Source: Deltaproteobacteria bacterium HGW-Deltaproteobacteria-14 (lineage in GTDB: Bacteria > Myxococcota_A > UBA9042 > PHBI01). Taken from it: 64,000 nucleotides of DNA. This document shows positions 1-64,000 of this stretch, piece by piece (position 1 is the stretch's first letter; the number at the start of each line of letters is the position of its first letter). The stretch is taken from positions 11,972-75,971 of the forward strand of contig PHBI01000002.1 of NCBI GenBank assembly GCA_002841945.1. Direction: 5' to 3'. The position numbers and the translations under genes were made by a program. The notes beneath the pieces are model-generated. The model saw nothing but the letters and a program-made list of their open reading frames with translations, did no database searches and was not told the DNA's origin.

Positions 1-347
1 GCGTTCGTCGTGAAGACGGCGAGGGCCTCGCCGGCCGGACCAGTCCAGAGCCGGCGGGGCTTCAGCGCGGTGCCATCGAGGAGTTTCGCGGCCTCCGAGG
101 CACCCAGTGCGCTACCCTTCCGCCAGCCGTCGTGTAAGCCGCAGGCATCGTCGAGGACCACGTCGAGGGCGGCGCCGAGGGCATCAGGGGCGGGCTTGTC
201 GGGGTCGAGGGCCACGAGGGCCGTGCGCAAGCGATCGGCGAGCCCCCACGGGGCCTTCTCTGGGGCCGGCAGCGCGTCGAGCGCCGTCGGGGAGAGCAGG
301 TTTCCCCCATGGCGGAGCGAGGTCCAGGCGTCGTGCAGGCTGGTCAT
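1..347 (-). CDS. hypothetical protein, 5' part of the gene only (gene runs off the window start); 4th gene of the SNF2-STAND-HEPN operon
   Basis: ATG at 347-345 overlaps the TGA stop of the upstream HEPN gene (ATGA overlap). Hand translation of the minus frame gives MTSLHDAWTSLRHGGNLLSPTALDALPAPEKAPWGLADRLRTALVALDPDKPAPDALGAALDVVLDDACGLHDGWRKGSALGASEAAKLLDGTALKPRRLWTGPAGEALAVFTTN... with no stop down to position 1. Not in the ORF track because it has no in-window stop. Confidence 0.4.
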   Translation of the reverse strand, partial: MTSLHDAWTSLRHGGNLLSPTALDALPAPEKAPWGLADRLRTALVALDPDKPAPDALGAALDVVLDDACGLHDGWRKGSALGASEAAKLLDGTALKPRRLWTGPAGEALAVFTTN

Positions 348-1597
348 CGCAGGGCGTCCTCGAGTCGGTCGACGATGGCGAGGGCATTCCAGCCCACAGC
401 CGTTCCGTGTGCAAGGGCGTTACGGACGTAGCGAAGCTCGTGCATGCCATCCTTCGTTGAGCGATCGTCTGGCGACAGACCGATAACCTCGTTGAGAGAC
501 GCGGCGTCCCACTCGTCCAAGGACGCGACGCGCCCCAGCGGTGTGAGCCGATGCTCGACGGCGCTCGAGTCTTGGCGGAGCGTCTCGAGTCGCTTGCTAG
601 GGGTGCTCGGTGGTCGCCACGGTGGCGTCGCTAGCACATGGTCGCGGATGCGTTGCTCCAGGTCCATGCAGCGACCGAGGAGGCGATTGGCGAGTGGTCG
701 GCAACCCGACAACGAACTGAGAAAGCGCTTCTGAGGGTGACTTCGGTCGCGATTAAGCAGGGCTCGGGCGAGCCAGGGGGCCGGACGGTGGGAGCGTGCC
801 TCGGCGCCGGACAGGCCGATACCGAGGCGCAACGAGGGGTTGTAGCGGACTTGGTCGAGGCTCTCTCCCAGTTGCTCCTGCATCTCCTTGGGTAGCCTTG
901 CGAAGAGTGCAGCGGCGTGCTCGTTGAGAGCAGCCTCGAGCACCTGGTCGTCACCGCGCATCAGCGGTGGGAGTGCAGCGCCGACATCGATCGCGCGTTC
1001 GATGTCGCCGCCGGAGTGCCAAGCGACGCGCTCGTGCAGGTAGGCGGACCAGCGGTCGTCGTCGTCGTAGACTGCGGTCGCTTCAGCCGGCCACCCCACA
1101 TCGAGACGACAAGCGTCTCCAGGGGCATCGGGATCGCGGACAACCACCAGAAACGCGATTGCCCCTGGGCTCGGCAGCTTCTGGTGCAGGTCCACGATGA
1201 TGCGAAGCTCGTCTATCCAGGTCGCGAACGTCGCCGGGACTGGACTCGCGATGAGCAATCGTGGACGTGCGCATGTGAGCTTCGCAAGCTGCTCTGCTAG
1301 GTTGCGTTGACTCCCTGCCGGCAACCCGAGCCAGCGCCACAGTGAATCGGCCGCGCCTCCGCTACACAGCTCGGCGTCGAGCTCGTCAACGCGCACATAC
1401 CCGCCATCAGGAGCAGCACGACGGATTTCACCTCGCAGGACATCGATGAAGTCTCCTTCATTTGCTCGTGGTGCCTGGACCACGAGCGGGGCCGCTAGGG
1501 TGTCCCACGGGCCGTCTGTCATCCAGTCGGTGAGGCGTCGCGCCTCGATTAGCCGCCAGGTTCGCGACCAACCCGCCACGTGGACGAGTATGTTCAT
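344..1597 (-). CDS. 417-aa protein with C-terminal HEPN-like domain (putative RNase effector); N-terminal ~330 aa unassigned
   Basis: C-terminus ...DGMHELRYVRNALAHGTAVGWNALAIVDRLEDAL carries an R-x4-H-G motif (RNALAHG), typical of Swt1/Abi-type HEPN domains. Start ATG overlaps the stop of the upstream STAND gene (ATGA at 1594-1597). Confidence 0.55.
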   Translation of the reverse strand: MNILVHVAGWSRTWRLIEARRLTDWMTDGPWDTLAAPLVVQAPRANEGDFIDVLRGEIRRAAPDGGYVRVDELDAELCSGGAADSLWRWLGLPAGSQRNLAEQLAKLTCARPRLLIASPVPATFATWIDELRIIVDLHQKLPSPGAIAFLVVVRDPDAPGDACRLDVGWPAEATAVYDDDDRWSAYLHERVAWHSGGDIERAIDVGAALPPLMRGDDQVLEAALNEHAAALFARLPKEMQEQLGESLDQVRYNPSLRLGIGLSGAEARSHRPAPWLARALLNRDRSHPQKRFLSSLSGCRPLANRLLGRCMDLEQRIRDHVLATPPWRPPSTPSKRLETLRQDSSAVEHRLTPLGRVASLDEWDAASLNEVIGLSPDDRSTKDGMHELRYVRNALAHGTAVGWNALAIVDRLEDALR

Positions 1598-4500
1598 CCG
1601 GCGCTCGGCGGTACGATGCGGAGCACCGGGTCATCGACCCGCAGGGGGGCAACCTCGTCCAGCGGTGAACCGCTACGCGTCGGCGAGCGGGGCAGAAGCC
1701 CCAACGCGAGCAGGACCTGAATCGCGTCCCCATCCTGGGGGCCAAAGCGTCTCGGCCCTGCCTCGATGATATCTGCGCGCAACGCCGCAGCGAGGTCGTC
1801 GCCGAACTCTTCGCTCGCACGCGCCACCATGTGGATGAGCTCTCGCTCTCGCAGAGTGAGGTGTAGCTCGCTTCCCTCGGTGGTGAGCTGTGCGGCGATC
1901 TCGCCGTAGGAGGCTTCGAGTGCTGCGACGAGCCCATTGAGCGCCTCGGCATCGAGCGTTGGCGCTTCAGGGTGGGCGGTCGCTAGGAGTTCATCGAATC
2001 GAGCGACGAGGATCGGGATGCCGGCCGTGCACCGCATAATCGGATCGAGCGGATTCAGGGCCGTGAACTCCGCCGCACGACGTCTACGGAGCCAGGAGTC
2101 GACCTGGCCTTTCGACAGGCGGCCCGTGCGCGCGAGGTCGATCGGGCCCGCCCGCGATTGGAGGCGTTGTGCGCCCCGAGCCAGTTCCGACCCACCGATG
2201 AGCAGCACCGGCTCTGTTCTGGACTCGAGTGTTTCGAGCGCATTGATCGCGGCTTTGCCGGTGAGAACGCGCGTACCGTCGCTGCCGTTAGCGAGACCGA
2301 GTCGGCGTGCGAGACCGTTGTCAGCGTCGACCAAGGGGGGCAGCCAGTGTGACGCAACGGCCGCGCCTCGGACGTCGGCCTCGACTGCTAGGTCGCTCAG
2401 GCAGAAGCGGACGGACTCGAGAACGGACTCGCTGAGCAGCCAGGTGGGTTGCTGAGTTCCCCCGCTCGCACGCAGCCTCTTCAGCGCATCTCGGATGTGT
2501 CGCGCCGGTTCCCGCTGGACAAGGACAGGCAGGTGGTGCGGAAACCGCAGTCGGTACTCATCAGGCCGGTGCGAGGTCTGAACGATCAACGATCGATCGA
2601 CAAGCCCACGGAGCTCTTGCCGGACGAGGTCCGCCCACGCCTCGCCGCCAAGCTCGGTCGGATCAAACCCCTCCACCGCCTGGATGTGAGCGAGGATTCG
2701 TTCCGGGGCGTCGTCGATTGCGGCGCTCGGGACACGGCCCTGAAGCTCCATCAAGAGCCCTGCGAAGATGAGCTTGCCTCTCGGGTGACCTACGAAGTTG
2801 AGCCAGCAGATCTCGTAGATGGCGTTCTGAACCGCGTTGCTAAGGAACACGTCGACCACGTCCTTCGCGGTGACGGTCACTTGCTCGCGGTCCTGCCTTG
2901 GTCGCGTCCGTTCGAGGTGCTCGATCAGTGAGAGCCCGAACCGGATGATCACCGCCGGCTGATAGCCGCATCGGAAGGCGATGTTGTCAGCCTGCTCGCG
3001 GGCGTCGATGCCGAGACGCGCAAGGGGACCCGCGGCCAACTCGACCGCGCCGTCCGCGTCGAGCGGGCCGAGGAGGAGGACATCCCCCTTGTTCTCCCAG
3101 ACGCCGCGGTTCTGGTCCGTCCGAAGGTAGCCACAGAACACGAAGCGAATGCGGGGGAGTCCAGCCTGGTCGCGGATCTCTTCGGCGTGTCGGCTCATCC
3201 ACCAGGAAAGGGACTGCTGGCGTTCCGAGGTGGGCGACTCGATCTGCGCGGCGAAGAAGGTGTCTGCTTCGTCGAGCAGGAGCAGCAGGCTAACGTCTGG
3301 ATGCTCCGCCAGTCGCTGAGGCAGAGTGCTCTTCAGATGCTCGACCGGGTCGCTAGCGTCGAGGCCGTTCTTGACGTCGAGCAGTTCACCGACCGCGCTC
3401 AGGATCGCGCGCGCAACAGCCTGCTCGGTCTCCATGCCGGCGATGGAGCAGAACACGACGCGGAGGTTGTTGCCCGACGGCAAGGTCTTCAGATTCGGGT
3501 TGCCCTCGACGAACCGAAGTAGGGCGGTTTTCCCGAGGCGTCGCCCGGAGAAGATGCGGCTGTACGTTGCACGGGTTGCCAGTGCCTCGGCTTCGGTCTG
3601 GCGACCCACGAACATCTCGAGACGTACGTGTTGCCCCTCGACCACCTCGTACGGGCAGAAGCGACTCCACCGCTGTTGCTCCGCAACGAGCTCGAGGAGT
3701 GCGAGGAGCGGATCCGGGGCCTCACCGCCGACGTTCAGCAGGCGGCACAGGTCGAGGTCATCGATAAGGGCGACCGGGCCCGCGAGTGACGCGGTGGCGA
3801 GGCGATCGTGAATCTGACGACGCTGCTCTTCGTGCAAGCCCGGCACGAGTATGAGTGTGAGTTCCTGGTTGGTCGCTTCGCTCTGAATACGACGCGATAG
3901 GGCCGGCGAGACGCTCGGCAGAGGCGAGACCTTGAGCGACAGGGTCCGGTAGCGCGAGATCTGGGGAAGGAACGTCGGGTTGTTGACGCCCTCGACGAGC
4001 CAGGACTGGACGCTCTCGACGTCGATCTGGGAGTAGTGCGTCTTGTCCCCACGAGGCGTGTAGTTGCGCACGTGGCTCGAACGGCGTAGCGCCCTCGCCT
4101 TGAAGACCAGCTCGACGAACGCTTCGCGCAGTTTCGCGTCGTCCTGGTCCTTGAGGCGGCGACGACGCAGCTTTGATGTCGTGTCGATCCATCGGGACAC
4201 GACGTTCTTGACGTCGTTGTCGAGCTGGACGGGCTCGATGAGCCGATTGAGGGCCTCGAGCGGGTCCGGCCATCGCTTGGCAGCGTCGCGGCGATAGAGC
4301 GTGGCCCGATATCGCCGGGGACCGCTACTGTGGGGCCGCTGGCCGAGCGCTCGGAGGAGTGCGCCGATGTCGCCGGATGCCAGAATTCGGCGTGCTTCAG
4401 CCTGGCTCAGCCCCTCTTCGAGCGCCGCGGCGACCAGACGGTCAGTGAGTTGGCCTGCGCGGCGTCGGAGCTTGTCGCGACAGTGGCAGAGCCAAGCGCG

Positions 4501-6960
4501 ATCGAGTGCGGTCAGATGCGTGTCCAGCGCGTGTTCCGTGAGCGCGACCGCGTCGGCCGCGATGGAGGCTTGTCCATCGGCGAGCTCGGCGAGGCGCAAA
4601 TGCAGTTCCCTCAGCTCTGCCGCGAGTTGCTGGAGCTCATCGTCGGATCTCTGTTGGTGACGTTCGAGTTCGCGGACGATGCTTGGAGAGAGATCGTCGG
4701 ATGTCGGAAGTAGGTCAGGACGATGAGAGGCAAGCCAGTCGTCGAGTTCGCCATCCGCGACGACGACCGGCGGCCCCAACAATCGAGCGGCGGCGCGAAC
4801 TGATTCGCTCACGCGTCGCGCATCGAGCTCCGGGGAGCTCGGAGTGAAGTCGGGCCACGCCTCAACCAGCAGCGGGCGGGCATAGACCGATCCTGCGGTG
4901 AAGACGGGCTCCACGATGTCATGGCGCTCGACGCCGAGGTGGCTGCGCACAAGTCCCACGATCCAGTTGTCGATTGGTGCACCACCCGTGGAGGAGCTGG
5001 CGGCGCCGACGGCGAGGTCACTGAATCGGGGTGCGTTGGCTGCACGCCGAGCCTCGGTCTTCGCACGCGCGTGGGCGTCGCGAGCCGTCAGAACAGCGGA
5101 CGCAAGTACCACCAGTTCTTCGACGCCCTTGTCCATATGGCGACGGTCTTTCAGCTTGGCTCCGCCACGGTCGAAGATCGCACTAGACTCCTCCCGTAGT
5201 CGCGCAAGGGTGCTTCTATCCGAGTCCTCGAGCCGAGATTCCGAGATACGCGACAACGTCGGCGCAGCGCCCCCCATGAAGTTGTCCCATGCACGCCGGC
5301 AGTGCGTGGTCTGCACGGTCCCTCCGGCAGCGCTGAAGAGTCTCTTCAGCGCTTCATGCAACGCGCCTGCGGCCTCGTGCTGTGCCGCCTCGAGCGCCGT
5401 GTCGGACAGGGGGGCAGCAAGCTGCCGCTCCAGAACCGCCGCCGCCGACGAGATCCTCTGGTGAACGAGCCACTCCTCAAGCAGCGCCCTGGTGCCCTCA
5501 TTGAGTCGGAGTTGCGTGCACAACTCCGAGATCGTCTCATCAGCGAGCGGGCAGGAGCTCGTGTCCAGGGCGAGCATTACAGCCGCCAGCCAGGTTCCTG
5601 GATAGGCCGGCTCGGCGGAGCCAGACGCGATGGCGACGCGGATACGGCGAACGAGATCTACCGGCAGCTCAGGGGAGGCGGACGGGCCACGGGCGAAGGC
5701 ACGCGTCCAGTCGAGCAACCAGGCCGGAGCGGCTTCGTCGAGTGCCAACTCGGCTGCGGCGGCACCCATGACATAGGCCGTGGCCCATTCCCCCGCTAGC
5801 AGGGCATGGGACTGGGCATCCACGATGGATTCGTTGAAGTCGTCCTTCGTCCACGGCGCCGGAGCGGCTGTGCCGTCCGGCTCGAGCCAGTAGTTGGCAA
5901 CGAAGTCCCTGCGTGGTGTCGCTTCGACCACCTTGCTCCCGACATCGAGTTGCAGCGGCGGACGGTCATCAGGCCGTTCGGGCGTCTGCTCGGTGCTCGG
6001 GGTTTCGTTCGCCGCAGAAACACCGACGTCCGCCGAGAGGTCGCCTGTGTCGGCTGGCCCAACGCCGGCTTGGTCTCCGTCACCCCTGACGAGCGCTTCG
6101 GGCTGGGACGCGAGGACCCTCGCAGGTTCGGCTGAGCCGCCCAGCGTGAAAGGTCGGGGCGGCTCAGCATCGGGACGGGGGAGCGTCGGCGTCAAGGTGT
6201 CAGGGGGCGCCCCCTCTGACGACGCGTCCTGGATGTTGACTTCGTCTTGAGTCGACGCCGCTGTTGTGTACCCGCCCTCATCTTCGGCAACGTCGGCGTC
6301 AGCTGGTTCGTCTGTTTCCGCTTCACCCGCCTTCGGGCCGGCGGCGGTCCACGCTGGCTCGTCGACAGTCGCCAGGAAATCGACAAGCGCTGGCATCGCA
6401 CCTCCGAGGCCGTCGATCACTCGCTCTTGGGTGCCGTTCTCCAGGGCCCAGAACCACCGGAGCCAAGATTCGCCGGGCCCGTCGGGGCCGTCGAAGCCCG
6501 TGGTGTTCGAGGCCCCCTCGGCCAGGATCCTCTCGAGCTCGGCTGCCGCCATCTCGCGTTGCTCCTCCCATCTCCGCGCGCGCCACCCACCCACGCATCG
6601 CCCACTGCGCAGCTCCGCAGCCAGAAGGCGAATGCGCCGCTCAGGGAGCTCGACCACCAACGCGTCGAGTGCCTCCAGGGCGTCCGTGACGCGGGCCCGC
6701 AGATCGTCCATGTCTACCGGCCAGACCTCGTCTGCGCGGCCGTCGTTGCTGAGCGTCTCGTGGGCGACGTGCAACGCGTCGCGCACGCGACGACCTGAGC
6801 GAAGGACGTCGTCGAGAGCCTGCTCGGCCACCGGCCGCGCGACGTCGGCCGCCCGCTCGAGCTCCGCCACAACAGCTCCGAGGCGTGTCACTCCGTCGAT
6901 GTGGCGGTCGATCGATTCCTTGAGGTGCTCACGCAGCTCAGCTGGTGACTGGGGGACCAT
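1594..6960 (-). CDS. 1788-aa STAND/AAA_16-like P-loop NTPase with ~1000-aa N-terminal extension (includes an acidic/Pro-rich low-complexity segment) and ~400-aa C-terminal region
   Basis: The FVGRQTEAEAL motif sits immediately before Walker A (SGRRLGKTALL), and Walker B is LLLLLDEAD. This is the hallmark of STAND/AAA_16 NTPases. The NTPase core lies at about aa 1040-1400. Residues ~150-400 are Ala/Pro/Glu/Asp/Thr-rich. Stop is 9 nt from the SNF2 gene start. Confidence 0.65.
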   Translation of the reverse strand: MVPQSPAELREHLKESIDRHIDGVTRLGAVVAELERAADVARPVAEQALDDVLRSGRRVRDALHVAHETLSNDGRADEVWPVDMDDLRARVTDALEALDALVVELPERRIRLLAAELRSGRCVGGWRARRWEEQREMAAAELERILAEGASNTTGFDGPDGPGESWLRWFWALENGTQERVIDGLGGAMPALVDFLATVDEPAWTAAGPKAGEAETDEPADADVAEDEGGYTTAASTQDEVNIQDASSEGAPPDTLTPTLPRPDAEPPRPFTLGGSAEPARVLASQPEALVRGDGDQAGVGPADTGDLSADVGVSAANETPSTEQTPERPDDRPPLQLDVGSKVVEATPRRDFVANYWLEPDGTAAPAPWTKDDFNESIVDAQSHALLAGEWATAYVMGAAAAELALDEAAPAWLLDWTRAFARGPSASPELPVDLVRRIRVAIASGSAEPAYPGTWLAAVMLALDTSSCPLADETISELCTQLRLNEGTRALLEEWLVHQRISSAAAVLERQLAAPLSDTALEAAQHEAAGALHEALKRLFSAAGGTVQTTHCRRAWDNFMGGAAPTLSRISESRLEDSDRSTLARLREESSAIFDRGGAKLKDRRHMDKGVEELVVLASAVLTARDAHARAKTEARRAANAPRFSDLAVGAASSSTGGAPIDNWIVGLVRSHLGVERHDIVEPVFTAGSVYARPLLVEAWPDFTPSSPELDARRVSESVRAAARLLGPPVVVADGELDDWLASHRPDLLPTSDDLSPSIVRELERHQQRSDDELQQLAAELRELHLRLAELADGQASIAADAVALTEHALDTHLTALDRAWLCHCRDKLRRRAGQLTDRLVAAALEEGLSQAEARRILASGDIGALLRALGQRPHSSGPRRYRATLYRRDAAKRWPDPLEALNRLIEPVQLDNDVKNVVSRWIDTTSKLRRRRLKDQDDAKLREAFVELVFKARALRRSSHVRNYTPRGDKTHYSQIDVESVQSWLVEGVNNPTFLPQISRYRTLSLKVSPLPSVSPALSRRIQSEATNQELTLILVPGLHEEQRRQIHDRLATASLAGPVALIDDLDLCRLLNVGGEAPDPLLALLELVAEQQRWSRFCPYEVVEGQHVRLEMFVGRQTEAEALATRATYSRIFSGRRLGKTALLRFVEGNPNLKTLPSGNNLRVVFCSIAGMETEQAVARAILSAVGELLDVKNGLDASDPVEHLKSTLPQRLAEHPDVSLLLLLDEADTFFAAQIESPTSERQQSLSWWMSRHAEEIRDQAGLPRIRFVFCGYLRTDQNRGVWENKGDVLLLGPLDADGAVELAAGPLARLGIDAREQADNIAFRCGYQPAVIIRFGLSLIEHLERTRPRQDREQVTVTAKDVVDVFLSNAVQNAIYEICWLNFVGHPRGKLIFAGLLMELQGRVPSAAIDDAPERILAHIQAVEGFDPTELGGEAWADLVRQELRGLVDRSLIVQTSHRPDEYRLRFPHHLPVLVQREPARHIRDALKRLRASGGTQQPTWLLSESVLESVRFCLSDLAVEADVRGAAVASHWLPPLVDADNGLARRLGLANGSDGTRVLTGKAAINALETLESRTEPVLLIGGSELARGAQRLQSRAGPIDLARTGRLSKGQVDSWLRRRRAAEFTALNPLDPIMRCTAGIPILVARFDELLATAHPEAPTLDAEALNGLVAALEASYGEIAAQLTTEGSELHLTLRERELIHMVARASEEFGDDLAAALRADIIEAGPRRFGPQDGDAIQVLLALGLLPRSPTRSGSPLDEVAPLRVDDPVLRIVPPSAG

Positions 6961-6969
6961 TTGCTCTTC

Positions 6970-9900
6970 TCACCGTTCGGGAAGGCGGATCTCAACCGCA
7001 ATCGGATAGACGCGTGCCTCGCCGCGCAAGGCGTAGCGTTTGGGGAGGACCTGCTTCAGGGTGCGTTCGGCCTCGGCGGCGAGTCGCTCCTGCACCTGCT
7101 CGTAGTGGCCTTTCCGCAGGACGAGCTCGGCGTCGAGGTCGGCGAGGCGCTTCTGGACTTCCTGGTCGATATCCACGAAGAGGGCCAGCTGTCGCGCCTT
7201 CTCCCGGAGCTTGTCGGCTTCCTTCGCGATCTTTGCGAGTTGGTTCTCGCCGATCGCGCGCTCGAGCTCTTTCTTTCGTCGGTCGAAGCGCTTGCGCTCG
7301 AGATCTCGGACCGACTTGCCCGACGCCTGAAGGCGCAGCACGAGCGACTCTGTGAGTTCGGCTTGGAGGTTCCGCACGTGGGCCTTCACGGCATCCGCGA
7401 CCTCATCCCAGAGGTCGCGTGCGGCGTCGCGGTCGCCGGGAGCTCTTGGCCCATCCGAGGCTTGTGCAGGGCGATTGGACAGCGCCGCCCCGAGGGTGTC
7501 GCCGCGCACAGGCAGCACAATCGTCCGAACCCAATGGTGACACGGCTCGCGGAGCTCGTTCACCGCGAGCTCCTCGACCGTGAGCAGGACAAGGGCATCC
7601 GCATCGCTGGGAACGTCGCCGCTACGGACCGTCCAGCGCGTCGCCGCGCTCGGCCCGCCGGGGAATCGGTAGCGGGCGAAGGTCGACATGACGCGGTGGT
7701 AGAGCGCGTCGCCGAGGTGCAGCAGGCGCGAGTCGGGCTCAGGGAGGTAGACGGGCCGGCCGTTGCGAGGCTGTACGTAGTGTGCTGGGTCAAAGACGAG
7801 GGCGAGCATCGGTCCAGACGGCCCGCCGGCGCGCAGAGTGTGATCGACCAGTTCCTGCCACAGGGCCGGCACGGGGTGCACCAGGCGCTCGCGGCCCGGA
7901 CCGTCGTTCTCGAGGCGGGGACGGCCCGCTTCGATCGCGAGGGCGGTCTCGAGGGTCTCGCGCAGGCTGGCCGGTGAGAGATCGAGCTCGGTCTTGAGAG
8001 CTTCGAGATGAGCGAGGTCATCGGCGCCGGGCAGCGGTGCGCCGGCCGGCAGGTCATCCGCGACATCGGCGTTCGTTGCGTGAGCGTGGCCGATGACGCG
8101 GTCGAGCCTCTCGTCGCTGACCGCGGCATCCTCGTCCTCAGCGAAGTGGGCGAGGATCGCGTCCGAAAAGATCTCATCGGTGATGACGCGGTCTTCGCGG
8201 GTCTGGCTGCGCTTGCGTAGGACCTTGCCAAGAAAGCGCATCGAGGCGTCGTCGGTGCTGTCGAAGTGGAAGATGAAAACGTCACGCTCCTGACCGTGCC
8301 GATCGAGGCGCCCGTTGCGCTGTTCCATGCGGGCCGGGTTCCAGGGGATGTCCCAGTGCAGCATGTGGCGTGCAGCGCGTTGCAGGTTGAGCCCCTCGCC
8401 AGCGGCGTCGGTGGCGAGGAGGATGCGCGCGGGGCCCCGCGGGTCATTGAAGGCGCGCTTCACGGCATCGCGCTCTACGTCGTTCATGCCGCCGTAGAGC
8501 GTGATGAGCCACGGCCCATCGCCATAGCGGGCGCGAAGGTTGGCGCGTAGGTAGTCAAGGCTTGCCAGATACTCCGTGAAGACGATCAGGCGCTCGTCGT
8601 CCCGCCACCCCGTTGGCGTCCTCAGGGAACCATCGATCAGCGCCTCGAGAGCGCGCAGGCGAGCGTCGGCCTTCACTCGGACAGCGCGGGCGTCGACCTC
8701 AGCCATGTGGGATGCGGGGTCGAGACCCGGCGGAACACGCGTCACGCCGATCGCCGCGACGTGACGGGTCACCTCGGCGATTTCCTCGGCAACCGCTTGC
8801 TTCCATTGGCGCAGCCAGGCTCCCACGGTGCGTTCGGCGTGGCGCTGCCGGCTCTCCCGCTCGGCGTCGTTGTCGCTCTCGTCCGCGTGGGCGTTGCGAG
8901 CGCGCACGACCGTCGCCGCGGTGACGGCGTCATCAGGAGTATCGAGCCCCTCGATGAGCGCGAGCCAACTCTGGCCGAACGGCCACGGACCCGACAGAAG
9001 GCGCTTTTGCAGCACCTCCGTCGCGAAGTTCGCCGCCGTACGGTCTTGGTGGTCGGCACCCCGCAGCGCCTTCTTCAACGCACGTCGGAAGTCGCGCACG
9101 GCGAGGTGAAGCGCGCGTTCGTGGGCGCCGAAGTGAAGCGCGGGCAGCGCCTCGACGTGCCGCTCGGAGAAGCGCGGGGCCTCGCCGATGTCGGTGTAAC
9201 ATGTGTTGATCTCGCTCTTTAGCCGCCGGATGACGGCCTCTCCCACGCGACGACGGTCTTCATCGTCAAGGTCGGACTTGCGTGTGAAGCGCACCGGGTC
9301 GAGCGCCTCTAGGAGACCCGAGAACGAGCGTGTATGGCCGTTGTGAGGGGTTGCGGTGAGGAAGATCCGGTGTTCGAACCAGGGCGTGATGCGCTGGAGC
9401 ATCTTCGACAGGTCGGAGTCCGACCCGAAACTCGCGGGGGCGAGGTTGTGGGCCTCGTCGACGATGAGCAGATCCCAGCGGAGCCGTCCGTCCTCGCCCG
9501 GCTCGCTAGTGCTTCGGAACTGCTCGAGAACGTCGGGCTGCTTCAAGTAGTGGTAGCTCGCGATGATTCGCTCGTGACTGCGCCACGGGTTCGCGTCGAT
9601 GCCGATTTCGCGTTGCAGCTTGAGGGTCTGGGGCCTGTCGACGACCTCGAACGGTAGGGCGAACTTCTCCTGCATCTCGTCGCGCCATTGGGTGCGGAGC
9701 GCGGCGGGGCAGAGAACCAGCACACGCCGGATGCGGCGGCGGAGCATGAGTTCACGGAGGACCATGCCGGCCTGGATGGTCTTGCCGAGGCCGACGGCGT
9801 CGGCCAGCATCAGGGCGACGCGGGGCATCTCGAGGGCTCGGAGCACCGGCACGAGTTGGTACGCTTCCGGGTAGATCGCGCCGTAGAGTGGCGAGGCCAA

Positions 9901-10221
9901 TGGCGGCCTGTCCTCGTCGAGCCCGGAGAACGGGAGAGAGGGGGTCAGCGCCGACCAACGCGACGCGCGCACCATCGCGTCGAACTCGCGCGGTTCCATC
10001 GGCGAAGTGTGCTCGATGCGCGGGAGCGCGGCGGGCTCGAGGACATCAGTTCCGAGCTCGACCTCCCAAAGAACCTGGTCGGTCTCGACGCCGGTGCCGT
10101 CGGTATACTCCACCTCGACCAGGTGGTAGCGGCCCGCCTCCGCAGCGTCGAAGGGCTGGACGCCGGTGATCATCGCCCGGCGGTTCCTAACGACCGCCAT
10201 CATGCCCTCGCGCGGGTTCAT
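6970..10221 (-). CDS. SNF2-family (SF2) helicase/ATPase, 1083 aa, with ~400-aa C-terminal extension
   Basis: Motif I DAVGLGKTIQAG, motif II LIVDEAHNL (DEAH), motif III LTATPHNG, and helicase-C motifs (QRNGRLDRHGQ). Long coiled-coil-like C-terminus. Confidence 0.85.
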   Translation of the reverse strand: MNPREGMMAVVRNRRAMITGVQPFDAAEAGRYHLVEVEYTDGTGVETDQVLWEVELGTDVLEPAALPRIEHTSPMEPREFDAMVRASRWSALTPSLPFSGLDEDRPPLASPLYGAIYPEAYQLVPVLRALEMPRVALMLADAVGLGKTIQAGMVLRELMLRRRIRRVLVLCPAALRTQWRDEMQEKFALPFEVVDRPQTLKLQREIGIDANPWRSHERIIASYHYLKQPDVLEQFRSTSEPGEDGRLRWDLLIVDEAHNLAPASFGSDSDLSKMLQRITPWFEHRIFLTATPHNGHTRSFSGLLEALDPVRFTRKSDLDDEDRRRVGEAVIRRLKSEINTCYTDIGEAPRFSERHVEALPALHFGAHERALHLAVRDFRRALKKALRGADHQDRTAANFATEVLQKRLLSGPWPFGQSWLALIEGLDTPDDAVTAATVVRARNAHADESDNDAERESRQRHAERTVGAWLRQWKQAVAEEIAEVTRHVAAIGVTRVPPGLDPASHMAEVDARAVRVKADARLRALEALIDGSLRTPTGWRDDERLIVFTEYLASLDYLRANLRARYGDGPWLITLYGGMNDVERDAVKRAFNDPRGPARILLATDAAGEGLNLQRAARHMLHWDIPWNPARMEQRNGRLDRHGQERDVFIFHFDSTDDASMRFLGKVLRKRSQTREDRVITDEIFSDAILAHFAEDEDAAVSDERLDRVIGHAHATNADVADDLPAGAPLPGADDLAHLEALKTELDLSPASLRETLETALAIEAGRPRLENDGPGRERLVHPVPALWQELVDHTLRAGGPSGPMLALVFDPAHYVQPRNGRPVYLPEPDSRLLHLGDALYHRVMSTFARYRFPGGPSAATRWTVRSGDVPSDADALVLLTVEELAVNELREPCHHWVRTIVLPVRGDTLGAALSNRPAQASDGPRAPGDRDAARDLWDEVADAVKAHVRNLQAELTESLVLRLQASGKSVRDLERKRFDRRKKELERAIGENQLAKIAKEADKLREKARQLALFVDIDQEVQKRLADLDAELVLRKGHYEQVQERLAAEAERTLKQVLPKRYALRGEARVYPIAVEIRLPER

Positions 10222-10291
10222 TCTCGACCTCCGAGGCCATCGGTACCACGGTGTGCGCCGGTCTTCGCGGCGCCGTCGACTGCCGCCGTTT

Positions 10292-10307
10292 GAGCAACGA
10301 GTTGCTC
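10292..10307. promoter_or_regulatory. perfect 7-bp inverted repeat GAGCAAC-GA-GTTGCTC, ~70-85 bp upstream of the SNF2 operon start; candidate operator
   Basis: Palindrome read directly from the sequence, lying in the 378-bp intergenic region 10222-10598. Confidence 0.25.
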
Positions 10308-10447
10308 TGCGATTCCTCGGGGCTGCACGTCGCGACTCCTTGCCCTGGTCCGGCGGGCACCTTGTTCAGCACACCCCGACTCACTCGCTCCAACGGCTTC
10401 TACAAGCTCGACTACCACGATCCAAAGCAAGCCCTCAAGGGGAGCAC

Positions 10448-10464
10448 GGGGGGGCCATCCCCCC
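10448..10464 (-). terminator. G7-CCAT-C6 GC hairpin ~135 nt downstream of the helicase-cluster last gene; candidate terminator separating two operons
   Basis: gggggggccatcccccc at 10448-10464. No T-run, which is usual for high-GC genomes. Confidence 0.25.
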
Positions 10465-10598
10465 TCGCGAACGCTGGAAGGTGTCATGGGCGAGCGTCGC
10501 CAGGTCGCCGCCGACCGCGGCTTCAGGAGTCACCTGGGGCCGCAGGGCTCGGCCCGCCAATGCACGAGCGTGTCACATCCAGGCGTCGAACCGATAGT

Positions 10599-10985
10599 TC
10601 ATGCGCCACGCCCGAAGATGGTCACGAGTTCGGCGACCGCTGATGCGCTCCCGCGATAGTACTTGTCGAGCTGGGCGATGATGACCCAATGCTTCTTCGC
10701 GGTCGGGAGCGCGAGCCAGTACGTGTACGTCAACTCGCCGAACAGCGTGACCGAGGCGGCTCGGTGCGGCTGAGCCGCTCGGTTGGTAGCGTGGCGCCAG
10801 GCGCGGGTGAGCTCGGCGCTCGGGGCGAAGCGGCCCGGGACGGCGAGCTGGGAGGTCGCGTTCTTGCCGAGGGCGTCCTTGCCGCGAAGCATCAGGCCCT
10901 GCACGACCGCCTCGACGACGGCGTTGGCGTCTATCGGGACACGGACGTTGTTGCCTATGTCGAAGCGGGCGCTCGAGGCGGTCAT
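10599..10985 (-). CDS. 128-aa hypothetical protein, paralogous (C-terminal motif) to the ORF at 17232-17453
   Basis: 20 nt downstream of the helicase stop on the same strand. The C-terminus LTYTYWLALPTAKKHWVIIAQL is 12/20 identical to GYEYWLTVPSAEKDRFIVALLL in the 73-aa ORF. Confidence 0.45.
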   Translation of the reverse strand: MTASSARFDIGNNVRVPIDANAVVEAVVQGLMLRGKDALGKNATSQLAVPGRFAPSAELTRAWRHATNRAAQPHRAASVTLFGELTYTYWLALPTAKKHWVIIAQLDKYYRGSASAVAELVTIFGRGA

Positions 10986-11004
10986 GTAGGGACCATTGAA
11001 CCGT

Positions 11005-13089
11005 TCAGGCGGAGGCGGGCGCGGGGGCGCGGAGCAGGTCGGCGAGGAATGGAGATGGCTCGCCGGTCCACGTGACCGTGAGGTCGTCGCGGGCGCGGGT
11101 CATAGCGACGTAGAGGAGGCGGCGCTCGCGAGCGATGGCGTCGTCGCGGTCCTGGGGGTCGGGCATGAGGAGCGCGCGGCGTGTCGGGAGGCGGTCGGCG
11201 CCGACGCCGTGGACGATCACGGCCTTGAACTCGAGCCCCTTGGCGTTGTGCATGGTGGTCATGCGAACGCCGGGGCGGTCATCGCGGGCGGGCTCGTTGG
11301 GGTCGAGGCGGCACACGTCGTGACCGGCGGCGAGGAGCGCGCTCTGAAGGGCGTTGAGCTCGGCGTGGGTGTGGGCGAATACCCCGATCTCTTCCTCGCT
11401 CGCGTGACCCGCGGCCAAGATGCGTGAGACGGTCTGGCAGGCGACGCGACGTTCCTCGGCGACGTTCGACGCGGGGACGAGGGACGGGTCGGGGCCGGTC
11501 ATGACGCTGCGGGTGCCGTGGCGGTCCTCGGTGCCCTCTTCGAAGTCGTCGACGGTGTGGCCGAGGACCTGCTCGGCGGCGCGGCGGATCTGATGGGTCG
11601 TCCGGTAGTTCACGCGGAGGACGCGGGAGCGGCCGCGGGTCTCGACGCCGAGGCGGACGAGGGAGAAGCCGCCTGGGTAGATGCGCTGGCCGGCGTCGCC
11701 GACGAGCATCAGGTGGCCCGGGTGCGCGGTGGTGAGAGCGACGAGGAGGCGGATGTCGGGGACCGAGAGGTCCTGGACCTCGTCGACGATGACGGCGGTG
11801 TAAGGGGAGTGCTGACCGGTAGCGAGCGCCTCGGCGGCGGCGGTGCTGAGCGTCGGGAAGGTGTATTCGTTGGCGACGCGCATCGCGGCGAGGAAGATGC
11901 TGAAGACCTGCCACAGCGCCTTTCGCTGAGCGGCGCCGAGGCCGGTGCCGCGGCCGATGCGGCGGGCGCTGCGGTACTCGGGCCAGGTGGTGATGCCCTG
12001 GGGCATGATGACGTGGTCGAGCTCGGCCTCGATGAAGTCGAAGGGCCACGGCACGGCGGGGGCGTCGGCGATGGCGCGGTGGAGGCGGGAGCGGACCTCT
12101 GCGTTCGTCGTGAGCAGGGTCGGCCGGCGCGATCCGGCGGCGTCGACGATGTCGTAGGCGATGGCCTTGACGGTGCGGACGACGATGCGCTCGCGGGTCG
12201 TGGCGTCACAGAGGAGGTCGAGGAGGCGTTCGACGCTTCGGCAGAGGGCCTTGGTGAACGACGTCAGGAGCACGCGCTCGCCCGTCTGGGCGAGGTAGTG
12301 GGCACGGTGTACTGCGACGATGGTCTTGCCGGTGCCGGCGCTGCCGCTGACCTTGGAAGGGCCGGAGAAGTCGCGGGCGACCATGTCGCGCTGGTCGGGG
12401 TGGAGGAAGGTGATCCAGGTTTCGAGCGGCGCGGCGAGGGCACGCGCGAGGGCGTCGGCGTCCTCGGGGGCGTAGAAGCGCCGCGAGAGGTCGGGCGCGG
12501 CGGTAACCGGCTGATCCGGGGCGATGGGGGTCGGAGGGACGACCAGATCGCCGAGGCCGAGATTGAAAAGGCGCTCGCTGACGTCGGGGGCGAGCGTGGG
12601 GTCGCAGCAGAGGGTGGCGAGATCGTCTTCGGACCTGACCTCGCGAGCGAGGGGCAGCCACTCGGGCGGGAGACCGAGAGACAGGAGGTAGTCGTCCGAG
12701 TGGGCCGCAAAGCGAGGCGGGTCCTGGGTGACCGTGCGGGTGATGACGCGTTCGCGGACGCGCTCGACCTCTTGGATGTCGACGATCTCGAAGGTGCCGG
12801 TCTGGACGTTGCGGCCGGTGCGGCGGCGCTCGGCCCAGCGGTAGGCGTCATCGTGGTGGTCGACGTGGAGTAGGAGCCAGTGGTCACCGTCCCGGTAGAG
12901 GATGGCGCGGAGATCCTGACTGATTCGGGCCGACCAGACGCCGTCGCCGTGGGGGTTCTGGACGCGGTGGAGCTGAATCCCCGGGTGGGCCGGGTTCTCC
13001 TGGAAACGGGCGATGAAGGCGTTGGCCTGTGCCTGCTCAGTGGCGGCGAGGGTGGCGAGTTGGGCGAAGAGGTCGCGTGAGAGGAGCAT
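11005..13089 (-). CDS. UvrD/PcrA-like SF1 helicase (694 aa) with RelE/ParE-toxin-like N-terminal domain
   Basis: Walker A GSAGTGKT and Walker B VIVDEVQDL. The N-terminal ~90 aa (ENPAHPGIQLHRV...VWSARISQDLRAILYRDGDHWLLLHVDHHDDAY) fits the RelE/ParE pattern (...YRiiYri.d..v.il.v.hR.d.Y). Confidence 0.8.
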   Translation of the reverse strand: MLLSRDLFAQLATLAATEQAQANAFIARFQENPAHPGIQLHRVQNPHGDGVWSARISQDLRAILYRDGDHWLLLHVDHHDDAYRWAERRRTGRNVQTGTFEIVDIQEVERVRERVITRTVTQDPPRFAAHSDDYLLSLGLPPEWLPLAREVRSEDDLATLCCDPTLAPDVSERLFNLGLGDLVVPPTPIAPDQPVTAAPDLSRRFYAPEDADALARALAAPLETWITFLHPDQRDMVARDFSGPSKVSGSAGTGKTIVAVHRAHYLAQTGERVLLTSFTKALCRSVERLLDLLCDATTRERIVVRTVKAIAYDIVDAAGSRRPTLLTTNAEVRSRLHRAIADAPAVPWPFDFIEAELDHVIMPQGITTWPEYRSARRIGRGTGLGAAQRKALWQVFSIFLAAMRVANEYTFPTLSTAAAEALATGQHSPYTAVIVDEVQDLSVPDIRLLVALTTAHPGHLMLVGDAGQRIYPGGFSLVRLGVETRGRSRVLRVNYRTTHQIRRAAEQVLGHTVDDFEEGTEDRHGTRSVMTGPDPSLVPASNVAEERRVACQTVSRILAAGHASEEEIGVFAHTHAELNALQSALLAAGHDVCRLDPNEPARDDRPGVRMTTMHNAKGLEFKAVIVHGVGADRLPTRRALLMPDPQDRDDAIARERRLLYVAMTRARDDLTVTWTGEPSPFLADLLRAPAPASA

Positions 13090-13092
13090 TGC

Positions 13093-13449
13093 TCAGACCT
13101 CGGGAGCGGGGGGAAGGTCGAGCAGTGCCACCAGCTGGTCGAGCGCGTCGGGTGCCGTGGCTCGGAGCGCGATGGCGATGGTGCCATCGGCGTCGGGGCC
13201 GGCGACGGCGGTCGACGCTGCGGGGTCCTCGGCGTCGAAGAGGTGGACCACGCGGGCGCCGGTGGGTGCCCCCAGCCGGTAGACGAAGCCGGCGACGGAG
13301 CGCCTGTAGCCATCGATGAGGTCGTCGCTGTATCGGAAGACGTCCATGTCGCCTCGGCTGGACCGGCTGCGAACCGCGCACCCGTCGGGATTCGGGGGCA
13401 CGATACGCGGGCGGCCGGGGGTTGCCAACCGCGGCAGAGGTTGATGCAC
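13093..13449 (-). CDS. small hypothetical protein (118 aa; alternative start at 13347 gives 84 aa) immediately upstream of the RelE-like helicase
   Basis: ORF on the operon strand with its stop 4 nt before the helicase start. No recognisable motifs. Possible partner or antitoxin-like protein, by position only. Confidence 0.3.
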   Translation of the reverse strand: MHQPLPRLATPGRPRIVPPNPDGCAVRSRSSRGDMDVFRYSDDLIDGYRRSVAGFVYRLGAPTGARVVHLFDAEDPAASTAVAGPDADGTIAIALRATAPDALDQLVALLDLPPAPEV

Positions 13450-13491
13450 GCTCGCCGGCCGGGTGTTCCGGGGACGGGTGGAACCCCGCTG

Positions 13492-16400
13492 TCAGGGCCG
13501 AGACGTCAACTTCCGGATGTGGCGAGCCAGGTGCTTCTCGTAGAGGTCGGCCCGCACTTCGAAGCGGCAGACAGGACAGCGACCGAACCCGCCGGCGCTC
13601 GAGCTTCGGTCGAGCGGGTGGGAGGCGACGATGTGGCGCGCGAGCTGGGCCGTTCCCATTGGGGCGTTGCAGATAGGACACCCGGGGCCCACCGACCGCT
13701 TTGGGGTTGGCGCCCTGCCCTTCTTTGCGTGGCTCTTGGCCGGCGCCGCCGCTTTGACTGTGGGCGCGCGGGCGGGCAGTGCTGATGGCGTGGGGACCGA
13801 CGTTGTTGACTTCGGGGAAGGGATGCTCTCGAGCGGCGCGCCGTCGCCATCGGGCGGGCGGTCGGACTCGGCGACCAGGAGGCAACGATCGATGTCTTGG
13901 ATGATGCGCGTGAGCCTCGCGCCCTCGGTATTCGCGTCCGAACCTTTGCCGGACACCCAGAGCACCGAGCGCGCCCTGGTCATCGCGACATAGAGGTTCG
14001 TGGCGAGGATGCCGCCGGCTTTGTGCACGAACCCGTCGGCGCAGGCGACAGCGACAATCTCGGCGTCGTGCCCTTTGAAGGAGTGGGGTGTCGAGACCAC
14101 GATGGTGTCATCGCTCGAGGTCAGCTGTTCACTGGCCTGGGCGATGATCTTGGCGCCCGCGCGCTTCACCACGGGAGTAAGGGTGGCCTCGATCTTGCCG
14201 CAGTGGGAGAGCCTGTTGGCGATGATCCGTATGTCGCGCGGGCGGACACCCTCGTTGCGAATCCACTTCTCGATCTGCTGGCCGAGCGTCTCCAGCTCGG
14301 CATCCCGGGAACCGAACAGCTCGACCTGAGGCCGAGGCCCGTCGACGTGGCAGAACCTGACCCGCCACCACGGACGCTTGCCGGCGTGACCCTCTACGAC
14401 GAGGCCACGCTCGAGCAGCTCGCGATGGTCCGGGTCTTCACGCGGTGGGAGAAGCCGGTACAGCAGATTGAGCGCAAACTCGGTGATGGGCCGCGTCGAA
14501 CGAAAGCTTTCCTTCATGACCGTGGAGCGGCCTCGCATGTCGATCCCGAGGTCTGACCACTGGGGCGTCCCGCGTCCGTAGATGTTCTGGGCGTTGTCGA
14601 AGAAGATCACCGCTTGCCGCCGGTTGCTAGCCGAGTCGACCGGCTTCACGAGTTGGTGGAGCAAGCGGAGCGTCTCAGGGCCCATGTCTTGGCCTTCGTC
14701 GACGAACACGGCGTCGCACAAGGGCTTTGGTCTGCCGACGTTCGTGAGGTAGCGGGCCGCCTGGGTGTTGTAGTCGAAGGGATCACCCCGATAGTAGACC
14801 CCCGCGGCCTGCATCAAGAGCCCAAGAAGCTCCTTGATGTGAAAGTACGAGACTTGCTTCGTGGCTGGGTCGAGGCCACGCACCCGCAGGGCGTCGCTGA
14901 CCATGCCGTCGAGCAGGCCCTTCAGGGCTGCGTTTCCGTACACGATCCACAGCGCGCCACGCGGCTTCTCTTCGAGCGTCCGCGCGACCCAGGATGCCAT
15001 GACGACCGTCTTCCCGCTGCCCGCGACGCCGCGCACGAGGCGCGGGCCGCCGTCCATCCTCATGTTGCAGAGGCGCTCCTGCTCCGCGCTCAACAGCCTC
15101 AGCATGGAGCCCCGGTCGTCGAGCTGGGCGCCGAGCGTGGTGGGGTCCGACGCGCGGACCTTGGCCGAGGGTTCGTGGGCGACTTTGGCGGGCACGGCCT
15201 CCCAACGCGTTCGAGGGCCGCGGCCGCGGAGAACGCGCGGAGCGATGTGGTCGACGAGGGAAGCGAGGAATGGTTGCTGCATCTCGTCGCGACTCGCGAT
15301 GAGAAGCACGACCTGCTTGGCGCGGCTCAAGCCGACATTGACGAGTCGCATCCACTCGTGCGTGGGCCACGCCGTGCTCGACGCGTGCACCGTGTCGAAG
15401 ATCACGTAGTCGGCCTCGGCACCTTGCTGAGCATGGATCGTTGACGCCCGCCAGTGGTCGCGGGCGACGGGGTGGTTCGCCAGCCACTGACGGATCTCGC
15501 GCCCCTGGGCGACGAACGGCGACACGAAGAGCCCCGGTCCGCGCGCGAGCTTCGGGTGCGCGTCGAACACTTGGCGGAGCACATCGATGGTCATCGGCCG
15601 GTGCCAACTGCCGCCGCGTTCGGGGCGCTGCGCGCGGAAGGCGGCCGGGGACGATGCCTCTTCGTCGAGGACGTACCACAAGGCCCGAGGCTGCGACTTC
15701 AAGAGAGGATCGAGGTCGGCGCCGGCGGCGACCGCTGGGATCGGTGGGGCGTCCTCGAGCCGGCCGTCGTACTGGTAGTTGGACACGAGTTCGCGGATCT
15801 GAGGCGCCATACGCCACTGCGCGGTGAGCATCACCGTCGACGATGTGAGCGTCGTGGGCGTGAGGTGTGCGAGACTGCTCTCTCCAAGCCACCGCATCCT
15901 GCGCGGTACTTCGACGCGCGCCACGCGAGAGATCGGCGCGAGTTGTCGGGGGTCCCCGACAAGGATGACGCGGGTGCCCGCGTGGAGGGCGAGCGCTGCC
16001 GTGGCAGCTCTCGAGACCAACCCAGCCTCGTCGATGATAACCGTCGAGAAAGGCGGCGGGCCCCCCATCACCGGAGACTGTTCAGCGTCGGCGAGGATCT
16101 GTACTGCCTTGAAAGCGGTCGCAATGACGACCTGGTGTCCGGGATCGAAGAGCGCCAGGTCGGCTTCCCGGAGCTGCTTGCGTAGCGCCTCGATTTCTCG
16201 CTTGATCGCGGCGCGCTCCTCTGGTCGCGTTACGCGGTCCAACTCACGGCGCTTCGCGTTCAGCTCGGCGCGGATTGCGGTTTCGCCGCCGTCGAGGAGC
16301 TCCGTCGCGTCCGCGGCGCGGTAGCGCGTGAGGTCGGCACCGGCGCCAATCCGAAGGACCCTCGTGAGATCCGCCTTCTGTGACCTGCGACGCATCGCGC

Positions 16401-17103
16401 CAACGATACTCAGAGCGGCGCCATCGGTAGCCTTGTTCGTCGTGGAGACGACCAGAATGCGCTCGCCGGACCGCGCGGAGGCAGCCGCGACGAGCTCCCC
16501 GAGGCTGTGGGTCTTGCCGGTCCCGGGCGGACCCCAGAGCACGGTCCAGCGGTGCCCCCAAAGCGGCTCGAGCGCAGGCACTCCGAGACGCGATGCTGGA
16601 ACTGAGACAGCCGGGACCGTGCCAGCCGAGAGGCCGAGCGCCGCCCCGATGAGCCCCGCAGGTCCCCGTCCGGCCTGCTGATAGACCTCATGGAGGAACC
16701 GCGTGAACTCGAACGGCTTGACGATGAAGTCGCCGGGCGTCGGCGCGCCCGAACCGTCCTTGAGACCGATGAAGATGTCCCCAGCGTCGGCATCGATTTC
16801 ATAGACCGTCCCGCTCCATGCGTACCGGGACGCCTCGAAGGAGCCGGGACCGGCGATGTCATCGAAGTCCAAGGGGCGAAACGCGAAGCCCCCCTCCCAA
16901 CTCGAGTCGAGCTCGACGCGCCCGACGTGGACGCGGACGATGCTCTGGTCGGTCACGAGCGGGCGATCCACGCGGTGAGCGGCGATTCGAAGGCTCCGGC
17001 TACATACCCGATGTTCCGCGGCGACCGCGTCGCGTGCCTCGGCGAACCAAGTCGGACCAGCTTCGTGTCGGTGCGATGGTCTCCGGCTCGTCGACATCGC
17101 CAT
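13492..17103 (-). CDS. 1203-aa tandem SF1 helicase: Upf1/DNA2-like (AAA_11/AAA_12) core followed by UvrD-like core, with two C-terminal C2H2-like zinc fingers
   Basis: First core: GPPGTGKTH ... VIIDEAGLV ... VILVGDPRQLAPI. Second core: GVAGSGKTVV ... VFVDEGQDMG. C-terminus: CPICNAPMGTAQLARHIVASH and CPVCRFEVRADLYEKHLARH (C-x2-C-x11-H-x3/5-H). Confidence 0.8.
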   Translation of the reverse strand: MAMSTSRRPSHRHEAGPTWFAEARDAVAAEHRVCSRSLRIAAHRVDRPLVTDQSIVRVHVGRVELDSSWEGGFAFRPLDFDDIAGPGSFEASRYAWSGTVYEIDADAGDIFIGLKDGSGAPTPGDFIVKPFEFTRFLHEVYQQAGRGPAGLIGAALGLSAGTVPAVSVPASRLGVPALEPLWGHRWTVLWGPPGTGKTHSLGELVAAASARSGERILVVSTTNKATDGAALSIVGAMRRRSQKADLTRVLRIGAGADLTRYRAADATELLDGGETAIRAELNAKRRELDRVTRPEERAAIKREIEALRKQLREADLALFDPGHQVVIATAFKAVQILADAEQSPVMGGPPPFSTVIIDEAGLVSRAATAALALHAGTRVILVGDPRQLAPISRVARVEVPRRMRWLGESSLAHLTPTTLTSSTVMLTAQWRMAPQIRELVSNYQYDGRLEDAPPIPAVAAGADLDPLLKSQPRALWYVLDEEASSPAAFRAQRPERGGSWHRPMTIDVLRQVFDAHPKLARGPGLFVSPFVAQGREIRQWLANHPVARDHWRASTIHAQQGAEADYVIFDTVHASSTAWPTHEWMRLVNVGLSRAKQVVLLIASRDEMQQPFLASLVDHIAPRVLRGRGPRTRWEAVPAKVAHEPSAKVRASDPTTLGAQLDDRGSMLRLLSAEQERLCNMRMDGGPRLVRGVAGSGKTVVMASWVARTLEEKPRGALWIVYGNAALKGLLDGMVSDALRVRGLDPATKQVSYFHIKELLGLLMQAAGVYYRGDPFDYNTQAARYLTNVGRPKPLCDAVFVDEGQDMGPETLRLLHQLVKPVDSASNRRQAVIFFDNAQNIYGRGTPQWSDLGIDMRGRSTVMKESFRSTRPITEFALNLLYRLLPPREDPDHRELLERGLVVEGHAGKRPWWRVRFCHVDGPRPQVELFGSRDAELETLGQQIEKWIRNEGVRPRDIRIIANRLSHCGKIEATLTPVVKRAGAKIIAQASEQLTSSDDTIVVSTPHSFKGHDAEIVAVACADGFVHKAGGILATNLYVAMTRARSVLWVSGKGSDANTEGARLTRIIQDIDRCLLVAESDRPPDGDGAPLESIPSPKSTTSVPTPSALPARAPTVKAAAPAKSHAKKGRAPTPKRSVGPGCPICNAPMGTAQLARHIVASHPLDRSSSAGGFGRCPVCRFEVRADLYEKHLARHIRKLTSRP

Positions 17104-17231
17104 CGTGCGTCCTTTTCTTCGGCTCTTGGGGTGGTGCTCCCGAGTCAGTGCACAATGCAGGCCGGCACCTGCACCGTCGACATCGTCGAATACACGATTC
17201 GCAGCCCGTCCTCAAGTAGGGGCTCGCGGGT

Positions 17232-17453
17232 TCACAGCAACAGGGCGACGATGAAGCGGTCTTTTTCCGCGCTCGGGACCGTCAGCCAATACTCGTACCC
17301 GGAACCTCCTAACAACCCGTTGGGCGCGGAACTCAACTCCTGGCCGGACAGCGCCACCTCGCCTGACTCGCTAATCTCCAGGTCGACGTACACCGACATC
17401 GGACCTTCGAGACCTTCGAGACCAACCAAAATCGCCCCGTGTGACAATGGCAC
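17232..17453 (-). CDS. 73-aa ORF, paralogue (possibly truncated) of the 128-aa protein at 10599-10985; first ORF of the helicase cluster
   Basis: Shares the YxYWLxxPxAxK..hIVALLL motif. Lies 129 nt upstream of the tandem-helicase start. It is short, so it could be a remnant. Confidence 0.3.
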   Translation of the reverse strand: MPLSHGAILVGLEGLEGPMSVYVDLEISESGEVALSGQELSSAPNGLLGGSGYEYWLTVPSAEKDRFIVALLL

Positions 17454-18034
17454 TCTCCGGTGTCACGCGTCGCCACTTTCGAGGAGCACGCTCGTTCGTT
17501 TTTCTCTTTTTGCGCCGGGATGATGTCCTGTTGATGCCCCGCTGTCACGGGAAGCAGGGACCGGGATCGGTTGATCGACACGCTCATCATGGCCTCTCGA
17601 ATTGGAACAGCCTCCGCGCGAATTGGGCTGCTGGAGAGCGAGCACCGGTGGAGTGCGACCACCGCGGCGAATTCAGATGTTCAGTGCACGACTCGGCGAC
17701 ATGGGGGTGGTAGCAAGATCCGGAGGAGGGTCGTTCGGGCCCCCAGTCCTTCTCTTCGGCCCTGGAGTCCCCGTGCCCCCCAGCGCGCCCCTATGTGGGT
17801 CACGCGAGCCTTGCAGGACAACGCCCCGAAGCATTCGACCTCGTCCCGAACTTGGCGGGTCGCGCTCGGAACGGGGCTGTGCCATGCTGCCATGCAGCAT
17901 GATTCGACGCCGCCACAACTATGCGTCTCGGCCGAGGTTTGGCGTTCCGACCTCGTCAGGCCATCGGGTTGCCCCGCAGTCCGTTGACCGAGGCGTGATC
18001 CTCGTTAGGTGCTATCCTGCGGGAGTAGACGCTC
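17454..18034. promoter_or_regulatory. 581-bp divergent intergenic region (helicase cluster on minus, zorA on plus); relatively AT-richer; presumed divergent promoters
   Basis: No credible ORF. Local GC is lower (e.g. ttcgtttttctctttttgcg). Sits between two divergently oriented operons. Confidence 0.4.
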
Positions 18035-20731
18035 GTGAGTGAAAGCAACCCAAGCGAAGCCACCATCCCAACCGCGGCAGCGCTTCGCCAACCCAGCATG
18101 ACCGGCACAGCGGCCGCGATGATAATCATCATCGTGCTGGTCGGCGTGGTGACCTTCGCATCAGGTCATTCGCTCATCGCGTCGCTTGTTGACGCGATGT
18201 CGAGCCCCGTGACGTGGGTGGTCTTCGCACTCGTGGTTTCGCTCGCGCTGGTGGGCGGGCACCTGCGAGGCCGGGGCCACCTTGCCGCGAAAGGAGTCGT
18301 GACGACCGCGAGGAGGATCGCCCGGCAACACGAACCAGCGGACGCGGACAGAGGGATCCCTCCTATCAAGCTCGATTCATTCGAGAGTGAGATCACCGAG
18401 CCGTATCTCATCGGGGTCTGGAAGGAATTCCGACGGAGTCTCGTGGACCGCGATGGGCGCTACTTCAAGGTCATGGACGCGAGCCGCTTCTTCGAAGACG
18501 ACGGGCTCGCGAGCGCCATCAAAGGGAGCGTGTGGCGGGCCGAGCCCAGCTACTCCTTCATCCACGAGTTGCCGGGCTTCATGGTCGGCCTCGGAATGCT
18601 CGGGACCTTCATTGGTATCGCCGTTGGGCTCGGACAACTCCAAGGGGTTGCGCAGGACGGCCAAGGCTTAGCCGTCGAGGGAGTGCAGAAGATCGCGCAG
18701 CACAGCACAGCCATCGTCGACAAGATTCCAAGCGTGATCGCTGGACTCGCGTCGGCGTTTTGGACGAGCATAATCGGCCTCATCGGGGCATCCCTGATGA
18801 CGTGGTTCAACCACAAGTCGGATAGTGCCCTGGGCAGCGCAATGGCGCTCTTTCGCCTCGAGCTCGACCGGTGCATCCCGCGGTCGAGCCAAGAGTTCTT
18901 CCTACGTCAGCAGACCTCGGCTCTACGAGAGATCAAGGACCTCCACGAGCAGGCGAATGACTTTCTTGGCGAAATGACGAACGATCTCGCAGACGAGATC
19001 GCGCGCGGCACTGGTGAGGTCATCGTCGGGCAGCTCTCCCCGATCCTGCACGGCATCGAGCGGGCCGTCAGAGAACAGATCGAGAACGCGGCTGTGCGCT
19101 CCGAGGACATGCTCCTTGCGCTCGTCGAGGAGCTGAAGGACAAGTTCGTAGCCGGATTGGACAACAGCGTCACCAAGATGGCGGCCCAGAACGAGCAGAT
19201 GACGAGCGCGTTCTCAGCGGTGACGCGCGACCTCGAGACGCACGTCGCAGGTGCGGTCTCCACATTCAGAGAGGGGATCGAGGGCGCCGGCGAGCACATG
19301 AACAAGGTGTTCGGCGAGACCTCGGACGCGTTCGCGGCAAAGCTCGGAGACGCGTCGACGGCGGTCGCCGAGTCACTCGGGGACAGCTCCAAGGCTCTCG
19401 CCAGCACGCTTGGCGTGGCGTCGAGCTCGTTGGCGTCATCGCTGGGCGACACATCTACCGCGTTCGCGAAGACGCTCGGCGAGTCCTCGAACGCCGTTGC
19501 GAACACGCTCGGGACGGCGTCGAGCTCGCTCGCTTCCTCGCTCGGGGACACCTCCAGGGCCTTCGCCAACACGCTCGGCGAATCCTCGAGCGCCGTTGCG
19601 AGCTCACTCGGGACGGCGTCGAAAGCATTGGCATCCTCACTCGAGAGTACGTCGAGCGCCTTCTCCGACAAGCTCAGCGAGGCTTCCGCCAATGTCGCAA
19701 CGTCGCTCGCGAGCGCTGCGACGAGCATGGCAGAGACCCTCGATGGTACAGTTGCCCGCGTCCGCGATGGGGTCTCCGACCTCGGAAGCCAGATGACTGA
19801 CGCGCTCACCGAGGCGACGACGGCAATGCGTCGGGGAATCGAAGGCGCACTGACGCCCCTCGAAGCCACCCTGCATACGCTCTCCGACGTCGTTGGCGCG
19901 CTTGGCGAGCAAGCGAGGATCCACGTCGACCTCCTCGAGCGCCACCAAACCACGGCTACGACCATGGGCGAGGCCGCGGAGAGGATAGCGCCCGCCCTCG
20001 AGTCCATCGTCGGTAGCCACCGCGAGTTGGCGTCGACGGTCCGCTCCCTCGAGCTGTTGTTCGACGAGCTCAGGACCACGCGAGACGCGCTCGCGGTCGT
20101 ACCCGGGGAGATTCGCGCTGGCCTCGGCGCCGCGACCGCGGAGCTGGCTGGAGCCGCGAACTCGCTGGCACCTGTGGCGGCCCAACTCGAGCGCTGGGGC
20201 GCGACCGTAGGCGAGTCACTCGAGGCACTCGAGAAGCAGGCCCAACTCCAACGCGAACAGCTCGAACAGCAGCGCGCAGCGACGAGGGAGCTCGGAGTTG
20301 TCGTCACGTCGTTCACGCCTGCGCTGAAGCAGGTCATTGGCTTCACGCAACAGCTCGAGGAGGTCGTCACGAGTATGGACGACGGGCTGGCCGAGCTCGC
20401 CGCCACACGCGGGACTCTCGAGAAGACGAACCTCGCGATCACGACCGGCCTCCGAACAGCGAGCGCGAACCTCAACGCCACAGCCGCTGGCCTCGGCCCT
20501 CTGACGGTGCAGATGCAGCGTTGGGCTGAAGCCAGCGGGAAGTCCCTCGAGGTGTTCGGCGCTACCATGCATGCGCACCTGCGCGATGCGCTGTCCGCGT
20601 TCGATGGCGCGCTGAGCGAGTCGGTTCGAGGGTTGGCGGAGGCCGGGGAGGAACTCATCGGAGTCGCCGACCGGATCAGCTTGCGGGTCGAGAGCATCGA
20701 GCGTTCAAACCCGCCACCGCGAGCCGCATAG
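18035..20731 (+). CDS. zorA: ZorA (MotA/TolQ/ExbB-like proton-channel subunit with ~600-aa repetitive tail), type I Zorya
   Basis: N-terminal TM helices. MotA/ExbB channel signature LPGFMVGLGMLGTFIGIAVGL. Long C-terminal tail of 11-residue repeats (SLGDTSxAFAxTLGESSxAVA...). Followed by a MotB-like gene. Confidence 0.8.
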   Translation: MSESNPSEATIPTAAALRQPSMTGTAAAMIIIIVLVGVVTFASGHSLIASLVDAMSSPVTWVVFALVVSLALVGGHLRGRGHLAAKGVVTTARRIARQHEPADADRGIPPIKLDSFESEITEPYLIGVWKEFRRSLVDRDGRYFKVMDASRFFEDDGLASAIKGSVWRAEPSYSFIHELPGFMVGLGMLGTFIGIAVGLGQLQGVAQDGQGLAVEGVQKIAQHSTAIVDKIPSVIAGLASAFWTSIIGLIGASLMTWFNHKSDSALGSAMALFRLELDRCIPRSSQEFFLRQQTSALREIKDLHEQANDFLGEMTNDLADEIARGTGEVIVGQLSPILHGIERAVREQIENAAVRSEDMLLALVEELKDKFVAGLDNSVTKMAAQNEQMTSAFSAVTRDLETHVAGAVSTFREGIEGAGEHMNKVFGETSDAFAAKLGDASTAVAESLGDSSKALASTLGVASSSLASSLGDTSTAFAKTLGESSNAVANTLGTASSSLASSLGDTSRAFANTLGESSSAVASSLGTASKALASSLESTSSAFSDKLSEASANVATSLASAATSMAETLDGTVARVRDGVSDLGSQMTDALTEATTAMRRGIEGALTPLEATLHTLSDVVGALGEQARIHVDLLERHQTTATTMGEAAERIAPALESIVGSHRELASTVRSLELLFDELRTTRDALAVVPGEIRAGLGAATAELAGAANSLAPVAAQLERWGATVGESLEALEKQAQLQREQLEQQRAATRELGVVVTSFTPALKQVIGFTQQLEEVVTSMDDGLAELAATRGTLEKTNLAITTGLRTASANLNATAAGLGPLTVQMQRWAEASGKSLEVFGATMHAHLRDALSAFDGALSESVRGLAEAGEELIGVADRISLRVESIERSNPPPRAA

Positions 20732-20742
20732 CGAGGACGTGA

Positions 20743-21882
20743 ATGGGACGCCGGAGAGGTCAGCCCCTGTGGCAGAGCTACGCCGACCTGGCGATGGGGC
20801 TCATGGCGGTGTTCGTTCTGATTCTGGTCATTCTCCTGTGGGACCAGAACAGGCTCACGACCGACTTAGCTCAATCGAAGGAGCGGGCCGAGCAGGCACT
20901 CGAGGATGCGATGAAGCAACGGCAGCTCACGGAAGAGGCGCTTGAGTCCGTGACTCTCGAGAGGGCCGCGCTCGAGTCCGAGCGAGGGACCTTCGCCATT
21001 GAGCTGATGGAGCTGTTCGAAACGACGTACGACCTCGTACTCGCTCAGGATAACGCAGAGAACTGGCTCACTGCGGTCTTCGAGGAGGGCGACTGCCGGT
21101 TACGTATGACTGAGCGAGGTGAGCTGGTCATCGCGACGCCGGACGGCGGACGGGCTGCGGCCAGTCTGTACGAGTCGGGGCAGTTCGTCCTCAGCGTTGA
21201 GGGTCGTCAGGCGCTGCTCACGTGTCGGGACAATTTCCTGAAGCTCGCGCACTGTCTCACCCCCGAGGACAACGTCCCCGAGGCGGTGAGTGAGAGGCGC
21301 AAGCGGCTGTGCCCCGGTGTTGGGGTCCACAGCCTCGACATGGCTGTCCCGGTCTTGCGGGCGGGGATCGAGGCGCTCGTCCTGGAAGGAAACACCGACC
21401 AGATCCCGCTCGGAGGCGGTACCCCGAGCATCCGGGCCGGCGGCTACGGGGTGACTTACCCCACACCCGTGGCGCTGAGCTTCGTCGAGAACGCCTACCT
21501 TGGTGCGGAGCGGGCTCGGCAGGCGCTCGGGAACCTCATCGCGTTGGTCGCAGACGCGAATGAGGACCAGTGGGACGCGCTCGAGGTGATGATGAGCCGC
21601 GTCCGGATCGAGAGTCCGAGTTTCGGCCGCTTCCAGGCCGGTCCCCAAGAATGGCGGGAAGCAGGATGCGAGGGACCCGGGAGTTGCGCGGCGGCGCGGA
21701 ACCTGGCGCTCCGCGTACGGTGGCAGAAGCGTGCCCTCCGCCGGCCGTTCGAGCTCGTCCGTGAGCGGATCTGCGGGTTGCTCGTGACGCCCGACTCCTC
21801 GTTCGCAAAGGGACTCCTGAGCCAAGGACACACCCTCTTAGCCGAGCGCGAGCGCTTCGGCTGCCCGGAGACCGTCCCGTGA
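20743..21882 (+). CDS. zorB: ZorB (MotB-like stator subunit with single TM and periplasmic domain)
   Basis: N-terminal YADLAMGLMAVFVLILVILL has a conserved Asp at the MotB-like TM start. Gene sits 11 nt after zorA. Size 379 aa. Confidence 0.7.
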   Translation: MGRRRGQPLWQSYADLAMGLMAVFVLILVILLWDQNRLTTDLAQSKERAEQALEDAMKQRQLTEEALESVTLERAALESERGTFAIELMELFETTYDLVLAQDNAENWLTAVFEEGDCRLRMTERGELVIATPDGGRAAASLYESGQFVLSVEGRQALLTCRDNFLKLAHCLTPEDNVPEAVSERRKRLCPGVGVHSLDMAVPVLRAGIEALVLEGNTDQIPLGGGTPSIRAGGYGVTYPTPVALSFVENAYLGAERARQALGNLIALVADANEDQWDALEVMMSRVRIESPSFGRFQAGPQEWREAGCEGPGSCAAARNLALRVRWQKRALRRPFELVRERICGLLVTPDSSFAKGLLSQGHTLLAERERFGCPETVP

Positions 21883-23120
21883 CATCGTTGCCACCCATCC
21901 CGACGCTCGCGACGTTCTCGCTACCTCGGCCCGTCGGACTGCGGCGCCTGAACCAGCGTGTTTTCCGGGGAGCCGGCGTGAAACCGCGGCCGTCGCAGCT
22001 CGAGCAGGCGCGCAAGCTGCTTGCCAGCGCGAAAGCAGGCGCACAGGTCGAGGTGACGTCGTCGGTGCTGTGCCGATGTCTCGTGTACATCCTCGGGGAA
22101 CGCCCAGACGACACGGAGCGTGACCTCATCGGGAGGCTCGTTCTCGGTTCACCACACGCGCGAGCCCGAGAACTGCTCGCGCTGTGGGAGAACGTGCCAT
22201 CGCGGCGCGCCGCGATCGCTGTGGCGCTCTCGTCGGCGCTCGACGCTCGCTCACGCCCTTTTGTGATGCCCGACTGGTTGCCCCGCACCGAACCCGAACG
22301 GCGCAGAGCCCTGGTAGCCCCGCATGCGTTCTGCCTTCGAGGGCTCGAGCGTAATCTTGGTTCCATCGACACCGTCGGGGACAGACTCGGCGTCGTCCTG
22401 CACAGCAGACTCGGCCATGAGCTCCTATTGCACGCGTTGGTGCACGGCTCTGACCGGTTCTGGGGGGCCCTTGGGTCCCCACTTGAGCTGCGAGAATGGG
22501 CTCGCCCCCGCGACACCCGAACCCAAGCGGCCATTGCGGACCGCCAACTCGTCGCCATTGGGCGCGGCGTAACCGCACCATACAACCTCCCGGATGACGC
22601 CGAGACCAAGCACCTGACCGAATGGGTCTTCTCGACGCTCCGATCGCCGGACACTCACGCTGCGCGCTGGGACGGCGTGTCCGATCGGGGGCGTGAGGTC
22701 TTCGACTGGCTGCTCATCCGAGATGAGATTGTCAAGATTCTCGCGCTCTTTGAGCAGCAGGCGACGCAGTCGGACCGGGGGGAGTTCTGGAAGAAGCAAG
22801 CGCACCGGATCCGCGACGCACGCTTCGTGGACCTTGATGAGATGGCGGTCTGTCTGATCGTGATTGGGGAGACCCTGGTCGTCGAGTTCGGAGACTACGC
22901 CAACGCGGGGTACGTGTACGGAGTGCCCGCGCATTCACCGTCGGTGAGGCGGCCAGCGAACCTTCCAAATAGGGCGGGGAGCTTCAAGCAGCGTGGATAT
23001 CACCTGAAAATCGGAGCGGTCGTGTACCCGTTCAAGGACCGGATCATCCACGCGGGGGACTGGCAGACGCGGACCGGACAGGCCATCGCACAGTGGGCGG
23101 CAGGGTGGAGCCGGCGGTAG
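21879..23120 (+). CDS. zorC: ZorC candidate (413 aa), by position between zorB and zorD
   Basis: Start overlaps the zorB stop (ATGA). No motif recognised by eye. Assignment is by synteny of type I Zorya (zorABCD). Confidence 0.45.
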   Translation: MTSLPPIPTLATFSLPRPVGLRRLNQRVFRGAGVKPRPSQLEQARKLLASAKAGAQVEVTSSVLCRCLVYILGERPDDTERDLIGRLVLGSPHARARELLALWENVPSRRAAIAVALSSALDARSRPFVMPDWLPRTEPERRRALVAPHAFCLRGLERNLGSIDTVGDRLGVVLHSRLGHELLLHALVHGSDRFWGALGSPLELREWARPRDTRTQAAIADRQLVAIGRGVTAPYNLPDDAETKHLTEWVFSTLRSPDTHAARWDGVSDRGREVFDWLLIRDEIVKILALFEQQATQSDRGEFWKKQAHRIRDARFVDLDEMAVCLIVIGETLVVEFGDYANAGYVYGVPAHSPSVRRPANLPNRAGSFKQRGYHLKIGAVVYPFKDRIIHAGDWQTRTGQAIAQWAAGWSRR

Positions 23121-23133
23121 TTGGCTGCTGAAG

Positions 23134-26100
23134 GTGGAGGATTGCGTGAGTTCCTACGACCAGCGTGGCGTACACCTTGAACTTTCAGGGGTGCCGCTCT
23201 CCACAGTGGCAACCGCGGCGCTGCGTGACGAGGGCTTCATTCCGTGGCGCGTCGCTCTCTCCGTGCTCGACGAAGCGTGCGACCTGAACGAGGTTTCGGC
23301 CCGGCTTTCGGCGCTCGACGGGACGTTCTCCGAGGAAGACCGCTCCGCGCTCGAGGCGCCTCTGGCCCAGCTCATGCCTCCCACAGTGCCCATGACCCTG
23401 TCGGTAGCCGTTCGTGGGGTGGCAGGACGGACTCGCTACGCGCTCTTAGGCGAGTGGGTAGGCCGGGATGGCTACCGAGTTGACCCGCCACCCGAGCGGC
23501 TGTCACCGGGGATCGTCCGGTGGCGGGAGTCCGACTGGCGCATTACCGCATCACAACTGGAGGTACTCGACTCGCTCGACGGCGTCGAGGGGCTGGGAGC
23601 AAATCGAAGCACCGACCTGGCGCACACCGAGCGGGTGACGTCGGCGGTGCTCGGCGGCGATGCCTCGGTAACACTCGGGCCAGGCTTGCGGTCTAGTCGG
23701 TTCGTTCGCGTCGACGCTGTGGCACCGATGTTTGCCCAGGCCGCACCAGGACGATATCGCATGATGCCAACGGTCGAGGGCATCACAAACGAGACGCTGT
23801 GGGGACAACTGCGGCGGAGCCGCGGGGCCGAGCAGGTGGTGTCGTACCGAGACCCAGATGGCGTCGCAACGAGAGTCGTCTTCACGAGTCGCGCGCAGGC
23901 CGCGATTGCAGATGTCCGCCGCGAAGCCGCACAGATGCTCACGCCACGTCGGGTCGCGCAGATCATGACGCGGCCACAAGACATCCTCGGAGAGAACCTC
24001 GACCTCTCCGGCTTGTCGGAGCGGGTGACGGGCTTCGGCCCGGTGGTGCTCGACGTGAGCTTCGAACCAGGCGAACTCGGCGGACGGGACTGGTGGGACT
24101 TCGACACAACTCTCGTGCTCGACGATGGAGTCGACACGTCGCTCGCCCTCGATCTGAGGGACGAGAACGTCGTACGCACCCTGGAGACCGCTATCGCTGC
24201 GGCGGACGCCGACGGCTCGGCCTTTATCCCGTGCCCCAACCGGGACGCGCTCATGCCGCTGACTGCGCTCCTACGCCAGGCAGTGGCCACGGCACGCGAA
24301 CGCCTGGATGGACTCAAGCCGGAACGGGCGGAGCCACAAGGTTTTCAGATCATCTACAACATCGAGGAGCTCGAGTTCGAGCAGTCGGAGGTAACGCCGG
24401 GCGGAACACCTCCGAGGAAGCCGCGGGGGCTGGCGCCAGGGTTCGAACTCCACGACCACCAGTTGGTCGGATTCTCATGGTTGCATGCGCTCGCGACGGC
24501 GCCAGGGGGCTCGCGGGGGGCGTTGCTCGCCGACGACATGGGGCTCGGGAAGACGCTTCAGGTCCTCGCGCTGCTCTCGGACATGCTCGAAGGGGGGCGT
24601 CCCGGCCCCCATCTGGTCGTTGGACCAGTCGCCGTTCTGACCAACTGGATGAGGGAGGCACGGCGGTTCTTCCAGGAACGACTGCCGTGCCTGCAAATCC
24701 AAGGTCAGTTCCTGCGCGGTGCGTCGCCGGCGATGTCCGCATCCGCACTGCAAACCCAGCGCGTCGTCGTCGCGAGCTACGAGACCCTACGCGTCAACGA
24801 GATCGCGTTCGCGAAGGTGAAGTGGGACACCGTCATCCTGGACGAAGCCCAGAAGGCGAAGAACCCAACGACCCAGATCGCTCGCGTCTTGAGGACGCTT
24901 CAAGCGCGCTTCCGGCTCGCCGTGACGGGTACCCCTGTCGAGAACAGCCTACGAGACCTGTGGACTCTGTACGACTGGGCTGTACCCGGTCTGCTTGGGC
25001 CACTCCGACAATTCCGTACCCGCTTCATGAAACCACTCGGCGACGGCGCGGATAGCGTGCAGCGCCGGGTACTCGCCGACGAGCTAACGAGCACGATCAA
25101 GCCGGTCTTCATGCGACGGCTCAAAGAAGACGCGCTCCAGGGGCTACCACCGATCCACCGGCACGACCACGTCGTCCCGCTCTCGCATGAGCAGGAACTC
25201 ATGTACGCCGCCGTCATCCGGTCGGTAGTTGACGGACGCGAGAAGCCCCTGGGGAGCCTCCCGCGGTTGTTCGGGATGTGCGCGCATCCAGACCTGACTC
25301 CGTGGTTCGACGACCTCCGTGCGCTTGCGGCGAGTTCTTTCCCAAAGGGTCAGAAGCTCTTCGAGCTCCTGGATGACGTCGCGGCGCGCGGCGAAAAGGC
25401 GCTTGTCTTCGCGAACCGGAAGGCCGTCCAACGTTGGATCGCGGACGAAGTCGCTCGCCGATACCAGGTTGCACGGCCTTTCGTTATCAATGGTTGCCTC
25501 GATGACTCGGCCGAGCGGTTGAGGCTCGTCGACTTGTTCCAGAGCCGCCCGGGCTTCGGGTGCATCGTCTTGGCTCCGCGTGCGGCCGGCGTTGGCCTCA
25601 ACATCACGGCGGCAAACCACGTCATCCACTACATGCGCGAGTGGAACCCCGCGGTCGAGAACCAGGCGACGGACCGCTGCTACCGCATTGGGCAGGTCCG
25701 CCCAGTCCATGTGCACACGATAACCGCACGTTCGCCGCGCGGCGTGACGGTCGAGGAGCGACTCGCGGAGCTACTCGAGGCCAAGCGCCGGCTGTTCGCC
25801 GACTTCATCGTGCCGCTTGGCGATGTTGAGGTCGCCCAAAGCGACCTGGTCAACACGGAGGGCTGGGACGAGACGACGGTGGACGGCGACGCAGATCTGT
25901 TCACCGACGCGATGTGGCCAGTTTTACGCTCGGTGCTCGAAGCCGACGCATCGATGCGCGCTGAGCCGCCCTGCGAACACCTCGATGGAGGCCGCGTGAT
26001 CGGGCTCGACGACGGGACCCTGTTCGCAGGCACGAAGGTGGTCCGGCTCGTCGATGGGACCCGCAGGGACGCGGACCGCCTCGAAGCGGCGCTCCGCAAG

Positions 26101-26181
26101 AAGGGGGAGTCAGTGGAGGTGGTGGATACGCGACATCCGACACTCGCGGCGCGGGCGCTGGGGCGTGCGCTGACGTGCTGA
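23134..26181 (+). CDS. zorD: ZorD (SNF2-like helicase, 1015 aa, helicase core in C-terminal half)
   Basis: LADDMGLGKTLQVLAL, VILDEAQKAKN, LAVTGTPVENSL and helicase-C motifs. ~430-aa N-terminal extension. Last gene of the zor operon. Confidence 0.7.
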   Translation: MEDCVSSYDQRGVHLELSGVPLSTVATAALRDEGFIPWRVALSVLDEACDLNEVSARLSALDGTFSEEDRSALEAPLAQLMPPTVPMTLSVAVRGVAGRTRYALLGEWVGRDGYRVDPPPERLSPGIVRWRESDWRITASQLEVLDSLDGVEGLGANRSTDLAHTERVTSAVLGGDASVTLGPGLRSSRFVRVDAVAPMFAQAAPGRYRMMPTVEGITNETLWGQLRRSRGAEQVVSYRDPDGVATRVVFTSRAQAAIADVRREAAQMLTPRRVAQIMTRPQDILGENLDLSGLSERVTGFGPVVLDVSFEPGELGGRDWWDFDTTLVLDDGVDTSLALDLRDENVVRTLETAIAAADADGSAFIPCPNRDALMPLTALLRQAVATARERLDGLKPERAEPQGFQIIYNIEELEFEQSEVTPGGTPPRKPRGLAPGFELHDHQLVGFSWLHALATAPGGSRGALLADDMGLGKTLQVLALLSDMLEGGRPGPHLVVGPVAVLTNWMREARRFFQERLPCLQIQGQFLRGASPAMSASALQTQRVVVASYETLRVNEIAFAKVKWDTVILDEAQKAKNPTTQIARVLRTLQARFRLAVTGTPVENSLRDLWTLYDWAVPGLLGPLRQFRTRFMKPLGDGADSVQRRVLADELTSTIKPVFMRRLKEDALQGLPPIHRHDHVVPLSHEQELMYAAVIRSVVDGREKPLGSLPRLFGMCAHPDLTPWFDDLRALAASSFPKGQKLFELLDDVAARGEKALVFANRKAVQRWIADEVARRYQVARPFVINGCLDDSAERLRLVDLFQSRPGFGCIVLAPRAAGVGLNITAANHVIHYMREWNPAVENQATDRCYRIGQVRPVHVHTITARSPRGVTVEERLAELLEAKRRLFADFIVPLGDVEVAQSDLVNTEGWDETTVDGDADLFTDAMWPVLRSVLEADASMRAEPPCEHLDGGRVIGLDDGTLFAGTKVVRLVDGTRRDADRLEAALRKKGESVEVVDTRHPTLAARALGRALTC

Positions 26182-26184
26182 CTG

Positions 26185-26210
26185 CGCCTTGCTTGAATGT
26201 GCAAGGGCGC
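26185..26210 (+). terminator. GC hairpin 4 nt after the zorD stop (gcgccttgc-ttgaatgt-gcaagggcgc)
   Basis: Inverted repeat read from the sequence. Lies in the convergent intergenic region 26182-26399. Confidence 0.3.
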
Positions 26211-26340
26211 CCACCCCTGCCACGCCTCGCATGGCGTCTGGGCCGATAACGGATCGGACGAGGACGGGCAATTTCCGCGGTGGTTCGGGCGGCCGCAGCG
26301 GTGTCGCATCTGTAGGCAGCGCCTACCTGACGGCCCGGCA

Positions 26341-26367
26341 GCCCCGCCCTCGCGAATGGAGCGGGGC
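26341..26367 (-). terminator. GC hairpin (gccccgc - 13 nt loop - gcggggc) 33 nt downstream of the GmrSD-like gene stop
   Basis: Inverted repeat read from the sequence. Confidence 0.25.
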
Positions 26368-26399
26368 TGTCGTGCATCGTCCTCGTCCTCGTCCTTGCC

Positions 26400-28352
26400 T
26401 CACGTGTTGGGGTTCGCGGCCACGGTTCCGTCGACGCGGGGTGGGCGGGGCCAGAGAGCCAGCGCCTCCTCGAAGAGTCGGCGGCCACGGGTCCGAATCG
26501 CTGCCTCGTCCCAGGTCTCGGCGTCCTGGAACCAGGTGTTGATGCGAATGAGGCTTTGCTGGGCGATCTCGGGCCGCTTGGTGGCGTAGGGGCCGTTGCT
26601 CACCGACGAGTTGAGGGCCTGGGTAAGAAGTGTCAGGTTTCCGAACGTGTGGATGACGCGGTTTCGCTGCTCGATCGCCGACTCGTGCCCGTCGACGACC
26701 TCGACCTCAGCCGGCGCGGGCCACGCGGTCTCCCACCTGACCGGCATGACGTGCTCGACCGAGAGTGGGCCAATGTACTGGATGTTCTCCTGCTTCACGC
26801 CGTGGAGCTGTCGGTTCAGCGCTTGGAGGATGAGCGCGACGCGGCTGCTCTGCACTTCGTTGTAGATGGGTCGATCCAGCCAATGGCGCTCAAAGAGGGC
26901 GTCATCCGGCCAGACCATCGCGCTGGAGTGGCCTTCTGCGAGGTAGTCGCTCACGAGGCCGCGGTCGATCTTGTCCGCGGCGTGCAGGCGTCGGAGCAGG
27001 CCGACAAAGACCTTCACGTAGCTCTTGGTGGGGAGGTTGCACACGAAACGGCGTACGAGATACGACTCCAGGTCGCAGAAGATGCCGGGCAGCGCGTCGG
27101 GATCGACACGATCGCCGGCGCTGACCATGAGGAAGAGGAGAATCGGGTACACGCTGCTGATGTCGAGCCCCTTGAGGCGTCGTGCGAACGCGGCCCACGG
27201 GAAATCGTCCTTGGGCTCCACCAGGTTTGCGAACACGTCGCTGTGGGTGCGGATGAACAGGAGCGCATCCTCCGCGTCGCGCTCTTCGGTCCCCTCCCAC
27301 CAGTCTCGGAACGCTCGGTACAGTCGGCCGACGCTGATCTCGTCGTCCATCTGCGACTGGAGATAGTGGTAGATGAAGATGTCCAGCATGGGCTGCTTCG
27401 CACCACCCAGGCGGACACGGCGCTTCCAGAAACGTTCCTCGGCTTTGCTCCCAGGCGTGGTCACTGGGCGCTCGTCGTACTCGCGCCAGAAGGTGTTGTA
27501 GAGTTCCGTCTGGTCCTTGCCTTGGGCCGTCGCTCGCATGAACGCGAAGTTACGGATGAGGTCTGATGGGAGCAGCGGCTCTCCACGCGCGTTCAGCGAC
27601 TCGAAGATCACCTGCGGGTCATCATCGTTCTGGAGCTCGATCTGTACCAGCAGGACATGCCGCCGGAGCGCGTTGTAGAGGGCCTGGGCGCGAGCCGCCA
27701 TCATCGCGTCGATGCCGTCCTCGACGTCGGTAAAGAACCCGTCCATCACGTCGTGGAAGTAGAGATACGCCTCGACAAGCGCGGGCCGCGGATCGGGTTG
27801 CCGTGCGTACTTGCGTCGTTTGAGCGGGAACGCATCCATCGCGGCAGCTGGGGAGCCGGCCGTCATCAGCTTCTCGAAGACGGTGCGATCGGTGTTCGTC
27901 GGCCAGACCTTGAAGACCTCGTGGGCGCCTCCGACGACTCCCTCATTGCGGGTCAGCCGAGCGAGGTCGTTGACGATCGCCTTGAGCGGATCCTGGCCTT
28001 GGTCTTCCGGCCTGGGGGCGTTCGCCAGACAATCGCGGAAGGCCGCCAGCACGATCTGCAAGGTCGTGAGGCGCTGCTGGCCATCGATGACCTCGGCGGC
28101 GTCGATGTGTGAGCCGAACGTCGCGAGCTGCCGGGTGACGATGGCGCCGAGGAAGTGGTTCTGCACGACGCCGTTCTTCTTGCCGGAGCGGCCCTCGTGG
28201 TCGAGGACCGCTCGGGCCCGCTCCACGATGTCGTTCCAGAGCGGCTGCCACTGCTTGTCCTTGGACCACACGTAGGGTCGTTGGAACAACGGCACGCAGT
28301 ACTGGCGCTCCTTGCGGAAGATGTCGAAGATGGCCGTCTTGCTCGTCTCCAT
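26400..28352 (-). CDS. GmrSD/BrxU-like type IV (modification-dependent) restriction enzyme, DUF262 (ParB-like NTPase) + DUF1524 (His-Me finger)
   Basis: N-terminus FDIFRKERQYCVPLFQRPYVW (DUF262 signature). C-terminus ...SVEHVMPVRW... (DUF1524 HNH-like). 650 aa. Confidence 0.8.
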   Translation of the reverse strand: METSKTAIFDIFRKERQYCVPLFQRPYVWSKDKQWQPLWNDIVERARAVLDHEGRSGKKNGVVQNHFLGAIVTRQLATFGSHIDAAEVIDGQQRLTTLQIVLAAFRDCLANAPRPEDQGQDPLKAIVNDLARLTRNEGVVGGAHEVFKVWPTNTDRTVFEKLMTAGSPAAAMDAFPLKRRKYARQPDPRPALVEAYLYFHDVMDGFFTDVEDGIDAMMAARAQALYNALRRHVLLVQIELQNDDDPQVIFESLNARGEPLLPSDLIRNFAFMRATAQGKDQTELYNTFWREYDERPVTTPGSKAEERFWKRRVRLGGAKQPMLDIFIYHYLQSQMDDEISVGRLYRAFRDWWEGTEERDAEDALLFIRTHSDVFANLVEPKDDFPWAAFARRLKGLDISSVYPILLFLMVSAGDRVDPDALPGIFCDLESYLVRRFVCNLPTKSYVKVFVGLLRRLHAADKIDRGLVSDYLAEGHSSAMVWPDDALFERHWLDRPIYNEVQSSRVALILQALNRQLHGVKQENIQYIGPLSVEHVMPVRWETAWPAPAEVEVVDGHESAIEQRNRVIHTFGNLTLLTQALNSSVSNGPYATKRPEIAQQSLIRINTWFQDAETWDEAAIRTRGRRLFEEALALWPRPPRVDGTVAANPNT

Positions 28353-29204
28353 CGTGCCTCCGTGTGCAAGGCACGACAGCTACTATCGCCCGCCGCGACT
28401 GTCCAGCCGACGGGAGCGGTGCGCGTCGTGACGCAGGTGCTGTTGCGCACCGCGGCGACTTGCTGGGCTGCGTCTCTGGCGCCGCTGAGCCTGGGGAGCG
28501 TCAACTCTGGACACGTTCCCTTCGCAGGCGTCCGGTTCAGAGGACGCCTTCTTCAGGTGCCCGGCGACGTGGCAACTGCATGCCTCTTCATCGACTACTC
28601 CCGTGCAGTTGGCGCGGGCCCCGCTGACGATGGTGACCGACGCGCAGCTGCGCTGGCTCGCCAGCGGCTACCCGGTCGAGTTCGTCGGTGCCGGCACCCC
28701 CCACCATCGACCAACCCGGTCGTCACCGGCTTCGACTCGCCGCCCAAGACGGCCCCAGGGCACGCGTGACACGCTGGTTCGCGGTGCCAGTGTGCACGGT
28801 GGTTGCAGTCCACCGGCGTGCACCACGGCCGTCAGCGGCCTTCTCGGCGATGTACTCGCGGAGCGCAGCGACGATGTCCCCGTGACGGTGTCGGTCATCC
28901 GAGATGCGGGTCGAGCCTCCGCCCTACAGAGCGTAGGGCCTTCACTTCGCGACGCGGCTTGCGCGCCGGCGGCGCCACGACCGTCTCCAGCGTCTACGAC
29001 CCCGCGAGCCTCGAGCGCGTTCGGCGACCGCGCCACCCCGGACCCGGTCATGGACCACGAGCGCAGCGACCCAATCCGGGTACCAATTTTGTACCAATCC
29101 CCCACAAAACCACTCGAAAACCAGCCACAGGCCGCGACAAGCCAGGATGCCATATGTGAACGATTCCAGTAATCTACAACACACGGCAACACCTGACAAC
29201 AGGA

Positions 29205-29258
29205 GTCCTGTCCGACTTTTAATCCGATGGTCGGGGGTTCGAGTCCCCCGCGACCCAA
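29205..29258 (+). other. tRNA/tmRNA 3'-end-like fragment (T-arm GGGGG-TTCGAGT-CCCCC + acceptor 3' strand GCGACCCA) without a matching 5' half; putative att-site remnant
   Basis: ggtcgggggttcgagtcccccgcgaccca. No complementary 5' acceptor strand and no valid anticodon stem upstream. Confidence 0.5.
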
Positions 29259-29363
29259 CGACTTCTCCGCTCGCCCGGCGGTCCTCCCCCCCCGCCCGTC
29301 GGCGCCCCGCGCTCTCGCGTGCCTTAGCTTGTCCGGGGGCGCGGCCGCTGGTACCGTCGCGAA

Positions 29364-29567
29364 ATGACTTTGCACGTCGAGACCGAGCTCGAGGACGATG
29401 GGCGTTGGATCGGCGCCGTGCCCGAGCTGCCCGGCGTGCTCGTCTACGCCGACACCCGCGAGGGCGCGGTCAACGCGGCCGTGACGCTGGCGCTCCGCGT
29501 GCTGGCGGACCGGGCCGAGCACGGCGAGGCGGTGACGCTGCCGTTCACGTTGGCCTTGGTCGCTTGA
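29364..29567 (+). CDS. hicB: HicB-family antitoxin (67 aa)
   Basis: MTLHVETELEDDGRWIGAVPELPGVLVYADTREGAVNAAVTLALRV... is a typical HicB/UPF0150 N-terminal fold. Immediately followed by a HicA-like ORF. Confidence 0.65.
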   Translation: MTLHVETELEDDGRWIGAVPELPGVLVYADTREGAVNAAVTLALRVLADRAEHGEAVTLPFTLALVA

Positions 29568-29776
29568 GCGAGTGGCGAGCGACGAAGGCTCGCCGCGTGC
29601 TCGCCGCGTTGCGGCGCATCGGGTGGTCGGAGAAGCGGGCGACCGGCTCGCACCGGGTGCTCGAGCGTGAGGGCTGGCCCAACGTCGTCTTCGCCTTCCA
29701 CGACGGCGAGGAGATCGGCCCCAAGATGCTCGCTCGGCTGGCCCTCGCGACCGGGCTGACCCCGGACGACCTGTAG
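29564..29776 (+). CDS. hicA: HicA-family mRNA-interferase toxin (~70 aa, TTG start overlapping the hicB stop)
   Basis: ...RATKARRVLAALRRIGWSEKRATGSHRVLEREGWPNVVFAFHDGEEIGPKMLARLALATGLTPDDL has the GSH motif and the HicA dsRBD-like pattern. In frame within ORF 29147..29776. Confidence 0.6.
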   Translation: MSEWRATKARRVLAALRRIGWSEKRATGSHRVLEREGWPNVVFAFHDGEEIGPKMLARLALATGLTPDDL

Positions 29777-30074
29777 CGCGCTGGCTTCCGCACCCACGCA
29801 TCGCGGTCGCGCTCGAGCAGATCGGCGCTCGAGTTGATCCAGATTGTGGCTCACGACGACACCATCAGGCGCTTGGTCAGCTCGTCGAGAAGTCGGATGC
29901 CGAGGCTCCCGTTGACTCTCGCTGGGCGTCGCCCAGTGCGGCGAACGCCCGGAGATCTTGCTATCTTGGTCCTCTCTCACGGCACCGACAGCTTGCTGTA
30001 CGCGCCCGCCTGGTAAAGAATCCGTTCCTAGTCCCGCGGCTTAGGAACGGGGCCGTTACCACGCGGAGGACCCC

Positions 30075-31253
30075 GTGAGAGATCGCGAAGCGGGAAGCTA
30101 CGAGATAACGGCGGTGGCCGGTGAGGCGGTGCGGGCGTTCGTGCCCGCCCCGCTGCCCCCTGGGGCGCCGCCGCTCGACCTCGCCGGCACGCTGCTCGCG
30201 CGCGTCCGCACCGCCGAGGAGGCCATCGTCCGCCTCGAGCTCGCCGGCGCGATGGTGCCGTCGTTGGACTGGTTCATCTACGCCTTCGTGCGCAAGGAAG
30301 CCGTCCTGTCCACACAGATCGAGGGGACCCAGACAACCCTGATGGACCTGCTGACCTTCGAAGCCCCGGACACCAGCGACCAGCCCCCGCCCAACGCCGA
30401 CGTCGAGGAGGTCTGCAACTACCTCGAGGCGATGAGGTTCGCCCGCGAGCAGCTGGCCGACCCGCGCGGCCTGCCGCTCTCCATGCGTCTGCTCAACGCC
30501 ACCCACGCCCTGTTGATGCGCGGCGTCCGCGGCGCCCAGAAGCGCCCGGGCGAGGTACGGCAGAGCCAGAACTGGCTCGGCGGGAGCCGCCCGGGGAACG
30601 CGCTCTACGTCCCGCCGCCCCCTCACCTGCTGCCCGCCCTCCTCGGCGACTTCGAACAGTACATCCACGCCGACGATGGCCTCCCGCCGCTCGTCCGCGC
30701 CGGGCTCCTCCACGTCCAGTTCGAGAGCCTCCACCCGTACCTCGACGGCAACGGGCGCCTCGGCCGCCTGCTCGTCGCGCTGCTGCTCGAACACTGGGGC
30801 CTGCTCAGCCAGCCGCTGCTGTACCTCAGCCTGTTCTTCAAGCGTCACCGCCCGACCTATTACCAACGCCTCGACGCCGTGCGCGCCGAGGGCGACTGGG
30901 AGGGCTGGCTCGACTTCTTCCTCGACGGCGTCGCGACGGTCGCTGACGAAGCCGTCGCGAGCGCGCGCGACCTGTTCGCCCTGGTGGCGGACGACCGCCG
31001 CCGGGTCCTCGCGCACGACGGCACGACCGTCGTGGCGGCGCGCCTCTTCGAGCTCCTGCCGCGCCACCCGATCGTCACCAACGCCTGGGCCGTCGCGCAC
31101 CTGGCCACGACGAAGCCGACCGCCGCGCGCGCGATCGAGGCGCTGGTGGGCGCCGCCGTCCTGGTCGAGGTCACCGGCCGCAAGCGCGACCGCAGCTACG
31201 CCTACCGAGCCTACCTCGACCGCCTCCGCGTCGGCACCGAGCTCGACGCCTGA
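30075..31253 (+). CDS. Fic-family protein (class II-like, with N-terminal inhibitory S-x-x-x-E-G motif), 392 aa
   Basis: Fic motif HPYLDGNGRLGR. Upstream STQIEG matches the [S/T]xxxE[G/N] alpha-inh motif. GTG start. Confidence 0.8.
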   Translation: MRDREAGSYEITAVAGEAVRAFVPAPLPPGAPPLDLAGTLLARVRTAEEAIVRLELAGAMVPSLDWFIYAFVRKEAVLSTQIEGTQTTLMDLLTFEAPDTSDQPPPNADVEEVCNYLEAMRFAREQLADPRGLPLSMRLLNATHALLMRGVRGAQKRPGEVRQSQNWLGGSRPGNALYVPPPPHLLPALLGDFEQYIHADDGLPPLVRAGLLHVQFESLHPYLDGNGRLGRLLVALLLEHWGLLSQPLLYLSLFFKRHRPTYYQRLDAVRAEGDWEGWLDFFLDGVATVADEAVASARDLFALVADDRRRVLAHDGTTVVAARLFELLPRHPIVTNAWAVAHLATTKPTAARAIEALVGAAVLVEVTGRKRDRSYAYRAYLDRLRVGTELDA

Positions 31254-31296
31254 CCAGACAGGAGGCCACAGGGCCGCATCGAGGCCCGTCGCGGTG

Positions 31297-31404
31297 GTCT
31301 CCGTCGACACCCGCGAGGGCGCGGTCAGCGCCGCCTTGGCGCTGGCGCTCCACGTGCTGGCGGACCGGGCCGAGCACGGCGAGGCGGTGGCGCTGCCCTG
31401 CTGA
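31297..31404 (+). pseudogene. duplicated fragment of hicB (3' ~100 bp), direct repeat of 29442-29549
   Basis: DNA and translated (...VDTREGAVSAALALALHVLADRAEHGEAVALPC*) similarity to the hicB C-terminus (...YADTREGAVNAAVTLALRVLADRAEHGEAVTLPF), ~85 % nt identity by eye. Confidence 0.5.
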
Positions 31405-31454
31405 GGCGTTTCGGGTCCACCGACGGCAGGCCAGGACGGCCTTGCGCAGGTTCA

Positions 31455-33104
31455 TCACGCGTCGAGGTGGTGCACGGCGGCCGCGGCGAAGGCGTCGTGG
31501 GCGGTCGTCTTGTCGGCGAGGTGCTGCTCCAGCCGGTCGAGCAGGCCCGTCAGCTCATCGACCTTCGCGACGATGCGCTTCTGCTCCGCCATCGGAGGGA
31601 TGCCGACCTGCGCTCCGAGCAGTACCGGCTGGGTCAACTTTCGGCGATTCGTGGTGCCCGAAGTTGCATCAATGAACGGGTAGAACATCAGCATCATGTT
31701 GAGATACTGCGGCGCCACAGCAACGCTCGGTCGCAAGACGTGTGCATGGTTGTTGACCCATGTTCGGCCCTCGATGAGGTAGGAAAATGGCTTGGTTCGC
31801 CCGATGAACGTCTCGTCCTCCACGACCAACACAAGGGGCTCATCGAACAACGCCTCGTCTATCCACCCCACCTGACCGTTGGCCCCATAGTAGGGCACAT
31901 CGCCCGCTCTCTCCGCCCTCTTGGCCTTGCTGACGGGAACACGAAGATGGTCGTAGGAGTAGGCGATGTCGTAGACGCACGCATCGGCCCACTCGACGGG
32001 CGGTTGCCACTCCCGCCGAATCCGCACTCCTGGGTGCTTCGCGAGCCTGATCCGCTTCTGCTGCGCCATTTCCGTGCGCTCGGCCTTCGCCCGCTCCAGC
32101 AGCGCGCTGGCCGGCTCGTCGTTCGGGTCCTGCGGCACCAGCCGACCGCGCACGGCGAGCTGGAGCACGGTCTGCCGCAGCGGGTCCACGTCGGCGGGGG
32201 CGGTGAACAGGTCGTCCATCCGCTCCGCGATGCGGTCCCACGCGACCTCGACCTCATCCGGGGTCTCGGCGTCCCGAAGGGCGGCGAGCGCGGCGTCGCG
32301 CAGTGCCGTGCGGGTGGCCTCGCGGGCGTTCCGGGCGGCCTCCAGCCGGTCGAGCAGGCCCATCAGCTCATCGACGCGGGCGACGATGCGCTTCTGCTCG
32401 GCGAGGGGGGGCACGGGTACCGCGTAGGCCGCCAGGGATCTGCCAGTGAGGTGCTTGATTGTCGCACCCGTGAACAGGTCTGCGAGACGCCCTCCCGACG
32501 AGTCGCACCGCAGGAGGTAGGCCAAGTACCACGACGAGATGCCACAGTAGGGCCGGGCTCGGTGCAGCGCCTTCTGGTAAACCATGCCGGCGACCGACTC
32601 GTCGCAGACCGCAGCACGGCCTGGCTCGCCTCCTTCGCAGATGACCAGGTCGCCGACTGCGAGTGAGCACTCGTCAACCTCACTGTCCTCCAGACGAAGC
32701 TGTTTGAGGTCGTCGAGTACGAACTCGAACCACTGGAGATTGGCGTTCCGAAGGTATGGACGGAGCGGACCCGAGTTCTTTGCCTTGTCGAGCATCTTGC
32801 CCAAGCGAGCATCGGTGATGGTTCCGAATCGTGTCCAAGCCCACCCTTCCGGCACGTCGAACGGAGTCTCGTCCCTCGAAACCCCCGTCGTCGCCTTCGG
32901 GGTTCGGATCTCACCGGCCTTGTGGAGCCGCGCCTTCTCCGCCGCGATGCGCTTGAGCAGCACGCTTGCAGGTTCGTCCTCGGGGTCCTGCGGCACGAGC
33001 TTTCCGCGCACCGCGAGCTGGAGCACCAGTTCCCGCAGTCGCTTCACCCCGTCCGGGGCTTCAGCCAGCGTGTCGAACGCCGCGATCAAGTCCTGCGGCG
33101 TCAT
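31455..33104 (-). CDS. hsdS: Type I R-M specificity subunit HsdS (two TRDs)
   Basis: Two repeats of the conserved ...PPLAEQKRIVA..VDELMGLLD..LE motif. 549 aa. Start overlaps the hsdM stop. Confidence 0.85.
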   Translation of the reverse strand: MTPQDLIAAFDTLAEAPDGVKRLRELVLQLAVRGKLVPQDPEDEPASVLLKRIAAEKARLHKAGEIRTPKATTGVSRDETPFDVPEGWAWTRFGTITDARLGKMLDKAKNSGPLRPYLRNANLQWFEFVLDDLKQLRLEDSEVDECSLAVGDLVICEGGEPGRAAVCDESVAGMVYQKALHRARPYCGISSWYLAYLLRCDSSGGRLADLFTGATIKHLTGRSLAAYAVPVPPLAEQKRIVARVDELMGLLDRLEAARNAREATRTALRDAALAALRDAETPDEVEVAWDRIAERMDDLFTAPADVDPLRQTVLQLAVRGRLVPQDPNDEPASALLERAKAERTEMAQQKRIRLAKHPGVRIRREWQPPVEWADACVYDIAYSYDHLRVPVSKAKRAERAGDVPYYGANGQVGWIDEALFDEPLVLVVEDETFIGRTKPFSYLIEGRTWVNNHAHVLRPSVAVAPQYLNMMLMFYPFIDATSGTTNRRKLTQPVLLGAQVGIPPMAEQKRIVAKVDELTGLLDRLEQHLADKTTAHDAFAAAAVHHLDA

Positions 33105-34638
33105 CCCTGGCCTCCGCCCGCGAGGGCCGCGGCGAGCACCTGGCGCAGCTCCTCACGCAGCGCCGCCGCTGCCGCCCGCTCCTTGTCGAAGCGCGCCAGC
33201 AGGTCGTCGGGGTCCTCGTGATTCGTGCCCGGGGCGTTCGGGTTGGTGATGTCGAGGTTGAAGCCGCGCTCGCGGAGCTGGTCGAGGCTGACCTTCCAGG
33301 CGTTCTCGCTCTCCTGGCGGTCGTTCCACCACGCCTTCTCGGGCGCGAACTCCTCGATGCGCATGGGCTTGGTCTTCGAGTAGCTCTTGTAGCCCGGCGG
33401 GTACGGGTGCTCGTAGTACCAGACCTCGGTGGTCGGGCGGCCCTTCTCGAAGAACAGCACGTTGGTCTTGATGCTCGTGTAGGGCGCGAAGACGCCCTTG
33501 GGCAGCCGGACGATGGTGTGCAGGTCGCACTCGGCCAGCAGGCGCTCCTTGATGCGGGTCTTGACGCCCTCGCCAAACAGCGTCCCGTCCGGCAGCACGA
33601 CGGCGGCCCGGCCGCCGGGCTTGAGCAGCTCGATGATGAGGACGAGGAACAGGTCGGCCGTCTCCCGGGTGCGGAAGTCGGCCGGGAAGTTGTTCTCGAT
33701 GCCGTCCTCCTCCATCCCGCCAAACGGCGGGTTGGTGACCACCACGTCCACGCGGTCGCGCATGGAGATGTCGCGCAGCGGGCGCGACAGGGTGTTGTCG
33801 TGAACCACGCCGACCGGCACGTCGATGCCGTGGACGATCATGTTGGTGACGCACAAGAGGTGCGGCAGCGGCTTCTTCTCGACCCCGCGGACGCTGGCCT
33901 GGAGCTGGGCCTCCTGGTCGGGGGTCCGCACGTCGCGCTTGCGAATGTTCTCGATGGCGCAGGCGAGGAAGCCGCCGGTGCCGCAGGCGGGGTCGAGGAT
34001 GATCTCGCCGAGGCGCGGGTTCACCATGTCCACGGCGAACTGCGTGACCGCGCGCGGGGTGTAGTACTCGCCCGCGTTGCCCGCGCCCTGCAGATCCTTG
34101 AGGACCTTCTCGTAGAGGTCGCCGAAGAGGTGCCGGTTGGTGGCGTCGTTGAAGTCGATGTCGCCCTGCATCTTGTTGATGACCTGCCGCAGCAGGGTGC
34201 CGGACTTCATGTACTGGTAGGCGTCGGCGAACACGCCCTTGACGAGGAGACGGCGGCGGCGGAGAGCCTGCGCGGCCCGCGCCTCCGCGTCGTCGGCCTC
34301 GATCTTGGGGCCGACCTCCATGCCCTTGAGCGCGGAGAACAGGGTGTTGTTGGCGAAGTCGAGCAGCCTGTCCCCGGTGATTCCCTCGGGGTCGGAAGCC
34401 CAGGCGGACCAGCGCAGGTCCTTGGCCGTCTGGGTCTCGCCGCCCTCCTGCCAGGTGACGTTCACCAGGGGGGAGGCGAAGTCCGGCTCCATCAGCGCCA
34501 GCTCTTGCTCGCGGTCGTCCCAGATCTTGAGGAAGAGGAGCCAGACGAGCTGGCCGATGCGCTGGGCGTCGCCGTCGACGCCGACGTCCTTGCGCATGAT
34601 GTCCTGGATGGACTTGACGGTGGTGTTCAGGGACACGG
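33101..34638 (-). CDS. hsdM: Type I R-M N6-adenine DNA methyltransferase HsdM (start probably GTG at 34638 or ATG at 34594, not the ORF-track start at 34798)
   Basis: NPPFG motif IV, DPACGTGGFL motif I, and N-terminal HsdM_N-like QRIGQLVWLLFLKIWDD. The longest ORF would overlap the hsdR 3' end by 61 nt, so an internal start is preferred. Confidence 0.8.
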
Positions 34639-34736
34639 GGTAGGCCTCGGTCAGGGATGGCAGTGGATGGGCGGGGCGACGGGCGGGGCGATGTCGGGGC
34701 GGCGGCGCTCGCCAGCGCCCGAGACAAGGCGGCGCG

Positions 34737-37067
34737 TCAGCCCGTCGGGCGGTACAGCTCGGTCTCCAGCTCGCGCACGGCGGCGCGATAGGCGTCAAGG
34801 GTGCCGAAGCGGTTGACCAGCTGCACGGGCGTTCCCAGCGCGGAGATGGGCTGCACGCGGAGGATGGCGGGGTCCTCGACCGGCGCCAGGCCCTCGTCGG
34901 CGTACTTGTCGAGCAGGGCGTTCAGCACGGCGCGGGCGGGCTCGCCGTACTTCGTGAAGACGTCGCGCTTCTTGACGTTGTCGGCGCGCTCGCGGCGGGT
35001 GAGCGGCGGGCGGCCGTAGACGACGTGGCAGACCAGGTCGAAGGCGTCCAGGTCGCGGCCGACCTGCTCTCGCAGCTCCTCGAACAGGACGCCCTGCTCG
35101 GCCAGCTCGTCGATGACGGCGGCCTTCCGCTCGGCGGCGGTCCAGCGGCGGAGGAAGTCGTCGAGGCTGGCGAACTGCTGCAACACGGTCTGCTTGGTGT
35201 AGTCGACGAGGGACTCGGTGATGAGCTTGCCGTCCTTGCCGTAGTACTGCACGCGCTCGCCCAGGACCTGGACCCGGACCGGGGTGACGACGTAGCGGGT
35301 CGCGCCGTCGGTGGACGGGTCGCCGAGGGGGTCGCCGTCGCCGGGGGTGTCGTCAGGGGGCGTGGGCGGGTCGTAGGGGCCCGGCTCGTAGATGATGACC
35401 GGGTCGCCGTCGAAGCTCGGGTCGGCGAACAGCTCGGTCGCCTTCTTGAAGTCCATGATGGTGAACCAGAGCTTGTCGGCCGCTTCGTGGATGCGGGTGC
35501 CGCGGCCGATGATCTGCTTGAACTCGATCATCGACTCGATCCGCTGGTCGAGGACGATGAGCTTGCAGGTCTTGGCGTCGACGCCAGTTGTCAGGAGCTT
35601 CGAGGTCGTGGCGATGACCGGGTAGCGGTGCTCGGGGTGGATGAAGTTGTCGAGCTGCCCCTTGCCTTCGTCGTTGTCGCCGGTGATGCGGACGATGAAC
35701 CTCGCGGTGTTGGTGGCCTCGTCGGGGCGGCGGAGCGCTACCTCGTTGGCCAGGGCAGAGCGCATGCGCTCGGCGTGGTCGATGTCCTGGCAGAAGACGA
35801 TGGTCTTGCCGTAGGGGTCGGTGGCGCCGAGGTAAGCGACGACCTTCTCGGCGACGCGCTTGGTGCGTTGGTTGAGCACGAGCACGCGGTCCATGTCTTT
35901 TTGGTTGTAGACGCGGTCCTCGATCTCCTGACCGAGGTCGTCTTTCATCCCCTTGGGGGGGCGCCAGCCTTGGAGGTCGACGTCGAGGTCGATGCGGACG
36001 ACCTTGTAGGGGGCGAGGAAGCCATCGTCGATGCCCTGCTTGAGGCTGTACTCGTAGACCGGGTCGCCGAAGTAGCTGAGCGTCGAGACCTCCTTGGTCT
36101 CCTTGGGAGTCGCGGTGAGGCCGAGCTGGATGGCGGGCTCGAAGTAGTCGAGGATCTCGCGCCACGCGCTGTCCTCGCGGGCGCTGCCGCGGTGGCACTC
36201 GTCGATGACGATGAGGTCGAAGAAGTCGGGGCTGAACTGCTTGTAGACGTTCTTCTCCTCCTCGGTCCCGGTGACGGCCTGGTAGAGCGCGAGGTAGACC
36301 TCGTAGGCCGGATCCATGTCGCGGTTTCTGACCTTGGTCATCACCGACCCGAACGGCTTGAAGTCGTTGGTGATGGTCTGGTCGGCCAGGATGTTGCGGT
36401 CGACGAGGTAGAGCACCCGCTTGACGCGCTCGGCCTTCCAGAGGCGCCAGATGATCTGGAAGACGGTGAGGGTCTTGCCCGTGCCGGTGGCCATCACGAG
36501 GAGGATGCGGCGCTGGCCGGCGGCGATGGCCTCGACCGTGCGCTGGACGGCGATGCGCTGGTAGTAGCGCGGCTCCTTGCCGCCGGGGTCGTCGTAGTAC
36601 GGCTGGCGAGCGAGCTTCTCGGTCGCGTCGGTGAGGCCCTTCCACGCACGGTAGCGGGTCCAGAGGTCTTCGGGCGACGGGAACGCGTCGAGCGCGAGCG
36701 AGCGCTCGAGGGGCTGGGAGAGGCCGGTCCTGTCGTGGAACAGGAAACCATCGCCGTTGGACGCGAAGACGAAGGGGACGTCGAGGGTTTCGGCGTACCC
36801 GAGCGCCTGCGCCATGCCACCACCCACGGGGTGGTGGTTGTCCTTGGCCTCGACGACGGCGAGGGGGAGGTTCGCCTGGTAGAAGAGCAAGTAGTCGGCG
36901 CGCTTCTTCTTACCCCGATGGGCGAGCTTTCCACGGACGATGACCCGCCCGGCGGTGAAGGAGAACTCGCGGCGGATCTGCGTGTGCTTGTCCCAGCCGG
37001 CCTGGATGATCGCCGGCGTGATGAAGTTCTGGCAGATCTCGGTCTCGTTCTGGGACTTCTTGCTCAC
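34737..37067 (-). CDS. hsdR: Type I restriction enzyme R subunit HsdR (776 aa)
   Basis: N-terminal PD-(D/E)xK nuclease region (..DYLLFY...AVVEAKD..). SF2 motifs [11 protein letters not shown] and [10 protein letters not shown]. Confidence 0.85.
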
Positions 37068-37186
37068 GCAGGCGGCCTCCCAACGTCGTGCCGCGGTCGC
37101 GACCGCAGCGGCGCGAGCCTCTCACGCCGGTCGCCAAGGTTCAACGTCACCCGGCCCCCCCCCGCGCGACCGCACCCCAGGCCGAT

Positions 37187-37330
37187 CCGGAACGGCATCG
37201 ACCCGATCCCGAACGGCATCGAGCCGATCCCGAACGGTATCGGGCCGATCCCGAACGGCATCGGGCCGATCCCGAACGCTCTCGACCCGATCCCGAACGG
37301 CATCGGGCCGATCCCGAACGCGGGATCAGG
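37187..37330. repeat. 21-bp tandem repeat x ~7 (consensus ccgatcccgaacggcatcggg) between the hypothetical gene and the hsdR upstream region
   Basis: Direct reading gives seven head-to-tail 21-bp units with point variants, starting immediately after the stop of the 37326.. gene. Confidence 0.8.
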
Positions 37331-38090
37331 TCGTTGGGGCTGGTGCGTCGGCGGGCGGAGCCTGGCGGGCTCGGCGCTTCTGGTTCAGCCGCTGGTTGCG
37401 CTCGTAGGCGCTCGCGAAGCGGCGGGCGTCGGCGGTGTTGCGGAAGGCGTAGCGGCCGGCGTCGCGGATGTCGGTCATGGCGTCGTCGAGCGCCGTCCAG
37501 GCGCGGTCGCGCAGCGCCAGGGCGCTCGCCATCGCCTCGTCCGTCCGGTACTCCGCCAGCCCGGCGCGGATGGCGTCGGACAGCTGGCGCAGCTGGGTCA
37601 CCGCCCCCTCGGCGTCGAAGGTCTGGTCCGACGCGAAGCCGGCGAGCTGCTGCTGCACCAGCTCGCCGAGGTCGACCAGGTCCTGCACCAGGTCCGCCAC
37701 GCCCACGCCCTCGACGATGCGGTCGAGCGCCCCCATCACCAGCCGCGCGTCGCGCAGGTTCCAGCGGATGGCCGCGACCACGCTCGCCCGCAGGGCCAGG
37801 CCCTCGTCCTCGAGCGCCCGCTGCTCCTCGGGCTTGCGCGGCGAACGCACCGCCGCCCAGCGCGCCTGCGCCTCCCGCGCCGCCTCGAGACGCTGGCGCG
37901 CCTCACCGAGACGCTCCGCCGGCAGACCGACCGCCGTCAGCTTCGCCGACACCTCGGCCGGCTCGAGCCAGACCAGCGCGTCCAACGCCTCCTGAAAGTA
38001 GATGTGGGCCGGGATGTCCGGCCGCCGCACCTCGGCCGCAGGGATCGCCTCGAGCTCAGCACGCAACGCCTCAAGAACAGTCGCAGACAC
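37326..38090 (-). CDS. alpha-helical hypothetical protein (~254 aa; start GTG at 38090 preceded by GGAGG)
   Basis: The long ORF (to 38576) runs through the 51-bp tandem repeats. The internal GTG with an SD-like GGAGGT 4 nt upstream is the preferred start. No motif recognised. Confidence 0.35.
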   Translation of the reverse strand: MSATVLEALRAELEAIPAAEVRRPDIPAHIYFQEALDALVWLEPAEVSAKLTAVGLPAERLGEARQRLEAAREAQARWAAVRSPRKPEEQRALEDEGLALRASVVAAIRWNLRDARLVMGALDRIVEGVGVADLVQDLVDLGELVQQQLAGFASDQTFDAEGAVTQLRQLSDAIRAGLAEYRTDEAMASALALRDRAWTALDDAMTDIRDAGRYAFRNTADARRFASAYERNQRLNQKRRARQAPPADAPAPTT

Positions 38091-38469
38091 AGGAACCTCC
38101 GGGTGGACAAGGGTTGAGCCTCGACCCTGCAAGACCCCCGCGACACGCGCAACCGCCCCGGCCGACAGCGATTGATCGTCGGGGCCCGGATGGCGCGCTG
38201 CAAAAAGACATCCGCGGCGAGCCGATTCGCGCTCGTCCCCCGTCGCAAGCTGCCGGCCTTCGGCGGGGCGTTTTCGAAGCGCGCAAAGTGCCTTTGCGCC
38301 GCGCAATCGCGCTGGCGACCGGCCGGTGGGCGAGGCCCACGGCCCGCCGTCACGTCCGCGAAGATCGACCGCCGGGTCGCCCAACAGCTCGCCGCGCTGC
38401 CGCTCATTCGCTCGGCACTCGCCGAAGGGCACCTCGGGCTGGTCAATTGCCGAGCTGCTCGCCCGCGAG

Positions 38470-38581
38470 GCCACCGGAGCGCCCGGCGCGGATGGCGGGC
38501 GGGACGCCCACCGTCCGAACGCCACCGGAGCGCCCGGCGGGGGTGGCGGGCGGGACGCCCACCGTCCGAACGCCACCGCGG
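38470..38581. repeat. 51-bp tandem repeat x2.2 (gccaccggagcgcccggcg..gatggcgggcgggacgcccaccgtccgaac)
   Basis: Direct reading. Lies in the non-coding stretch between the giant helicase gene stop (38623) and the hypothetical gene start. Confidence 0.75.
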
Positions 38582-38622
38582 ATCAGCGCCCCCCGAGCGG
38601 CCAGAGACAGCGCGCTGACCGG

Positions 38623-41600
38623 TCAGCTGCCGGGCGAGCTGACGGCTGGCCGAATGGCGTCGCCGACGAGCTCGACGCGCCTGTGGCTGACGAGGTATTC
38701 GATGCCTGCCTCCATGGCCGCGCGGACCTTCTTGCCGGTCGTTCGGTAGCCGAAGAGGCGCGACAGCTCCGTCACCAGCTCGTCGTGGGCGATGGAGCCG
38801 GATTGTGAGACCAGCCACTCGGCCGCGTTGGCGACCTCCTGGGGGGGCAGGTGCTCGGCCGCCCGGCGGGTGTCGTTGTCGGGATGGAGGCGGAAGACGC
38901 GCCACGTCGTCGGGTCGACGTCCGGCGGCCAGAGGAAGTCCCCGCGCGTGACCGGCCGCAGCACCTTCGCGATGCGCATCGCCGCGACCTGGACCTTTTC
39001 GACGCTGCGCTTGGTCGCCTTCAACGCCCCCCAGGACGCCGCGACCCGGCGGGTGGCCTCTTCGATGTGAATGGGCCCCTCGGTCGCCACCACGCTGACG
39101 AGCCGCTCGGCGAGCGCAGGGCCGATTCGCGGGTCGTCCCACAGCTCCCGCTCGCCAAGCGCCGGTGTCTCGGCCTGGCGGTAGTCGATCGCGTGCTCGG
39201 GCAACGTCGGCTCGGCGGAGTCGGCCCCGAGGAGCGCGTCGATGTCGACCCTCGCGGACGCCAAAGCCGGCGCGGTCTCCACGGCGGCGGACTCGCCGTT
39301 GCCACCGCCATTGCCCCCATTGGACGCGCCGACGGTGGTTTGCACCGCCTCTCGGGCTTCGGTCAGGGCCTGCCGCAACCGCACCATCACCCGCTCACGG
39401 TCGTACCACCAGTCGAGCGACCAGATGCGGAACAGGCGCCACCCCAGAGATTCGAGCACCGCCTGGCGGAGGCGGTCACGGTCACGCGCGGAGCGCGCCG
39501 AGTGATAGGTCGCACCGTCGCACTCCACGCCGAGCAAGTAGCTCCCGGGCCGGTCCGGATGCTTCACGCCGAGGTCGATCCTGTAGCCGGCGCAGCCGAC
39601 CTGCAGATCGACCTGGAACCCCTCCGCCCGCAGCCGCTTGCACACGGCCTCCTCGAACGGGCTCTCGAAGTCGGCGCCCGAGTCGAGCGCCACAGCCTCG
39701 TCGATGGCCCGCGGCCCGCGCTTCGCATAGTCGAGGAAGGTCTTCAGGTGGGCGACGCCGACCGCCTTGGTGCGCGCCAGGTCGATCTGGTCGTGCGTCA
39801 GCGTGGAGAAGACGACCAACAGCTCGCGCGCCCGAGTGATTGCGACGTTCAAGCGCCGCTCACCCCCATCGCGGTTGAGCGGGCCGAAGTTCATCGCGAG
39901 CTTCCCGATTCGGTCGGGGCCGTAACAGATGCTGAAGAGCATCACGTCGCGCTCGTCGCCCTGGACGTTCTCCAGGTTCTTGACGAACACCGGCTCGGGC
40001 ACGGCGTCGGTGAAGAAGCGCTCGAGGCGCTCGTTGCGCTGTCGCAGGCCGTCGAGGAGGTCGAGGATGAGCGTCTGCTGCGCCTGGCTGAAGGTCACGA
40101 CGCCGATGCTCTTCTGCGACAACGCCGGGTCGGCGAGGCGGCGCGCGATCTCGGCTACGACCGCCTCAGCCTCGGCCTGGTTGGTGCGAGATTTCCCCTT
40201 GTCGTAGAAGCCCTTCGGAATGTGGCGCCACTTTACGCCGAGTGCTGGCACATCCGAGTCGGCCGCGGGGAAGATGTGCAGGCGGTTCTCGTAGTAGTGG
40301 TGGTTGCTGAACGCGATCAGCGACTCATGGCGGCTGCGGTAGTGCCACTTGAGCGAGTGCGAGACGAACCCGGCGCGGACGCACTCGTCGAGGATGCTCT
40401 CCAGCTCCTCCATGTCGTCGTCGTCGGGAGGGGCGTCGTCGTCGGCCTTCTGGAAGAAGTTGGTCGGCGGGAGCTGCTTGCTGTCTCCGACCACGATCAT
40501 CTGGCGCCCGCGCGCGATGGCTCCGATGGCGTCCCAGGGCGGGATCTGCGAGGCCTCGTCGAAGACGATGGCGTCGAAGAGCGACATGGACGGATCCAGA
40601 TACTGCGCCACCGACAGCGGGCTCATCAGGACACAGGGCTTCAGCTTCATCAGGGTGTGCGGGATACGGGAGAAGAGCTTGCGGATCGGCATGTGGCGGC
40701 GCTGCTTCTTCAGCTCCGTCCGCAGGAGCGCCAGCTCGCCGGGTCCGCTGATCGCCGGCAGGCGCGCAGCGAGGCGCGAGCGGATCTCTTCACGGGCAAC
40801 GGCCTGCATCTCCAGGTCGAGCTTCCGGAAGCGCTCGATGCGCGCGTCCTGTGAAGTGCCGCGGAACTCGCGCAGGGCAGGCACGCCGCTGACGGCCTCG
40901 TCGATCCACCACGTCGCCAGCCCGCGCTCGAAGCTCGGCAGCAGCGACTGGCCGTCGAGTTCACCTTCGGCGTGCGCCGCGAGAAGGCCGGCCACCGCGC
41001 CGTCCGTCGCGGCCCGCTCGACCGCGTCGCGCCACGCACACCAGCTGCGAAGCTCGCGGATGGCGCCGCGCCAGCCCTGAAAATGCGCGGTCGCCAGAGG
41101 AAGATCGGCCAACGTGCTGGTGAACCGGCCGCTGCCCTCGTTCAGCCGCAGGAGCTCCAAGAGCGTGGTTCGCGCAGCGCGGTAGGCGCTCCACGCCTCG
41201 CGATAGCGACGCACCGCCTGACCTCGGGGGCGGCTCGCTGCGAGCAGCTCGCGCTCGTCGGTCACGAGCGCGAGCAATCGCTCGCGTCCCTCCCGCCCGG
41301 CGAGGAGGGCCCCGCCGGCCATGTCATCGCCCAGGTCAAGCGCTACCGTGCGGTAGGCCTCGGCCCAGCGGATCATCGCGTCGATGGCGTCCCAGTCGGT
41401 GTCGAGCCCCTGCCAAAACGGACCGAGGAAGGCCTCGACCGCGTCGGACTGGCGCGCGATGGCCTCGTCCCGCTCCTTCACCGTCACGGCCCGCTCGAGG
41501 TCCTCGTGTGCTTGCAGGTTGGGCGGGACCTTGCCGTCTTTCGCGACCCGCTTGAGCGAACGCCGGGCGCTCCAGAGCATGAAAAACGCGATCAAGAAGA

Positions 41601-44600
41601 ACGTATGGGCCCACTTCCCGAACTTCGCGTTCAGCTCGCCGAGGTCCATCGAGAGCAGCCCCGCAGCGAAGTGCTCGTCGACGCCCGACCAGATGTCGCG
41701 GCGCTCTCGAACCGTCGCCTCGATGCCCTTGGCGCGCTGTCGATCGCTGGACCAGTTCGACGTTTGGAGCATCTCGCGGGGCGGTCCGGGTGAGCCGACC
41801 AGGACGTCTGCGGCGCGGTCGAGGCGGTCGAGCACGGCGTCCGTCAGCGCCGGCAAGGTGAGCCCCAACGCTTGCGCGGCCTCCGGGGCGGCGGCGTTGA
41901 CCGCGCGACCGCTCTCGAGCGCAGCGTCGAGGGCCTCGGTGATGGCGCGCTCGGCGTGCGGCGTCCAGTTGCCGACCGGTACGCCGCGCCAGGGATGGGC
42001 CGACGGGAGGCCGACGTCGCGAGCCGCGACTTCGACGGCTTCGAGTTGCTTGCGAATCTGGTCGACGCGTTGCGAGTTGACACTCCGCGGCGGGTCCAGC
42101 GGCACCGCGATCGCCGGAGCGGCTTCGTGCTTGAGCACGGCCGACGTGGCCTGGAAGACCGAGGCGCCATAGGGGCCAGGGATGTGAAGGGCCTCGGCGA
42201 AGCGATTGAGCGAGGTCCGCAGGCCGCGGAGCTCGTCGGCACGCAGCGCCCACTCGCTCGCGCCCCGCTTGCCGGCGAGCTCGAACGGGGCGGCCAACTG
42301 CCGGATCACCTCGGTCTTGTTCGACTTGTTCGAGTGGAGCTCGAGGCAGAACTCGCCGATGCCCGCGAGCTTCAGGCGCCGATGGACGACCTCGAGGGCG
42401 GCCATCTTCTCGGACACGAAGAGCACGGTCTTGCCATCGCCGACCAGCTGCGCGACGAGGTTGGTGATGGTCTGCGACTTCCCCGTTCCCGGCGGGCCTT
42501 GGAGGACGTAGCTGTTGCCATCCTTGGCAGCGAAGACCGCCGCGAGCTGGGATGAGTCGGCGTCAACGACGCAGAGGTCGTCGTGGACGGGCCGGTCGTC
42601 GTCGATGTTCGCCGCGGAGACGAAGGGGCGGGCGAGCGGGAAGGACGCCCCCTTGCCCTCCATGATGTGCTCGAAGAGCGGGTTCGCCAGCAGCGTCTGG
42701 GTGCGGTCCTCGAGGTCGGTCCACATCAGGTATTTGGAGAAGGAGAACTCGCCGATGGCCGCGGTCGCCTTGACGTCCCAGCGCGGGATGTCCATCACGG
42801 CGCGGCGGAAGCGATTGAGGATCAAAGGAATATCGAGCCCCGATGCGTCCTCGGGCAGCTCGTCGAGGCCGCGCACGTCGACGCCGAAGTCGGTCTCCAA
42901 TTTCTTGAGGAGGGTGACGTTGATGCGCGGGTCGTCGTCGGTGACGCTGACCCGGAATGGCTCGTGGGCCGAGCCTCGGTGGAGCTCGACCGGCAAGAGG
43001 ATCACCGGCGCGAAGCGCTCGGTCTCGGAGTTGTCGGCCTCGAACCAAGAGAGAAAGCCGACGGCGAGGTAGAGGGTGTTGGAGCCGGTCTCCTCGAGGG
43101 CGGTGCGCGAGTCCCGGTAGAGCTTGGTGAGGCGGCTCTGGAGATCGGCGGCGGCCAGGTCGGCGTGGAGACGACGGCGCTCGAGGGCGGCGGCGAGGAA
43201 GGCCCGTGCGGCGTCTTCGTTGACCCGCTGCTCCATCAGCTGGCCGCTGCGGGGACCGAACACCTCGCGCTCGTCGGGGCGAGGGAGCAGCGCGAGCTTC
43301 GACCCGCCGGCGAGGACGTCTTCGAGCGCCCCGACGTCGGCGCTCTTGAGGGGAATGATCGACTTCAGGGTGAAGCGGACGTTGAGCAGGCGGTTGCGCA
43401 ACGAGAGGTCGAGGAGCTTGCCCTTCCAGCGATCCAGCCGCGAGCGGGTGGACTCGACGCTGACGTGGTCGTCCGTCTCCGGGAGGTGGAGCTGCGGGAC
43501 GGTAGACGCGGGGAGCTGCGACGAGGGCTCGAGGACGCGTTCGGCAAACGCTTGCCACCCCGCCTCGGTCCGGCGGAGGGGGAGCGGGCGGATCTTCGCG
43601 ATTCGAGCGCGCTTGACGTCGATGGCGCAGACGAACTTGTCGGTGTCCTCGAGGTAGCGGCGGGCGACGTCGGAGGCGTGCCGGAAGTCGCTCTTCATGG
43701 CCGCCGCCGAGGAGTCGAATACGAGCGCCTCCTCGCCATCGACGCGCTTGCGGACCGCCGTCGGGTCGAAGATCGACGGGTCGGGGAGCGAGAAGTCGTC
43801 GAGCCAGACACCGGGGAACGCGTGGCCCTCGATGACGTTCAGGAACGGGTTCAGTCCGGTCTGCTCGAGGCACGCCGCGAACAGGACCGTGAGGTCGAGG
43901 CAGGTGCCCATCTGGTCAGCCAGGAGCTGGTCCGGGAGGCGGATCTTCTGGCCCTCTTGTTCGAAGCTGGCCGGCGGGTTGACGTAGCTGACCCCGAGCT
44001 CCTGGACGGCGCCGTAGATGGCCGCGCTCATCGCGACGACGCGCTGGCGGCTGCGCTCCTGGTAGCCGCTGAAGGTCGGGTCGCCGACCAGCCGCTCGAG
44101 GTGTCGCCGCGCGACCTTCAATACGGTCGCGATGGCCGGCTGGTTGGGCAGCACGAAGGCGGCGAGGAGCTCCGGGACCGAGCGCAGGCCGCTCCAGTGA
44201 TTGAAGGCGAGGATCTCGAAGTCGAGGGTCGTGGTGCCTGCAGACCGGCCGGCCACGAAGGCCTCCAGTCGGATGCGACCCGACTCGCTCTCGATCTGTG
44301 CGGCGAGCCGATCGGCCGATAGGGCCAGCGGGAGCGAGCGTAGGTTGTAGGTCGCGCCAGCGTCGATCGACGCGATGCGGGTGACCCAGGGCTCGAACAC
44401 CAGCGGGTCCGCGCTCACCCGGACCTCGACGTCCTCGACCCGCGTGTCGGCGAGGTTGTCGATCCTCAGGAGCCGAATGATGGGGACGTCGTTCTGTTGC
44501 AGAGCGAAGTTCACGCGGGGGTCGTAATCGCACTGGAGTCGTAGCTGAGTGGTCACTGCGTCTTCCCCTTGTGTCCGCGGCGGCGCCAAGGCTCGTGTGT

Positions 44601-44709
44601 GCGAACGGTACAGATGAAGATAGCAGCTCGCGGTTCGAGCGAACACCGCCCACGCGGCAGGCCCGTCGTCAGCCTCACCGCGGATGGTGCTCGCCGCGTC
44701 GCACCGCAA
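38623..44709 (-). CDS. 2028-aa multidomain protein: transglutaminase-like Cys/His/Asp core, DUF4011-like motif, Upf1-like SF1B helicase (AAA_11/AAA_12), C-terminal Vsr/DUF559-type endonuclease-like domain
   Basis: TGase-like GTCLDLTVLFAACLEQTGL...GHAFPGVWLDD. DUF4011-like WKGKLLDLSLRNRLLN. Walker A GPPGTGKSQT and Walker B VFDEASQ...VVGDSKQLPPT. C-terminus GVECDGATYHSARSARDRDRLRQAVLESLGWRLFRIWSLDWW. Confidence 0.8.
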   Translation of the reverse strand: MRCDAASTIRGEADDGPAAWAVFARTASCYLHLYRSHTRALAPPRTQGEDAVTTQLRLQCDYDPRVNFALQQNDVPIIRLLRIDNLADTRVEDVEVRVSADPLVFEPWVTRIASIDAGATYNLRSLPLALSADRLAAQIESESGRIRLEAFVAGRSAGTTTLDFEILAFNHWSGLRSVPELLAAFVLPNQPAIATVLKVARRHLERLVGDPTFSGYQERSRQRVVAMSAAIYGAVQELGVSYVNPPASFEQEGQKIRLPDQLLADQMGTCLDLTVLFAACLEQTGLNPFLNVIEGHAFPGVWLDDFSLPDPSIFDPTAVRKRVDGEEALVFDSSAAAMKSDFRHASDVARRYLEDTDKFVCAIDVKRARIAKIRPLPLRRTEAGWQAFAERVLEPSSQLPASTVPQLHLPETDDHVSVESTRSRLDRWKGKLLDLSLRNRLLNVRFTLKSIIPLKSADVGALEDVLAGGSKLALLPRPDEREVFGPRSGQLMEQRVNEDAARAFLAAALERRRLHADLAAADLQSRLTKLYRDSRTALEETGSNTLYLAVGFLSWFEADNSETERFAPVILLPVELHRGSAHEPFRVSVTDDDPRINVTLLKKLETDFGVDVRGLDELPEDASGLDIPLILNRFRRAVMDIPRWDVKATAAIGEFSFSKYLMWTDLEDRTQTLLANPLFEHIMEGKGASFPLARPFVSAANIDDDRPVHDDLCVVDADSSQLAAVFAAKDGNSYVLQGPPGTGKSQTITNLVAQLVGDGKTVLFVSEKMAALEVVHRRLKLAGIGEFCLELHSNKSNKTEVIRQLAAPFELAGKRGASEWALRADELRGLRTSLNRFAEALHIPGPYGASVFQATSAVLKHEAAPAIAVPLDPPRSVNSQRVDQIRKQLEAVEVAARDVGLPSAHPWRGVPVGNWTPHAERAITEALDAALESGRAVNAAAPEAAQALGLTLPALTDAVLDRLDRAADVLVGSPGPPREMLQTSNWSSDRQRAKGIEATVRERRDIWSGVDEHFAAGLLSMDLGELNAKFGKWAHTFFLIAFFMLWSARRSLKRVAKDGKVPPNLQAHEDLERAVTVKERDEAIARQSDAVEAFLGPFWQGLDTDWDAIDAMIRWAEAYRTVALDLGDDMAGGALLAGREGRERLLALVTDERELLAASRPRGQAVRRYREAWSAYRAARTTLLELLRLNEGSGRFTSTLADLPLATAHFQGWRGAIRELRSWCAWRDAVERAATDGAVAGLLAAHAEGELDGQSLLPSFERGLATWWIDEAVSGVPALREFRGTSQDARIERFRKLDLEMQAVAREEIRSRLAARLPAISGPGELALLRTELKKQRRHMPIRKLFSRIPHTLMKLKPCVLMSPLSVAQYLDPSMSLFDAIVFDEASQIPPWDAIGAIARGRQMIVVGDSKQLPPTNFFQKADDDAPPDDDDMEELESILDECVRAGFVSHSLKWHYRSRHESLIAFSNHHYYENRLHIFPAADSDVPALGVKWRHIPKGFYDKGKSRTNQAEAEAVVAEIARRLADPALSQKSIGVVTFSQAQQTLILDLLDGLRQRNERLERFFTDAVPEPVFVKNLENVQGDERDVMLFSICYGPDRIGKLAMNFGPLNRDGGERRLNVAITRARELLVVFSTLTHDQIDLARTKAVGVAHLKTFLDYAKRGPRAIDEAVALDSGADFESPFEEAVCKRLRAEGFQVDLQVGCAGYRIDLGVKHPDRPGSYLLGVECDGATYHSARSARDRDRLRQAVLESLGWRLFRIWSLDWWYDRERVMVRLRQALTEAREAVQTTVGASNGGNGGGNGESAAVETAPALASARVDIDALLGADSAEPTLPEHAIDYRQAETPALGERELWDDPRIGPALAERLVSVVATEGPIHIEEATRRVAASWGALKATKRSVEKVQVAAMRIAKVLRPVTRGDFLWPPDVDPTTWRVFRLHPDNDTRRAAEHLPPQEVANAAEWLVSQSGSIAHDELVTELSRLFGYRTTGKKVRAAMEAGIEYLVSHRRVELVGDAIRPAVSSPGS

Positions 44710-45069
44710 GCCCCAGTGAGGTGGTGGGAACGCGGTCCCCCGAGCCCGACGACGAGCGCCGCACCCTCCAGGTCACCGTCGACCGCTCCAACCTGGTCGG
44801 CCTCTGCGTGACCTGCCACCTCGAGTTGCTCCACCAGCGGCGGCTTCGAGGCGGCGGGACAGCTCAGGCGAGCGGGTGGACGCTGGGGCGCGGCGGGCTC
44901 CTCACGGTCCACGGCCGGACCCGCGCGTGAAGACCAGCTACGCCCGCCACCACCGCGGCCGACGCCGTCGCCATCGTGCGGACCCTCCTCGCCGCACACC
45001 CGTGAACCGGAACACGGATGGACAAGGGGCGGGGCGTCGGCCATCCTCGCGGCGACCGACCGAGGACCG

Positions 45070-45783
45070 ATGACAACCCCCTCCCGCGCAGGCGCCAGCA
45101 CCCTCACCGCACCATCCCCCGAGCCGCCGCGCTCGCGTGGTCGCGCTCAGGCGGAAGGCGTGATCCCCGACCAGGTGCTGGTCGCGCGGCTGCGGGCGGG
45201 CGACGAGGCGGCCTTCACCTGGCTGCTCGACCGCTACCACGGGCCGCTGATGCGCTTGGCGCGGACCTTCGTCGCGAGCGCCGCCGTGGCCGAGGAGGTC
45301 GTGCAGGAGACGTGGCTCGGGCTGCTCAAGGGCCTCGACGGGTTCGAGCAGCGCGCGACGCTCAAGACGTGGCTCTTCCGGGTCCTGGTCAACCGCGCCA
45401 AGACCCGCGGCGTGCGCGAGGCGCGCTCGGTGCCGTGGTCGGCGCTCGGACCCGAGGACGAGGGCGAGCCCGCCGTCGATCCCACCCGGTTCAACGCCCG
45501 CGGGCGCTGGACCAGCCCGCCCCAACCCTGGGAGGACGACACCCCGGAGGCCCTGCTGCTGCGCCGCGAGACCCGCGCGCAGCTCGAGGCCGCGATCGAG
45601 GCGTTGCCGCCGCGACAGCGGACGGTGCTGGTCCTCAGAGACATCGAAGGGGTCGCGCCCGACGAGGTGTGCGGCATGCTGGGGCTCAGCGACGCGAACC
45701 AACGCGTGCTGCTGCATCGCGCCCGCGCGGCGCTGCAGCGCGCCCTGGAGCGCCACCGGGCCGAGGAGGACGAGCGATGCTGA
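45070..45783 (+). CDS. ECF (sigma-70 family group 4) RNA polymerase sigma factor
   Basis: Region 2 (LLDRYHGPLMRLARTFVASAAVAEEVVQETWLGL) and region 4 (VLVLRDIEGVAPDEVCGMLGLSDANQRVLLHRAR) motifs. Confidence 0.8.
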   Translation: MTTPSRAGASTLTAPSPEPPRSRGRAQAEGVIPDQVLVARLRAGDEAAFTWLLDRYHGPLMRLARTFVASAAVAEEVVQETWLGLLKGLDGFEQRATLKTWLFRVLVNRAKTRGVREARSVPWSALGPEDEGEPAVDPTRFNARGRWTSPPQPWEDDTPEALLLRRETRAQLEAAIEALPPRQRTVLVLRDIEGVAPDEVCGMLGLSDANQRVLLHRARAALQRALERHRAEEDERC

Positions 45784-46022
45784 GCTGCCAGGAGCTGACG
45801 GAGCTCGTCACGGCATACCTCGAGGGGCGCCTGGGCCTGCTGGATCGGCTGCGCTTTCGAATGCACATCGGCATGTGCCAACACTGCCGCACGTACCTGC
45901 GCGAGCAAAAGCTGGTCATCGCCGCCGTGGGACACCTCCCCGCCGAACCCATCCCGGACGGGGTGCGCGACGAGCTGCTCGACCGCTTCCGGGACTGGAA
46001 GGGCGAGGACCCCAAGCCCTGA
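45777..46022 (+). CDS. anti-sigma factor, zinc-finger (zf-HC2) type, 81 aa
   Basis: Start overlaps the sigma-factor stop (ATGCTGA). The H-x3-C-x2-C motif (HIGMCQHCRTYL) is typical of ECF anti-sigma N-terminal domains. Confidence 0.6.
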   Translation: MLSCQELTELVTAYLEGRLGLLDRLRFRMHIGMCQHCRTYLREQKLVIAAVGHLPAEPIPDGVRDELLDRFRDWKGEDPKP

Positions 46023-46082
46023 GCGCACCACGAAGGGACGCTGGGCGTGAGGACGCGGGCGCAAAACCGCTGACGCCCGGTG

Positions 46083-48404
46083 CTACGGCAGGACGGGCTC
46101 GAGCGCGCCGCCGTGGTCCTCGAGCAGGAGCAGGTGAAACCCCCGCTTGGTCCCGAGCCGTATGAACCCCTCGTACTTGGTCAGCGAGCTCTGCAGCCCC
46201 AGCACCCACGAGCGGGCCTCCCCGGGCGAGGTGCGCGAGCGGTAGGTCGCGAGGGCCTCCTCCGTGAAGCTCGGCGCGACCAGCAGGGCCGCGCCGACGT
46301 CGCCCGTCTTGAGGCGCGCCGTCTTGGCGGCGATGACGTCCTCTACGAAGGCGTCGAGCGCCTCGGTCGTCCCGCGCGCGACGCGGCGGACGAGGTGCAG
46401 GACCTTGCCGTCCTCGTCGGCGGTGACCGCGTCGAAGAAGTCCCGCTCGGCCGCATGTGGGCGTTGCAGCTCGTGGTAGACCCACGCGCGGCGGGCCAGG
46501 GGTACCCAGCGGACCAGGTACTTCCAGCCGCCCTCGCGCCCGCGCTCCTCGAAGTAGGGGACGGCGTCGTCGAGGAGCCAGCGGAGGACGCGGCATGCCG
46601 GGTCGCCGCCGAGCAGGTGCTGCATCGTCTCCGACCCGCGCTGGCGCACGCCGACGGCCTGCATCACGACCGCCGGGAGGGGCCCCGTCCGGGTGCGCCC
46701 CGACCCCGACCCGGGCGACGTCTCGGCGCGCCGGATCTCCAGGGTGGCGTCGCGCAGCTCGCGACGATAGCTGATGAGCGGGAGCCGGACCTGGTGCTCC
46801 TCGACGCTCGCGGTGGCGTCGCGCTCCTCGACCCAGGTCGTCCAGGGCGCCCGGGGCAGCCCCGCGTCCATCAGCTCGAAGATGATCTCGCCGCGGTGGA
46901 AGATGATCCAGCCCTCGTCTTGGGCCACGCGCAGCCGCAAGACGCCGTCGAAGGCCTCCGCGGCGAGCTTGTCGGCGAGCCGCGGGAGGTGGGTCACGGT
47001 CGCGTCGAGCCCGCCGAGCCGCACCTCGGGAGGGAACAAGAGCGACGCGAGCGCGGGGATCAGCGCCGGAGAACGCTCGGCGGGCCGCAGATAGAGCGTC
47101 GGCGAGGTCATCGTCGCGAGCCCCTCGAGGGCCTCGTCGCCGAGCGCCCCGTCGCGCCCGAACGCGCCGTGGACGAGGCCGTCGCCGATCAGCAGGGTGG
47201 CCTCGCGCAGGACGAGCGCCCCCGAGAACGCGGCCGCGTGGAGGGGGCGATCGAGGAGCCGCTCGAGCAGCGCGTCGATCGGCTGCTCAGGCAGCGGGCG
47301 CGCCTCCCAGCCCGCGACGACTCCCGAGACCCGGCGCTGAGCGTCGCCGCCGAGGGCCTCGACCGGGGAGAGCGCGGCGAGGGTGTCGTCGCCGGGCCGC
47401 ACCGCAGCCGCACCCTGGGCCATGACCGTCCCCGCCGTGGCGGCCGCGTGGGGCGACGCCTCGGGCGCGACGGCGCGGAGCTCGCCAGCCATCTCCCGGG
47501 CCGAGGCGAAGCGAGCGGCGGGGTCCTTGGCGAGCCCGCGCGCGAGGAACCGCTCGAGCGCCGGAGACACCGCGGGGCGCAGCGAACGCGCCAGCGGTGG
47601 GGGCGTGTTGACCACCGCGTGGAGGAGCGTGAGGATCTCCTCGGAGTCGAAGGGCGGCTGCCCGGTCGCCATGACGAAGAGCACGACGGTCAGCGCGTAG
47701 AGGTCGGCGCGCCCGTCGACCGCCCGGCCCGCGAGCTGCTCGGGCGCCGCGAACGCCGGCGTGCCGACGACGAGGCCCGCTTGGGTCTGCACCACGCGGG
47801 AGCGCTGCACGCGGGCGATGCCGAAGTCGGTGATCTTGAGGCGCCCGTCGGCCAACACCATGATGTTGCCCGGCTTGACGTCGCGGTGCACCACGCCCGC
47901 CGCGTGGGCCGCCTCGAGCGCGTCGCACAGCACCAGGCCGCTGGCGATGATCCGCTGCTCCGGCTGCGGTCCCTCGCGCTCGAGGAGGTCCTCGAGCGTC
48001 TCGCCCTCGAGCCACTCCATCGCCATGAACGGGACGCCGCGCTCCACGCCCGCGCCGTAGATGGTCGTGACGGCGGGGTGCGAGATGGCCGCGGCGGCGC
48101 GCGCCTCTTGCACGAAGCGCCGGCTCAGCTCGTCAGCGCCCGACGCGTCGAAGCGACCGAGGAGCTCCGGGCGCACCGTCTTGATCGCGACCGCGCGGTC
48201 GAGCACCGGGTCGCGGCCGCGGTAGACGATGCCCATCGCGCCCTCCCCCACCTGCGCCTCGACGCGATACGGGAAGGTCGGCGTGGGCTCGGGCGGCGGG
48301 AAACCAAGGCTCGGTTCGGGGGGCATGGCGGGCCACTCCGTCAAGGGCGTCGGGGGCGGCGTGCGGTCGGGAGTGAGCGCACACGGGCGTCGCGGCGGGC
48401 GCAC
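46083..48404 (-). CDS. Ser/Thr protein kinase (Hanks-type) with long C-terminal region; true start possibly 48326
   Basis: GEGAMGIVY, AIK, HRDVKPGNIMV, DFGIA and APE motifs. Confidence 0.85.
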   Translation of the reverse strand: MRPPRRPCALTPDRTPPPTPLTEWPAMPPEPSLGFPPPEPTPTFPYRVEAQVGEGAMGIVYRGRDPVLDRAVAIKTVRPELLGRFDASGADELSRRFVQEARAAAAISHPAVTTIYGAGVERGVPFMAMEWLEGETLEDLLEREGPQPEQRIIASGLVLCDALEAAHAAGVVHRDVKPGNIMVLADGRLKITDFGIARVQRSRVVQTQAGLVVGTPAFAAPEQLAGRAVDGRADLYALTVVLFVMATGQPPFDSEEILTLLHAVVNTPPPLARSLRPAVSPALERFLARGLAKDPAARFASAREMAGELRAVAPEASPHAAATAGTVMAQGAAAVRPGDDTLAALSPVEALGGDAQRRVSGVVAGWEARPLPEQPIDALLERLLDRPLHAAAFSGALVLREATLLIGDGLVHGAFGRDGALGDEALEGLATMTSPTLYLRPAERSPALIPALASLLFPPEVRLGGLDATVTHLPRLADKLAAEAFDGVLRLRVAQDEGWIIFHRGEIIFELMDAGLPRAPWTTWVEERDATASVEEHQVRLPLISYRRELRDATLEIRRAETSPGSGSGRTRTGPLPAVVMQAVGVRQRGSETMQHLLGGDPACRVLRWLLDDAVPYFEERGREGGWKYLVRWVPLARRAWVYHELQRPHAAERDFFDAVTADEDGKVLHLVRRVARGTTEALDAFVEDVIAAKTARLKTGDVGAALLVAPSFTEEALATYRSRTSPGEARSWVLGLQSSLTKYEGFIRLGTKRGFHLLLLEDHGGALEPVLP

Positions 48405-48577
48405 AGAGCATGCGCAGCGCGCGCCCGGTTATAGACCGTCGGACACGAGTTCGTTACCGCCTCCGCGGGCCTCGAGGGCCGCGCGCTGCCGGATTCGGTC
48501 GGCGGCCGCCCCCCCGCACCTCGATGGACGTGCGTTCACGGGCCCGCGGGAGGGTGGGCGTCCCGATCGACCCCGGG

Positions 48578-49630
48578 TCAGTCCCCAGAGACGCGCACGG
48601 CGTGGCCGTCGGGATCGAGAAAGACCATCGCCCGCTGACCGAGCGAGCAGGTCTGGCAGCGCCCGACACGACGCGAGACCGGCGTGGCCCCCGAGGCCCT
48701 CAGCGTCGCGATGGTCGCGTCGAGATCGGGCACGTGCACCGTCGTCTCCCAGTAGCCGACCGCCGTCGGCGCCCGCGGCGGGGGTGCCGCACCCGGCCCG
48801 GGCTGCTCGTACTCGAGCAGCTCGACCCCGGGCCCCGACGGCCCGCCGAGGCCGGTGATGCGCACCCGCGCCCCGTCGACGCCGCTGAGCGCCGCTTGCT
48901 CCACGCCCTCGTTGAGGCTCTCGCCGCGCACCTGGAGCCCGATCTCCCCCTCGTAGAACGCGCGGCTCCGCCCCGTGTCCGCCACGGCGATGGCGGTGTG
49001 GTCGACGCCGAGCAGCAGCGGGCCGGCCGTGGCATGCCAGCGCGGGTCGCCCTTGTCGGCTGGATACCAGATCAGCTCGAGCGCCCGCTGGTCCCGATCC
49101 CGAAAGTAGAAGGCCCGTATGCCCGCGGCCGCCGGGTTCGTATCGGGGATGCGCTGCGGACCGCCGACGGAGACCGACGCCACTCCGGCTGGGGTCACCC
49201 GCGTGTGCATCGCGTCCATGTCGCGCACCACCAGCGCGATGTGCTGAAAGTCCAGGTCGTTACTGCGTGCGCCGGTCCTGGCCGGGGCACCGGCGGGCGC
49301 GACGACCTGCAGCAGCGAGAGCCGCTCGGCGCCGAGCCGCAAGGCGCGGACCCGGAGTCGGACGTCGGAGACGCCGAGCAAGGCGTCGACCTCCGCGCCG
49401 GCGACGTCCTCGGTGCCGAGGACCTCGGCGCCCAGCGTGTCGACAAAGAAGCGCGTCGAGGCGTCGAGGTCTGCGACCGTCGTCGCGATCTCGGTGACGA
49501 AGGCCGCGGGCCGGGCGGCCGGCGCCGGTGCCGCCGACGGGTGCTGGGCGGGCGTCGCACAGCCCGCCACGAGCCCCAGGACTAGCGCGAAGAGGGCCGC
49601 GCGGCCCGTCGTCGGGCGGGAGCTGTTCAT
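48578..49630 (-). CDS. VOC (glyoxalase/bleomycin-resistance/dioxygenase) family lipoprotein, two VOC domains
   Basis: Internal start MNSSRP... with signal peptide and lipobox LVAGC. Two glyoxalase-like halves. Confidence 0.6.
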   Translation of the reverse strand: MNSSRPTTGRAALFALVLGLVAGCATPAQHPSAAPAPAARPAAFVTEIATTVADLDASTRFFVDTLGAEVLGTEDVAGAEVDALLGVSDVRLRVRALRLGAERLSLLQVVAPAGAPARTGARSNDLDFQHIALVVRDMDAMHTRVTPAGVASVSVGGPQRIPDTNPAAAGIRAFYFRDRDQRALELIWYPADKGDPRWHATAGPLLLGVDHTAIAVADTGRSRAFYEGEIGLQVRGESLNEGVEQAALSGVDGARVRITGLGGPSGPGVELLEYEQPGPGAAPPPRAPTAVGYWETTVHVPDLDATIATLRASGATPVSRRVGRCQTCSLGQRAMVFLDPDGHAVRVSGD

Positions 49631-51627
49631 GAATCCTCCGGGGTGGGGGCGAGCGTCGTCCAAGCCCGCAGCGTCTCGGCCACAGACCAAGCCTGGGCGG
49701 GGCAACCGCGCGGGAGATGGGGCGGTGCGCCGTCGAAGATCTCGGCGATCGAGCCGACTCCGTGGGCGCCGAGGTGGTCGACGAGCGGCTCGAGCAGCGC
49801 ACGCGCCGCCGCGGCGTCGCCGTAGACCCGGTGATGGGCCAGCGCGTAGGGCCCGAGGAGCCACCCCCACACCGTGCCCTGGTGGTACGCGCCGTCGCGG
49901 GCGAGCGGATCCCCGCCGTAGCGGGGCCGATAGGCCGGGTCGTCCGGCGCCAGGCTACGCAGCCCGTGCGACGTCAGCAGCGCGCGGGCGCAGGCGTCGA
50001 CGACCGCGCGCTGGCGCTCGGGGGCGAAGGCGCTCGCGGCCAAGGACACAGCAAAGATCTGGTTCGGTCGCAGGCTGGCGTCGTCGCCGGCCGGCCCGTC
50101 GAGGACGTCGTAGAGGTGGCCAGCCGCCGCACACCAGAACCGCTCCATGCCGACCTCGACCCGCGCGGCGCGCGCGCGCCAGGGCGCCGCGTCCCGTCCC
50201 AGCTCCGCCGCAAGCTCCGCCAGCGCCACGAGCCCGTTGAACCACAGCGCGTTGATCTCGACGCACTTCCCGGTGCGCGGCGTGACCACCCAGTCGCCCA
50301 CCTTGGCGTCCATCCAGGTGAGCTGCACCCCGGCTTCCCCGGAGCGCAGCAGGCCGTCGTCGGGATCGACCCCGATGCCGAAGCGCGTGCCGGCCTCGTG
50401 CTCGGTGACGATCGCGTCGAGGACCGGCCACAGCTCGCCCGCCAGGGCCAGGTCGCCGGTCGCCGCGACGTAGGCGCGGACGGCCTCGATGAACCACAGC
50501 GTCGCGTCGACCGTGTTGTACTCGGGGGCCCCGCCGGCGTCCGGGAAGCGGTTGGGCAGCATCCCGCGGTCGACGAAGCGCGCGTAGGTGACCAGGACGT
50601 CCCGCATGAGCTCCGGTCGCCCGGCGCTGAGCGCGAGCCCCGGCAGCGCGATCATCGTGTCGCGACCCCAGTCGCCAAACCACGGGTAGCCCGCGATGAC
50701 CGTCGCGCCGCGGTGCCCGGCGACGTCGCGGCGGACGACGAACTGGTCGGCGGCGAGGGCGAGCCGAGCGCCCACGGCGTCCGCCTGCGCGCCCTGGGCC
50801 TGCCCATAGCGGGCGAGGACGTCGGCCTCGTGGCGCGCCGCCCGGGCCAAGGCCGTGGCCGCGTCGACGTCGCCCGCCGCGGCGGAGAGCAGCAGCGTGA
50901 CCTCGTCGCCCACGGCCAGCTCGCCGCTCGCCGTCACCACGTGCAGCGCGTCGTCGCGGCTGTCGAGGCCGCGGTCGCGCTCGCGCCCGAGCGAGAAGCC
51001 TTCGTACCAGGTGTGCGCGGGCGCCAGCGACAGCCCGTCGCCGCTGACCCGCAGCGGTCGCGCGCCGGGGAACGCGGTGACCACGACGTCCGCCCCGCTC
51101 GCGGCCACGTCCATCGACCAGCCGTCGCCGCGGGTCGTCGCGTGGAAGTCGCGGTAGGTCGCGAGCAGCTTCAGGGTGAGGCGAACCGGCGCGGCGGCGC
51201 GGACGAGGCGATAGCGGAGCACCGTGACGTCGCGACCGGGCTCCATCACCACGCGCTTCTCGAGGCACACCGCGCCGATCGCGAAGCGCCACACCGGGAC
51301 CTGCCCCTCGAGCCAGAACGCCTCGGTGTGCGCGAAGCCGCGCGGGCTGACGCTGTCGTCCCACCAGCGCGACGCGTGGAGCGGCGTGTCGACGTCCCCG
51401 ACGGTGAGGCCCTCGTGGACGTCGGTCGCCATGACCGTGCGCCCGAGCGGCGCGTCGAGGGCCGCGACCAGGAGCCCGTGGTAGCGGCGGGTGCGGATCC
51501 CCGCCACCGTGCCGGAGGCGAACCCGCCGGCGCCGTTGGTCACCAGCCACTCGAGGGACTCGGCGCGCCCGAGGTCCGCGCAGTCGTGGCGGCCGAGCCG
51601 GAGGGAGAGCGGGGGCGGCGCGGTCAT
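49627..51627 (-). CDS. glycogen-debranching-enzyme-like amylo-alpha-1,6-glucosidase family protein (~666 aa; internal start MTAPPPL)
   Basis: GYPWFGDWGRDTMIALPGL and (alpha/alpha)6-barrel-like C-terminal half, typical of GDE_N/GDE_C proteins. Confidence 0.65.
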   Translation of the reverse strand: MTAPPPLSLRLGRHDCADLGRAESLEWLVTNGAGGFASGTVAGIRTRRYHGLLVAALDAPLGRTVMATDVHEGLTVGDVDTPLHASRWWDDSVSPRGFAHTEAFWLEGQVPVWRFAIGAVCLEKRVVMEPGRDVTVLRYRLVRAAAPVRLTLKLLATYRDFHATTRGDGWSMDVAASGADVVVTAFPGARPLRVSGDGLSLAPAHTWYEGFSLGRERDRGLDSRDDALHVVTASGELAVGDEVTLLLSAAAGDVDAATALARAARHEADVLARYGQAQGAQADAVGARLALAADQFVVRRDVAGHRGATVIAGYPWFGDWGRDTMIALPGLALSAGRPELMRDVLVTYARFVDRGMLPNRFPDAGGAPEYNTVDATLWFIEAVRAYVAATGDLALAGELWPVLDAIVTEHEAGTRFGIGVDPDDGLLRSGEAGVQLTWMDAKVGDWVVTPRTGKCVEINALWFNGLVALAELAAELGRDAAPWRARAARVEVGMERFWCAAAGHLYDVLDGPAGDDASLRPNQIFAVSLAASAFAPERQRAVVDACARALLTSHGLRSLAPDDPAYRPRYGGDPLARDGAYHQGTVWGWLLGPYALAHHRVYGDAAAARALLEPLVDHLGAHGVGSIAEIFDGAPPHLPRGCPAQAWSVAETLRAWTTLAPTPEDS

Positions 51628-52439
51628 GACAGCCTCACGAGGTCGCTGTGGGCGAACACGCCCGGGACGGCCAGAGCGAGCGGCGGCCGGGCGTAGAGCT
51701 GAGGCGGGACGCCGATGTCCGCGAGGTAGAGCTCGCCGACGAGGCCCAGGTCGAGGCCGGCGCGGAGCCCTCGTTTCGGCAGCGCCAGGGTCATCGTGGC
51801 GGCGGCGCGGAGGACCGGGTCGGCCGCGGCGCCGGTGGTGCTGTCGAGGCCGGACGGGACGTCGAGCGCCAGCACCGGGGCGGGGCTGGCGTTGGCGGCG
51901 CGGATGAGGTCCGCCGCGCGGCCGCGTGGGGCGCCGCGCAGGCTGTAGCCGATGATCCCGTCGAGGATCAGGTCCGGCGCGTCGTCCTCGGGGGGCAGCG
52001 TCGCCGTGTCGCTGGCGTACACCCCCAGCCGCGTGAGGATCCCGAGCTGGTGACGCGGCACCTCGGCGAAGCGCGCGGGCGGGGCCGCGAGCAGGACGCT
52101 GACGCGCGCGCCCCAAGCGGCGAGCCGGCGGGCCGCGACGAGCGCGCCGCCGCCGTTGCCGCCCGGGCCGGCGAGGACCATGACCCGGCGACCGCTGGCG
52201 GAGCCGTCGAGGAAGCGCACGCGGGCGAGGTGGGCGAGGTGGCGGCCGGCGTGCTCCATCATCTGGAGCAGCGCGATGCCGAAGTCGTCGACCATGGCGC
52301 GGTCCACCTCGATCATCTGCGCGACCGTGAGCCACGGCAGGGCGGCGAGGACGTCGGCGGCGCCAGTTGGGATGGTGGGGATGGTGGGGATGGTGGGGAT
52401 GGTGGTCATCGTCGTCATCGCAGGCGCTCCAGGAGGTGA
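51624..52439 (-). CDS. NAD(P)H-hydrate epimerase (YjeF N-terminal domain) with 9-bp repeat-encoded IPT x4 at its N-terminus
   Basis: LTVAQMIEVDRAMVDDFGIALLQMMEHAG...VMVLAGPGGNGGGALVAAR. The start region contains (ACCATCCCC)x4. Confidence 0.65.
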   Translation of the reverse strand, partial: SPPGAPAMTTMTTIPTIPTIPTIPTGAADVLAALPWLTVAQMIEVDRAMVDDFGIALLQMMEHAGRHLAHLARVRFLDGSASGRRVMVLAGPGGNGGGALVAARRLAAWGARVSVLLAAPPARFAEVPRHQLGILTRLGVYASDTATLPPEDDAPDLILDGIIGYSLRGAPRGRAADLIRAANASPAPVLALDVPSGLDSTTGAAADPVLRAAATMTLALPKRGLRAGLDLGLVGELYLADIGVPPQLYARPPLALAVPGVFAHSDLVRLS

Positions 52440-53986
52440 TCGCCGACGCGCAGGGCGTTCGCCATGATGGTGAGCGCGGGGTTCACCGCGGAGCTGCTGG
52501 GGAAGAAGCTCGCGTCGACGACGTAGAGGTTGTCGAGGTCGTGGGCCTTGCAGTGGACGTCGAGCACCGAGGTCGCGGGGTCGTGGCCGAAGCGCAGGGT
52601 GCCGTTCTGGTGGGCGACGCCGGCGAGCGGGATGCGCTGGCCGAGGAAGAGGTTGCGGGCGAAGAAGCCCTGGTGGCAGGCGTCGCCGTGCAGCTCGCAC
52701 TTGCGGCGCGCCTTGAGCAGCGCCTTGAGCTTGGCGATGAGGTGCTTGTGCCCCTCCTCGTTGTTGGGCTGGTAGGAGAGCACGATCTCGCCGTCGGCGT
52801 TGAGGGTGACGCGGTTGTCGGGGTCGGGCAGGTCCTCGCTGGTCAGCCAGAAGTCGAGGGAGTGGCGGGCCATCAGGTCGAGCGTCCAGCCGGGGGCGAT
52901 GGCGGGGGCGCCGCCCTCGAGGGTCACGCCGTCGAGCTTGCCGACAAACGAGATGTGGCCCATCGGGTGAGGCCACTCGGGGGAGCCGAAGTAGAAGTCG
53001 TTGATGCCGAGCGTCTTCTGAAAGACGGTGGGGTTGGCGCACTTCGAGAGCGCCATCAGCACGGTGTTGAGGTGGCCCATGTAGTGGCGGCCGACGAGGT
53101 CGGAGCTGTTGGCGAGGCCGCTCGGGTGGCGGTCGTTCGCCGAGCGGAGCAGCAGCGCCGCCGAGTTGATGGCGCCGCAGGCGACCACGACGAGGTCGGC
53201 CGAGAGCGTCAGCGTCTCGTCCCCGCGGGAGGCGATCACGTGTGTGACGCGGCGGCCCGTGGCGTCGGTGACGAGGCGGTCGACGCGGGCGCCGGTCAGC
53301 AAGGTGACGTTGGCGTAGGCGAGCGCTGGGTCGACGCCGCAGGTCTGCGCGTCGGCCTTGGCGTCGAGCAGGCAGGGGAAGCCGTCGCAGGTGTCGCAGC
53401 GGATGCAGCGGCTCGTGCGGGGCGCGGCCTCGTCGAGCATCACGCCGAGCGGGACCGAGAACGGGCGCACCCCGAGCGCGGTGAGGTCGTCGTGGAGCTC
53501 AAGAATGCGCGGCTCGTGCGAGACCGGGGGGTGGGGATAGGGCGCGGAGCGGGGCGGGTCGGTGGGGTCGACGCCGTGCTGGCCGTGGACGTGGTGGAGC
53601 CGCTCGGCTTCGCTGTAGTAGGGCTCGAGGTCGGCGTAGGCGATGGGCCAGGCGGGGGAGACGCCGCCGGCGTGCTGCACTGCGTCGAAGTCCTCGGCGC
53701 GCATGCGGAAGAGCGCGGCGCCGTAGAACTTGGTGTTGCCGCCGACGTTGTAGTTCGTGTGCGGGTGCAGCGCCTTGCCGGCGCCGTCGCGCCACACCTC
53801 CTTGGTCGCGTAGGCGCCCTCGACGTTGACGGCGCGCGGGTCCCAGTTCGCCTTCTCGCGCGGGACGTAGTCGCCGCGCTCGAGGAGCAGGATGCGCTTG
53901 CCGCTGGGGGCGAGCTTGCGCGCGAGGGTGCCGCCGCCGGCGCCGGTCCCGATGATGATGACGTCGTAGGGGCTGTGCTCAGGCAT
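52415..53986 (-). CDS. GMC-family FAD-dependent oxidoreductase
   Basis: N-terminal YDVIIIGTGAGGGTLARKLA (FAD-binding GxGxxG) and GMC-type C-terminus. Confidence 0.8.
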   Translation of the reverse strand: MPEHSPYDVIIIGTGAGGGTLARKLAPSGKRILLLERGDYVPREKANWDPRAVNVEGAYATKEVWRDGAGKALHPHTNYNVGGNTKFYGAALFRMRAEDFDAVQHAGGVSPAWPIAYADLEPYYSEAERLHHVHGQHGVDPTDPPRSAPYPHPPVSHEPRILELHDDLTALGVRPFSVPLGVMLDEAAPRTSRCIRCDTCDGFPCLLDAKADAQTCGVDPALAYANVTLLTGARVDRLVTDATGRRVTHVIASRGDETLTLSADLVVVACGAINSAALLLRSANDRHPSGLANSSDLVGRHYMGHLNTVLMALSKCANPTVFQKTLGINDFYFGSPEWPHPMGHISFVGKLDGVTLEGGAPAIAPGWTLDLMARHSLDFWLTSEDLPDPDNRVTLNADGEIVLSYQPNNEEGHKHLIAKLKALLKARRKCELHGDACHQGFFARNLFLGQRIPLAGVAHQNGTLRFGHDPATSVLDVHCKAHDLDNLYVVDASFFPSSSAVNPALTIMANALRVGDHLLERLR

Positions 53987-54791
53987 GGGGGGCCTCGTGG
54001 TGGTCGTCGTCGCGCGGGTAGTCGCACGCGAAGATGCAGCGCTCGTGGTTGTCGTGATGGAGCTTGGCGCACAGCACCCGGTGGGTGCCGGGGGCGTGGC
54101 GGTAGACCTCGACGGCGGCGAGCATCCCCAGCGCGGGCGCCGCGAAGTAGATCCAGAGGTCGGTCCACACCCCGCCCACCAGCGCCGAGGCGAAGGAGCG
54201 CGCGGGGTTGAGGCTCATGCCGGACCACGGCGCCTCGAACGTGATGTAGATCACGAGCAGCGCGGCGACGACGAGCCCGGTGTAGCGGTTGATCCGCGGG
54301 CGGTTCGCCACCACCAACACCACCAGCATGAGGACGAACGCGATCGCGACCTCTGCGGCGAACGCGGCGGCGAGGCCGTGCGGCCCGGGGACGGTCGCGA
54401 CGGAGTTGACGTGCGGGTCGGCGAGCGCGCCCGCGAGCGCGAGGCGGGCGAGCCCGAGCCCGGCGAGCCCGCCGGCGAACTGGGCGACGATGTAGAACAG
54501 GGCGTCCCAGCGCGCGACCTTGGCGAGGCGCAGAAAGCTCAGGGTGAAGGCCGGGTTGAAGTGCGCACCGGAGCGCTTGCCCCAGCGCGAGTAGACCAGC
54601 AGCGCCGCCGTGCCGCCCATGGCGAGGCCCATGAGCAGCCGGCGCAGCCAGGGGTCGGGGAGCGCCGCGCGGGCGGGCGACGCGGGGTGCTCGAGCAGCG
54701 TGGCGAAGAGCGCCGCCGAGATCATGAAGATCCCGAGCCCGGCCGCCTCGATCAGATACTCCGGCCAGTGCTGTCGCAGTGCGGTTCGCAT
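53979..54791 (-). CDS. aquaporin / MIP-family channel
   Basis: Two NPA boxes (HFNPAFT and NPARSF), six predicted TM segments. Confidence 0.85.
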   Translation of the reverse strand: MRTALRQHWPEYLIEAAGLGIFMISAALFATLLEHPASPARAALPDPWLRRLLMGLAMGGTAALLVYSRWGKRSGAHFNPAFTLSFLRLAKVARWDALFYIVAQFAGGLAGLGLARLALAGALADPHVNSVATVPGPHGLAAAFAAEVAIAFVLMLVVLVVANRPRINRYTGLVVAALLVIYITFEAPWSGMSLNPARSFASALVGGVWTDLWIYFAAPALGMLAAVEVYRHAPGTHRVLCAKLHHDNHERCIFACDYPRDDDHHEAPHA

Positions 54792-54801
54792 CGCTGTTCG
54801 C

Positions 54802-55908
54802 CTAGAGGTCCGAGACCTGGACGTAGACCTTCACGGCCCGCTTCTCCTCGGTCAGGAGGCGGATCATCTCGGCGTGCCGCTCGAGCCCGTCGACGCGGTG
54901 GGTCAAGAGCCGTTTGAGCCAGCCGGGCCACAGCGCCTCGGCCATGACGAGGTCCTGGACCCCGCGCTCGAAGTCCTGCCGGGCGGCGTTGACGCTGCCG
55001 ACGACCACCTTGTTGCCGAGCACGAACCCCTGCAGGATGTGGTCGGCGTGGACCGCGTCGGCTTGGTGATCGCCGCCGGCGATGCCGGTCAGGACCAGCA
55101 CGCCGTTGTTGCCGAGGCGCTCCATGGCCTCGAAGACGAGGGGGCTGTAGCCGGTCGCCTCGACGATCAGGTCGACGTTGCCCAGCGCCGCCGCGGTGGC
55201 CTTCAGGCTCGCGTCCCGGGCGCTGACGTAGCGCGCACCGAGCGCCTCGGCCAAGGCGCCGTTGAGGTTCGGCAGCCGCTCGCGCGCGAAGGTCACGACC
55301 TCGAGGCCGCGCGCGCGCAGCGCCATGGTCGCGAGCAGGCCGAGGGGCCCCGCCCCGAGCACGATGGCGCGCTGCGGGCGCCACACCCCGAGCCGCCGCT
55401 GGATCTCGTAGGCCTGCCGGATCGCCTTCTCGGCGACGGACGTCGGCTCGAGCAGCACGCCGAGCAGGCCGAGCGAGCGCGGGACCTTCACCGCGAAGTC
55501 GGCGTGGTCGACGACGCGCTCTGTCAAATAGCCGTGGCGCAGCGAGATGCCGCGCTCGAAGTAGACCGCGTCGGTGGTCATGTCCTGGTAGCCGATCTGG
55601 TCGTAGACCGACGTGCCCGGCCGGCGCACGCTGAAGACGACCAGATCGCCCGGGGCGACGTGGTGCACGCGGGGGCCGACCGCCTCGACGACGCCGAGGC
55701 TCTCGTGGCCGAGCACGAGGAAGTCCGAGCCCGGCGGGGCGGCGCCGTACTCGGCGGCGTTGATCTCGCGGTCGGTCGCGTCGACGCCGACCGCGACGAC
55801 GCGCGCGAGGACGCCGTGGCCGTCGGCGACGTCGGCGAGGGAGGGCGGCGGCAGCTCGGCGAGGTGGATGCTCCCGGCGACGCCGGGGTGGACTGCGATG
55901 GCTTTCAT
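54802..55908 (-). CDS. zinc-dependent medium-chain dehydrogenase (glucose/alcohol dehydrogenase-like)
   Basis: GroES-like N-terminus (GHESLGVV) and Rossmann fold (VLGAGPLGL). Confidence 0.7.
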   Translation of the reverse strand: MKAIAVHPGVAGSIHLAELPPPSLADVADGHGVLARVVAVGVDATDREINAAEYGAAPPGSDFLVLGHESLGVVEAVGPRVHHVAPGDLVVFSVRRPGTSVYDQIGYQDMTTDAVYFERGISLRHGYLTERVVDHADFAVKVPRSLGLLGVLLEPTSVAEKAIRQAYEIQRRLGVWRPQRAIVLGAGPLGLLATMALRARGLEVVTFARERLPNLNGALAEALGARYVSARDASLKATAAALGNVDLIVEATGYSPLVFEAMERLGNNGVLVLTGIAGGDHQADAVHADHILQGFVLGNKVVVGSVNAARQDFERGVQDLVMAEALWPGWLKRLLTHRVDGLERHAEMIRLLTEEKRAVKVYVQVSDL

Positions 55909-58658
55909 GAGGGCTCACCTTGGGTCGAAACGGGCGCGGCCGCCTCGGCGAGCAGCGTCGCGACGAGGCCGGTCCAGCCGGTCTGGTGCGAGGCGCCGAC
56001 GCCGCGGCCGCTGTCGCCGTGGAAGTACTCGTAGAAGAGGACGTGGTCGCGGAAGTGCGGGTCGCTCTGGAGCAGCGGGTCGTCCCCGAGGGCGGCCCGG
56101 CGGCCGTCGGCGTCGCGCAGGAAGAGCCGGCACAGGCGCGCGGACAGCGCGGCGGCGATCTCGGCGAGGCTCAGGCGGGTGCCGGAGCCGGTCGGGAACT
56201 CCACGCGGAAGTCGTCGCCGTAGTAGGTGTGGAACTTCCGCAGCGACTCGACGAGCAGGTAGTTGACCGGCATCCAGATCGGGCCGCGCCAGTTCGAGTT
56301 GCCGCCGAACAGGCCGCTGTCCGACTCGCCCGGCTGGTAGCTGACGCTGTGGCTCACGCCGCCGACGTCGAAGCGGTAGGGGTGCTCGGCGTGGTGCTTG
56401 GAGAGCCCGCGCACGCCGTAGTCGGAGAGGAACTCGGCCTCGTCGAGCATGCGGCGCAAGAGCAGCTTCATGCGATGCCCGCGCAGCAGCGAGAGCAGGT
56501 GTCGGCTGCCTTGGCCCGGGACCTCCCAGCGCGACGTCAGCGCCGCGAGCTCGGGGCGGTGCTCGAGAAACCAGTGCATGCGGTCGCGGAAGCCCGGGAC
56601 GCGGTCGAGCAGCTCGGGGCCGATGGTCTCGACGGCCAGGAGCGGGAGCAGCCCCACCAGCGAGCGGATCCTCAGGGGCACCGTCTCGCAGCGCTGCGCC
56701 GCCGGGTCGTCGTAGTGGAGGACGTCGTAGTAGAAGCCGTCCCGCTCGTCCCAGAGGTCAATGCCGTGACCGCCGACGTTCTTCATCGCACCTGCGATAT
56801 AGAGAAAGTGCTCGAAAAACTTGGTCGCGATGTCCTCATAGACGGGGCGATGCTGCGCTAGCTCGAGCGAGATCCGCAGCAGGTTCAGCGCGTACATCGC
56901 CATCCACGAGGTGCCGTCGGCCTGCTCGATGTGGCCGGCGACCGGCAGCGGCGCGCTGCGGTCGAAGACGCCGATGTTGTCGAGGCCGAGGAACCCGCCC
57001 TGGAAGAGGTTCAGGCCGTGGGCGTCCTTGCGGTTGACCCACCAGGTGAAGTTGAGCAGCAGCTTGTGGAGGACCCGCTCGAGGAAGTCGAGGTCGCCGG
57101 CGTCCCCGCGCTGGGCGCGGTCGATCTCGAAGACGCGCCAGGTCGCCCAGGCGTGGACCGGCGGGTTGACGTCGCCAAAGGCCCACTCGTAGGCCGGGAG
57201 CTGGCCGTTGGGGTGCATGTACCACTCGCGCGTGAGCAGCAGCAGCTGGTCTTTGGCGAAGTCGGCGTCGACCTGGGCGAGCGGGAGGCAGTGAAACGCG
57301 AGGTCCCACGCCGCGTACCAGGGGTACTCCCAGGTGTCCGGCATCGAGATGATGTCGGCGTTGTTGAGGTGGCCCCAGCCGTGGTTGCGGCCTTGTTTAC
57401 GCCCCTCGGGGGGCGCGGGCTGGCCGGGGTCGCCGTCGAGCCAGCGCGGGACGTCGAAGTAGTAGTACTGCTTGCTCCACAGCATGCCCGCGAGGGCCTG
57501 CCGCTGAACGCGCCGCTCGTCCGGGTCACGCACGCCGCCATGGACCGCGTCCCAGTAGCCCTCCGCCTCGGCCTCGCGGCGGGCGAAGGTCGCGTCGAAG
57601 TCGGCGAAGGCCCCGGCGCGCCCGGGCCGGGTGAGGCGCACGCGGAGCTCGACCTCGCCGCCAGCGGGCACGACGCGGCGCCAGATGGCGCCGACCTTGG
57701 TCCCGACCTGCGCCGGGTTCACGGCGCCCTCGTCACCGTCGACGATCAAGGCGTGGAGGCCGTCCTTGAAGAAGCCCGCGCCGTCCTGTTCCGTCGCGCC
57801 GTACAGGCGCCGGTGGTGGGTGTCGTTGTCGCAGAAGGCGAGGCGATCGGGCGCGTCGGCGGCGAGCTCGAAGGCTCCGAGCGTCGGGTGGGTGAGCGCG
57901 ACGCGGCCGGCGTCGACCGCGCGCATGCTCGGCCGCTCGGCCCCGTCGCCCCCGTCACCCCACGACCAGGTGTTGCGAAACCACGCCTGGGGCACGACCA
58001 CGACCGGCGCGTCGTCGGGGCCGCGGTTGCAGACGCGAACGCGCATCAGGACGTCCTCGGGGCCGCCCTTGGCGTACTCGATGAAGACGTCGAAGTAGCG
58101 GCCGTCGGCGAAGGCCCCGGTGTCGACGAGCTCGAGCTCCGGATCGGCCTTGCCGCGCGCGCGGTTGCCTGCGACGAGCTGTTCGTACGGGTAGGCCGCC
58201 TGCGGGTACTTGTAGAGCATCCGCATCCAGGCGTGCGAGGGGGTGGCGTCGAGGAAGTAGTAGAGCTCCTTGACGTCCTCGCCGTGGTTGCCCTCCGGGC
58301 CGGTGAGGCCGAAGAGGCGCTCCTTCAGAATCGGGTCGCGGGTGTTCCAGAGGGCCACCCCCAGGCACAGGCGCTGCTGGGCGTCGCTGAAGCCGCCGAG
58401 CCCATCTTCACCCCAGCGGTAGGCGCGGCTGCGGGCGTGGTCGTGGGGGAAGTAGTCCCAGGCGGTGCCGTCGGGGCTGTAGTCCTCGCGCACCGTGCCC
58501 CACTGCCGCTCGCTGAGGTAGGGACCGAACAGGCGCCAGGCGTCGCTGCCGGCCCGCGTCTGGTCCATGCGCGTCCGCTCGGCGGTCGCCACGCCAGCGG
58601 CGCTAGGGTCGCCCGGAGCGTGGTCGGGATCGTTCGGGGCGAGCTCGGGTGCGGGCAT
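55905..58658 (-). CDS. large glycoside hydrolase, GH63/MGH-like (alpha/alpha)6-barrel glucosidase family (917 aa)
   Basis: C-terminal half resembles GH63-type catalytic barrels (..[26 protein letters not shown]..). Assignment is to family level only. Confidence 0.5.
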
Positions 58659-59015
58659 GGGGCGCCTCCGTGACAGCGGTGGGGACGGTCCGGGGCGCTG
58701 CGACCGAGCGCGTGGACATGAACCTGTGTCTTCGTCCCGGCCGAATTGTTACACGCGTCGGTCCGATTGCGCCGACCAGGCCCCCCTCCGACGTCGGTTC
58801 ACGAACGGCCCCGTGGTCCCTACCCGAGCCCGTATTTCTCACCATCTTCCGGCTGCGAGCGGCGGATACCCGGGAGCTGCGCCCCCGCGCCCCGCCACGG
58901 TGGCGTTCTCCCGCCGCCGGCTTGCGGAGTACGCTCGGCACACCTCAGCCGGCTCTGGTCCGAGCACGCCGATATCACCTACGTCTCCTTGCTCTCGCTC
59001 GAAATCTGGTAAGAA

Positions 59016-61772
59016 ATGCGGGCTAGCCGCTTAACCAGGTCGGGAGGGGTATTGACCGCACTGCCGGACATCCGCGCGAGCGAGCGCCGCAACGTGATCG
59101 GCGCCTTCCTCACCCTCTTCGGGGTGCTCGCCGCGCACGTCGTCACCGAGACCGCGCGCGACGCCCTCTTCCTGAGCCGCCTCCCCGCTCAGCAGCTCCC
59201 GTGGGTCTACCTCGCCATCGCGGTCATCGCTGCGCTCGTGGCCCGCCCGCGCGCCGGCGCCCGCGAGGTCGGCCAGGGCGCCCTCGGGAGCTGGCTGCTC
59301 GCGAGCTCCGCCATCACCGTCGGCTTCTGGTTGCTCGCCGCCCCGGACCGCCCCTGGGCCCTGTACCTCCTCTACGCCTGGAGCGGCGTCTTCGGGACGC
59401 TCACCCTCACGTGGTTCTGGCTCCTCCTCGGCGAGCTCTTCACCGTCACCGAGGCGAAGCGCCTCTACGGCGCCATCGGGGCCGGCGCCGTCGTCGGCGC
59501 CGTGGCCGGCGCCGGCCTCGCGAGCCTCCTCGCCCGCGCGTTCCCGGCCGAGCACCTGCTCCTCGCCTCGGCCAGCCTGCTCGCGGTCACCGCCGCCGCC
59601 CCCGCCCTCATCCTCCGCCGCCCGACCGACGCCCCTCCCCGCCGACCGCCGGCTACCGTGCCCGAGGTGCGTCTGTGCGCCCGCACCGTGATCAGGACCC
59701 GCTACATCCGCCGCCTCGCTGGCCTCGTCATCATCTCGACCCTCACGCTGAGCATCGTCGACTACGTCTTCAAGGTCACGGTCGCCGCGGAGGTGCCGCC
59801 CGACGAGCTCGGCGCCTGGTTCGCCACCTTCTACCTCGCCCTCAACGCCCTCGCCCTCGTCGCCCAGGTGCTCGTCACCGGCGCCGTCATGCGCCACCTC
59901 GGCGTCCACCGCGCCCTGCTCTTCCTGCCGCTGCTGCTCCTCGGCGGCGCCGCCGCGGTCTTCATCGTCGGCGGCCTCGTCGGCGCGCTGATCCTGAAGG
60001 GGGCCGACGGGAGCCTCCGTCACTCCCTGCACCGGACCTCGACCGAGCTGCTCTTCCTGCCCATCCCGGAGCGCCTGCGCCGCCACTCCAAGGCCTTCAT
60101 CGACGTCCTCCTCCAGCGCAGCGCCCAGGCCGTCGCCTCGCTGGCCATCTTGCTCGCGGTGGCGGCCGGCGCCAGCACGACCGCCCTGGTCGCGGTCACC
60201 GCAGCCCTCGCCGGGATCTGGCTCGTGGCCGCCGTCTCGCTGCGCCCGCACTACCTCGAGATGTTCCGCGTCAGCCTGCGCCAGGGCAGCATCGACACCA
60301 GCCGGGAGCTGCCCGAGCTCGACATCAGCTCCCTCGAGGCCCTCATGCGCGCCCTCAACCACGACGACGCCGAGGTCATCGCCGCGATGGAGATCCTCGC
60401 CCGCGAAGGCCGCACCGACCTCATCCCCGCGCTCATCCTCCACCACCCCGCCGAGGAGGTCGTGCTGCGCGCCCTCGATCTCTTCGCGAAGGCCGGCCGC
60501 GGTGACTTCGTCCCGGTCGCCGACCGGCTGCTCGCGAGCGACCCGCGGCCCCGGATCCGCGCCGCCGCCATGCGCGCGCGGCACGCCGTCGCGCCCGATC
60601 CGACCCGCCTCCGCGCCTACACCGACGACCGCGACGCCCTCGTGCGCACGACCGCGTGCGCGTCGCTGCTGTCGACCGCCACCCTCGACGGCGCGGAGGC
60701 GCGCATGGCCCTCGACGCCTGCCGGCGGGGCGCGACCGTGGACGAGCACGTCGCGGTCCTCAGCGCCATCGCCCTGCAGCCGCTGCGCGCCTTCGAGGCC
60801 GTCGTGCTCGACCTCGGCGCGCACCCGGAGCGCGCCGTGCAGCTCGCGGCGGCCGACGCGATGGGAGCGGTGGACTCCCCGACCATGCTGCCGGCGCTCG
60901 TGGCCATGCTCGGCGAGCGCGCGCTGCGGCTCCGGGCGCGCGACGCCTTGCTGCGCCATGGCGACGACGCCCTCGCGCACCTCCGCGCCGCCCTCGCCGA
61001 CCTCACCCTGCCAGACGCCGTGCGCGTGCACATCCCCCGGACCATCAGCCGCTTCGGCGGTCAGGCCGCGGTCGACATCCTGACCGCTCGGCTCCGCGAC
61101 GAGCCCACCGAGATCGTGCGCTTCAAGATCCTCCGCGGCCTCGGGCGACTCGTCACCGACGGCGCCCAGCTCAGCGTCGACCGCGCCACCCTCCGCGCCG
61201 CCCTCGATCGCGATCTCGCCGCCGCCTTCACGCTCCTGCACCAGCAGCGCGTGCTCGCGGACGGCCTCGCCGAGGATCCGGCCCGCGCGACGAGCGGCCA
61301 CGAGCTGCTCTCGACCCTGGTGCGCGACAAGCTCGTCCACGCCACCGAGCGCGTCTTCCGGCTGTTCGGTTTGCTGCATCGCAGCGAGGACTTTCAGACG
61401 CTCTACCGCAGCGCCATCGGCGCGTCGCGGGCGCGACGCGCCAACGCGTTCGAGCTGCTCGAGCACGTCGTCGACGCCGACGTCCGCGAACCGCTGCTCG
61501 CCCTGGTGTCCGACGCCCCGCTCGACGTGCGCCTCGCCGCGGGCGGGCCCCTCCTCGGCGCCGTGCCAGAGGGCTACGAGGCGCTGCTCGCCTCGCTCGC
61601 CGCGGGATCGAGCGCGACCCTCGCCGCCCTCGCGGCCTACCACCGCCGCGAGCTCGGTCTCGCCGCTGCCCCGCTGGCGCCCGCTCCCTGGCGCGCCCCG
61701 CGAACGGCGGCGCGAGACGGTGGCGGCGTGCTCGCCTCGCTCTTGGGGCAGGAGCCGGCCCATGTCCGATAG
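59016..61772 (+). CDS. fusion protein: N-terminal ~430-aa polytopic membrane transporter-like domain (MFS/TLC-like) + C-terminal HEAT-repeat domain
   Basis: About 12 hydrophobic segments, then repeated ...AAxALGxIG.. / HEAT-like helical repeats (DAEVIAAMEILAREGRTDLIPALILHHPAEEVVLRALDLFAK). Confidence 0.55.
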   Translation: MRASRLTRSGGVLTALPDIRASERRNVIGAFLTLFGVLAAHVVTETARDALFLSRLPAQQLPWVYLAIAVIAALVARPRAGAREVGQGALGSWLLASSAITVGFWLLAAPDRPWALYLLYAWSGVFGTLTLTWFWLLLGELFTVTEAKRLYGAIGAGAVVGAVAGAGLASLLARAFPAEHLLLASASLLAVTAAAPALILRRPTDAPPRRPPATVPEVRLCARTVIRTRYIRRLAGLVIISTLTLSIVDYVFKVTVAAEVPPDELGAWFATFYLALNALALVAQVLVTGAVMRHLGVHRALLFLPLLLLGGAAAVFIVGGLVGALILKGADGSLRHSLHRTSTELLFLPIPERLRRHSKAFIDVLLQRSAQAVASLAILLAVAAGASTTALVAVTAALAGIWLVAAVSLRPHYLEMFRVSLRQGSIDTSRELPELDISSLEALMRALNHDDAEVIAAMEILAREGRTDLIPALILHHPAEEVVLRALDLFAKAGRGDFVPVADRLLASDPRPRIRAAAMRARHAVAPDPTRLRAYTDDRDALVRTTACASLLSTATLDGAEARMALDACRRGATVDEHVAVLSAIALQPLRAFEAVVLDLGAHPERAVQLAAADAMGAVDSPTMLPALVAMLGERALRLRARDALLRHGDDALAHLRAALADLTLPDAVRVHIPRTISRFGGQAAVDILTARLRDEPTEIVRFKILRGLGRLVTDGAQLSVDRATLRAALDRDLAAAFTLLHQQRVLADGLAEDPARATSGHELLSTLVRDKLVHATERVFRLFGLLHRSEDFQTLYRSAIGASRARRANAFELLEHVVDADVREPLLALVSDAPLDVRLAAGGPLLGAVPEGYEALLASLAAGSSATLAALAAYHRRELGLAAAPLAPAPWRAPRTAARDGGGVLASLLGQEPAHVR

Positions 61773-62712
61773 GGCGCTCGTCACGTCGCTGGAGCGGCTC
61801 CTCGCGCTGCGGCGCAGCGAGCTCTTTCGCGACCTCCCGACCCGCGACCTCGAGGTCCTCGCCGGGCTCCTGCGCGAGGCGGTGTTCCGCGCCGGGGAGG
61901 TGATTCAGCCCGCCGATCAGCCGGCCACGACGCTCCACCTCATCGTCGAGGGCGCGATCGAGCTCGTCCGTGACGAGGTCGTGCGGCGGCGCGTCGAGGC
62001 GCCCTTCGCCCTGGGTTCCCTCGCCGTGTTCGCCGGCCGCGACGGCGGCACACGCGCGACGGCGCTGACGGAGGTCGTCGCCCTGCGGATCCCGGCCGAC
62101 GTCATCGCCGAGGTCGTCGAGGACCACTTCAACGTCCTCGACCAGCTCCTCCGCGCCACCGCGCGGCAGCTCATCAGCGAGGTGCGGCTCCTCACCGGCG
62201 ACCGCGTCGTGCCCGGCCCAGCCGACCGGCCGCCGTGCCGCGTCTTCGAGCGGCCCCTCGATCTCGTCGAGCGGCTCATCTTCCTCCGGCGCATGCCGAT
62301 GTTCGCGCCGGCGAGCCTCGACTCCGTGGCGGAGATCTCGACTCACTTCAGAGAGCTGAGATATCCGGCCGGCCACGAGCTGTGGCGTGAGGGGGAGCGC
62401 CCCGTCGACATCCTCTGCCTCGTCCACGGCGCCGTGCGCGGCACGACGGCGGCCCACCCGGGAGTCGTGCTGTACCGTGATTACGCGATGTTGGGCGCGC
62501 TCTCGGTCCTGGGCCAGGCGCCACACTATCAGCGCTGCGTGACAGACACCCCGGTCGTGGTGCTCGCTGTCGCGGGCGGCCAGATCCTCGACGCCCTCGA
62601 GGACAACTTCGAGATGGCCATGGTCCTGCTCGGTGGCCTCGCCCGCGAGACCTTCGACGTCGAGCGGCGGCTGCACGAGCAGCGGGCGCTTCAGTCCGAC
62701 GCCCAGCCCTAG
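61762..62712 (+). CDS. cyclic-nucleotide-binding (cNMP/CAP-like) domain protein, two cNMP domains
   Basis: Two blocks with the FGE/A-like ...GE..GL.A...R.AT..A pattern. Start overlaps the upstream gene end by 11 nt. Confidence 0.55.
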   Translation: MSDRALVTSLERLLALRRSELFRDLPTRDLEVLAGLLREAVFRAGEVIQPADQPATTLHLIVEGAIELVRDEVVRRRVEAPFALGSLAVFAGRDGGTRATALTEVVALRIPADVIAEVVEDHFNVLDQLLRATARQLISEVRLLTGDRVVPGPADRPPCRVFERPLDLVERLIFLRRMPMFAPASLDSVAEISTHFRELRYPAGHELWREGERPVDILCLVHGAVRGTTAAHPGVVLYRDYAMLGALSVLGQAPHYQRCVTDTPVVVLAVAGGQILDALEDNFEMAMVLLGGLARETFDVERRLHEQRALQSDAQP

Positions 62713-62758
62713 CGGATCCCGACGAGGAAGGCGTCCGCGCCGCGGTGGCCGAGGCGAC

Positions 62759-64000
62759 TCAGCGGTCGGGCGGGTCGTCGGGCGCAGGGGACTCCGGGCG
62801 CTCGAGCCCAACGATGCGGAGCTCCGCCGCACCGTGCTGATAGAGGTGGACCCGCACCGGGGGGCCAGGGCGGAGCGCGTTGGCGTGTACGTCGACGATG
62901 AGATAGCGGGGGCCGTCGCCCGCGACCTCGGGGAGCGTGACGCAGACGGTCGCCGCGGCGGGCGTTCGCGGCGAGAGCGTCACCGGCGCCCGCTGGTCCG
63001 CGACCCAGGCGCGGCCGCTGTAGCTCCGCGCCTCGGTAGCCACCGTGGCGGACGCGACGGCCAGGTCGGTCAGGCACAGCTCCCCGCCCACGACGCGCGG
63101 GTCTGCGAGCGGCGACAGCGCGGTGAGGAAGCGGTCGAGGATCTTCTTGCGCCGGCCCAGGAGCGCGGTGCGCAGCTGCTCGCGGACGGTGTCGTCGTGG
63201 AGCTTGCCGGTCTCGATCAGCGCGTCGATCCGGGTGACGCTGAAGCGCGCGATGATGCGCGCCATCCACGCGGCGTCCCGCTCGGTCATCCGGCTGAAGG
63301 CGGGGTTCGGGTACTCGTTGAACCAGGCGTCGGGGTCGAAGCGCTCGACGTCGTAGTAGCCGAGGACGTCGCCGCCGGGCCCGAACTCCGTGTCGTCCCA
63401 GGGGCGCACGAGGGCCCCGAAGGTGAAGAGGTCGGCGAGGATGTGTTGGGGGTAGAAGAAGTAGCTGTGCCCCCAGCGCCGCGACAGGCTGTCCCACTGC
63501 CAGAGCGAGCCGAAGCAGTCGCCGAAGTCGATGTAGTGGTGCCTGACGAAGCCCCGGCCCTGCGCGGTGGCGATCCACATGTCGAGGGTGTTCTGCTCGC
63601 GCGAGTCGAAGTGGTTCACCCAGGCGGCGAGCACCGCGGCGCCTCGCAGCTCGCGCCGGTCCTCGTGGGCGATGACGTCGTTGCGGTCGTCGTCACGAGT
63701 GGACTCGTAGCGCCAGGGGCCCAGCGGCGTGCCGCTGAGGTAGAGGCTGGCGTTGCCGCGGTAGCGGCCGTCGGAGAGCCTCATCGCGCGGTCGAACGCG
63801 GCCGAGACCATCGCCTCGGTCAGCGGCTCCTTGGTGCCGTCGGACCGCTCGGAGGTCGCACCCGGCTCGATGGTCAGGATCGCGCGGTCGAACTCGACGA
63901 TGCGGTTGCAGGGCACGTGATAGCCGGCGACCCAGTAGATGCGCGACACGACGGCGTCCGCGGCGGTGGCGCGCGGCTGCTGCTCCGCGCCGTCGAACTT
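62759..64000 (-). CDS. hypothetical protein, partial (extends beyond the window end)
   Basis: Long minus-strand ORF with natural-looking composition. No motif recognised. Confidence 0.4.
   Translation of the reverse strand, partial: KFDGAEQQPRATAADAVVSRIYWVAGYHVPCNRIVEFDRAILTIEPGATSERSDGTKEPLTEAMVSAAFDRAMRLSDGRYRGNASLYLSGTPLGPWRYESTRDDDRNDVIAHEDRRELRGAAVLAAWVNHFDSREQNTLDMWIATAQGRGFVRHHYIDFGDCFGSLWQWDSLSRRWGHSYFFYPQHILADLFTFGALVRPWDDTEFGPGGDVLGYYDVERFDPDAWFNEYPNPAFSRMTERDAAWMARIIARFSVTRIDALIETGKLHDDTVREQLRTALLGRRKKILDRFLTALSPLADPRVVGGELCLTDLAVASATVATEARSYSGRAWVADQRAPVTLSPRTPAAATVCVTLPEVAGDGPRYLIVDVHANALRPGPPVRVHLYQHGAAELRIVGLERPESPAPDDPPDR

What the first reader, a model, noticed from the sequence alone, without database searches (positions are those of the whole stretch)
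18035..26181. Complete type I Zorya system (zorABCD) in a high-GC genome
The ZorA-like gene has the MotA/ExbB/TolQ channel signature (LPGFMVGLGMLGTFIGIAVGL) and a very long repetitive tail. ZorB has a MotB-like TM with a conserved Asp. An 413-aa ORF follows, then an SNF2 helicase with an N-terminal extension. Gene order and tight spacing (11 nt, ATGA overlap, 13 nt) match zorABCD (Zorya; Doron et al. 2018).

The block is flanked by divergent and convergent intergenic regions with hairpins, and looks slightly lower in GC than its flanks, consistent with horizontal acquisition. The ZorC candidate is short (413 aa vs ~560 in E. coli) and its assignment rests on synteny only.
Basis: partly seen in the sequence, partly recalled or inferred. 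Interest (0 to 1): 0.6.

Follow-up and report, generated by a model that had tools for sequence, protein, structure and literature searches.

The report
Divergent type I Zorya with stalked ZorB
The four genes are a complete but very divergent type I Zorya anti-phage operon (zorABCD), probably from a Myxococcota bacterium. It differs from the studied E. coli system in having its cell-wall anchor on a long rigid stalk and in lacking the DNA-binding end of ZorC.

Summary

- **ZorA:** PADLOC ZorA1, E = 1.4e-25.
- **ZorD:** PADLOC ZorD1, E = 4.7e-149; E. coli ZorD 8qy7, E = 2.6e-87; DrmD only 1.9e-36.
- **ZorB and ZorC:** single-sequence matches are barely detectable. Family profiles and AlphaFold2 models place them. 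The top PDB fold hits are ZorB (8vvi, 8vvn) and EcZorC (8r68).

The system belongs to a distinct clade; the only taxon clue is one relative's contig, labelled Myxococcota. All nine contexts examined keep the A-B-C-D order. Three features differ from canonical Zorya I:

- **Stalked ZorB:** about 80 helical residues lie between the membrane helix and an enlarged, cysteine-rich OmpA-like domain. Stalk length varies among relatives in whole heptads. EcZorB has no linker, and the published sensing model depends on that.
- **Core-only ZorC:** it lacks the C-terminal globular domain that EcZorC needs.
- **Other differences:** ZorD has an extra ~110-aa C-terminal domain. The ZorA tail is ~640 aa, with hendecad repeats and a 99-bp tandem duplication.

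All four proteins score below NCBIfam's curated cut-offs. The block lies in a ~45-kb defence island. I rate it a new variant of a known kind, of moderate interest.

The parts
17104..18034 (.). Divergent upstream intergenic region (931 bp). The promoter is presumed to lie here but is not identified.
   Evidence: It lies between the - strand helicase ORF (ends 17103) and zorA. There is no convincing sigma-70 match upstream of zorA. GGGAG lies 10 nt before GTG 18035.
18035..20731 (+). zorA: MotA/ExbB-like channel subunit (898 aa) with a cytoplasmic helical tail of about 640 aa.
   Evidence: Sequence matches: PADLOC ZorA1 1.4e-25; NCBIfam antiphage_ZorA_1 2.6e-20, below its cut-off; PDB 8vvn_C, Shewanella ZorA, 5e-4. 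Hydrophobic segments lie at aa 24-42, 59-77, 181-199 and 234-252.
18569..18631 (+). ZorA channel signature LPGFMVGLGMLGTFIGIAVGL (aa 179-199).
   Evidence: It aligns with vPGFLTALGVIGTFMGLQLGL of Shewanella ZorA 8vvn_C. Position.
19310..19771 (+). ZorA tail segment made of about 13 units of 11 residues (hendecads, LGxxSxAxAxx), aa 426-579.
   Evidence: Printed in 11-residue register. Hydrophobic periodicity is 3.66 residues, which fits the right-handed supercoil described for the EcZorA tail (PMC11946911).
19417..19680 (+). 99-bp (33-aa, three-hendecad) tandem duplication inside zorA.
   Evidence: TRF: period 99, 2.1-2.2 copies, 77-83% matches. ZorA in relatives is 513-811 aa, against 898 here.
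20743..21882 (+). zorB: MotB-like stator subunit (379 aa).
   Evidence: PADLOC ZorB hits cover only aa 6-95 (2.9e-7). The family profile hits ZorB 8vvn_B (1.9e-5), 8qyd_F (6.6e-4) and 8vvi_A (7.2e-4). The AF2 model has pLDDT 90. The top Foldseek PDB hits are ZorB 8vvi_A and 8vvn_B, followed by MotB and OmpA-like domains.
20776..20844 (+). ZorB TM helix (aa 12-34) with the ion-coupling Asp15 (codon 20785-20787).
   Evidence: Hydropathy. Asp is present in 41 of 45 family members. It aligns with the Asp of fADL/yADL in ZorB 8vvn_B and 8qyd_F.
20845..21084 (+). ZorB periplasmic helical stalk (aa 35-114), predicted to be a coiled coil.
   Evidence: The AF2 helix runs continuously from aa 10 to 114, with block-mean pLDDT 92-97 from aa 21 (75 over aa 11-20). 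The Asp15-to-Q102 distance in the family is 45, 52, 59, 66, 73, 80, 87 or 94 residues, with 38 of 41 values equal to 3 mod 7. One heptad position is 93% hydrophobic. EcZorB has no linker (PMC11946911).
21085..21879 (+). ZorB enlarged, Cys-rich OmpA-like peptidoglycan-binding domain (aa 115-379).
   Evidence: Fold matches to MotB, OmpA-like, YfiB and Pal domains. Invariant T218/D219 within the EGNTD motif (215-219) and invariant E256, R257, A258, R259. Eight Cys residues. No Pfam OmpA hit even at E<=10.
21879..23120 (+). zorC: EH-signature protein, core domain only (413 aa).
   Evidence: PADLOC ZorC1 1.5e-4 for the single sequence. Family evidence. AF2 pLDDT is 92.5. Foldseek top hit is 8r68 EcZorC (E 3e-3, prob 1.00); the next hit has E 0.2.
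22773..23063 (+). ZorC EH-signature region: R300 and W304, E336 (VVEFG...), H391 and W395.
   Evidence: Invariant or nearly invariant columns. E336 aligns with EcZorC Glu400, and R300/W304 with Arg335/Trp339 (residues named in PMC11946911).
23134..26181 (+). zorD: SNF2 helicase/nuclease effector (1015 aa, or 1011 aa from GTG 23146).
   Evidence: PADLOC ZorD1 4.7e-149; model PDLC00631 covers aa 81-907, so it includes the N-terminal domain. PDB 8qy7 EcZorD 2.6e-87. Pfam SNF2-rel_dom plus Helicase_C.
24532..25695 (+). ZorD SNF2 motor motifs: Walker A DDMGLGKT (aa 467-474), the equivalent of Glu651 (E509), the DEAQ box (aa 570-573), TGTPVEN, and QATDRCYRIGQ.
   Evidence: Positions. Alignment to EcZorD. 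The DEAQ box and Glu651 are required for EcZorD nuclease activity (PMC11946911).
25849..26178 (+). ZorD extra C-terminal domain (aa ~906-1015) of unknown fold, with the motif EPPCEHLDGGRVIGLD.
   Evidence: It lies beyond the end of the EcZorD alignment. It is conserved in the closest relative L037: the BLASTP alignment that includes it (window aa 860-994) is 42% identical, and EPPxEHLDGGRVxGxD is shared. It is absent from the 916-aa ZorD of L041. No Pfam or PDB hit.
26182..26399 (.). Convergent downstream intergenic region with an inverted repeat at 26333-26375.
   Evidence: No T-tract terminator was found.

Best explanation
The block is a complete, intact type I Zorya anti-phage operon (zorABCD). 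It belongs to a divergent clade that is probably Myxococcota-associated.

**Inferred mechanism (by homology with E. coli ZorI, PMC11946911)**
1. ZorA5B2 forms a proton-driven 5:2 inner-membrane motor.
2. ZorB (Asp15 in its TM helix) anchors to peptidoglycan through an OmpA-like domain when a phage perturbs the envelope.
3. ZorA then rotates, and its long pentameric cytoplasmic tail (~640 aa, about 90 nm by scaling from EcZorA) relays the signal.
4. ZorC (the EH-signature protein) and ZorD (an auto-inhibited SNF2 motor/nuclease) are recruited and destroy the incoming phage DNA locally.

**Shown here:** homology of all four proteins; conservation of the key residues; conserved four-gene synteny; and three architectural differences.
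- **ZorB stalk:** the peptidoglycan-binding domain sits on a helical stalk of about 80 residues. The stalk length changes in whole heptads among relatives.
- **ZorC:** it is core-only.
- **ZorD:** it has an extra C-terminal domain.

**Inferred, not shown:** anti-phage activity; the 5:2 stoichiometry; that the stalk is a dimeric coiled coil which sets how far the anchor reaches towards the wall; and that DNA binding by ZorC works without the C-terminal domain.
For: **Homology of the four proteins**
- PADLOC hits: ZorA1 1.4e-25, ZorB 2.9e-7, ZorC1 1.5e-4, ZorD1 4.7e-149.
- PDB sequence hits: EcZorD 8qy7 2.6e-87 and Shewanella ZorA 8vvn_C.
- ZorB family profile: hits 8vvn_B, 8qyd_F and 8vvi_A.
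- ZorC family profile: hits 8r68 at 3e-5. All 41 members hit PADLOC ZorC1 and 30 of 41 hit Pfam EH_Signature.
- AF2 models: pLDDT 90 and 92.5. Their top PDB fold hits are ZorB and ZorC.

**Conserved residues**
- ZorB D15, T218/D219 and R257/R259.
- ZorC R300, W304, E336, H391 and W395.
- ZorD Walker A, DEAQ box and the Glu651 equivalent.

**Synteny and architecture**
- The order ZorA, long ZorB, EH protein, SNF2 is kept in all nine contexts.
- Stalk heptad quantisation and a hydrophobic stripe.
- Asp-to-C-terminus length in canonical ZorB is 211-230 aa (n=21). In this family it is 306-410 aa (n=41), and the ranges do not overlap.
- The block sits in a defence island with GmrSD, a type I R-M system, helicases and a DrmD-like gene.
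Against: - No functional data exist for this operon or for any member of its clade.
- Single-sequence evidence for ZorB covers only the N-terminus and is marginal for ZorC. All four proteins fall below NCBIfam's curated cut-offs: ZorA 72 bits against 190, ZorB 19 against 400, ZorC no hit, ZorD 345 against 1500.
- In E. coli, the ZorC C-terminal domain is essential for defence and for DNA binding. It is absent here.
- The published sensing model relies on a linker-less ZorB that cannot normally reach the wall. A stalk of roughly 10-12 nm does not obviously fit that model.
- The ZorD helicase core scores almost as well against NCBIfam's SCO1167/SCO6262 helicase model (6.5e-102) as against its ZorD model (8.8e-103).
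- The structures are predicted monomers. No ZorA5B2 complex was modelled.
Confidence: 0.85

Rival explanations
1. The operon is a decaying or non-functional Zorya remnant. ZorC has lost its essential C-terminal domain and ZorB has diverged beyond function.
For: - The EcZorC C-terminal domain is required for defence and for DNA binding.
- The window's ZorC ends 78 aa after the EH glutamate, whereas proteobacterial ZorC have 139-232 aa after it.
- One relative (L035) has a ZorD split into four pieces, and another (L036) has fragmented genes.
Against: - All four ORFs are intact and the catalytic residues are conserved.
- Core-only ZorC is the majority form in the family, about 32 of 43 full-length representatives. 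It also occurs in Rhodothermales Zorya loci.
- The long ZorB forms a conserved family of 48 clusters with invariant Cys, T218/D219 and E256-R259 motif residues.
- Stalk indels that preserve the heptad register imply purifying selection.
Confidence: 0.07
2. It is a MotAB/ExbBD/TolQR-type stator serving motility, gliding, secretion or envelope integrity, and merely sits next to an unrelated SNF2 gene.
For: - ZorA and ZorB are homologues of MotA and MotB. The predicted ZorB fold also matches MotB periplasmic domains.
- Myxobacteria use Tol/Exb-like motors (AglRQS) for gliding. This point rests on established knowledge and was not tested here.
Against: - The best matches are ZorA and ZorB models and structures, not MotA or MotB.
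- A 640-aa coiled-coil tail is a ZorA hallmark.
- Linkage to an EH-signature protein and a ZorD-type SNF2 is obligate in all nine contexts.
- No flagellar, Tol-Pal, TonB or gliding genes are nearby.
- The block sits in a defence island.
Confidence: 0.03
3. The SNF2 gene is DISARM DrmD (or Dpd DpdE), and the block is part of a DISARM- or Dpd-like system.
For: - ZorD also hits DpdE (1.7e-82) and DrmD (1.9e-36) models.
- A DrmD-like gene is present elsewhere in the window at 6970-10221.
Against: - ZorD1 models score far better (4.7e-149) and cover the ZorD-specific N-terminal domain from aa 81.
- EcZorD is the best PDB hit.
- No DrmA, DrmB, DrmC, methylase or Dpd genes are adjacent.
- The DrmD-like gene is on the opposite strand, 8 kb away, in its own three-gene unit.
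Confidence: 0.02

Closest known systems
[quoted passage not shown]
   Same: - Same four genes in the same order.
- ZorA has a MotA-like channel and a long tail with right-handed coiled-coil periodicity.
- ZorB has a TM Asp and an OmpA-like, disulfide-containing peptidoglycan-binding domain.
- ZorC has the EH-signature core (R/W, E, H/W network).
- ZorD has an N-terminal domain plus an SNF2 motor with the DEAQ box and the Glu651 equivalent.
   Different: - ZorB is 379 aa against 246 aa. It has a helical stalk of about 80 residues where EcZorB is 'fused without a linker', plus an enlarged domain with 8 Cys.
- ZorC is 413 aa against 560 aa and lacks the linker and the C-terminal globular domain.
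- ZorD has a shorter N-terminal domain (SNF2 starts near aa 430, against about 570) and an extra ~110-aa C-terminal domain.
- The ZorA tail is about 640 aa against about 506 aa, and ZorA has an extra N-terminal hydrophobic segment.
- Sequence identity is low: ZorB and ZorC are barely detectable with single sequences.
Unnamed metagenomic clade of long-ZorB Zorya I loci (L037 'Myxococcota_PHBI01' bin, L039, L035, L041-L044)
   Same: - Same architecture and gene order.
- Identities to L037/L039: ZorB 62-63%, ZorD 47-50%, ZorC 37-41%, ZorA 27-32%.
- L037 shares the ZorD C-terminal domain.
   Different: - The window has the longest ZorA seen (898 aa against 513-811) and the second-longest stalk class (87; range 45-94).
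- Some relatives carry C-terminal extensions on ZorC that look winged-helix-like or zinc-ribbon-like by eye.
- Some relatives lack the ZorD C-terminal domain.
Rhodothermales/Rubricoccaceae type I Zorya loci (L021, L027)
   Same: ZorC ends 77 aa after the EH glutamate, so it is core-only as here. Gene order is ZorA-B-C-D.
   Different: ZorB has the canonical length of 251 aa, with no stalk.
Flagellar stator MotAB
   Same: A 5:2-type ion-driven stator family. MotB has a TM Asp and an OmpA-like peptidoglycan-binding domain that reaches the wall through a spacer.
   Different: - The MotB spacer is a flexible linker with a plug, not a heptad-quantised helix.
- MotA has no long tail.
- MotAB has no EH or SNF2 partner genes.
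DISARM DrmD / Dpd DpdE SNF2 helicases
   Same: A defence-associated SNF2 helicase core.
   Different: The ZorD-specific N-terminal domain matches ZorD models, and the partner genes are zorABC rather than drm or dpd genes.

Membership tests
Type I Zorya (zorABCD) | ZorA: a MotA/ExbB-like membrane channel subunit with a long C-terminal helical tail. | tested here: met
   PADLOC ZorA1 1.4e-25 and PDB 8vvn_C. The TM segments are followed by a tail of about 640 aa with 3.66-3.7-residue periodicity.
Type I Zorya (zorABCD) | ZorB: a MotB-like single TM helix with a conserved Asp. | tested here: met
   Asp15 lies in YADLAMGLM. It aligns with the ADL of ZorB 8vvn_B and 8qyd_F and is conserved in 41 of 45 relatives.
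Type I Zorya (zorABCD) | ZorB: a periplasmic OmpA-like peptidoglycan-binding domain. | tested here: met
   There is no Pfam OmpA hit. However, the AF2 model matches ZorB, MotB and OmpA-like folds, and T218/D219 (EGNTD motif) and E256-R259 are invariant. Binding itself was not tested.
Type I Zorya (zorABCD) | ZorB peptidoglycan-binding domain fused to the TM helix without a linker (a feature of EcZorB that underlies the published sensing model). | tested here: not met
   A helix of about 80 residues separates the TM helix from the globular domain. Asp-to-C-terminus length is 364 aa, against 211-230 aa in 21 canonical ZorB.
Type I Zorya (zorABCD) | ZorC: the EH-signature core domain. | tested here: met
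   Foldseek top hit is 8r68. E336 and H391 are conserved.
Type I Zorya (zorABCD) | ZorC: a C-terminal globular domain on a long linker (essential in EcZorI). | tested here: not met
   The protein ends 78 aa after the EH glutamate, and the AF2 model ends with the core helix 395-411. This is also the majority state in its family.
Type I Zorya (zorABCD) | ZorD: an SNF2 helicase with the ZorD-type N-terminal domain and a DEAQ box. | tested here: met
   PADLOC ZorD1 4.7e-149, with coverage from aa 81. EcZorD 2.6e-87. DEAQ at aa 570-573.
Type I Zorya (zorABCD) | Mrr-like/PD-(D/E)xK nuclease domain in ZorD (as in the PADLOC description). | tested here: not met
   No Pfam or PDB hit for aa 890-1015 at E<=10. 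EcZorD nuclease activity maps to the SNF2 half and depends on the DEAQ box, so this domain is not required for membership.
Type I Zorya (zorABCD) | Co-directional, tightly linked A-B-C-D gene order. | tested here: met
   Gaps of 11 nt, -4 nt and 13 (or 25) nt. The same order is seen in nine contexts.
Type I Zorya (zorABCD) | Scores above the curated family cut-offs used for automatic annotation. | tested here: not met
   NCBIfam: ZorA 72 bits against 190, ZorB 19 against 400, ZorC no hit, ZorD 345 against 1500. PADLOC and DefenseFinder system calling could not be run.
Type I Zorya (zorABCD) | Protection against phage that requires all four genes. | not testable with these tools
   Needs cloning and phage challenge.
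DISARM | DrmD SNF2 together with DrmA, DrmB, DrmC and a methylase. | tested here: not met
   DrmD models score only 1.9e-36 against ZorD. No drmABC or methylase lies next to the block.
Flagellar, Tol-Pal or Ton stator sets | A MotA/TolQ/ExbB-like protein next to MotB/TolR/ExbD with flagellar, TolA-Pal or TonB partners, and no long tail. | tested here: not met
   No such partners lie in the neighbourhood scanned, about 1-45 kb. The ZorA-type tail is present.

The most novel reading that the evidence does not exclude
In this clade, the ZorB wall-binding domain sits on a rigid dimeric coiled-coil stalk. Evolution adjusts the stalk length in whole heptads, over a range of about 5-13 nm. The stalk would act as a periplasmic ruler that sets how close the peptidoglycan must come before the Zorya motor engages.

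This would be a natural length series for testing, or challenging, the published 'ZorB is too short to reach the wall until a phage perturbs the envelope' model. The same systems run with a ZorC that lacks the DNA-binding C-terminal domain. That implies effector recruitment and DNA engagement can be organised differently, possibly through the extra ZorD C-terminal domain.
Probability: 0.3. Interest if true: 0.7.

Novelty: new variant of a known kind. Interest (0 to 1): 0.45.

Why it matters
Zorya is one of the most widespread anti-phage systems. How it senses infection is still a hypothesis: that phage-induced narrowing of the gap between inner membrane and peptidoglycan lets a linker-less ZorB grab the wall.

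A natural clade could turn that hypothesis into a direct experiment. In it, the ZorB anchor is held on a stalk that varies by exact heptads, over about seven length steps among 41 relatives. Shortening or lengthening the stalk and then measuring basal activation and defence would test the idea.

The clade also shows that the ZorC C-terminal domain, essential in E. coli, is dispensable in nature. Curated annotation models (NCBIfam) miss all four proteins, so Zorya abundance in Myxococcota-like lineages is probably underestimated.

If none of this holds, the locus is simply one more Zorya I in a defence island.

Tried and rejected
**Searches that led nowhere**
- Searching GTDB genome contigs with the ZorD protein found no relative.
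- A back-translated EFGxTGNACY motif scan worked, but it mostly returned canonical proteobacterial Zorya I loci (33 stretches of DNA, loci L002-L034).
- The word-indexed homologue search with ZorC found only itself. The exhaustive representative search was needed.
- The ZorD C-terminal domain gave no PDB hit, no Pfam hit and no homologues in the word-indexed search.
- tblastn of ZorB against 72,556 plasmids found no match.
- Cluster look-up gave no names or taxonomy.
- A TD-motif measure for canonical ZorB failed because most canonical ZorB lack that motif. It was replaced by the Asp-to-C-terminus length.

**Idea tested and rejected**
I tested whether the missing ZorC C-terminal domain had moved to the ZorD C-terminus.
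- There is no sequence similarity to the C-terminal extensions of long ZorC relatives.
- The apparent short-ZorC/long-ZorD complementarity breaks in L043 (431/949 aa) and L044 (459/921 aa).
- The idea remains only a weak lead.

**Readings rejected:** flagellar/Tol/Ton stator, DISARM/Dpd, and a decayed remnant (see the rival explanations).

Full report
**1. The observation**

All are on the + strand and have no internal stops.

- The A-B gap is 11 nt, with a GAGGA ribosome-binding site before ATG 20743.
- B and C overlap by 4 nt, but as GTGA, not ATGA.
- The C-D gap is 13 nt for GTG 23134. GTG 23146, preceded by GGTGGAGG and chosen by the JGI gene caller, is the more likely start.
- The quoted channel signature is at ZorA aa 179-199.
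- The block is flanked divergently by a 1203-aa helicase gene and convergently by a GmrSD gene.
- Only the downstream spacer has a clear inverted repeat, at 26333-26375. No consensus terminators were found.
- GC of the block is 0.655, against 0.674 and 0.688 in the flanking island and 0.734 in 45-64 kb. GC3 is 0.77-0.81, against 0.92-0.98 for genes in 45-64 kb. This fits horizontal acquisition of the block, and of the island as a whole.

The window is part of a 101,897-bp JGI metagenome contig.

**2. What the four proteins are**

*ZorA.* It hits fifteen PADLOC ZorA1, ZorA2 and ZorA3 models at E<=1e-7, the best being ZorA1 at 1.4e-25. It also hits NCBIfam antiphage_ZorA_1 (2.6e-20) and the solved Shewanella type I ZorA 8vvn_C.

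*ZorD.* It hits PADLOC ZorD1 at 4.7e-149, and one ZorD model covers aa 81-907, so the match includes the N-terminal domain. E. coli ZorD 8qy7 is the best PDB sequence match (2.6e-87). DrmD models reach only 1.9e-36. The Walker A motif, the DEAQ box (aa 570-573), the residue equivalent to EcZorD Glu651, and motifs III and VI are all present. In E. coli, the DEAQ box and Glu651 are what the nuclease activity depends on (PMC11946911). No separate Mrr/PD-(D/E)xK domain was detected.

*ZorC.* As a single sequence it is marginal: PADLOC ZorC1 gives 1.5e-4 over about 22 residues, with no Pfam, NCBIfam or PDB hit. The word-indexed search found only the protein itself.
- The exhaustive search of 1.84 billion representatives found 58 clusters, mostly 400-430 aa.
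- A profile of 41 of them hits EcZorC (8r68) at 3e-5, aligning VIEFGtTGNAcYvY with VEFSGTGNAMYAY.
- All 41 hit PADLOC ZorC1, and 30 hit Pfam EH_Signature.
- The AlphaFold2 model (pLDDT 92.5) has 8r68 as its only credible PDB fold match. That match has E 3e-3, probability 1.00 and TM 0.42-0.44 over the whole chain; the next hit has E 0.2.
- Invariant or nearly invariant R300, W304, E336, H391 and W395 correspond to the EcZorC electrostatic network. That network is Arg335, Trp339, Glu400, His443 and Trp458. The His equivalence is inferred; the others are aligned by HMMER.

*ZorB.* As a single sequence it matches only over aa 6-95. It belongs to a family of 48 clusters of 323-439 aa, none with a Pfam domain.
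- The family profile hits the solved ZorB proteins 8vvn_B (1.9e-5), 8qyd_F and 8vvi_A.
- The AlphaFold2 model (pLDDT 90) has ZorB type II (8vvi_A, 1e-4) and type I (8vvn_B, 7e-4) as its best PDB fold matches. MotB periplasmic domains, OmpA-like domains, YfiB and Pal follow.
- Asp15 in the TM helix is conserved, T218/D219 (EGNTD motif) and E256-R259 are invariant, and conserved Cys residues are present. These are the marks of a divergent, disulfide-bonded OmpA-like peptidoglycan-binding domain.

**3. Synteny and host**

All nine genomic contexts recovered for long-ZorB proteins show the same order. That order is a MotA_ExbB/ZorA-like_t1 protein, long ZorB, an EH-signature protein and an SNF2 helicase.

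Identities to the closest loci are ZorB 62-63%, ZorD 47-50%, ZorC 37-41% and ZorA 27-32%. One of the two closest contigs is labelled as a Myxococcota (PHBI01) bin. The window's 73% GC backbone, with an ECF sigma factor gene next to a Ser/Thr kinase gene, is compatible with that assignment. The taxonomy is nevertheless inferred, not shown.

**4. How it differs from canonical type I Zorya**

[quoted passage not shown] They argue that this short reach, against an inner membrane-to-peptidoglycan distance of about 90 Å, is why ZorAB is normally inactive.

Here the model has one continuous helix from aa 10 to 114, which is the TM helix plus about 80 residues.
- Among relatives, the distance from the TM Asp to the conserved Q102 takes the values 45, 52, 59, 66, 73, 80, 87 and 94. 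Of 41 values, 38 equal 3 mod 7, and the window is at 87.
- One heptad position is 93% hydrophobic (85% in the variable part), against 19-56% elsewhere.
- Eight length classes separated by exact heptads imply at least seven independent indels, all multiples of seven. That is roughly 1e-6 by chance (my estimate).
- This is the signature of a coiled coil whose register must be kept. A parallel coiled coil is natural for the ZorB dimer.
- Twenty-one canonical proteobacterial ZorB have 211-230 residues from the Asp to the C-terminus. The long family has 306-410, and the window 364, so the ranges do not overlap.

*(b) ZorC.* EcZorC has a core, a long linker and a C-terminal globular domain. Deleting that domain abolishes defence and DNA binding.
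- The window's ZorC ends 78 residues after the EH glutamate.
- In the other proteobacterial loci recovered, 139-232 residues follow the motif (one outlier, L028, has 343). The two Rhodothermales loci have 77, like the window.
- About 32 of 43 full-length family representatives are core-only. The rest carry C-terminal extensions that look winged-helix-like or zinc-ribbon-like by eye.

*(c) ZorD.* It carries about 110 extra C-terminal residues, with the motif EPPCEHLDGGRVIGLD. This segment is shared with the closest relative, where the alignment that includes it is 42% identical. It is absent from others, and nothing recognisable matches it.

*(d) ZorA.* The tail is about 640 aa.
- EcZorA has a tail of about 506 aa spanning about 70 nm. 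By proportion, this tail would be about 90 nm.
- Its periodicity is 3.66-3.7 residues, which fits the right-handed supercoil of EcZorA.
- It contains about 13 hendecad units and a 99-bp (three-hendecad) tandem duplication.
- This is a plausible way for the tail to lengthen without losing register. ZorA in relatives is 513-811 aa.

**5. Mechanism**

By homology with EcZorI, the most likely mechanism has four steps.
1. A ZorA5B2 proton-driven motor is anchored to peptidoglycan by ZorB.
2. ZorA and its tail rotate.
3. ZorC and ZorD are recruited.
4. The auto-inhibited SNF2 nuclease degrades the incoming phage DNA.

*Shown here:* homology, motif conservation, synteny and domain architecture.

*Inferred:* stoichiometry, activity, and every dynamic step.

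The stalk raises a real question for the sensing model. About 10-12 nm of helix would bridge an E. coli-like gap. That leaves three possibilities. The host's gap may be wider and the stalk tuned to stay just short of the wall (a ruler). The anchor may be constitutive and activation gated elsewhere. Or the stalk may be bent or sequestered in the resting state. I cannot distinguish these possibilities.

**6. Rivals**

- *A decayed remnant* is unlikely. The ORFs are intact, the catalytic residues are conserved, and the 'defects' are the conserved state of a whole clade.
- *A motility, Tol or Ton stator* is excluded by the best matches, the ZorA tail, the obligate EH and SNF2 partners, and the context.
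- *DISARM or Dpd* is excluded by the scores and the missing partner genes. The DrmD-like gene at 6970-10221 belongs to a separate unit.

**7. Novelty and score**

This is a member of the Zorya I kind, but an architectural variant: stalked ZorB, core-only ZorC and an extended ZorD. Neither of the two Zorya structure papers I consulted describes it (PMC11946911; for PMC11890865 only the abstract and outline). A Zorya/Myxococcota text search returned one unrelated paper. All four proteins fall below NCBIfam's curated cut-offs.

I rate it a new variant of a known kind, with interest 0.45. The locus itself is an ordinary defence-island Zorya. The heptad-quantised stalk, however, gives a direct handle on the open question of how Zorya senses infection.

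**8. Limits**

- There is no functional test.
- The structure predictions are monomers.
- Taxonomy rests on one contig label.

Noticed in passing
window 344-10221 (- strand): A three-gene unit. It starts with a full-length DrmD-like SNF2 helicase (6970-10221; PADLOC DrmD 1e-184). A 1788-aa protein (1594-6960) and a 417-aa protein (344-1597) follow. Neither has any Pfam (E<=1), PADLOC, NCBIfam or PDB-sequence hit (the 417-aa protein was not searched against PDB). No DrmA, DrmB, DrmC or methylase is present, so it is not canonical DISARM. It may be an undescribed SNF2-associated defence system.
   Followed up: partly
window 11005-17103 (- strand): Two helicase genes lie upstream of zorA. One is a 694-aa UvrD/GajB-like protein (PADLOC NERD+UvrD 3e-32, GajB 5e-29) with no GajA seen. 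The other is a 1203-aa protein with an SF1 AAA_11/AAA_12 module (MkoA-like, 1.5e-40), a second UvrD-like module and a C-terminal zinc-finger-like motif.
   Followed up: partly
window 26400-28352 (- strand): A GmrSD-family type IV (modification-dependent) restriction enzyme, convergent with zorD (Pfam GmrSD_N and GmrSD_C; PADLOC mREase_IV 1.6e-77).
   Followed up: partly
window ~29360-31253 (+ strand): A HicA toxin gene (called by JGI at locus L001 17587-17799, with a small upstream partner gene) is followed by a 392-aa Fic/Fic_N protein (30075-31253). The long - strand ORFs listed over this region (28668-29801 and 29961-31310) are probably spurious high-GC shadow ORFs.
   Followed up: partly
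window 31455-37067 (- strand): A complete type I restriction-modification system: hsdS (31455-33104), hsdM (33101-34798) and hsdR (34737-37067, with EcoEI_R_C).
   Followed up: partly
window 38623-44709 (- strand): A 2028-aa protein combining DUF4011, an SF1 helicase (AAA_11/AAA_12), REase_MTES_1575 and DUF3320. This is a helicase-nuclease fusion typical of defence islands.
   Followed up: no
window ~45000: A compositional boundary. Positions 1-45 kb have GC 0.676, with several genes at GC3 of about 0.8. Positions 45-64 kb have GC 0.734, with GC3 of 0.92-0.98. The 45-64 kb part carries housekeeping-type genes, including an ECF sigma factor, a Ser/Thr kinase, a GMC oxidoreductase and an aquaporin. 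The whole left 45 kb looks like an acquired defence island. No tRNA gene and no Rfam family were found in the window; integrases were not searched for.
   Followed up: partly
window 18104-18160 (ZorA aa 24-42): ZorA has an extra N-terminal hydrophobic segment, ahead of the segment that aligns with the first TM helix of EcZorA. It could be an additional TM helix or a signal-peptide-like sequence. The N-terminal region aligns with the closest relative's ZorA from aa 17-18.
   Followed up: no
L035 12276-15324 and L036 8071-16501: In two related loci, ZorD (and in L036 also ZorA and ZorC) is split into several ORFs. These are either pseudogenised Zorya copies or assembly frameshifts.
   Followed up: no
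L044 676-3621: One related locus has a second SNF2 helicase gene (981 aa) directly upstream of zorA, in addition to zorD.
   Followed up: no

What the first reader, a model, noticed from the sequence alone, without database searches (positions are those of the whole stretch)
19370..19745. ZorA tail built from 11-residue (hendecad) repeats encoded by ~99-bp tandem DNA repeats
ESLGDSSKALASTLGVASSSLASSLGDTSTAFAKTLGESSNAVANTLGTASSSLASSLGDTSRAFANTLGESSSAVASSLGTASKALASSLESTSSAFSDKLSEASANVATSLASAATSMAETL is at least 11 consecutive 11-aa units. At the DNA level, two adjacent ~99-bp blocks (about 19441-19539 and 19540-19638) are near-identical.

Published structural work on E. coli ZorAB reports that the ZorA tail is a long coiled-coil-like fibre whose length is functionally important. 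Here the tail is longer than E. coli's, and the tandem DNA repeats offer a ready mechanism for tail-length variation by recombination or slippage in 33-aa steps.
Basis: partly seen in the sequence, partly recalled or inferred. Interest (0 to 1): 0.55.

Follow-up and report, generated by a model that had tools for sequence, protein, structure and literature searches.

The report
Old in-phase duplications lengthen ZorA tail
The repeat is real and lies in the long helical tail of ZorA, the membrane motor protein of a Zorya anti-phage system, but the DNA copies are old and only 60-78% identical, so this records past tail lengthening by duplication and is not a ready switch for changing tail length.

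Summary
Window 18035-26181 (+) is a diverged type I Zorya operon, zorABCD, inside a defence island.

**The repeat.** The flagged tract lies in the ZorA tail. It has 13 recognisable 11-residue units (aa 426-568). The consensus is L-G-(D/E)-(A/T/S)-S-x-A-(F/V/L)-A-x-(S/T). A 33-aa super-period arises because position 8 cycles through L, F and V.

**Helix register.** The tract sits inside about 200 aa (aa ~388-597) of unbroken 11/3 hydrophobic periodicity. That segment is flanked by ~3.75 periodicity proximally and heptads distally. Most of the ZorA homologues profiled share this order.

**The DNA copies are not near-identical.**
- The best 99-bp pair shares 77/99 nt.
- The longest shared exact run is 16 bp.
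- dS is 0.76 and dN/dS is 0.17.

So the duplication is old and selectively maintained, not a ready slippage substrate.

**Source of the extra length.** The nearest orthologous operon has a 683-aa ZorA. All extra length here lies between two conserved anchors. It comes from the hendecad expansion plus a second, older ~108-aa distal duplication.

**Limits.** No close relative exists, so within-species length polymorphism is untestable. Three assemblies carry identical DNA.

**Family pattern.** Across the family, the longest ZorAs carry internal mid-tail duplications. One has a 186-bp unit, 2.3 copies, at 93% matches.

**Verdict:** new member of a known kind, of modest interest.

The parts
18035..20731 (+). 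zorA: a MotA/ExbB-like membrane domain followed by a long helical tail. It is 898 aa from the GTG at 18035. The NCBI gene call starts at the ATG at 18098 and gives 877 aa (PKN59376.1).
   Evidence: PADLOC ZorA1 E=1.4e-25. PDB ZorA chains 8vvn_C E=5e-4 and 8qyy_A E=7e-3. 473 homologues at E<=1e-3 with the N-terminal 425 aa as query. Cluster members of 877 and 898 aa.
19196..19825 (+). Unbroken hendecad-register segment of the tail, aa ~388-597, about 19 units.
   Evidence: The hydrophobic period is 3.64-3.68 in 99-aa windows starting at aa 346-511. The phase of the 11/3 component stays between -29 and -71 degrees from aa 388 to 586 and drifts on both sides of that range.
19310..19738 (+). Thirteen recognisable 11-aa units, aa 426-568. 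Consensus: a=L, b=G, c=D/E, d=A/T/S, e=S, g=A, h=F/V/L, i=A, k=S/T.
   Evidence: Unit listing and per-position counts. Lag-11/22/33 identity is 0.41/0.45/0.61, reached by 0 of 5000 shuffles.
19409..19507 (+). 99-bp / 33-aa super-unit, copy 1 (LGVASSSLASS LGDTSTAFAKT LGESSNAVANT).
   Evidence: Against copy 2: 77/99 nt, 27/33 aa, dN 0.13, dS 0.76.
19508..19606 (+). 99-bp / 33-aa super-unit, copy 2 (LGTASSSLASS LGDTSRAFANT LGESSSAVASS).
   Evidence: TRF period 99.
19607..19705 (+). 99-bp / 33-aa super-unit, copy 3, more diverged (LGTASKALASS LESTSSAFSDK LSEASANVATS).
   Evidence: Against copy 2: 66/99 nt, 20/33 aa. Against copy 1: 59/99 nt.
19310..19408 (+). Older, register-shifted relative of the super-unit (FGETSDAFAAK LGDASTAVAES LGDSSKALAST).
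   Evidence: 60-65/99 nt and 16-17/33 aa against copies 1 and 2.
19946..20224 (+). Distal-tail module, copy A (aa 638-730). It is absent from the nearest homologues.
   Evidence: Local alignment with aa 746-839 scores 125, against 37 +/- 7 for 200 shuffles (shuffle maximum 80), with 32/93 aa identical. This stretch faces a gap in all six aligned homologues.
20270..20551 (+). Distal-tail module, copy B (aa 746-839). This is the copy that aligns with the single module of the homologues.
   Evidence: The invariant columns L806, W830 and F841 lie near or in this copy.
20743..21882 (+). zorB, 379 aa, MotB-like.
   Evidence: PADLOC ZorB3 E=2.9e-7 and ZorB1 E=1.3e-6, matching the N-terminal ~90 aa only. 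No Pfam hit. 63% identical to the gene after zorA in L001.
21879..23120 (+). zorC-like gene, 413 aa.
   Evidence: PADLOC ZorC1 (EH signature) is weak: E=1.5e-4 with no stretch passing on its own. 41% identical (E=5e-101) to the L001 gene that carries a weak PF15611 EH_Signature hit.
23134..26181 (+). zorD, 1015 aa, SNF2-family helicase.
   Evidence: PADLOC ZorD1 E=4.7e-149. Pfam SNF2-rel_dom E=1.3e-51 and Helicase_C.

Best explanation
The tract is the middle of the cytoplasmic tail of ZorA in a diverged type I Zorya (zorABCD) anti-phage system.

**What the tract is.** By analogy with the E. coli ZorA5B2 structure, five ZorA tails bundle into one long helical fibre. In this stretch the helices carry an 11-residue (11/3) repeat. 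Leu sits at position a, Ser or another small residue at d/e, and F/V/L at h. That periodicity gives a nearly straight or slightly right-handed bundle.

**How it arose.** The sequence-level repeat comes from old tandem duplications of a 33-aa, 99-bp unit. A unit is three hendecads, which is exactly nine helical turns. Each added unit therefore lengthened the fibre by about 5 nm (inferred) without shifting the hydrophobic seam. A second, older duplication of a ~108-aa distal module also contributed. Together they make this tail about 100-210 aa longer than in its nearest relatives, an inferred total length of roughly 85-95 nm.

**What it is now.** The copies have since diverged mostly at synonymous sites while the protein pattern was kept. 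The tract is therefore a selectively maintained structural spacer, not a hypermutable length switch.

**Shown versus inferred.** Shown here: gene identity, operon order, periodicity, repeat anatomy, DNA divergence, and where the extra length lies. Inferred: pentameric bundling, supercoil handedness, physical length, and any role of the extra length in signalling to ZorC and ZorD.
For: **Identity and operon**
- ZorA, ZorB, a ZorC-like protein and ZorD match PADLOC models in the canonical order on one strand.
- An orthologous operon exists on L001. Its ZorB is 63% identical and its ZorC 41%.

**Periodicity**
- Normalised spectral power at period 11/3 is 29.9 for aa 426-568, and about 0.2 at period 3.5.
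- The phase of the 11/3 component is constant over aa ~388-597.
- The AlphaFold2 monomer model is helical through the whole tail, with low confidence.

**Published reference**
- The EcZorA tail is a pentameric, right-handed coiled coil about 70 nm long.
- Its core rings are L250, L254, L258 and L261. Their 4-4-3 spacing sums to 11 (PMC11946911).

**Repeat age**
- The closest pair shares 77/99 nt and 27/33 aa, with dS 0.76 and dN/dS 0.17. The longest exact run is 16 bp.

**Location of the extra length**
- The A407-to-L806 segment is 399 aa here and 187-300 aa in six homologues.
- The other four inter-anchor segments vary little by comparison. The two C-terminal ones are identical in all seven sequences, and the two proximal ones differ by at most about 26 aa.
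- The second duplication scores 125, against 37 +/- 7 for shuffles.

**Family context**
- The same order of periodicity (~3.75, then 3.67, then 3.5) appears in most of the ZorA homologues of at least 550 aa that were profiled.
- Protein length correlates with internal-repeat score (Spearman 0.42, p=3e-6).
- The 12 longest of 116 homologues all exceed the shuffle maximum.
Against: - No structure or multimer model of this tail exists. The monomer AlphaFold2 model has pLDDT of only 40-60 in the tract.
- The tract is 26% Ser and 22% Ala, with Gly in 10 of 13 units and few charged residues. That is unusual for a soluble coiled coil, so a less regular or more flexible conformation cannot be excluded.
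- The 'e' core position is Ser in 12 of 13 units, which is odd for a hydrophobic lumen.
- Homology to E. coli ZorA is weak (E=7e-3, N-terminal part only).
- The Pfam ZorA-like family PF28082, present in relatives, did not reach E<=1e-3 for this protein.
- Low rates of slippage between 13-16-bp exact repeats cannot be ruled out from sequence alone.
Confidence: 0.8

Rival explanations
1. One reading: the 99-bp tandem repeats are an active contingency locus. Recombination or replication slippage between copies would generate ZorA tail-length variants in 33-aa steps within populations.
For: - The unit is in frame and spans exactly nine helical turns, so gain or loss would be structurally tolerated.
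- The array did arise by such steps.
- Another type I zorA (L003) carries a much younger 186-bp repeat, 2.3 copies at 93% matches. Duplication therefore does recur in this gene family.
Against: - Copies are only 52-78% identical at DNA level.
- The longest perfect match is 16 bp. From general knowledge, that is below the ~20-30 bp usually needed for efficient RecA-dependent exchange.
- dS is 0.76, and 12 of 18 differing codons are synonymous. The copies have evolved independently for a long time without gene conversion.
- All three assemblies whose DNA I compared are identical.
Confidence: 0.07
2. The tract is a low-complexity Ser/Ala/Gly-rich flexible linker or disordered region. Its 11-residue periodicity would then be a by-product of DNA duplication, not a structural constraint.
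For: - The composition is S 26%, A 22%, T 10%, G 7%, with a Gly in most units.
- AlphaFold2 confidence is low.
Against: - The hydrophobic phase runs on unbroken into non-repetitive flanks on both sides, aa 388-425 and 569-597.
- The non-repetitive orthologue P0004, and many other homologues, show the same 3.67 periodicity at the same position.
- dN/dS is 0.17, with near-invariant L, S and A at positions a, e and i. That indicates selection on the pattern.
- The model is helical throughout.
Confidence: 0.08
3. The protein is not a ZorA but an apolipoprotein-like or Mce/MlaD-like lipid-binding protein. The Pfam hits and the JGI name 'MlaD' point this way.
For: - Pfam Apolipoprotein E=2e-17, ApoLp-III E=4e-8, Mce4_CUP1 E=5e-7.
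- The JGI product name is 'ABC-type transporter Mla subunit MlaD'.
Against: - All these hits fall below the curated Pfam cut-offs: 64 against 90 bits, 34 against 36.3, and 29.9 against 32.6. They cover only the repetitive tail.
- The N-terminal 425 aa retrieve ZorA/MotA-like proteins.
- The gene sits in a zorABCD operon.
Confidence: 0.02
4. The repeat number is an assembly artefact of short-read metagenome assembly.
For: The sequence comes from metagenome-assembled genomes.
Against: - The copies differ at more than 20% of positions, so they are unambiguous even for short reads.
- Contigs from NCBI GCA_017973775.1 and JGI 3300038334 match the window with 0 mismatches over 6.6 kb.
- The reading frame is intact and the helix phase is preserved.
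Confidence: 0.02

Closest known systems
E. coli type I Zorya ZorA (PDB 8QYD/8QYY; Hu et al., Nature 2024, PMC11946911)
   Same: - MotA/ExbB-like membrane domain followed by a very long all-helical tail.
- zorABCD gene order.
- The published tail is a pentameric coiled coil with right-handed supercoil, and its core Leu rings are spaced 4-4-3, summing to 11 residues. This matches the ~3.67-3.75 periodicity found here.
   Different: - Sequence similarity is weak (E=7e-3, N-terminal region only).
- The protein here is 898/877 aa against 729 aa.
- Here the mid-tail carries a recognisable 13-unit hendecad array with a 33-aa super-period, and the distal module is duplicated.
- The paper does not use the words hendecad, heptad or 11-residue. 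No paper in the library combines ZorA with hendecad.
- ZorB here is 379 aa and has no Pfam OmpA hit.
Nearest orthologous operon: Logan contig SRR12358675_849769 (L001), ZorA P0004
   Same: - Same operon order.
- ZorB is 63% identical, ZorC 41%, and the ZorA N-terminal domain 40-43%.
- Hendecad periodicity lies at the same tail position.
   Different: - This ZorA is 683 aa.
- The segment between the conserved anchors is 187 aa, against 399 aa here.
- TRF finds no tandem repeat in its tail; the only repeat in the gene is a 12-bp array near the 5' end.
- It has a single distal module.
Type I zorA with a young tandem duplication (ENA scaffold NGUY21-1..._5002, L003, P0076)
   Same: - Canonical zorABCD operon.
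- The internal tandem duplication lies in the ~3.65-periodic mid-tail and lengthens ZorA to 780 aa.
   Different: - The unit is 186 bp (62 aa), present in 2.3 copies at 93% DNA matches. It is far younger than the window's 99-bp copies.
- It is only distantly related to the window protein (E=2.3e-8 on the N-terminal domain).
Hendecad (11/3) coiled coils and 11-mer amphipathic-helix repeat proteins (apolipoproteins A1/A4/E, apolipophorin III)
   Same: An 11-residue periodicity of apolar positions, which explains the sub-threshold Pfam hits.
   Different: - All such hits are below the curated cut-offs.
- The context is a membrane-anchored motor protein, not a lipid-binding protein.
- Positions d and e are small or polar (A/T/S, S) rather than forming a broad apolar face.

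Membership tests
Zorya type I system (zorABCD) | ZorA has a MotA/ExbB-like membrane domain matching ZorA profiles. | tested here: met
   PADLOC ZorA1 PDLC00601 E=1.4e-25, covering 128-751; 18 ZorA models hit. PDB ZorA chains hit weakly. The Pfam ZorA-like_t1 family PF28082 was not among hits at E<=1e-3, although relatives carry it.
Zorya type I system (zorABCD) | ZorA has a long C-terminal all-helical tail. | tested here: met
   About 610-630 aa lie after TM3. The AlphaFold2 monomer is helical from aa ~314 to 870 in 877-aa numbering, at low pLDDT. Strong helical periodicity runs throughout.
Zorya type I system (zorABCD) | An adjacent ZorB (MotB-like) has an N-terminal TM helix and a peptidoglycan-binding domain. 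| tested here: inconclusive
   PADLOC ZorB3/ZorB1 E=3e-7/1e-6, matching the N-terminal ~90 aa only. There is no Pfam OmpA hit. By eye the C-terminal part has an OmpA-like 'NTD...N..LG..RA' pattern, which was not tested. It is 63% identical to the ZorB of L001.
Zorya type I system (zorABCD) | ZorC carries the EH signature domain. | tested here: inconclusive
   PADLOC ZorC1 E=1.5e-4 with no stretch passing on its own. No Pfam hit. It is 41% identical (E=5e-101) to the L001 protein, which has a weak PF15611 hit on record.
Zorya type I system (zorABCD) | ZorD is an SNF2-family helicase. | tested here: met
   PADLOC ZorD1 E=4.7e-149. SNF2-rel_dom E=1.3e-51 and Helicase_C E=5.6e-13. There is no Mrr_cat hit here, unlike the ZorD of L003.
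Zorya type I system (zorABCD) | Gene order zorA-B-C-D on one strand. | tested here: met
   18035-20731, 20743-21882, 21879-23120 and 23134-26181, all on the + strand.
Zorya type I system (zorABCD) | Anti-phage activity and ZorA5B2 stoichiometry. | not testable with these tools
   This needs expression, phage assays and cryo-EM, or a multimer prediction. Only single-chain prediction was available.
Hendecad (11/3) coiled coil | Hydrophobic periodicity of 3.67 residues with apolar a and h positions and small d/e positions. | tested here: met
   The power peak lies at 3.66-3.68 in 99-aa windows starting at aa 379-511. a=L in 12/13 units, h=F/V/L/M in 13/13, d=A/T/S, e=S in 12/13. The phase is constant over about 200 aa.
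Hendecad (11/3) coiled coil | Parallel bundle with a straight or right-handed supercoil. | not testable with these tools
   This is inferred from the EcZorA structure (PMC11946911). No oligomer model was made.
Contingency (hypermutable tandem-repeat) locus | Repeat copies are near-identical at DNA level. | tested here: not met
   Identity is 52-78% between 99-bp units. The longest exact run is 16 bp. dS is 0.76 for the closest pair.
Contingency (hypermutable tandem-repeat) locus | Copy number varies among closely related strains or within a population. | tested here: inconclusive
   Two further assemblies are identical to the window over 6.6 kb, but they may derive from one population. No other close relative was found. 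No reads were available.
Apolipoprotein A1/A4/E (PF01442), ApoLp-III (PF07464), Mce4_CUP1 (PF11887) | Score at or above the curated Pfam gathering threshold. | tested here: not met
   64 against 90 bits, 34 against 36.3 bits, and 29.9 against 32.6 bits.

The most novel reading that the evidence does not exclude
ZorA tails may share a conserved three-zone helical architecture.
- The proximal part has a periodicity of about 15/4 and the middle part 11/3. Both imply a right-handed or straight bundle.
- The distal part is heptad, implying a left-handed bundle, so supercoil sense would switch near aa ~600-620 here.
- The 11/3 middle zone would act as an evolvable ruler that grows by tandem duplications spanning whole numbers of helical turns. 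The window's 33-aa unit is one instance; units of 29, 40, 51, 62, 84 and 91 aa occur in other ZorAs.

If the ZorAB motor turns the tail, a handedness junction would respond asymmetrically to torque. That could be where motor activation is converted into a signal for ZorC and ZorD. Tail length would then be tuned per lineage.
Probability: 0.25. Interest if true: 0.55.

Novelty: new member of a known kind. Interest (0 to 1): 0.33.

Why it matters
Zorya is a recently solved anti-phage system. How the 70-nm ZorA tail passes a signal to ZorC and ZorD is still open, and the published full-length tail is an idealised model beyond its first 56 residues.

This locus is a natural long-tail variant whose extra length can be assigned to two specific duplications. 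It suggests precise constructs: removing or adding 33-aa units (nine helical turns each) would test whether defence depends on tail length or only on tail integrity.

The family-wide periodicity pattern and the recurrent mid-tail duplications, if confirmed structurally, would refine the uniform right-handed tail model.

The specific claim of a ready length-switching mechanism does not hold, so the locus itself is mostly ordinary.

Tried and rejected
**Searches for closer relatives, to compare repeat number. All failed.**
- The word-indexed protein search with the full ZorA returned only itself and two distant hits. With the N-terminal domain it returned nothing above 40% identity.
- The exhaustive HMMER search of 1.84 billion representatives gave a nearest relative at 43% identity.
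- GTDB genome contigs held only distant relatives.
- JGI metagenome contigs gave nothing, either by protein patterns or by a degenerate 38-nt DNA pattern.
- The 90% cluster holds only the two start-codon variants of the same protein.

**Other attempts**
- A seed-based direct-repeat finder found no family in 19000-20100 because the copies are too diverged.
- I tested whether duplication unit lengths are whole numbers of local helical turns. I reject this as evidence, because a sequence repeat of length L forces spectral peaks at L/k by construction.
- I tried to obtain the full E. coli ZorA tail sequence through PDB searches. Only its N-terminal ~410 residues aligned to the queries used, so the E. 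coli tail periodicity was not computed directly.
- The AlphaFold2 monomer gave only low-confidence support for helicity, and I ran no fold search on it.
- I did not examine the antisense ORF 18907-20697 (596 aa). I take it to be a by-product of high G+C.
Full report
**Locus and context**

The finding lies in the 898-aa ORF 18035-20731 (+). NCBI calls the same gene from the ATG at 18098, giving 877 aa: PKN59376.1, a 'hypothetical protein' of the MAG Deltaproteobacteria bacterium HGW-Deltaproteobacteria-14.

PADLOC profiles identify it as ZorA (ZorA1, E=1.4e-25). The next three genes on the same strand are:
- ZorB (20743-21882; E~1e-6 to 3e-7, N-terminal part only);
- a ZorC-like protein (21879-23120; weak EH-signature match, E=1.5e-4);
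- ZorD (23134-26181; E=4.7e-149; Pfam SNF2 plus Helicase_C).

This is the canonical type I order. An orthologous operon on Logan contig L001 has ZorB 63% identical, ZorC 41% and the ZorA N-terminal domain 40-43%.

The neighbourhood is a defence island. It holds a 1203-aa double-helicase fusion (13492-17103, -), a UvrD-type helicase, an SNF2 helicase next to a 1788-aa protein with no Pfam match, a GmrSD restriction enzyme (26400-28352, -) and a type I R-M specificity subunit (31455-33104, -).

**Checking the observation**

The quoted peptide is encoded at 19370-19741. Written in 11-residue register, 13 units are recognisable from aa 426 to 568 (nt 19310-19738).

The consensus by position is:
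- a = L (12/13)
- b = G (10/13)
- c = D/E
- d = A/T/S
- e = S (12/13)
- g = A
- h = F/V/L
- i = A (12/13)
- k = S/T

Position h cycles L, then F, then V. That produces a 33-aa super-period.

Self-identity is 0.41 at lag 11, 0.45 at lag 22 and 0.61 at lag 33, against about 0.11 at other lags. None of 5000 shuffles reached these values. TRF finds a 99-bp period, 2.1-2.2 copies, at 77-83% matches.

The statement that two 99-bp blocks are 'near-identical' does not hold:
- In codon register, the best pair (19409-19507 vs 19508-19606) shares 77/99 nt and 27/33 aa. It has 12 synonymous and 6 non-synonymous codon differences.
- The other compared pairs among the four 99-bp units share 52-66/99 nt.
- The longest exact shared run is 16 bp.
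- Nei-Gojobori estimates for the best pair are dS=0.76, dN=0.13 and dN/dS=0.17.

**What the tract is structurally**

A Fourier analysis of hydropathy gives a sharp peak at 3.67 residues (11/3) for aa 426-568. Normalised power is 29.9, against about 0.2 at 3.5.

In sliding windows the tail shows three regimes:
- about 3.72-3.76 for windows starting at aa 280-313;
- 3.64-3.68 for windows starting at aa 346-511;
- 3.50-3.54 (heptad) for windows starting at aa 577-742.

The phase of the 11/3 component is flat from aa ~388 to ~597 and drifts on both sides. The sequence repeat is therefore embedded in about 19 hendecads of continuous register that extend into non-repetitive flanks.

A single-chain AlphaFold2 model is helical through the entire tail, but with pLDDT of only 40-60 there. 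It gives only weak support.

The published E. coli ZorA5B2 structure describes a pentameric coiled-coil tail with right-handed supercoil, pitch 328 A, about 70 nm long. [quoted passage not shown] Its core rings L250, L254, L258 and L261 are spaced 4-4-3, which sums to 11 residues (PMC11946911).

The paper does not use the words hendecad, heptad or 11-residue. No paper in the library pairs ZorA with hendecad.

**Where the extra length comes from**

I aligned the protein with its six best homologues of 650-761 aa. Essentially all of the length difference falls between two invariant anchors, A407 and L806:
- 399 aa here;
- 187 aa in P0004;
- 267 aa in P0005;
- 300 aa in P0006;
- 209 aa in P0007;
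- 212 aa in P0010;
- 205 aa in P0002.

The other four inter-anchor segments vary little by comparison. The two C-terminal ones are identical in all seven sequences, and the two proximal ones differ by at most about 26 aa.

Two insertions account for the difference:
- **The hendecad array.** P0004 has diverged, non-repetitive hendecads at that position, and TRF finds no tandem repeat in its tail. The only repeat in that gene is a 12-bp array near the 5' end.
- **A duplicated distal module.** It spans aa 638-730 and 746-839, with 32/93 aa identical. The alignment score is 125, against 37 +/- 7 for shuffles.

By a uniform rule (TM3 motif plus 30 residues), the tail here is 629 aa. That ranks 79th of 81 homologues, whose median is 426 aa. 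E. coli's tail is 507 aa by the paper's definition.

At 1.4-1.5 A per residue this implies about 85-95 nm. That figure is an inference.

**Is it a ready length-variation mechanism?**

Historically yes, today probably not.

A 33-aa unit is exactly nine turns at 11/3, so the expansions were in phase. But the copies now differ at 22-48% of nucleotides, mostly at synonymous sites in the closest pair. There is no sign of homogenisation, and perfect matches reach only 13-16 bp. From general knowledge, efficient RecA-dependent exchange needs roughly 20-30 bp of identity. I did not test this here.

The same DNA, with 0 mismatches over 6.6 kb, is present in contigs from NCBI GCA_017973775.1 and JGI 3300038334. 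No copy-number variant is on record. These assemblies may sample one population, however, so this is weak evidence.

No relative closer than about 43% identity exists in any collection searched.

**Family view**

Most of the ZorA homologues of at least 550 aa that I profiled show the same order of periodicities along the tail: ~3.75, then ~3.67, then 3.5, then ~3.6 at the very end.

Tail length correlates with the extent of the 3.58-3.72 zone (Spearman 0.31). It does not correlate with the heptad zone (-0.07).

Internal duplications in the mid-tail are common. Examples are:
- P0089: lag 84, 52% identity;
- P0088: lag 91;
- P0076: lag 62;
- P0063: lag 73;
- P0079: lag 51.

Protein length correlates with internal-repeat score (Spearman 0.42, p=3e-6). 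The 12 longest of 116 homologues all exceed the shuffle maximum.

One caveat applies to that null. Shuffling destroys helical periodicity, so short-lag scores just above it (lags 7, 11, 18) may reflect periodic composition rather than duplication.

P0076 sits in a canonical zorABCD operon. Its zorA has a 186-bp unit, 2.3 copies, at 93% DNA matches. That is a far younger event than the window's.

Duplication is therefore a recurrent route to longer ZorA tails, and the window is one old instance of it.

**Rivals**

- **Disordered low-complexity linker.** This is disfavoured by phase continuity into the flanks, by the same periodicity in non-repetitive orthologues, and by dN/dS of 0.17.
- **Apolipoprotein or Mce/MlaD identity** (Pfam hits and the JGI product name). 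These rest on sub-threshold hits to the repetitive tail only.
- **Assembly artefact.** This is unlikely given the divergence between copies and the identical independent contigs.

**Verdict**

- The identification as a ZorA tail with hendecad periodicity is correct.
- The proposed ongoing length-switching is not supported.
- The locus is a new, diverged, long-tailed member of type I Zorya.
- The more interesting lead is family-wide: zoned periodicity with a possible handedness switch, and an evolvable 11/3 middle zone. It needs multimer modelling or cryo-EM.

Noticed in passing
window 19946-20224 and 20270-20551 (+): A second, older duplication lies in the ZorA tail. Distal module aa 638-730 resembles aa 746-839: 32/93 aa identical, score 125 against 37 +/- 7 for shuffles, offset about 108 aa. 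The first copy has no counterpart in the six nearest homologues.
   Followed up: yes
window ~19830-19900 (ZorA aa ~600-620); also P0002-P0150: Hydrophobic periodicity along the tail changes from ~3.75 to 3.67 to 3.5 (heptad), then to ~3.6 at the C-terminus. Most of the ZorA homologues profiled show the same order. This implies a change of supercoil sense that the idealised, uniformly right-handed published tail model does not contain.
   Followed up: partly
L003:6492-6923 (ENA scaffold NGUY21-1_SAMN17524320_METAG-scaffold_5002): Another type I zorA (P0076, 780 aa, canonical zorABCD operon) carries a young tandem duplication in its mid-tail: 186-bp unit, 2.3 copies, 93% matches. Other long ZorAs (P0089, P0088, P0063, P0080, P0079) have 51-98-aa internal repeats.
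   Followed up: partly
window 20743-21882 (+): ZorB is unusually long (379 aa) and has no Pfam OmpA hit. Only its N-terminal ~90 aa match ZorB profiles. The L001 orthologue (367 aa) is 63% identical over the full length, so this is a conserved divergent ZorB type whose periplasmic domain is uncharacterised.
   Followed up: partly
window 21879-23120 (+): The ZorC-like protein is 413 aa, has only a marginal EH-signature match, and lacks about 85 N-terminal residues present in the 503-aa L001 orthologue. Its start overlaps the zorB stop by 4 nt.
   Followed up: partly
window 23134-26181 (+): ZorD (1015 aa) has strong SNF2 and Helicase_C matches but no Mrr_cat nuclease-domain hit. The ZorD of L003 does have one.
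   Followed up: no
window 13492-17103 (-): Divergently oriented from zorA is a 1203-aa protein. It fuses an AAA_11/AAA_12 (MkoA-like, E=1.5e-40) helicase to a UvrD-type helicase that matches the PADLOC 'NERD+UvrD' model C3a187. It ends in a sub-threshold zinc-finger-like match (zf-Di19, 22 bits against a 27.5 cut-off) and a basic low-complexity region.
   Followed up: no
window 344-13089 (-) and 26400-33104 (-): Defence-island context. An SNF2 helicase (6970-10221) lies next to a 1788-aa protein (1594-6960) and a 417-aa protein (344-1597), neither with any Pfam match. Also present are a UvrD helicase (11005-13089), GmrSD type IV restriction (26400-28352) and a type I R-M S subunit (31455-33104).
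   Followed up: no
window 18035 vs 18098: The start codon is ambiguous: GTG at 18035 gives 898 aa and ATG at 18098 gives 877 aa (the NCBI call). Both versions are on record. JGI names the protein 'ABC-type transporter Mla subunit MlaD', which looks like a misannotation driven by the repetitive helical tail.
   Followed up: partly
window 18907-20697 (-): A 596-aa antisense ORF spans most of the zorA tail. It is presumably a by-product of high G+C and repetitive Ser/Ala codons. I did not examine it.
   Followed up: no

Follow-up and report, generated by a model that had tools for sequence, protein, structure and literature searches.

Integrases of the P2/HP1 type, among them HP1 Int and the Int of Ralstonia phage RSA1, insert into tRNA genes. 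In the mycobacteriophages L5 and Tweety, a common core of approximately 40-45 bp covers the 3′ part of the tRNA and arm-type sites lie on both arms; likewise, in an attP of the lambda type, repeated arm-type sites flank the core on both sides. P4-like satellites and related integrase-primase islands are said to carry anti-phage hotspots, a finding reportedly made by Rousset and colleagues in 2022. The general scheme has been set out in the Islander work, which defines tDNA-integrated genomic islands (Hudson, Lau & Williams 2015, PMC4383910; Williams 2002, NAR 30:866). The island brings with it the 3′ part of its target, and integration restores the gene while leaving the displaced fragment as a marker of the distal end; such a 3′ tDNA fragment is present in 3760 of 3919 islands, and the site is anticodon-centred in 2083 (PMC4383910).

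The stretch of DNA analysed here (64,000 nucleotides, referred to as the window and numbered from its first nucleotide) contains a fragment of this kind. We conclude with high confidence that positions 29214-29265 are attR, the distal junction of a tyrosine-integrase island whose insertion point is the 3′ part of the tRNA-Lys(UUU) gene that follows lepA-lepB. The conclusion is drawn from the 52-nt identity between this segment and a second site, the intact tRNA and the integrase found at that site, an arm motif shared by the two, the empty site of a relative, and the topology of the contigs. The initial annotation had proposed an att remnant at an island junction, and the partner site, the integrase and the empty site have now all been found. 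As in the Islander islands, a regenerated tRNA stands beside a tyrosine integrase, a displaced 3′ fragment, probably in direct orientation, lies at the other end, the identity runs from the anticodon stem-loop past the 3′ end, and the cargo is foreign and of lower G+C. Of the features on which Islander calls an island, a fragment that matches part of an intact tDNA exactly, a PF00589 integrase beside that tDNA and an empty site are present, and the direct orientation of fragment and tDNA with the island between them has good indirect support. The locus differs from those islands in its source, an uncultured subsurface Myxococcota MAG, and in that attL and attR lie on separate metagenomic contigs whose connecting middle was not recovered, so that the length and continuity of the island are deduced rather than read. 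The locus is an ordinary instance, in an uncharacterised organism, of a very well known mechanism; no new mechanism is involved, and its use lies in annotation and in the study of how defence systems move.

The segment was initially delimited as 29205-29258 (...caggagtcctgtccGACTTTTAATCCGATGGTCGGGGGTTCGAGTCCCCCGCGACCCAac) and described as a T-arm followed by an acceptor end. The T-arm is indeed present (GGGGG, 29233-29237; TTCGAGT, 29238-29244; CCCCC, 29245-29249) and is followed by the 3′ strand of the acceptor stem, GCGACCC (29250-29256), and the discriminator A (29257); there is no encoded CCA. The description as a tRNA-derived 3′ part thus stands, but its limits shift: the tRNA part starts at 29214, not 29205, and the repeat reaches 29265. 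In addition to the T-arm, the fragment has the whole anticodon loop (CTTTTAA, with UUU as the anticodon) and the 3′ strand of its stem. By alignment and in ARAGORN numbering, 29214-29257 (forward strand) corresponds to nucleotides 30-73 of tRNA-Lys(UUU), the last 44 nt of the gene, and runs from the last 2 bp of the anticodon-stem 5′ strand through the loop, variable loop, T-arm and acceptor 3′ strand to the discriminator A; the ARAGORN prediction for the intact gene of the partner contig has the anticodon, ttt, at position 34. With 8 nt of 3′ flank, this tRNA part makes up the attR core, the 52-nt direct repeat GACTTTTAATCCGATGGTCGGGGGTTCGAGTCCCCCGCGACCCAACGACTTC (29214-29265, forward strand).

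All 44 positions of 29214-29257 are identical to genuine tRNA-Lys(UUU) genes. This identity and the lysine anticodon loop argue for a tRNA-Lys and against a tmRNA, so that of the “tRNA/tmRNA” end first proposed only the tRNA remains. To the left of 29214, alignment finds no resemblance to the 5′ half of a tRNA, and divergence is complete at 29213; the lack of a matching 5′ acceptor strand had been correctly noted. Since the 5′ half is absent, no tRNA can be made from the fragment, which by its sequence is the 3′ part of tRNA-Lys(UUU) and evidently neither a tmRNA nor a functional tRNA. ARAGORN reports no tRNA or tmRNA in the whole 64 kb, and the Rfam tRNA model, at a relaxed threshold, gives a partial match at 29201-29249 (model positions 10-63; 21.1 bits vs a cut-off of 29). 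The 29-nt string of T-arm and acceptor end has one copy in the window and none in 100 shuffles, even with 3 mismatches allowed.

The partner site is found on a second contig, L019 (JGI 3300038334 Ga0246094_003814), which was reached via the LepB homologue P0003 and comes from the same sample as the JGI contig that carries the window. Its gene order is lepA, lepB, tRNA-Lys(UUU), integrase, a 293-aa ORF, two small ORFs and a split primase-helicase. The tRNA-Lys(UUU) gene is intact (L019 4966-5038), and the longest exact match between this contig and the window is 52 nt long (L019 4995-5046 = window 29214-29265, 52/52); to the right of the block, alignment shows the two to be unrelated. The searches that the initial annotation had suggested, for an intact cognate tRNA with a direct repeat and for an integrase beyond the window, were thus both successful, the repeat being identical over 52 nt in the same MAG and the integrase lying beside the tRNA-Lys. 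The fragment is one half of an attL/attR pair and not the “orphan” it had been called. The integrase (373 aa, L019 5153-6274) starts 115 nt past the tRNA and matches PF00589 (2.8e-32) and phrog_1 integrase (2.4e-66); the Xer and integron NCBIfam models score far under their cut-offs on it. Its reading frame is intact and contains RLGELKRL, HDLRHT and LGH...LRYAH, which, read by eye, would be the catalytic Arg, His-x-x-Arg and Tyr motifs of a tyrosine recombinase. Its best phage and PDB matches are integrases of the P2/HP1 type, with approximately 33% identity to RSA1-like integrases over 77% of the protein. Among solved structures, the nearest are 5c6k and 5dor, named only ‘Integrase’ and presumably those of phage P2 integrase, together with the HP1 integrase 1aih. 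Unlike the P2/HP1-type phages, the island has no phage structural genes nearby, shares only this approximately 33% identity, and targets tRNA-Lys(UUU).

On the island side, the fragment lies at the end of a stretch of approximately 1 kb (28353-29363) that had been described as gene-free, and this description holds: the ENA and JGI annotations contain no gene there and the GC3 signal is not coding-like. Most of the stretch, from the start codon of GmrSD to the arm (28353-29078), is non-coding island DNA with no gene call, no GC3 periodicity and no tRNA-like remnant. A search of the gap for an integrase pseudogene found neither coding signal nor tblastn match, and local alignments made for a decayed fragment in 28353-29078 and at the right-block edges score the same as shuffled and real-sequence background. 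The 9-mer GCGACCCAA at 29066 was considered as a remnant and is at chance level. Between this stretch and the core, composition and alignment mark out the arm of attR on the island side, which corresponds to the P arm in the reconstructed attP (29079-29213, forward strand) and is AT-rich (51% G+C vs approximately 70% in the remaining gap). The island-side TCCGA is an imperfect mimic of the 5′ strand of the anticodon stem.

The arm begins with candidate arm-type integrase sites, the tandem GTACCAAT..GTACCAAT in GGTACCAATTTTGTACCA (29079-29096, forward strand), 118 nt upstream of the core. The motif, GGTACCAATNNTGTACCA, consists of two tandem GTACCA(A/T)T units. The window has a single copy, at 29079, and none of 100 shuffles has one at up to 2 mismatches; L019 likewise has one copy (5066-5083), which lies 20 nt past the core on its downstream side and in the same orientation as in the window, and the unrelated loci have none. 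We take the pair of motifs to be putative integrase-binding sites. The resemblance to L5 and Tweety extends to both a long common core that is the 3′ part of a tRNA and short repeated arm motifs on both sides; here, in contrast, the host belongs to an unrelated phylum, the island is not a phage, and the arm sites are proposed from sequence. Other candidates in the arms were less convincing. The 10-mer GGCAACACCT (29185-29194, forward strand) is common to the integrase-side arm (L019 5103-5112), in which ACGTGGCAAC also occurs twice; it has one exact copy in the window, with near-matches at chance level. As arm sites, GTGGCAAC and GGCAACACCT have near-chance counts across the window and so lend only weak support. 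In viral contigs, the arm motif gave 27 matches, every one in DNA of 30-53% G+C that lacks a tRNA-Lys core, and we attribute these to chance.

The state of the locus before insertion is seen in a relative, L052 (ENA ERZ24842365, contig “Myxococcota_PHBI01_NODE_1917”, 86 kb), reached via a LepB cluster member and 95% identical to the integrase contig over 4.9 kb of lepA-lepB. Its tRNA-Lys is intact (11271-11343) and is followed directly on the 3′ side by homologues of the right block of the window, in the same orientation to the tRNA as the right block has to the fragment. The alignment is 92% identical from the core outwards (L052 11300-11365, window 29214-29279), extends beyond the core into what we take to be native sequence downstream of the tRNA on the chromosomal side of attR (29266-29363, forward strand), and resumes at 11391-11516 (window 29973-30098, 91%), 11511-11596 (30296-30381, 91%) and 19455-20624 (37202-38372, 89%). 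There is no integrase among the called genes of this contig, nor any match to window 1-29213. It therefore represents an empty site, and the left block of the window has been inserted where the tRNA gene formerly adjoined its older neighbours. The short contigs L012 and L013, from other samples, both have the occupied junction; neither an excised circle (attP) nor an empty attB from this population was seen among the contigs recovered. A 13/16 match to the arm motif in the relative (GGGACGAATTCTTTACCA, L052 11429-11446, minus strand, 86 nt after the tRNA-Lys) is probably due to chance; the equivalent place in the window (approximately 30011-30028) is more diverged.

Pattern scans of the genome and metagenome collections returned one locus each, L007 and L008, so that support at the level of the population is slender. 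Both have an intact tRNA-Lys(UUU) downstream of lepB, with the last 44 nt identical to window 29214-29257; the attR core is present entire in the first and is identical at 47/47 positions in the second. We considered them as the partner site and rejected them, as they are more distant relatives with no synteny with the window. The order lepA-lepB-tRNA-Lys is kept in the more distant relatives, and the LepB homologues P0014, P0007 and P0004, which belong to other organisms, show this synteny and nothing further. In L007, a degenerate second T-arm and acceptor end of tRNA-Lys (GGTCGGGGGTTCGAGTCCCCGGCCCAACGG, 5071-5108, minus strand) lies approximately 130 nt downstream of the intact gene. It is a scar left when an integration or deletion took place there earlier, and the site has thus seen repeated use in the lineage.

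To the right of the fragment, the window contains an older variable neighbourhood of the tRNA-Lys (29364-44950), outside the island and collinear with L052. It starts with hicB (29364-29567) and hicA (29597-29776), continues with Fic (30075-31253), a type I restriction-modification system (hsdS/M/R, 31455-37067) and genes for 79-aa and 254-aa proteins, and then reaches ProA (38623-44709), a 2028-aa ORF matched end to end by the NCBIfam model ‘anti-phage protein ProA’ (2113 bits). A C-terminal HNH remnant (DRSNLVGLCVTCHLELLHQ..., 44781-44925), which shares 68% protein identity with an HNH frame that is close to the tRNA-Lys in L007, lies exactly at the step in G+C to core DNA. The G+C content is 66.7% in the left block, 67.0% in the island part of the integrase contig, 69.4% between the fragment and 44.95 kb, and 73.4% in the core beyond; past 45 kb, the window holds ordinary metabolic and regulatory genes, including those for a sigma factor and a kinase.

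Three parts of this neighbourhood distinguish the window from L052. The hicB/hicA cassette (window 29280-29972) is missing from L052, its flanks being conserved at approximately 91-92%, and the difference is a clean cassette-sized indel adjoining the att site. The type I system has the order S-M-R in the window (31455-37067) and M, YhcG-like gene, S, R in L052 (12381-19376); identity is 68-70% in short alignable stretches vs approximately 90% in the flanks, and the system looks like a cassette swapped at a fixed position. Homology between the two ends at 38372, just before ProA; at the equivalent place L052 has a 244-aa ORF running off the locus, and ProA appears to be absent there.

The initial annotation had gone further and proposed that the island was built by successive integrations at this site. 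In such a scheme, the right block (hicBA to ProA) would be an earlier island that entered through the same tRNA-Lys site, and its G+C (69.4% vs 73.4% for the core), its wholly defence and toxin-antitoxin cargo, its cassette-like differences from L052 (hicBA absent, another type I system, ProA not seen) and the HNH remnant at the G+C step, at approximately 44.9 kb, are what one would expect of one. However, the window has no second tRNA-like fragment, even a decayed one, by exact and near-exact pattern search, local alignment, blastn-short or the Rfam tRNA scan (E ≤ 10), and no integrase homologue. Moreover, the right block already stands beside an intact tRNA in L052 and therefore predates the documented insertion. 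One integration only is documented, that of the left block. We regard an origin of the right block as an earlier island, and with it serial assembly at this site, as possible but unlikely.

Our reading of 29214-29265 as attR of the island on its left requires that the two contigs come from one genome, an assignment based on binning, co-occurrence and graph topology. The window is carried by ENA ERZ27239242 k141_67844 (80 kb), JGI 3300038334 Ga0246094_000393 (102 kb) and NCBI GCA_017973775.1 JAEMOH010000263.1 (62 kb), and parts of it also by shorter contigs from three other runs; every sample or assembly with the window contig also has the integrase contig. At NCBI, the proteins of both contigs have the locus-tag prefix CVU56 (GmrSD, CVU56_00620; primase, CVU56_24525), and the records of the integrase, LepB and LepA carry the full name HGW-Deltaproteobacteria-14. 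The Logan contig on the GmrSD side (L006) stops at window 29243, having covered exactly 30 nt of the 52-nt block, and the one on the integrase side (L021) begins exactly 30 nt before the end of the block. If, as we assume, the Logan assembly used k=31, these ends are as expected for a repeat that stands in two contexts in that run.

The other ends of the two contigs also meet in a repeat. A sequence of 137-141 nt is common to the right end of L020 and the left end of the window contig, 100% identical and inverted; this inverted repeat of at least 137-141 nt lies at approximately -12,032 to -11,892 relative to the window (L054/L055 17338-end) and at L020 11228-11364 / L019 10978-11100. Both contigs enter the one repeat node, and for this reason the Logan, JGI and MEGAHIT k141 assemblies break at both places. 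The sole path that joins the contigs (L020, repeat, middle, inverted repeat, window contig) is one in which tRNA and fragment lie in direct orientation. We propose one continuous element of at least 47.3 kb that spans the two contigs (6.1 kb of L020, 41.2 kb of the window contig, and the middle). The repeat, GTAAGCGGCCGGTAGACACC...GAGCAGCACGTAC, contains a ribosome-binding site and ATG for MVAEHIGGARAARLEQ..., and its copies flank the unassembled middle segment of the island. Candidate explanations are an invertible segment, a gene duplicated in inverted orientation, or an element whose terminal repeats are very long. In the viral contigs, there is no match to the 38 nt at the end of the integrase contig.

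The gap between the contigs is also where a tandem or composite arrangement would have to be accommodated, in which the integrase-primase module is a separate, smaller element and the fragment in the window is attR of an older, integrase-less island with the same type of att site. The gap is unbridged and could hide the distal fragment of the module itself, the visible island has no integrase in 41 kb, the degenerate fragment in L007 indicates reuse of the site in the lineage, and arrays are known at tDNAs (125 of 3919 Islander islands, PMC4383910). On the other hand, the entry of both contig ends into the same inverted repeat amounts to a simple direct connection, the arm motif at the window fragment matches that in the arm beside this very integrase, and the two 52-nt copies are still identical, which speaks against an old, decayed island. 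We therefore judge a tandem array to be distinctly unlikely.

Formation of the fragment with no site-specific recombination, as the decayed pseudogene of a second tRNA-Lys copy left by an unrelated deletion or insertion, is very improbable. Truncation at the 5′ end could in principle yield such a fragment, and the window has no tRNA, but the identity to the intact gene is perfect and continues 8 nt beyond the tRNA end, it starts 2 nt before the anticodon loop, as is standard for class A, the arm on the integrase side has the same motif, and L052 has its single intact tRNA-Lys at exactly this right-block junction. Chance resemblance, or a piece of a larger structured or regulatory RNA (the case that the initial annotation had named against itself), is scarcely credible, for although the T-arm hairpin on its own might be read in this way, the string is absent from all 100 shuffles, the identity to tRNA-Lys genes is 44/44, no Rfam family matches the window at gathering score, and the folding of 29150-29300 is no more stable than that of shuffled sequence (z = -0.12).

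With attR as the preferred reading, the following course of events may be suggested. The attP of a circular element would have carried a copy of tRNA-Lys nucleotides 30-73 together with a few flanking bases. Its recombination with the chromosomal gene would have restored a complete tRNA-Lys gene beside the integrase (attL, on the other contig) and left the 5′-truncated copy at the far end of the island (attR), beside the original neighbours hicBA and Fic. The fragment has no RNA product, and its sole role would be to serve as the recombination partner of attL upon excision of the island. The start of the repeat identity at tRNA nucleotide 30, 2 nt before the anticodon loop, fits a class A site, and strand exchange probably takes place in the anticodon loop. 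As the repeats are perfect and the integrase is intact, we suggest that the island may still be able to excise.

The right-hand 28 kb of the island cargo fill the window from 1 to 28352, as judged from homology and from their absence from L052, and the island extends approximately 12 kb further to the left. A DISARM-like cluster occupies window 344-10221 as well as the 12 kb that precede the window (L002/L054); its members include a DrmD-like SNF2 protein (6970-10221; PADLOC 1e-184), a 1621-aa MmeI-type methylase and a 2011-aa DEAD/Helicase_C/MZB protein. Its 1788-aa and 417-aa proteins (both in the window) and its 349-aa protein have no Pfam match on record, and the first two have no PADLOC match either. 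A UvrD/GajB-like helicase (11005-13089), a Mokosh-like helicase (13492-17103), the Zorya I genes zorA-D (18035-26181) and a GmrSD type IV restriction endonuclease (26400-28352) follow. In the Zorya I-like operon, the ZorA-like (898 aa) and ZorD-like (1015 aa; PADLOC 5e-149) proteins match well, the match of ZorB (379 aa) is weak, and the 413-aa protein at the position of ZorC has no match. Neither the window nor the 12 kb to its left, 41 kb of visible island in all, has an integrase homologue.

The right-hand boundary of a mobile defence island is now fixed to the base, and recent cargo (DISARM-like, Zorya I, GmrSD) can be separated from an older neighbourhood (hicBA, Fic, type I restriction-modification, ProA). 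The integrase and its target, the tRNA-Lys(UUU) downstream of lepB, are identified, and the locus is a hotspot in a little-known subsurface Myxococcota lineage. In its layout the island recalls the P4-like satellites, with an integrase by a tRNA, a small candidate excisionase ORF, a primase-helicase of the D5/P4-alpha type and defence cargo. It differs from them in size (at least 47 kb, approximately four times P4, vs approximately 10-15 kb) and in its primase-helicase of P4/D5 type (PF19263/PF08706; PHROG DNA primase families), which is split into ORFs of 335 aa and 452 aa. P4-like satellites also have P4-specific capsid-size, Psu, delta and cos functions, and no capsid-redirecting or cos function is among those seen here; with this and its size, membership of the island is doubtful. 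We consider it unlikely that the locus is a still-mobile, giant satellite-like ‘defence carrier’ of at least 47 kb that excises and replicates, and not a fixed island. Such a carrier would unite the P2/HP1-like integrase, the P4-type primase-helicase and four or more defence systems, namely a DISARM-like system with two large unknown proteins, Zorya I, GmrSD and helicase systems; it would have an internal segment bounded by long inverted repeats, and its host would be an uncultured member of the Myxococcota.

Lastly, a 72-aa ORF (...GFDMVVRRVGRRVLVDERAFFAWVD...) lies at L019 7271-7489, after the integrase and the 293-aa ORF. It has no Pfam or PHROG match; by its size and position only, it is a candidate for an excisionase or AlpA-like directionality factor.
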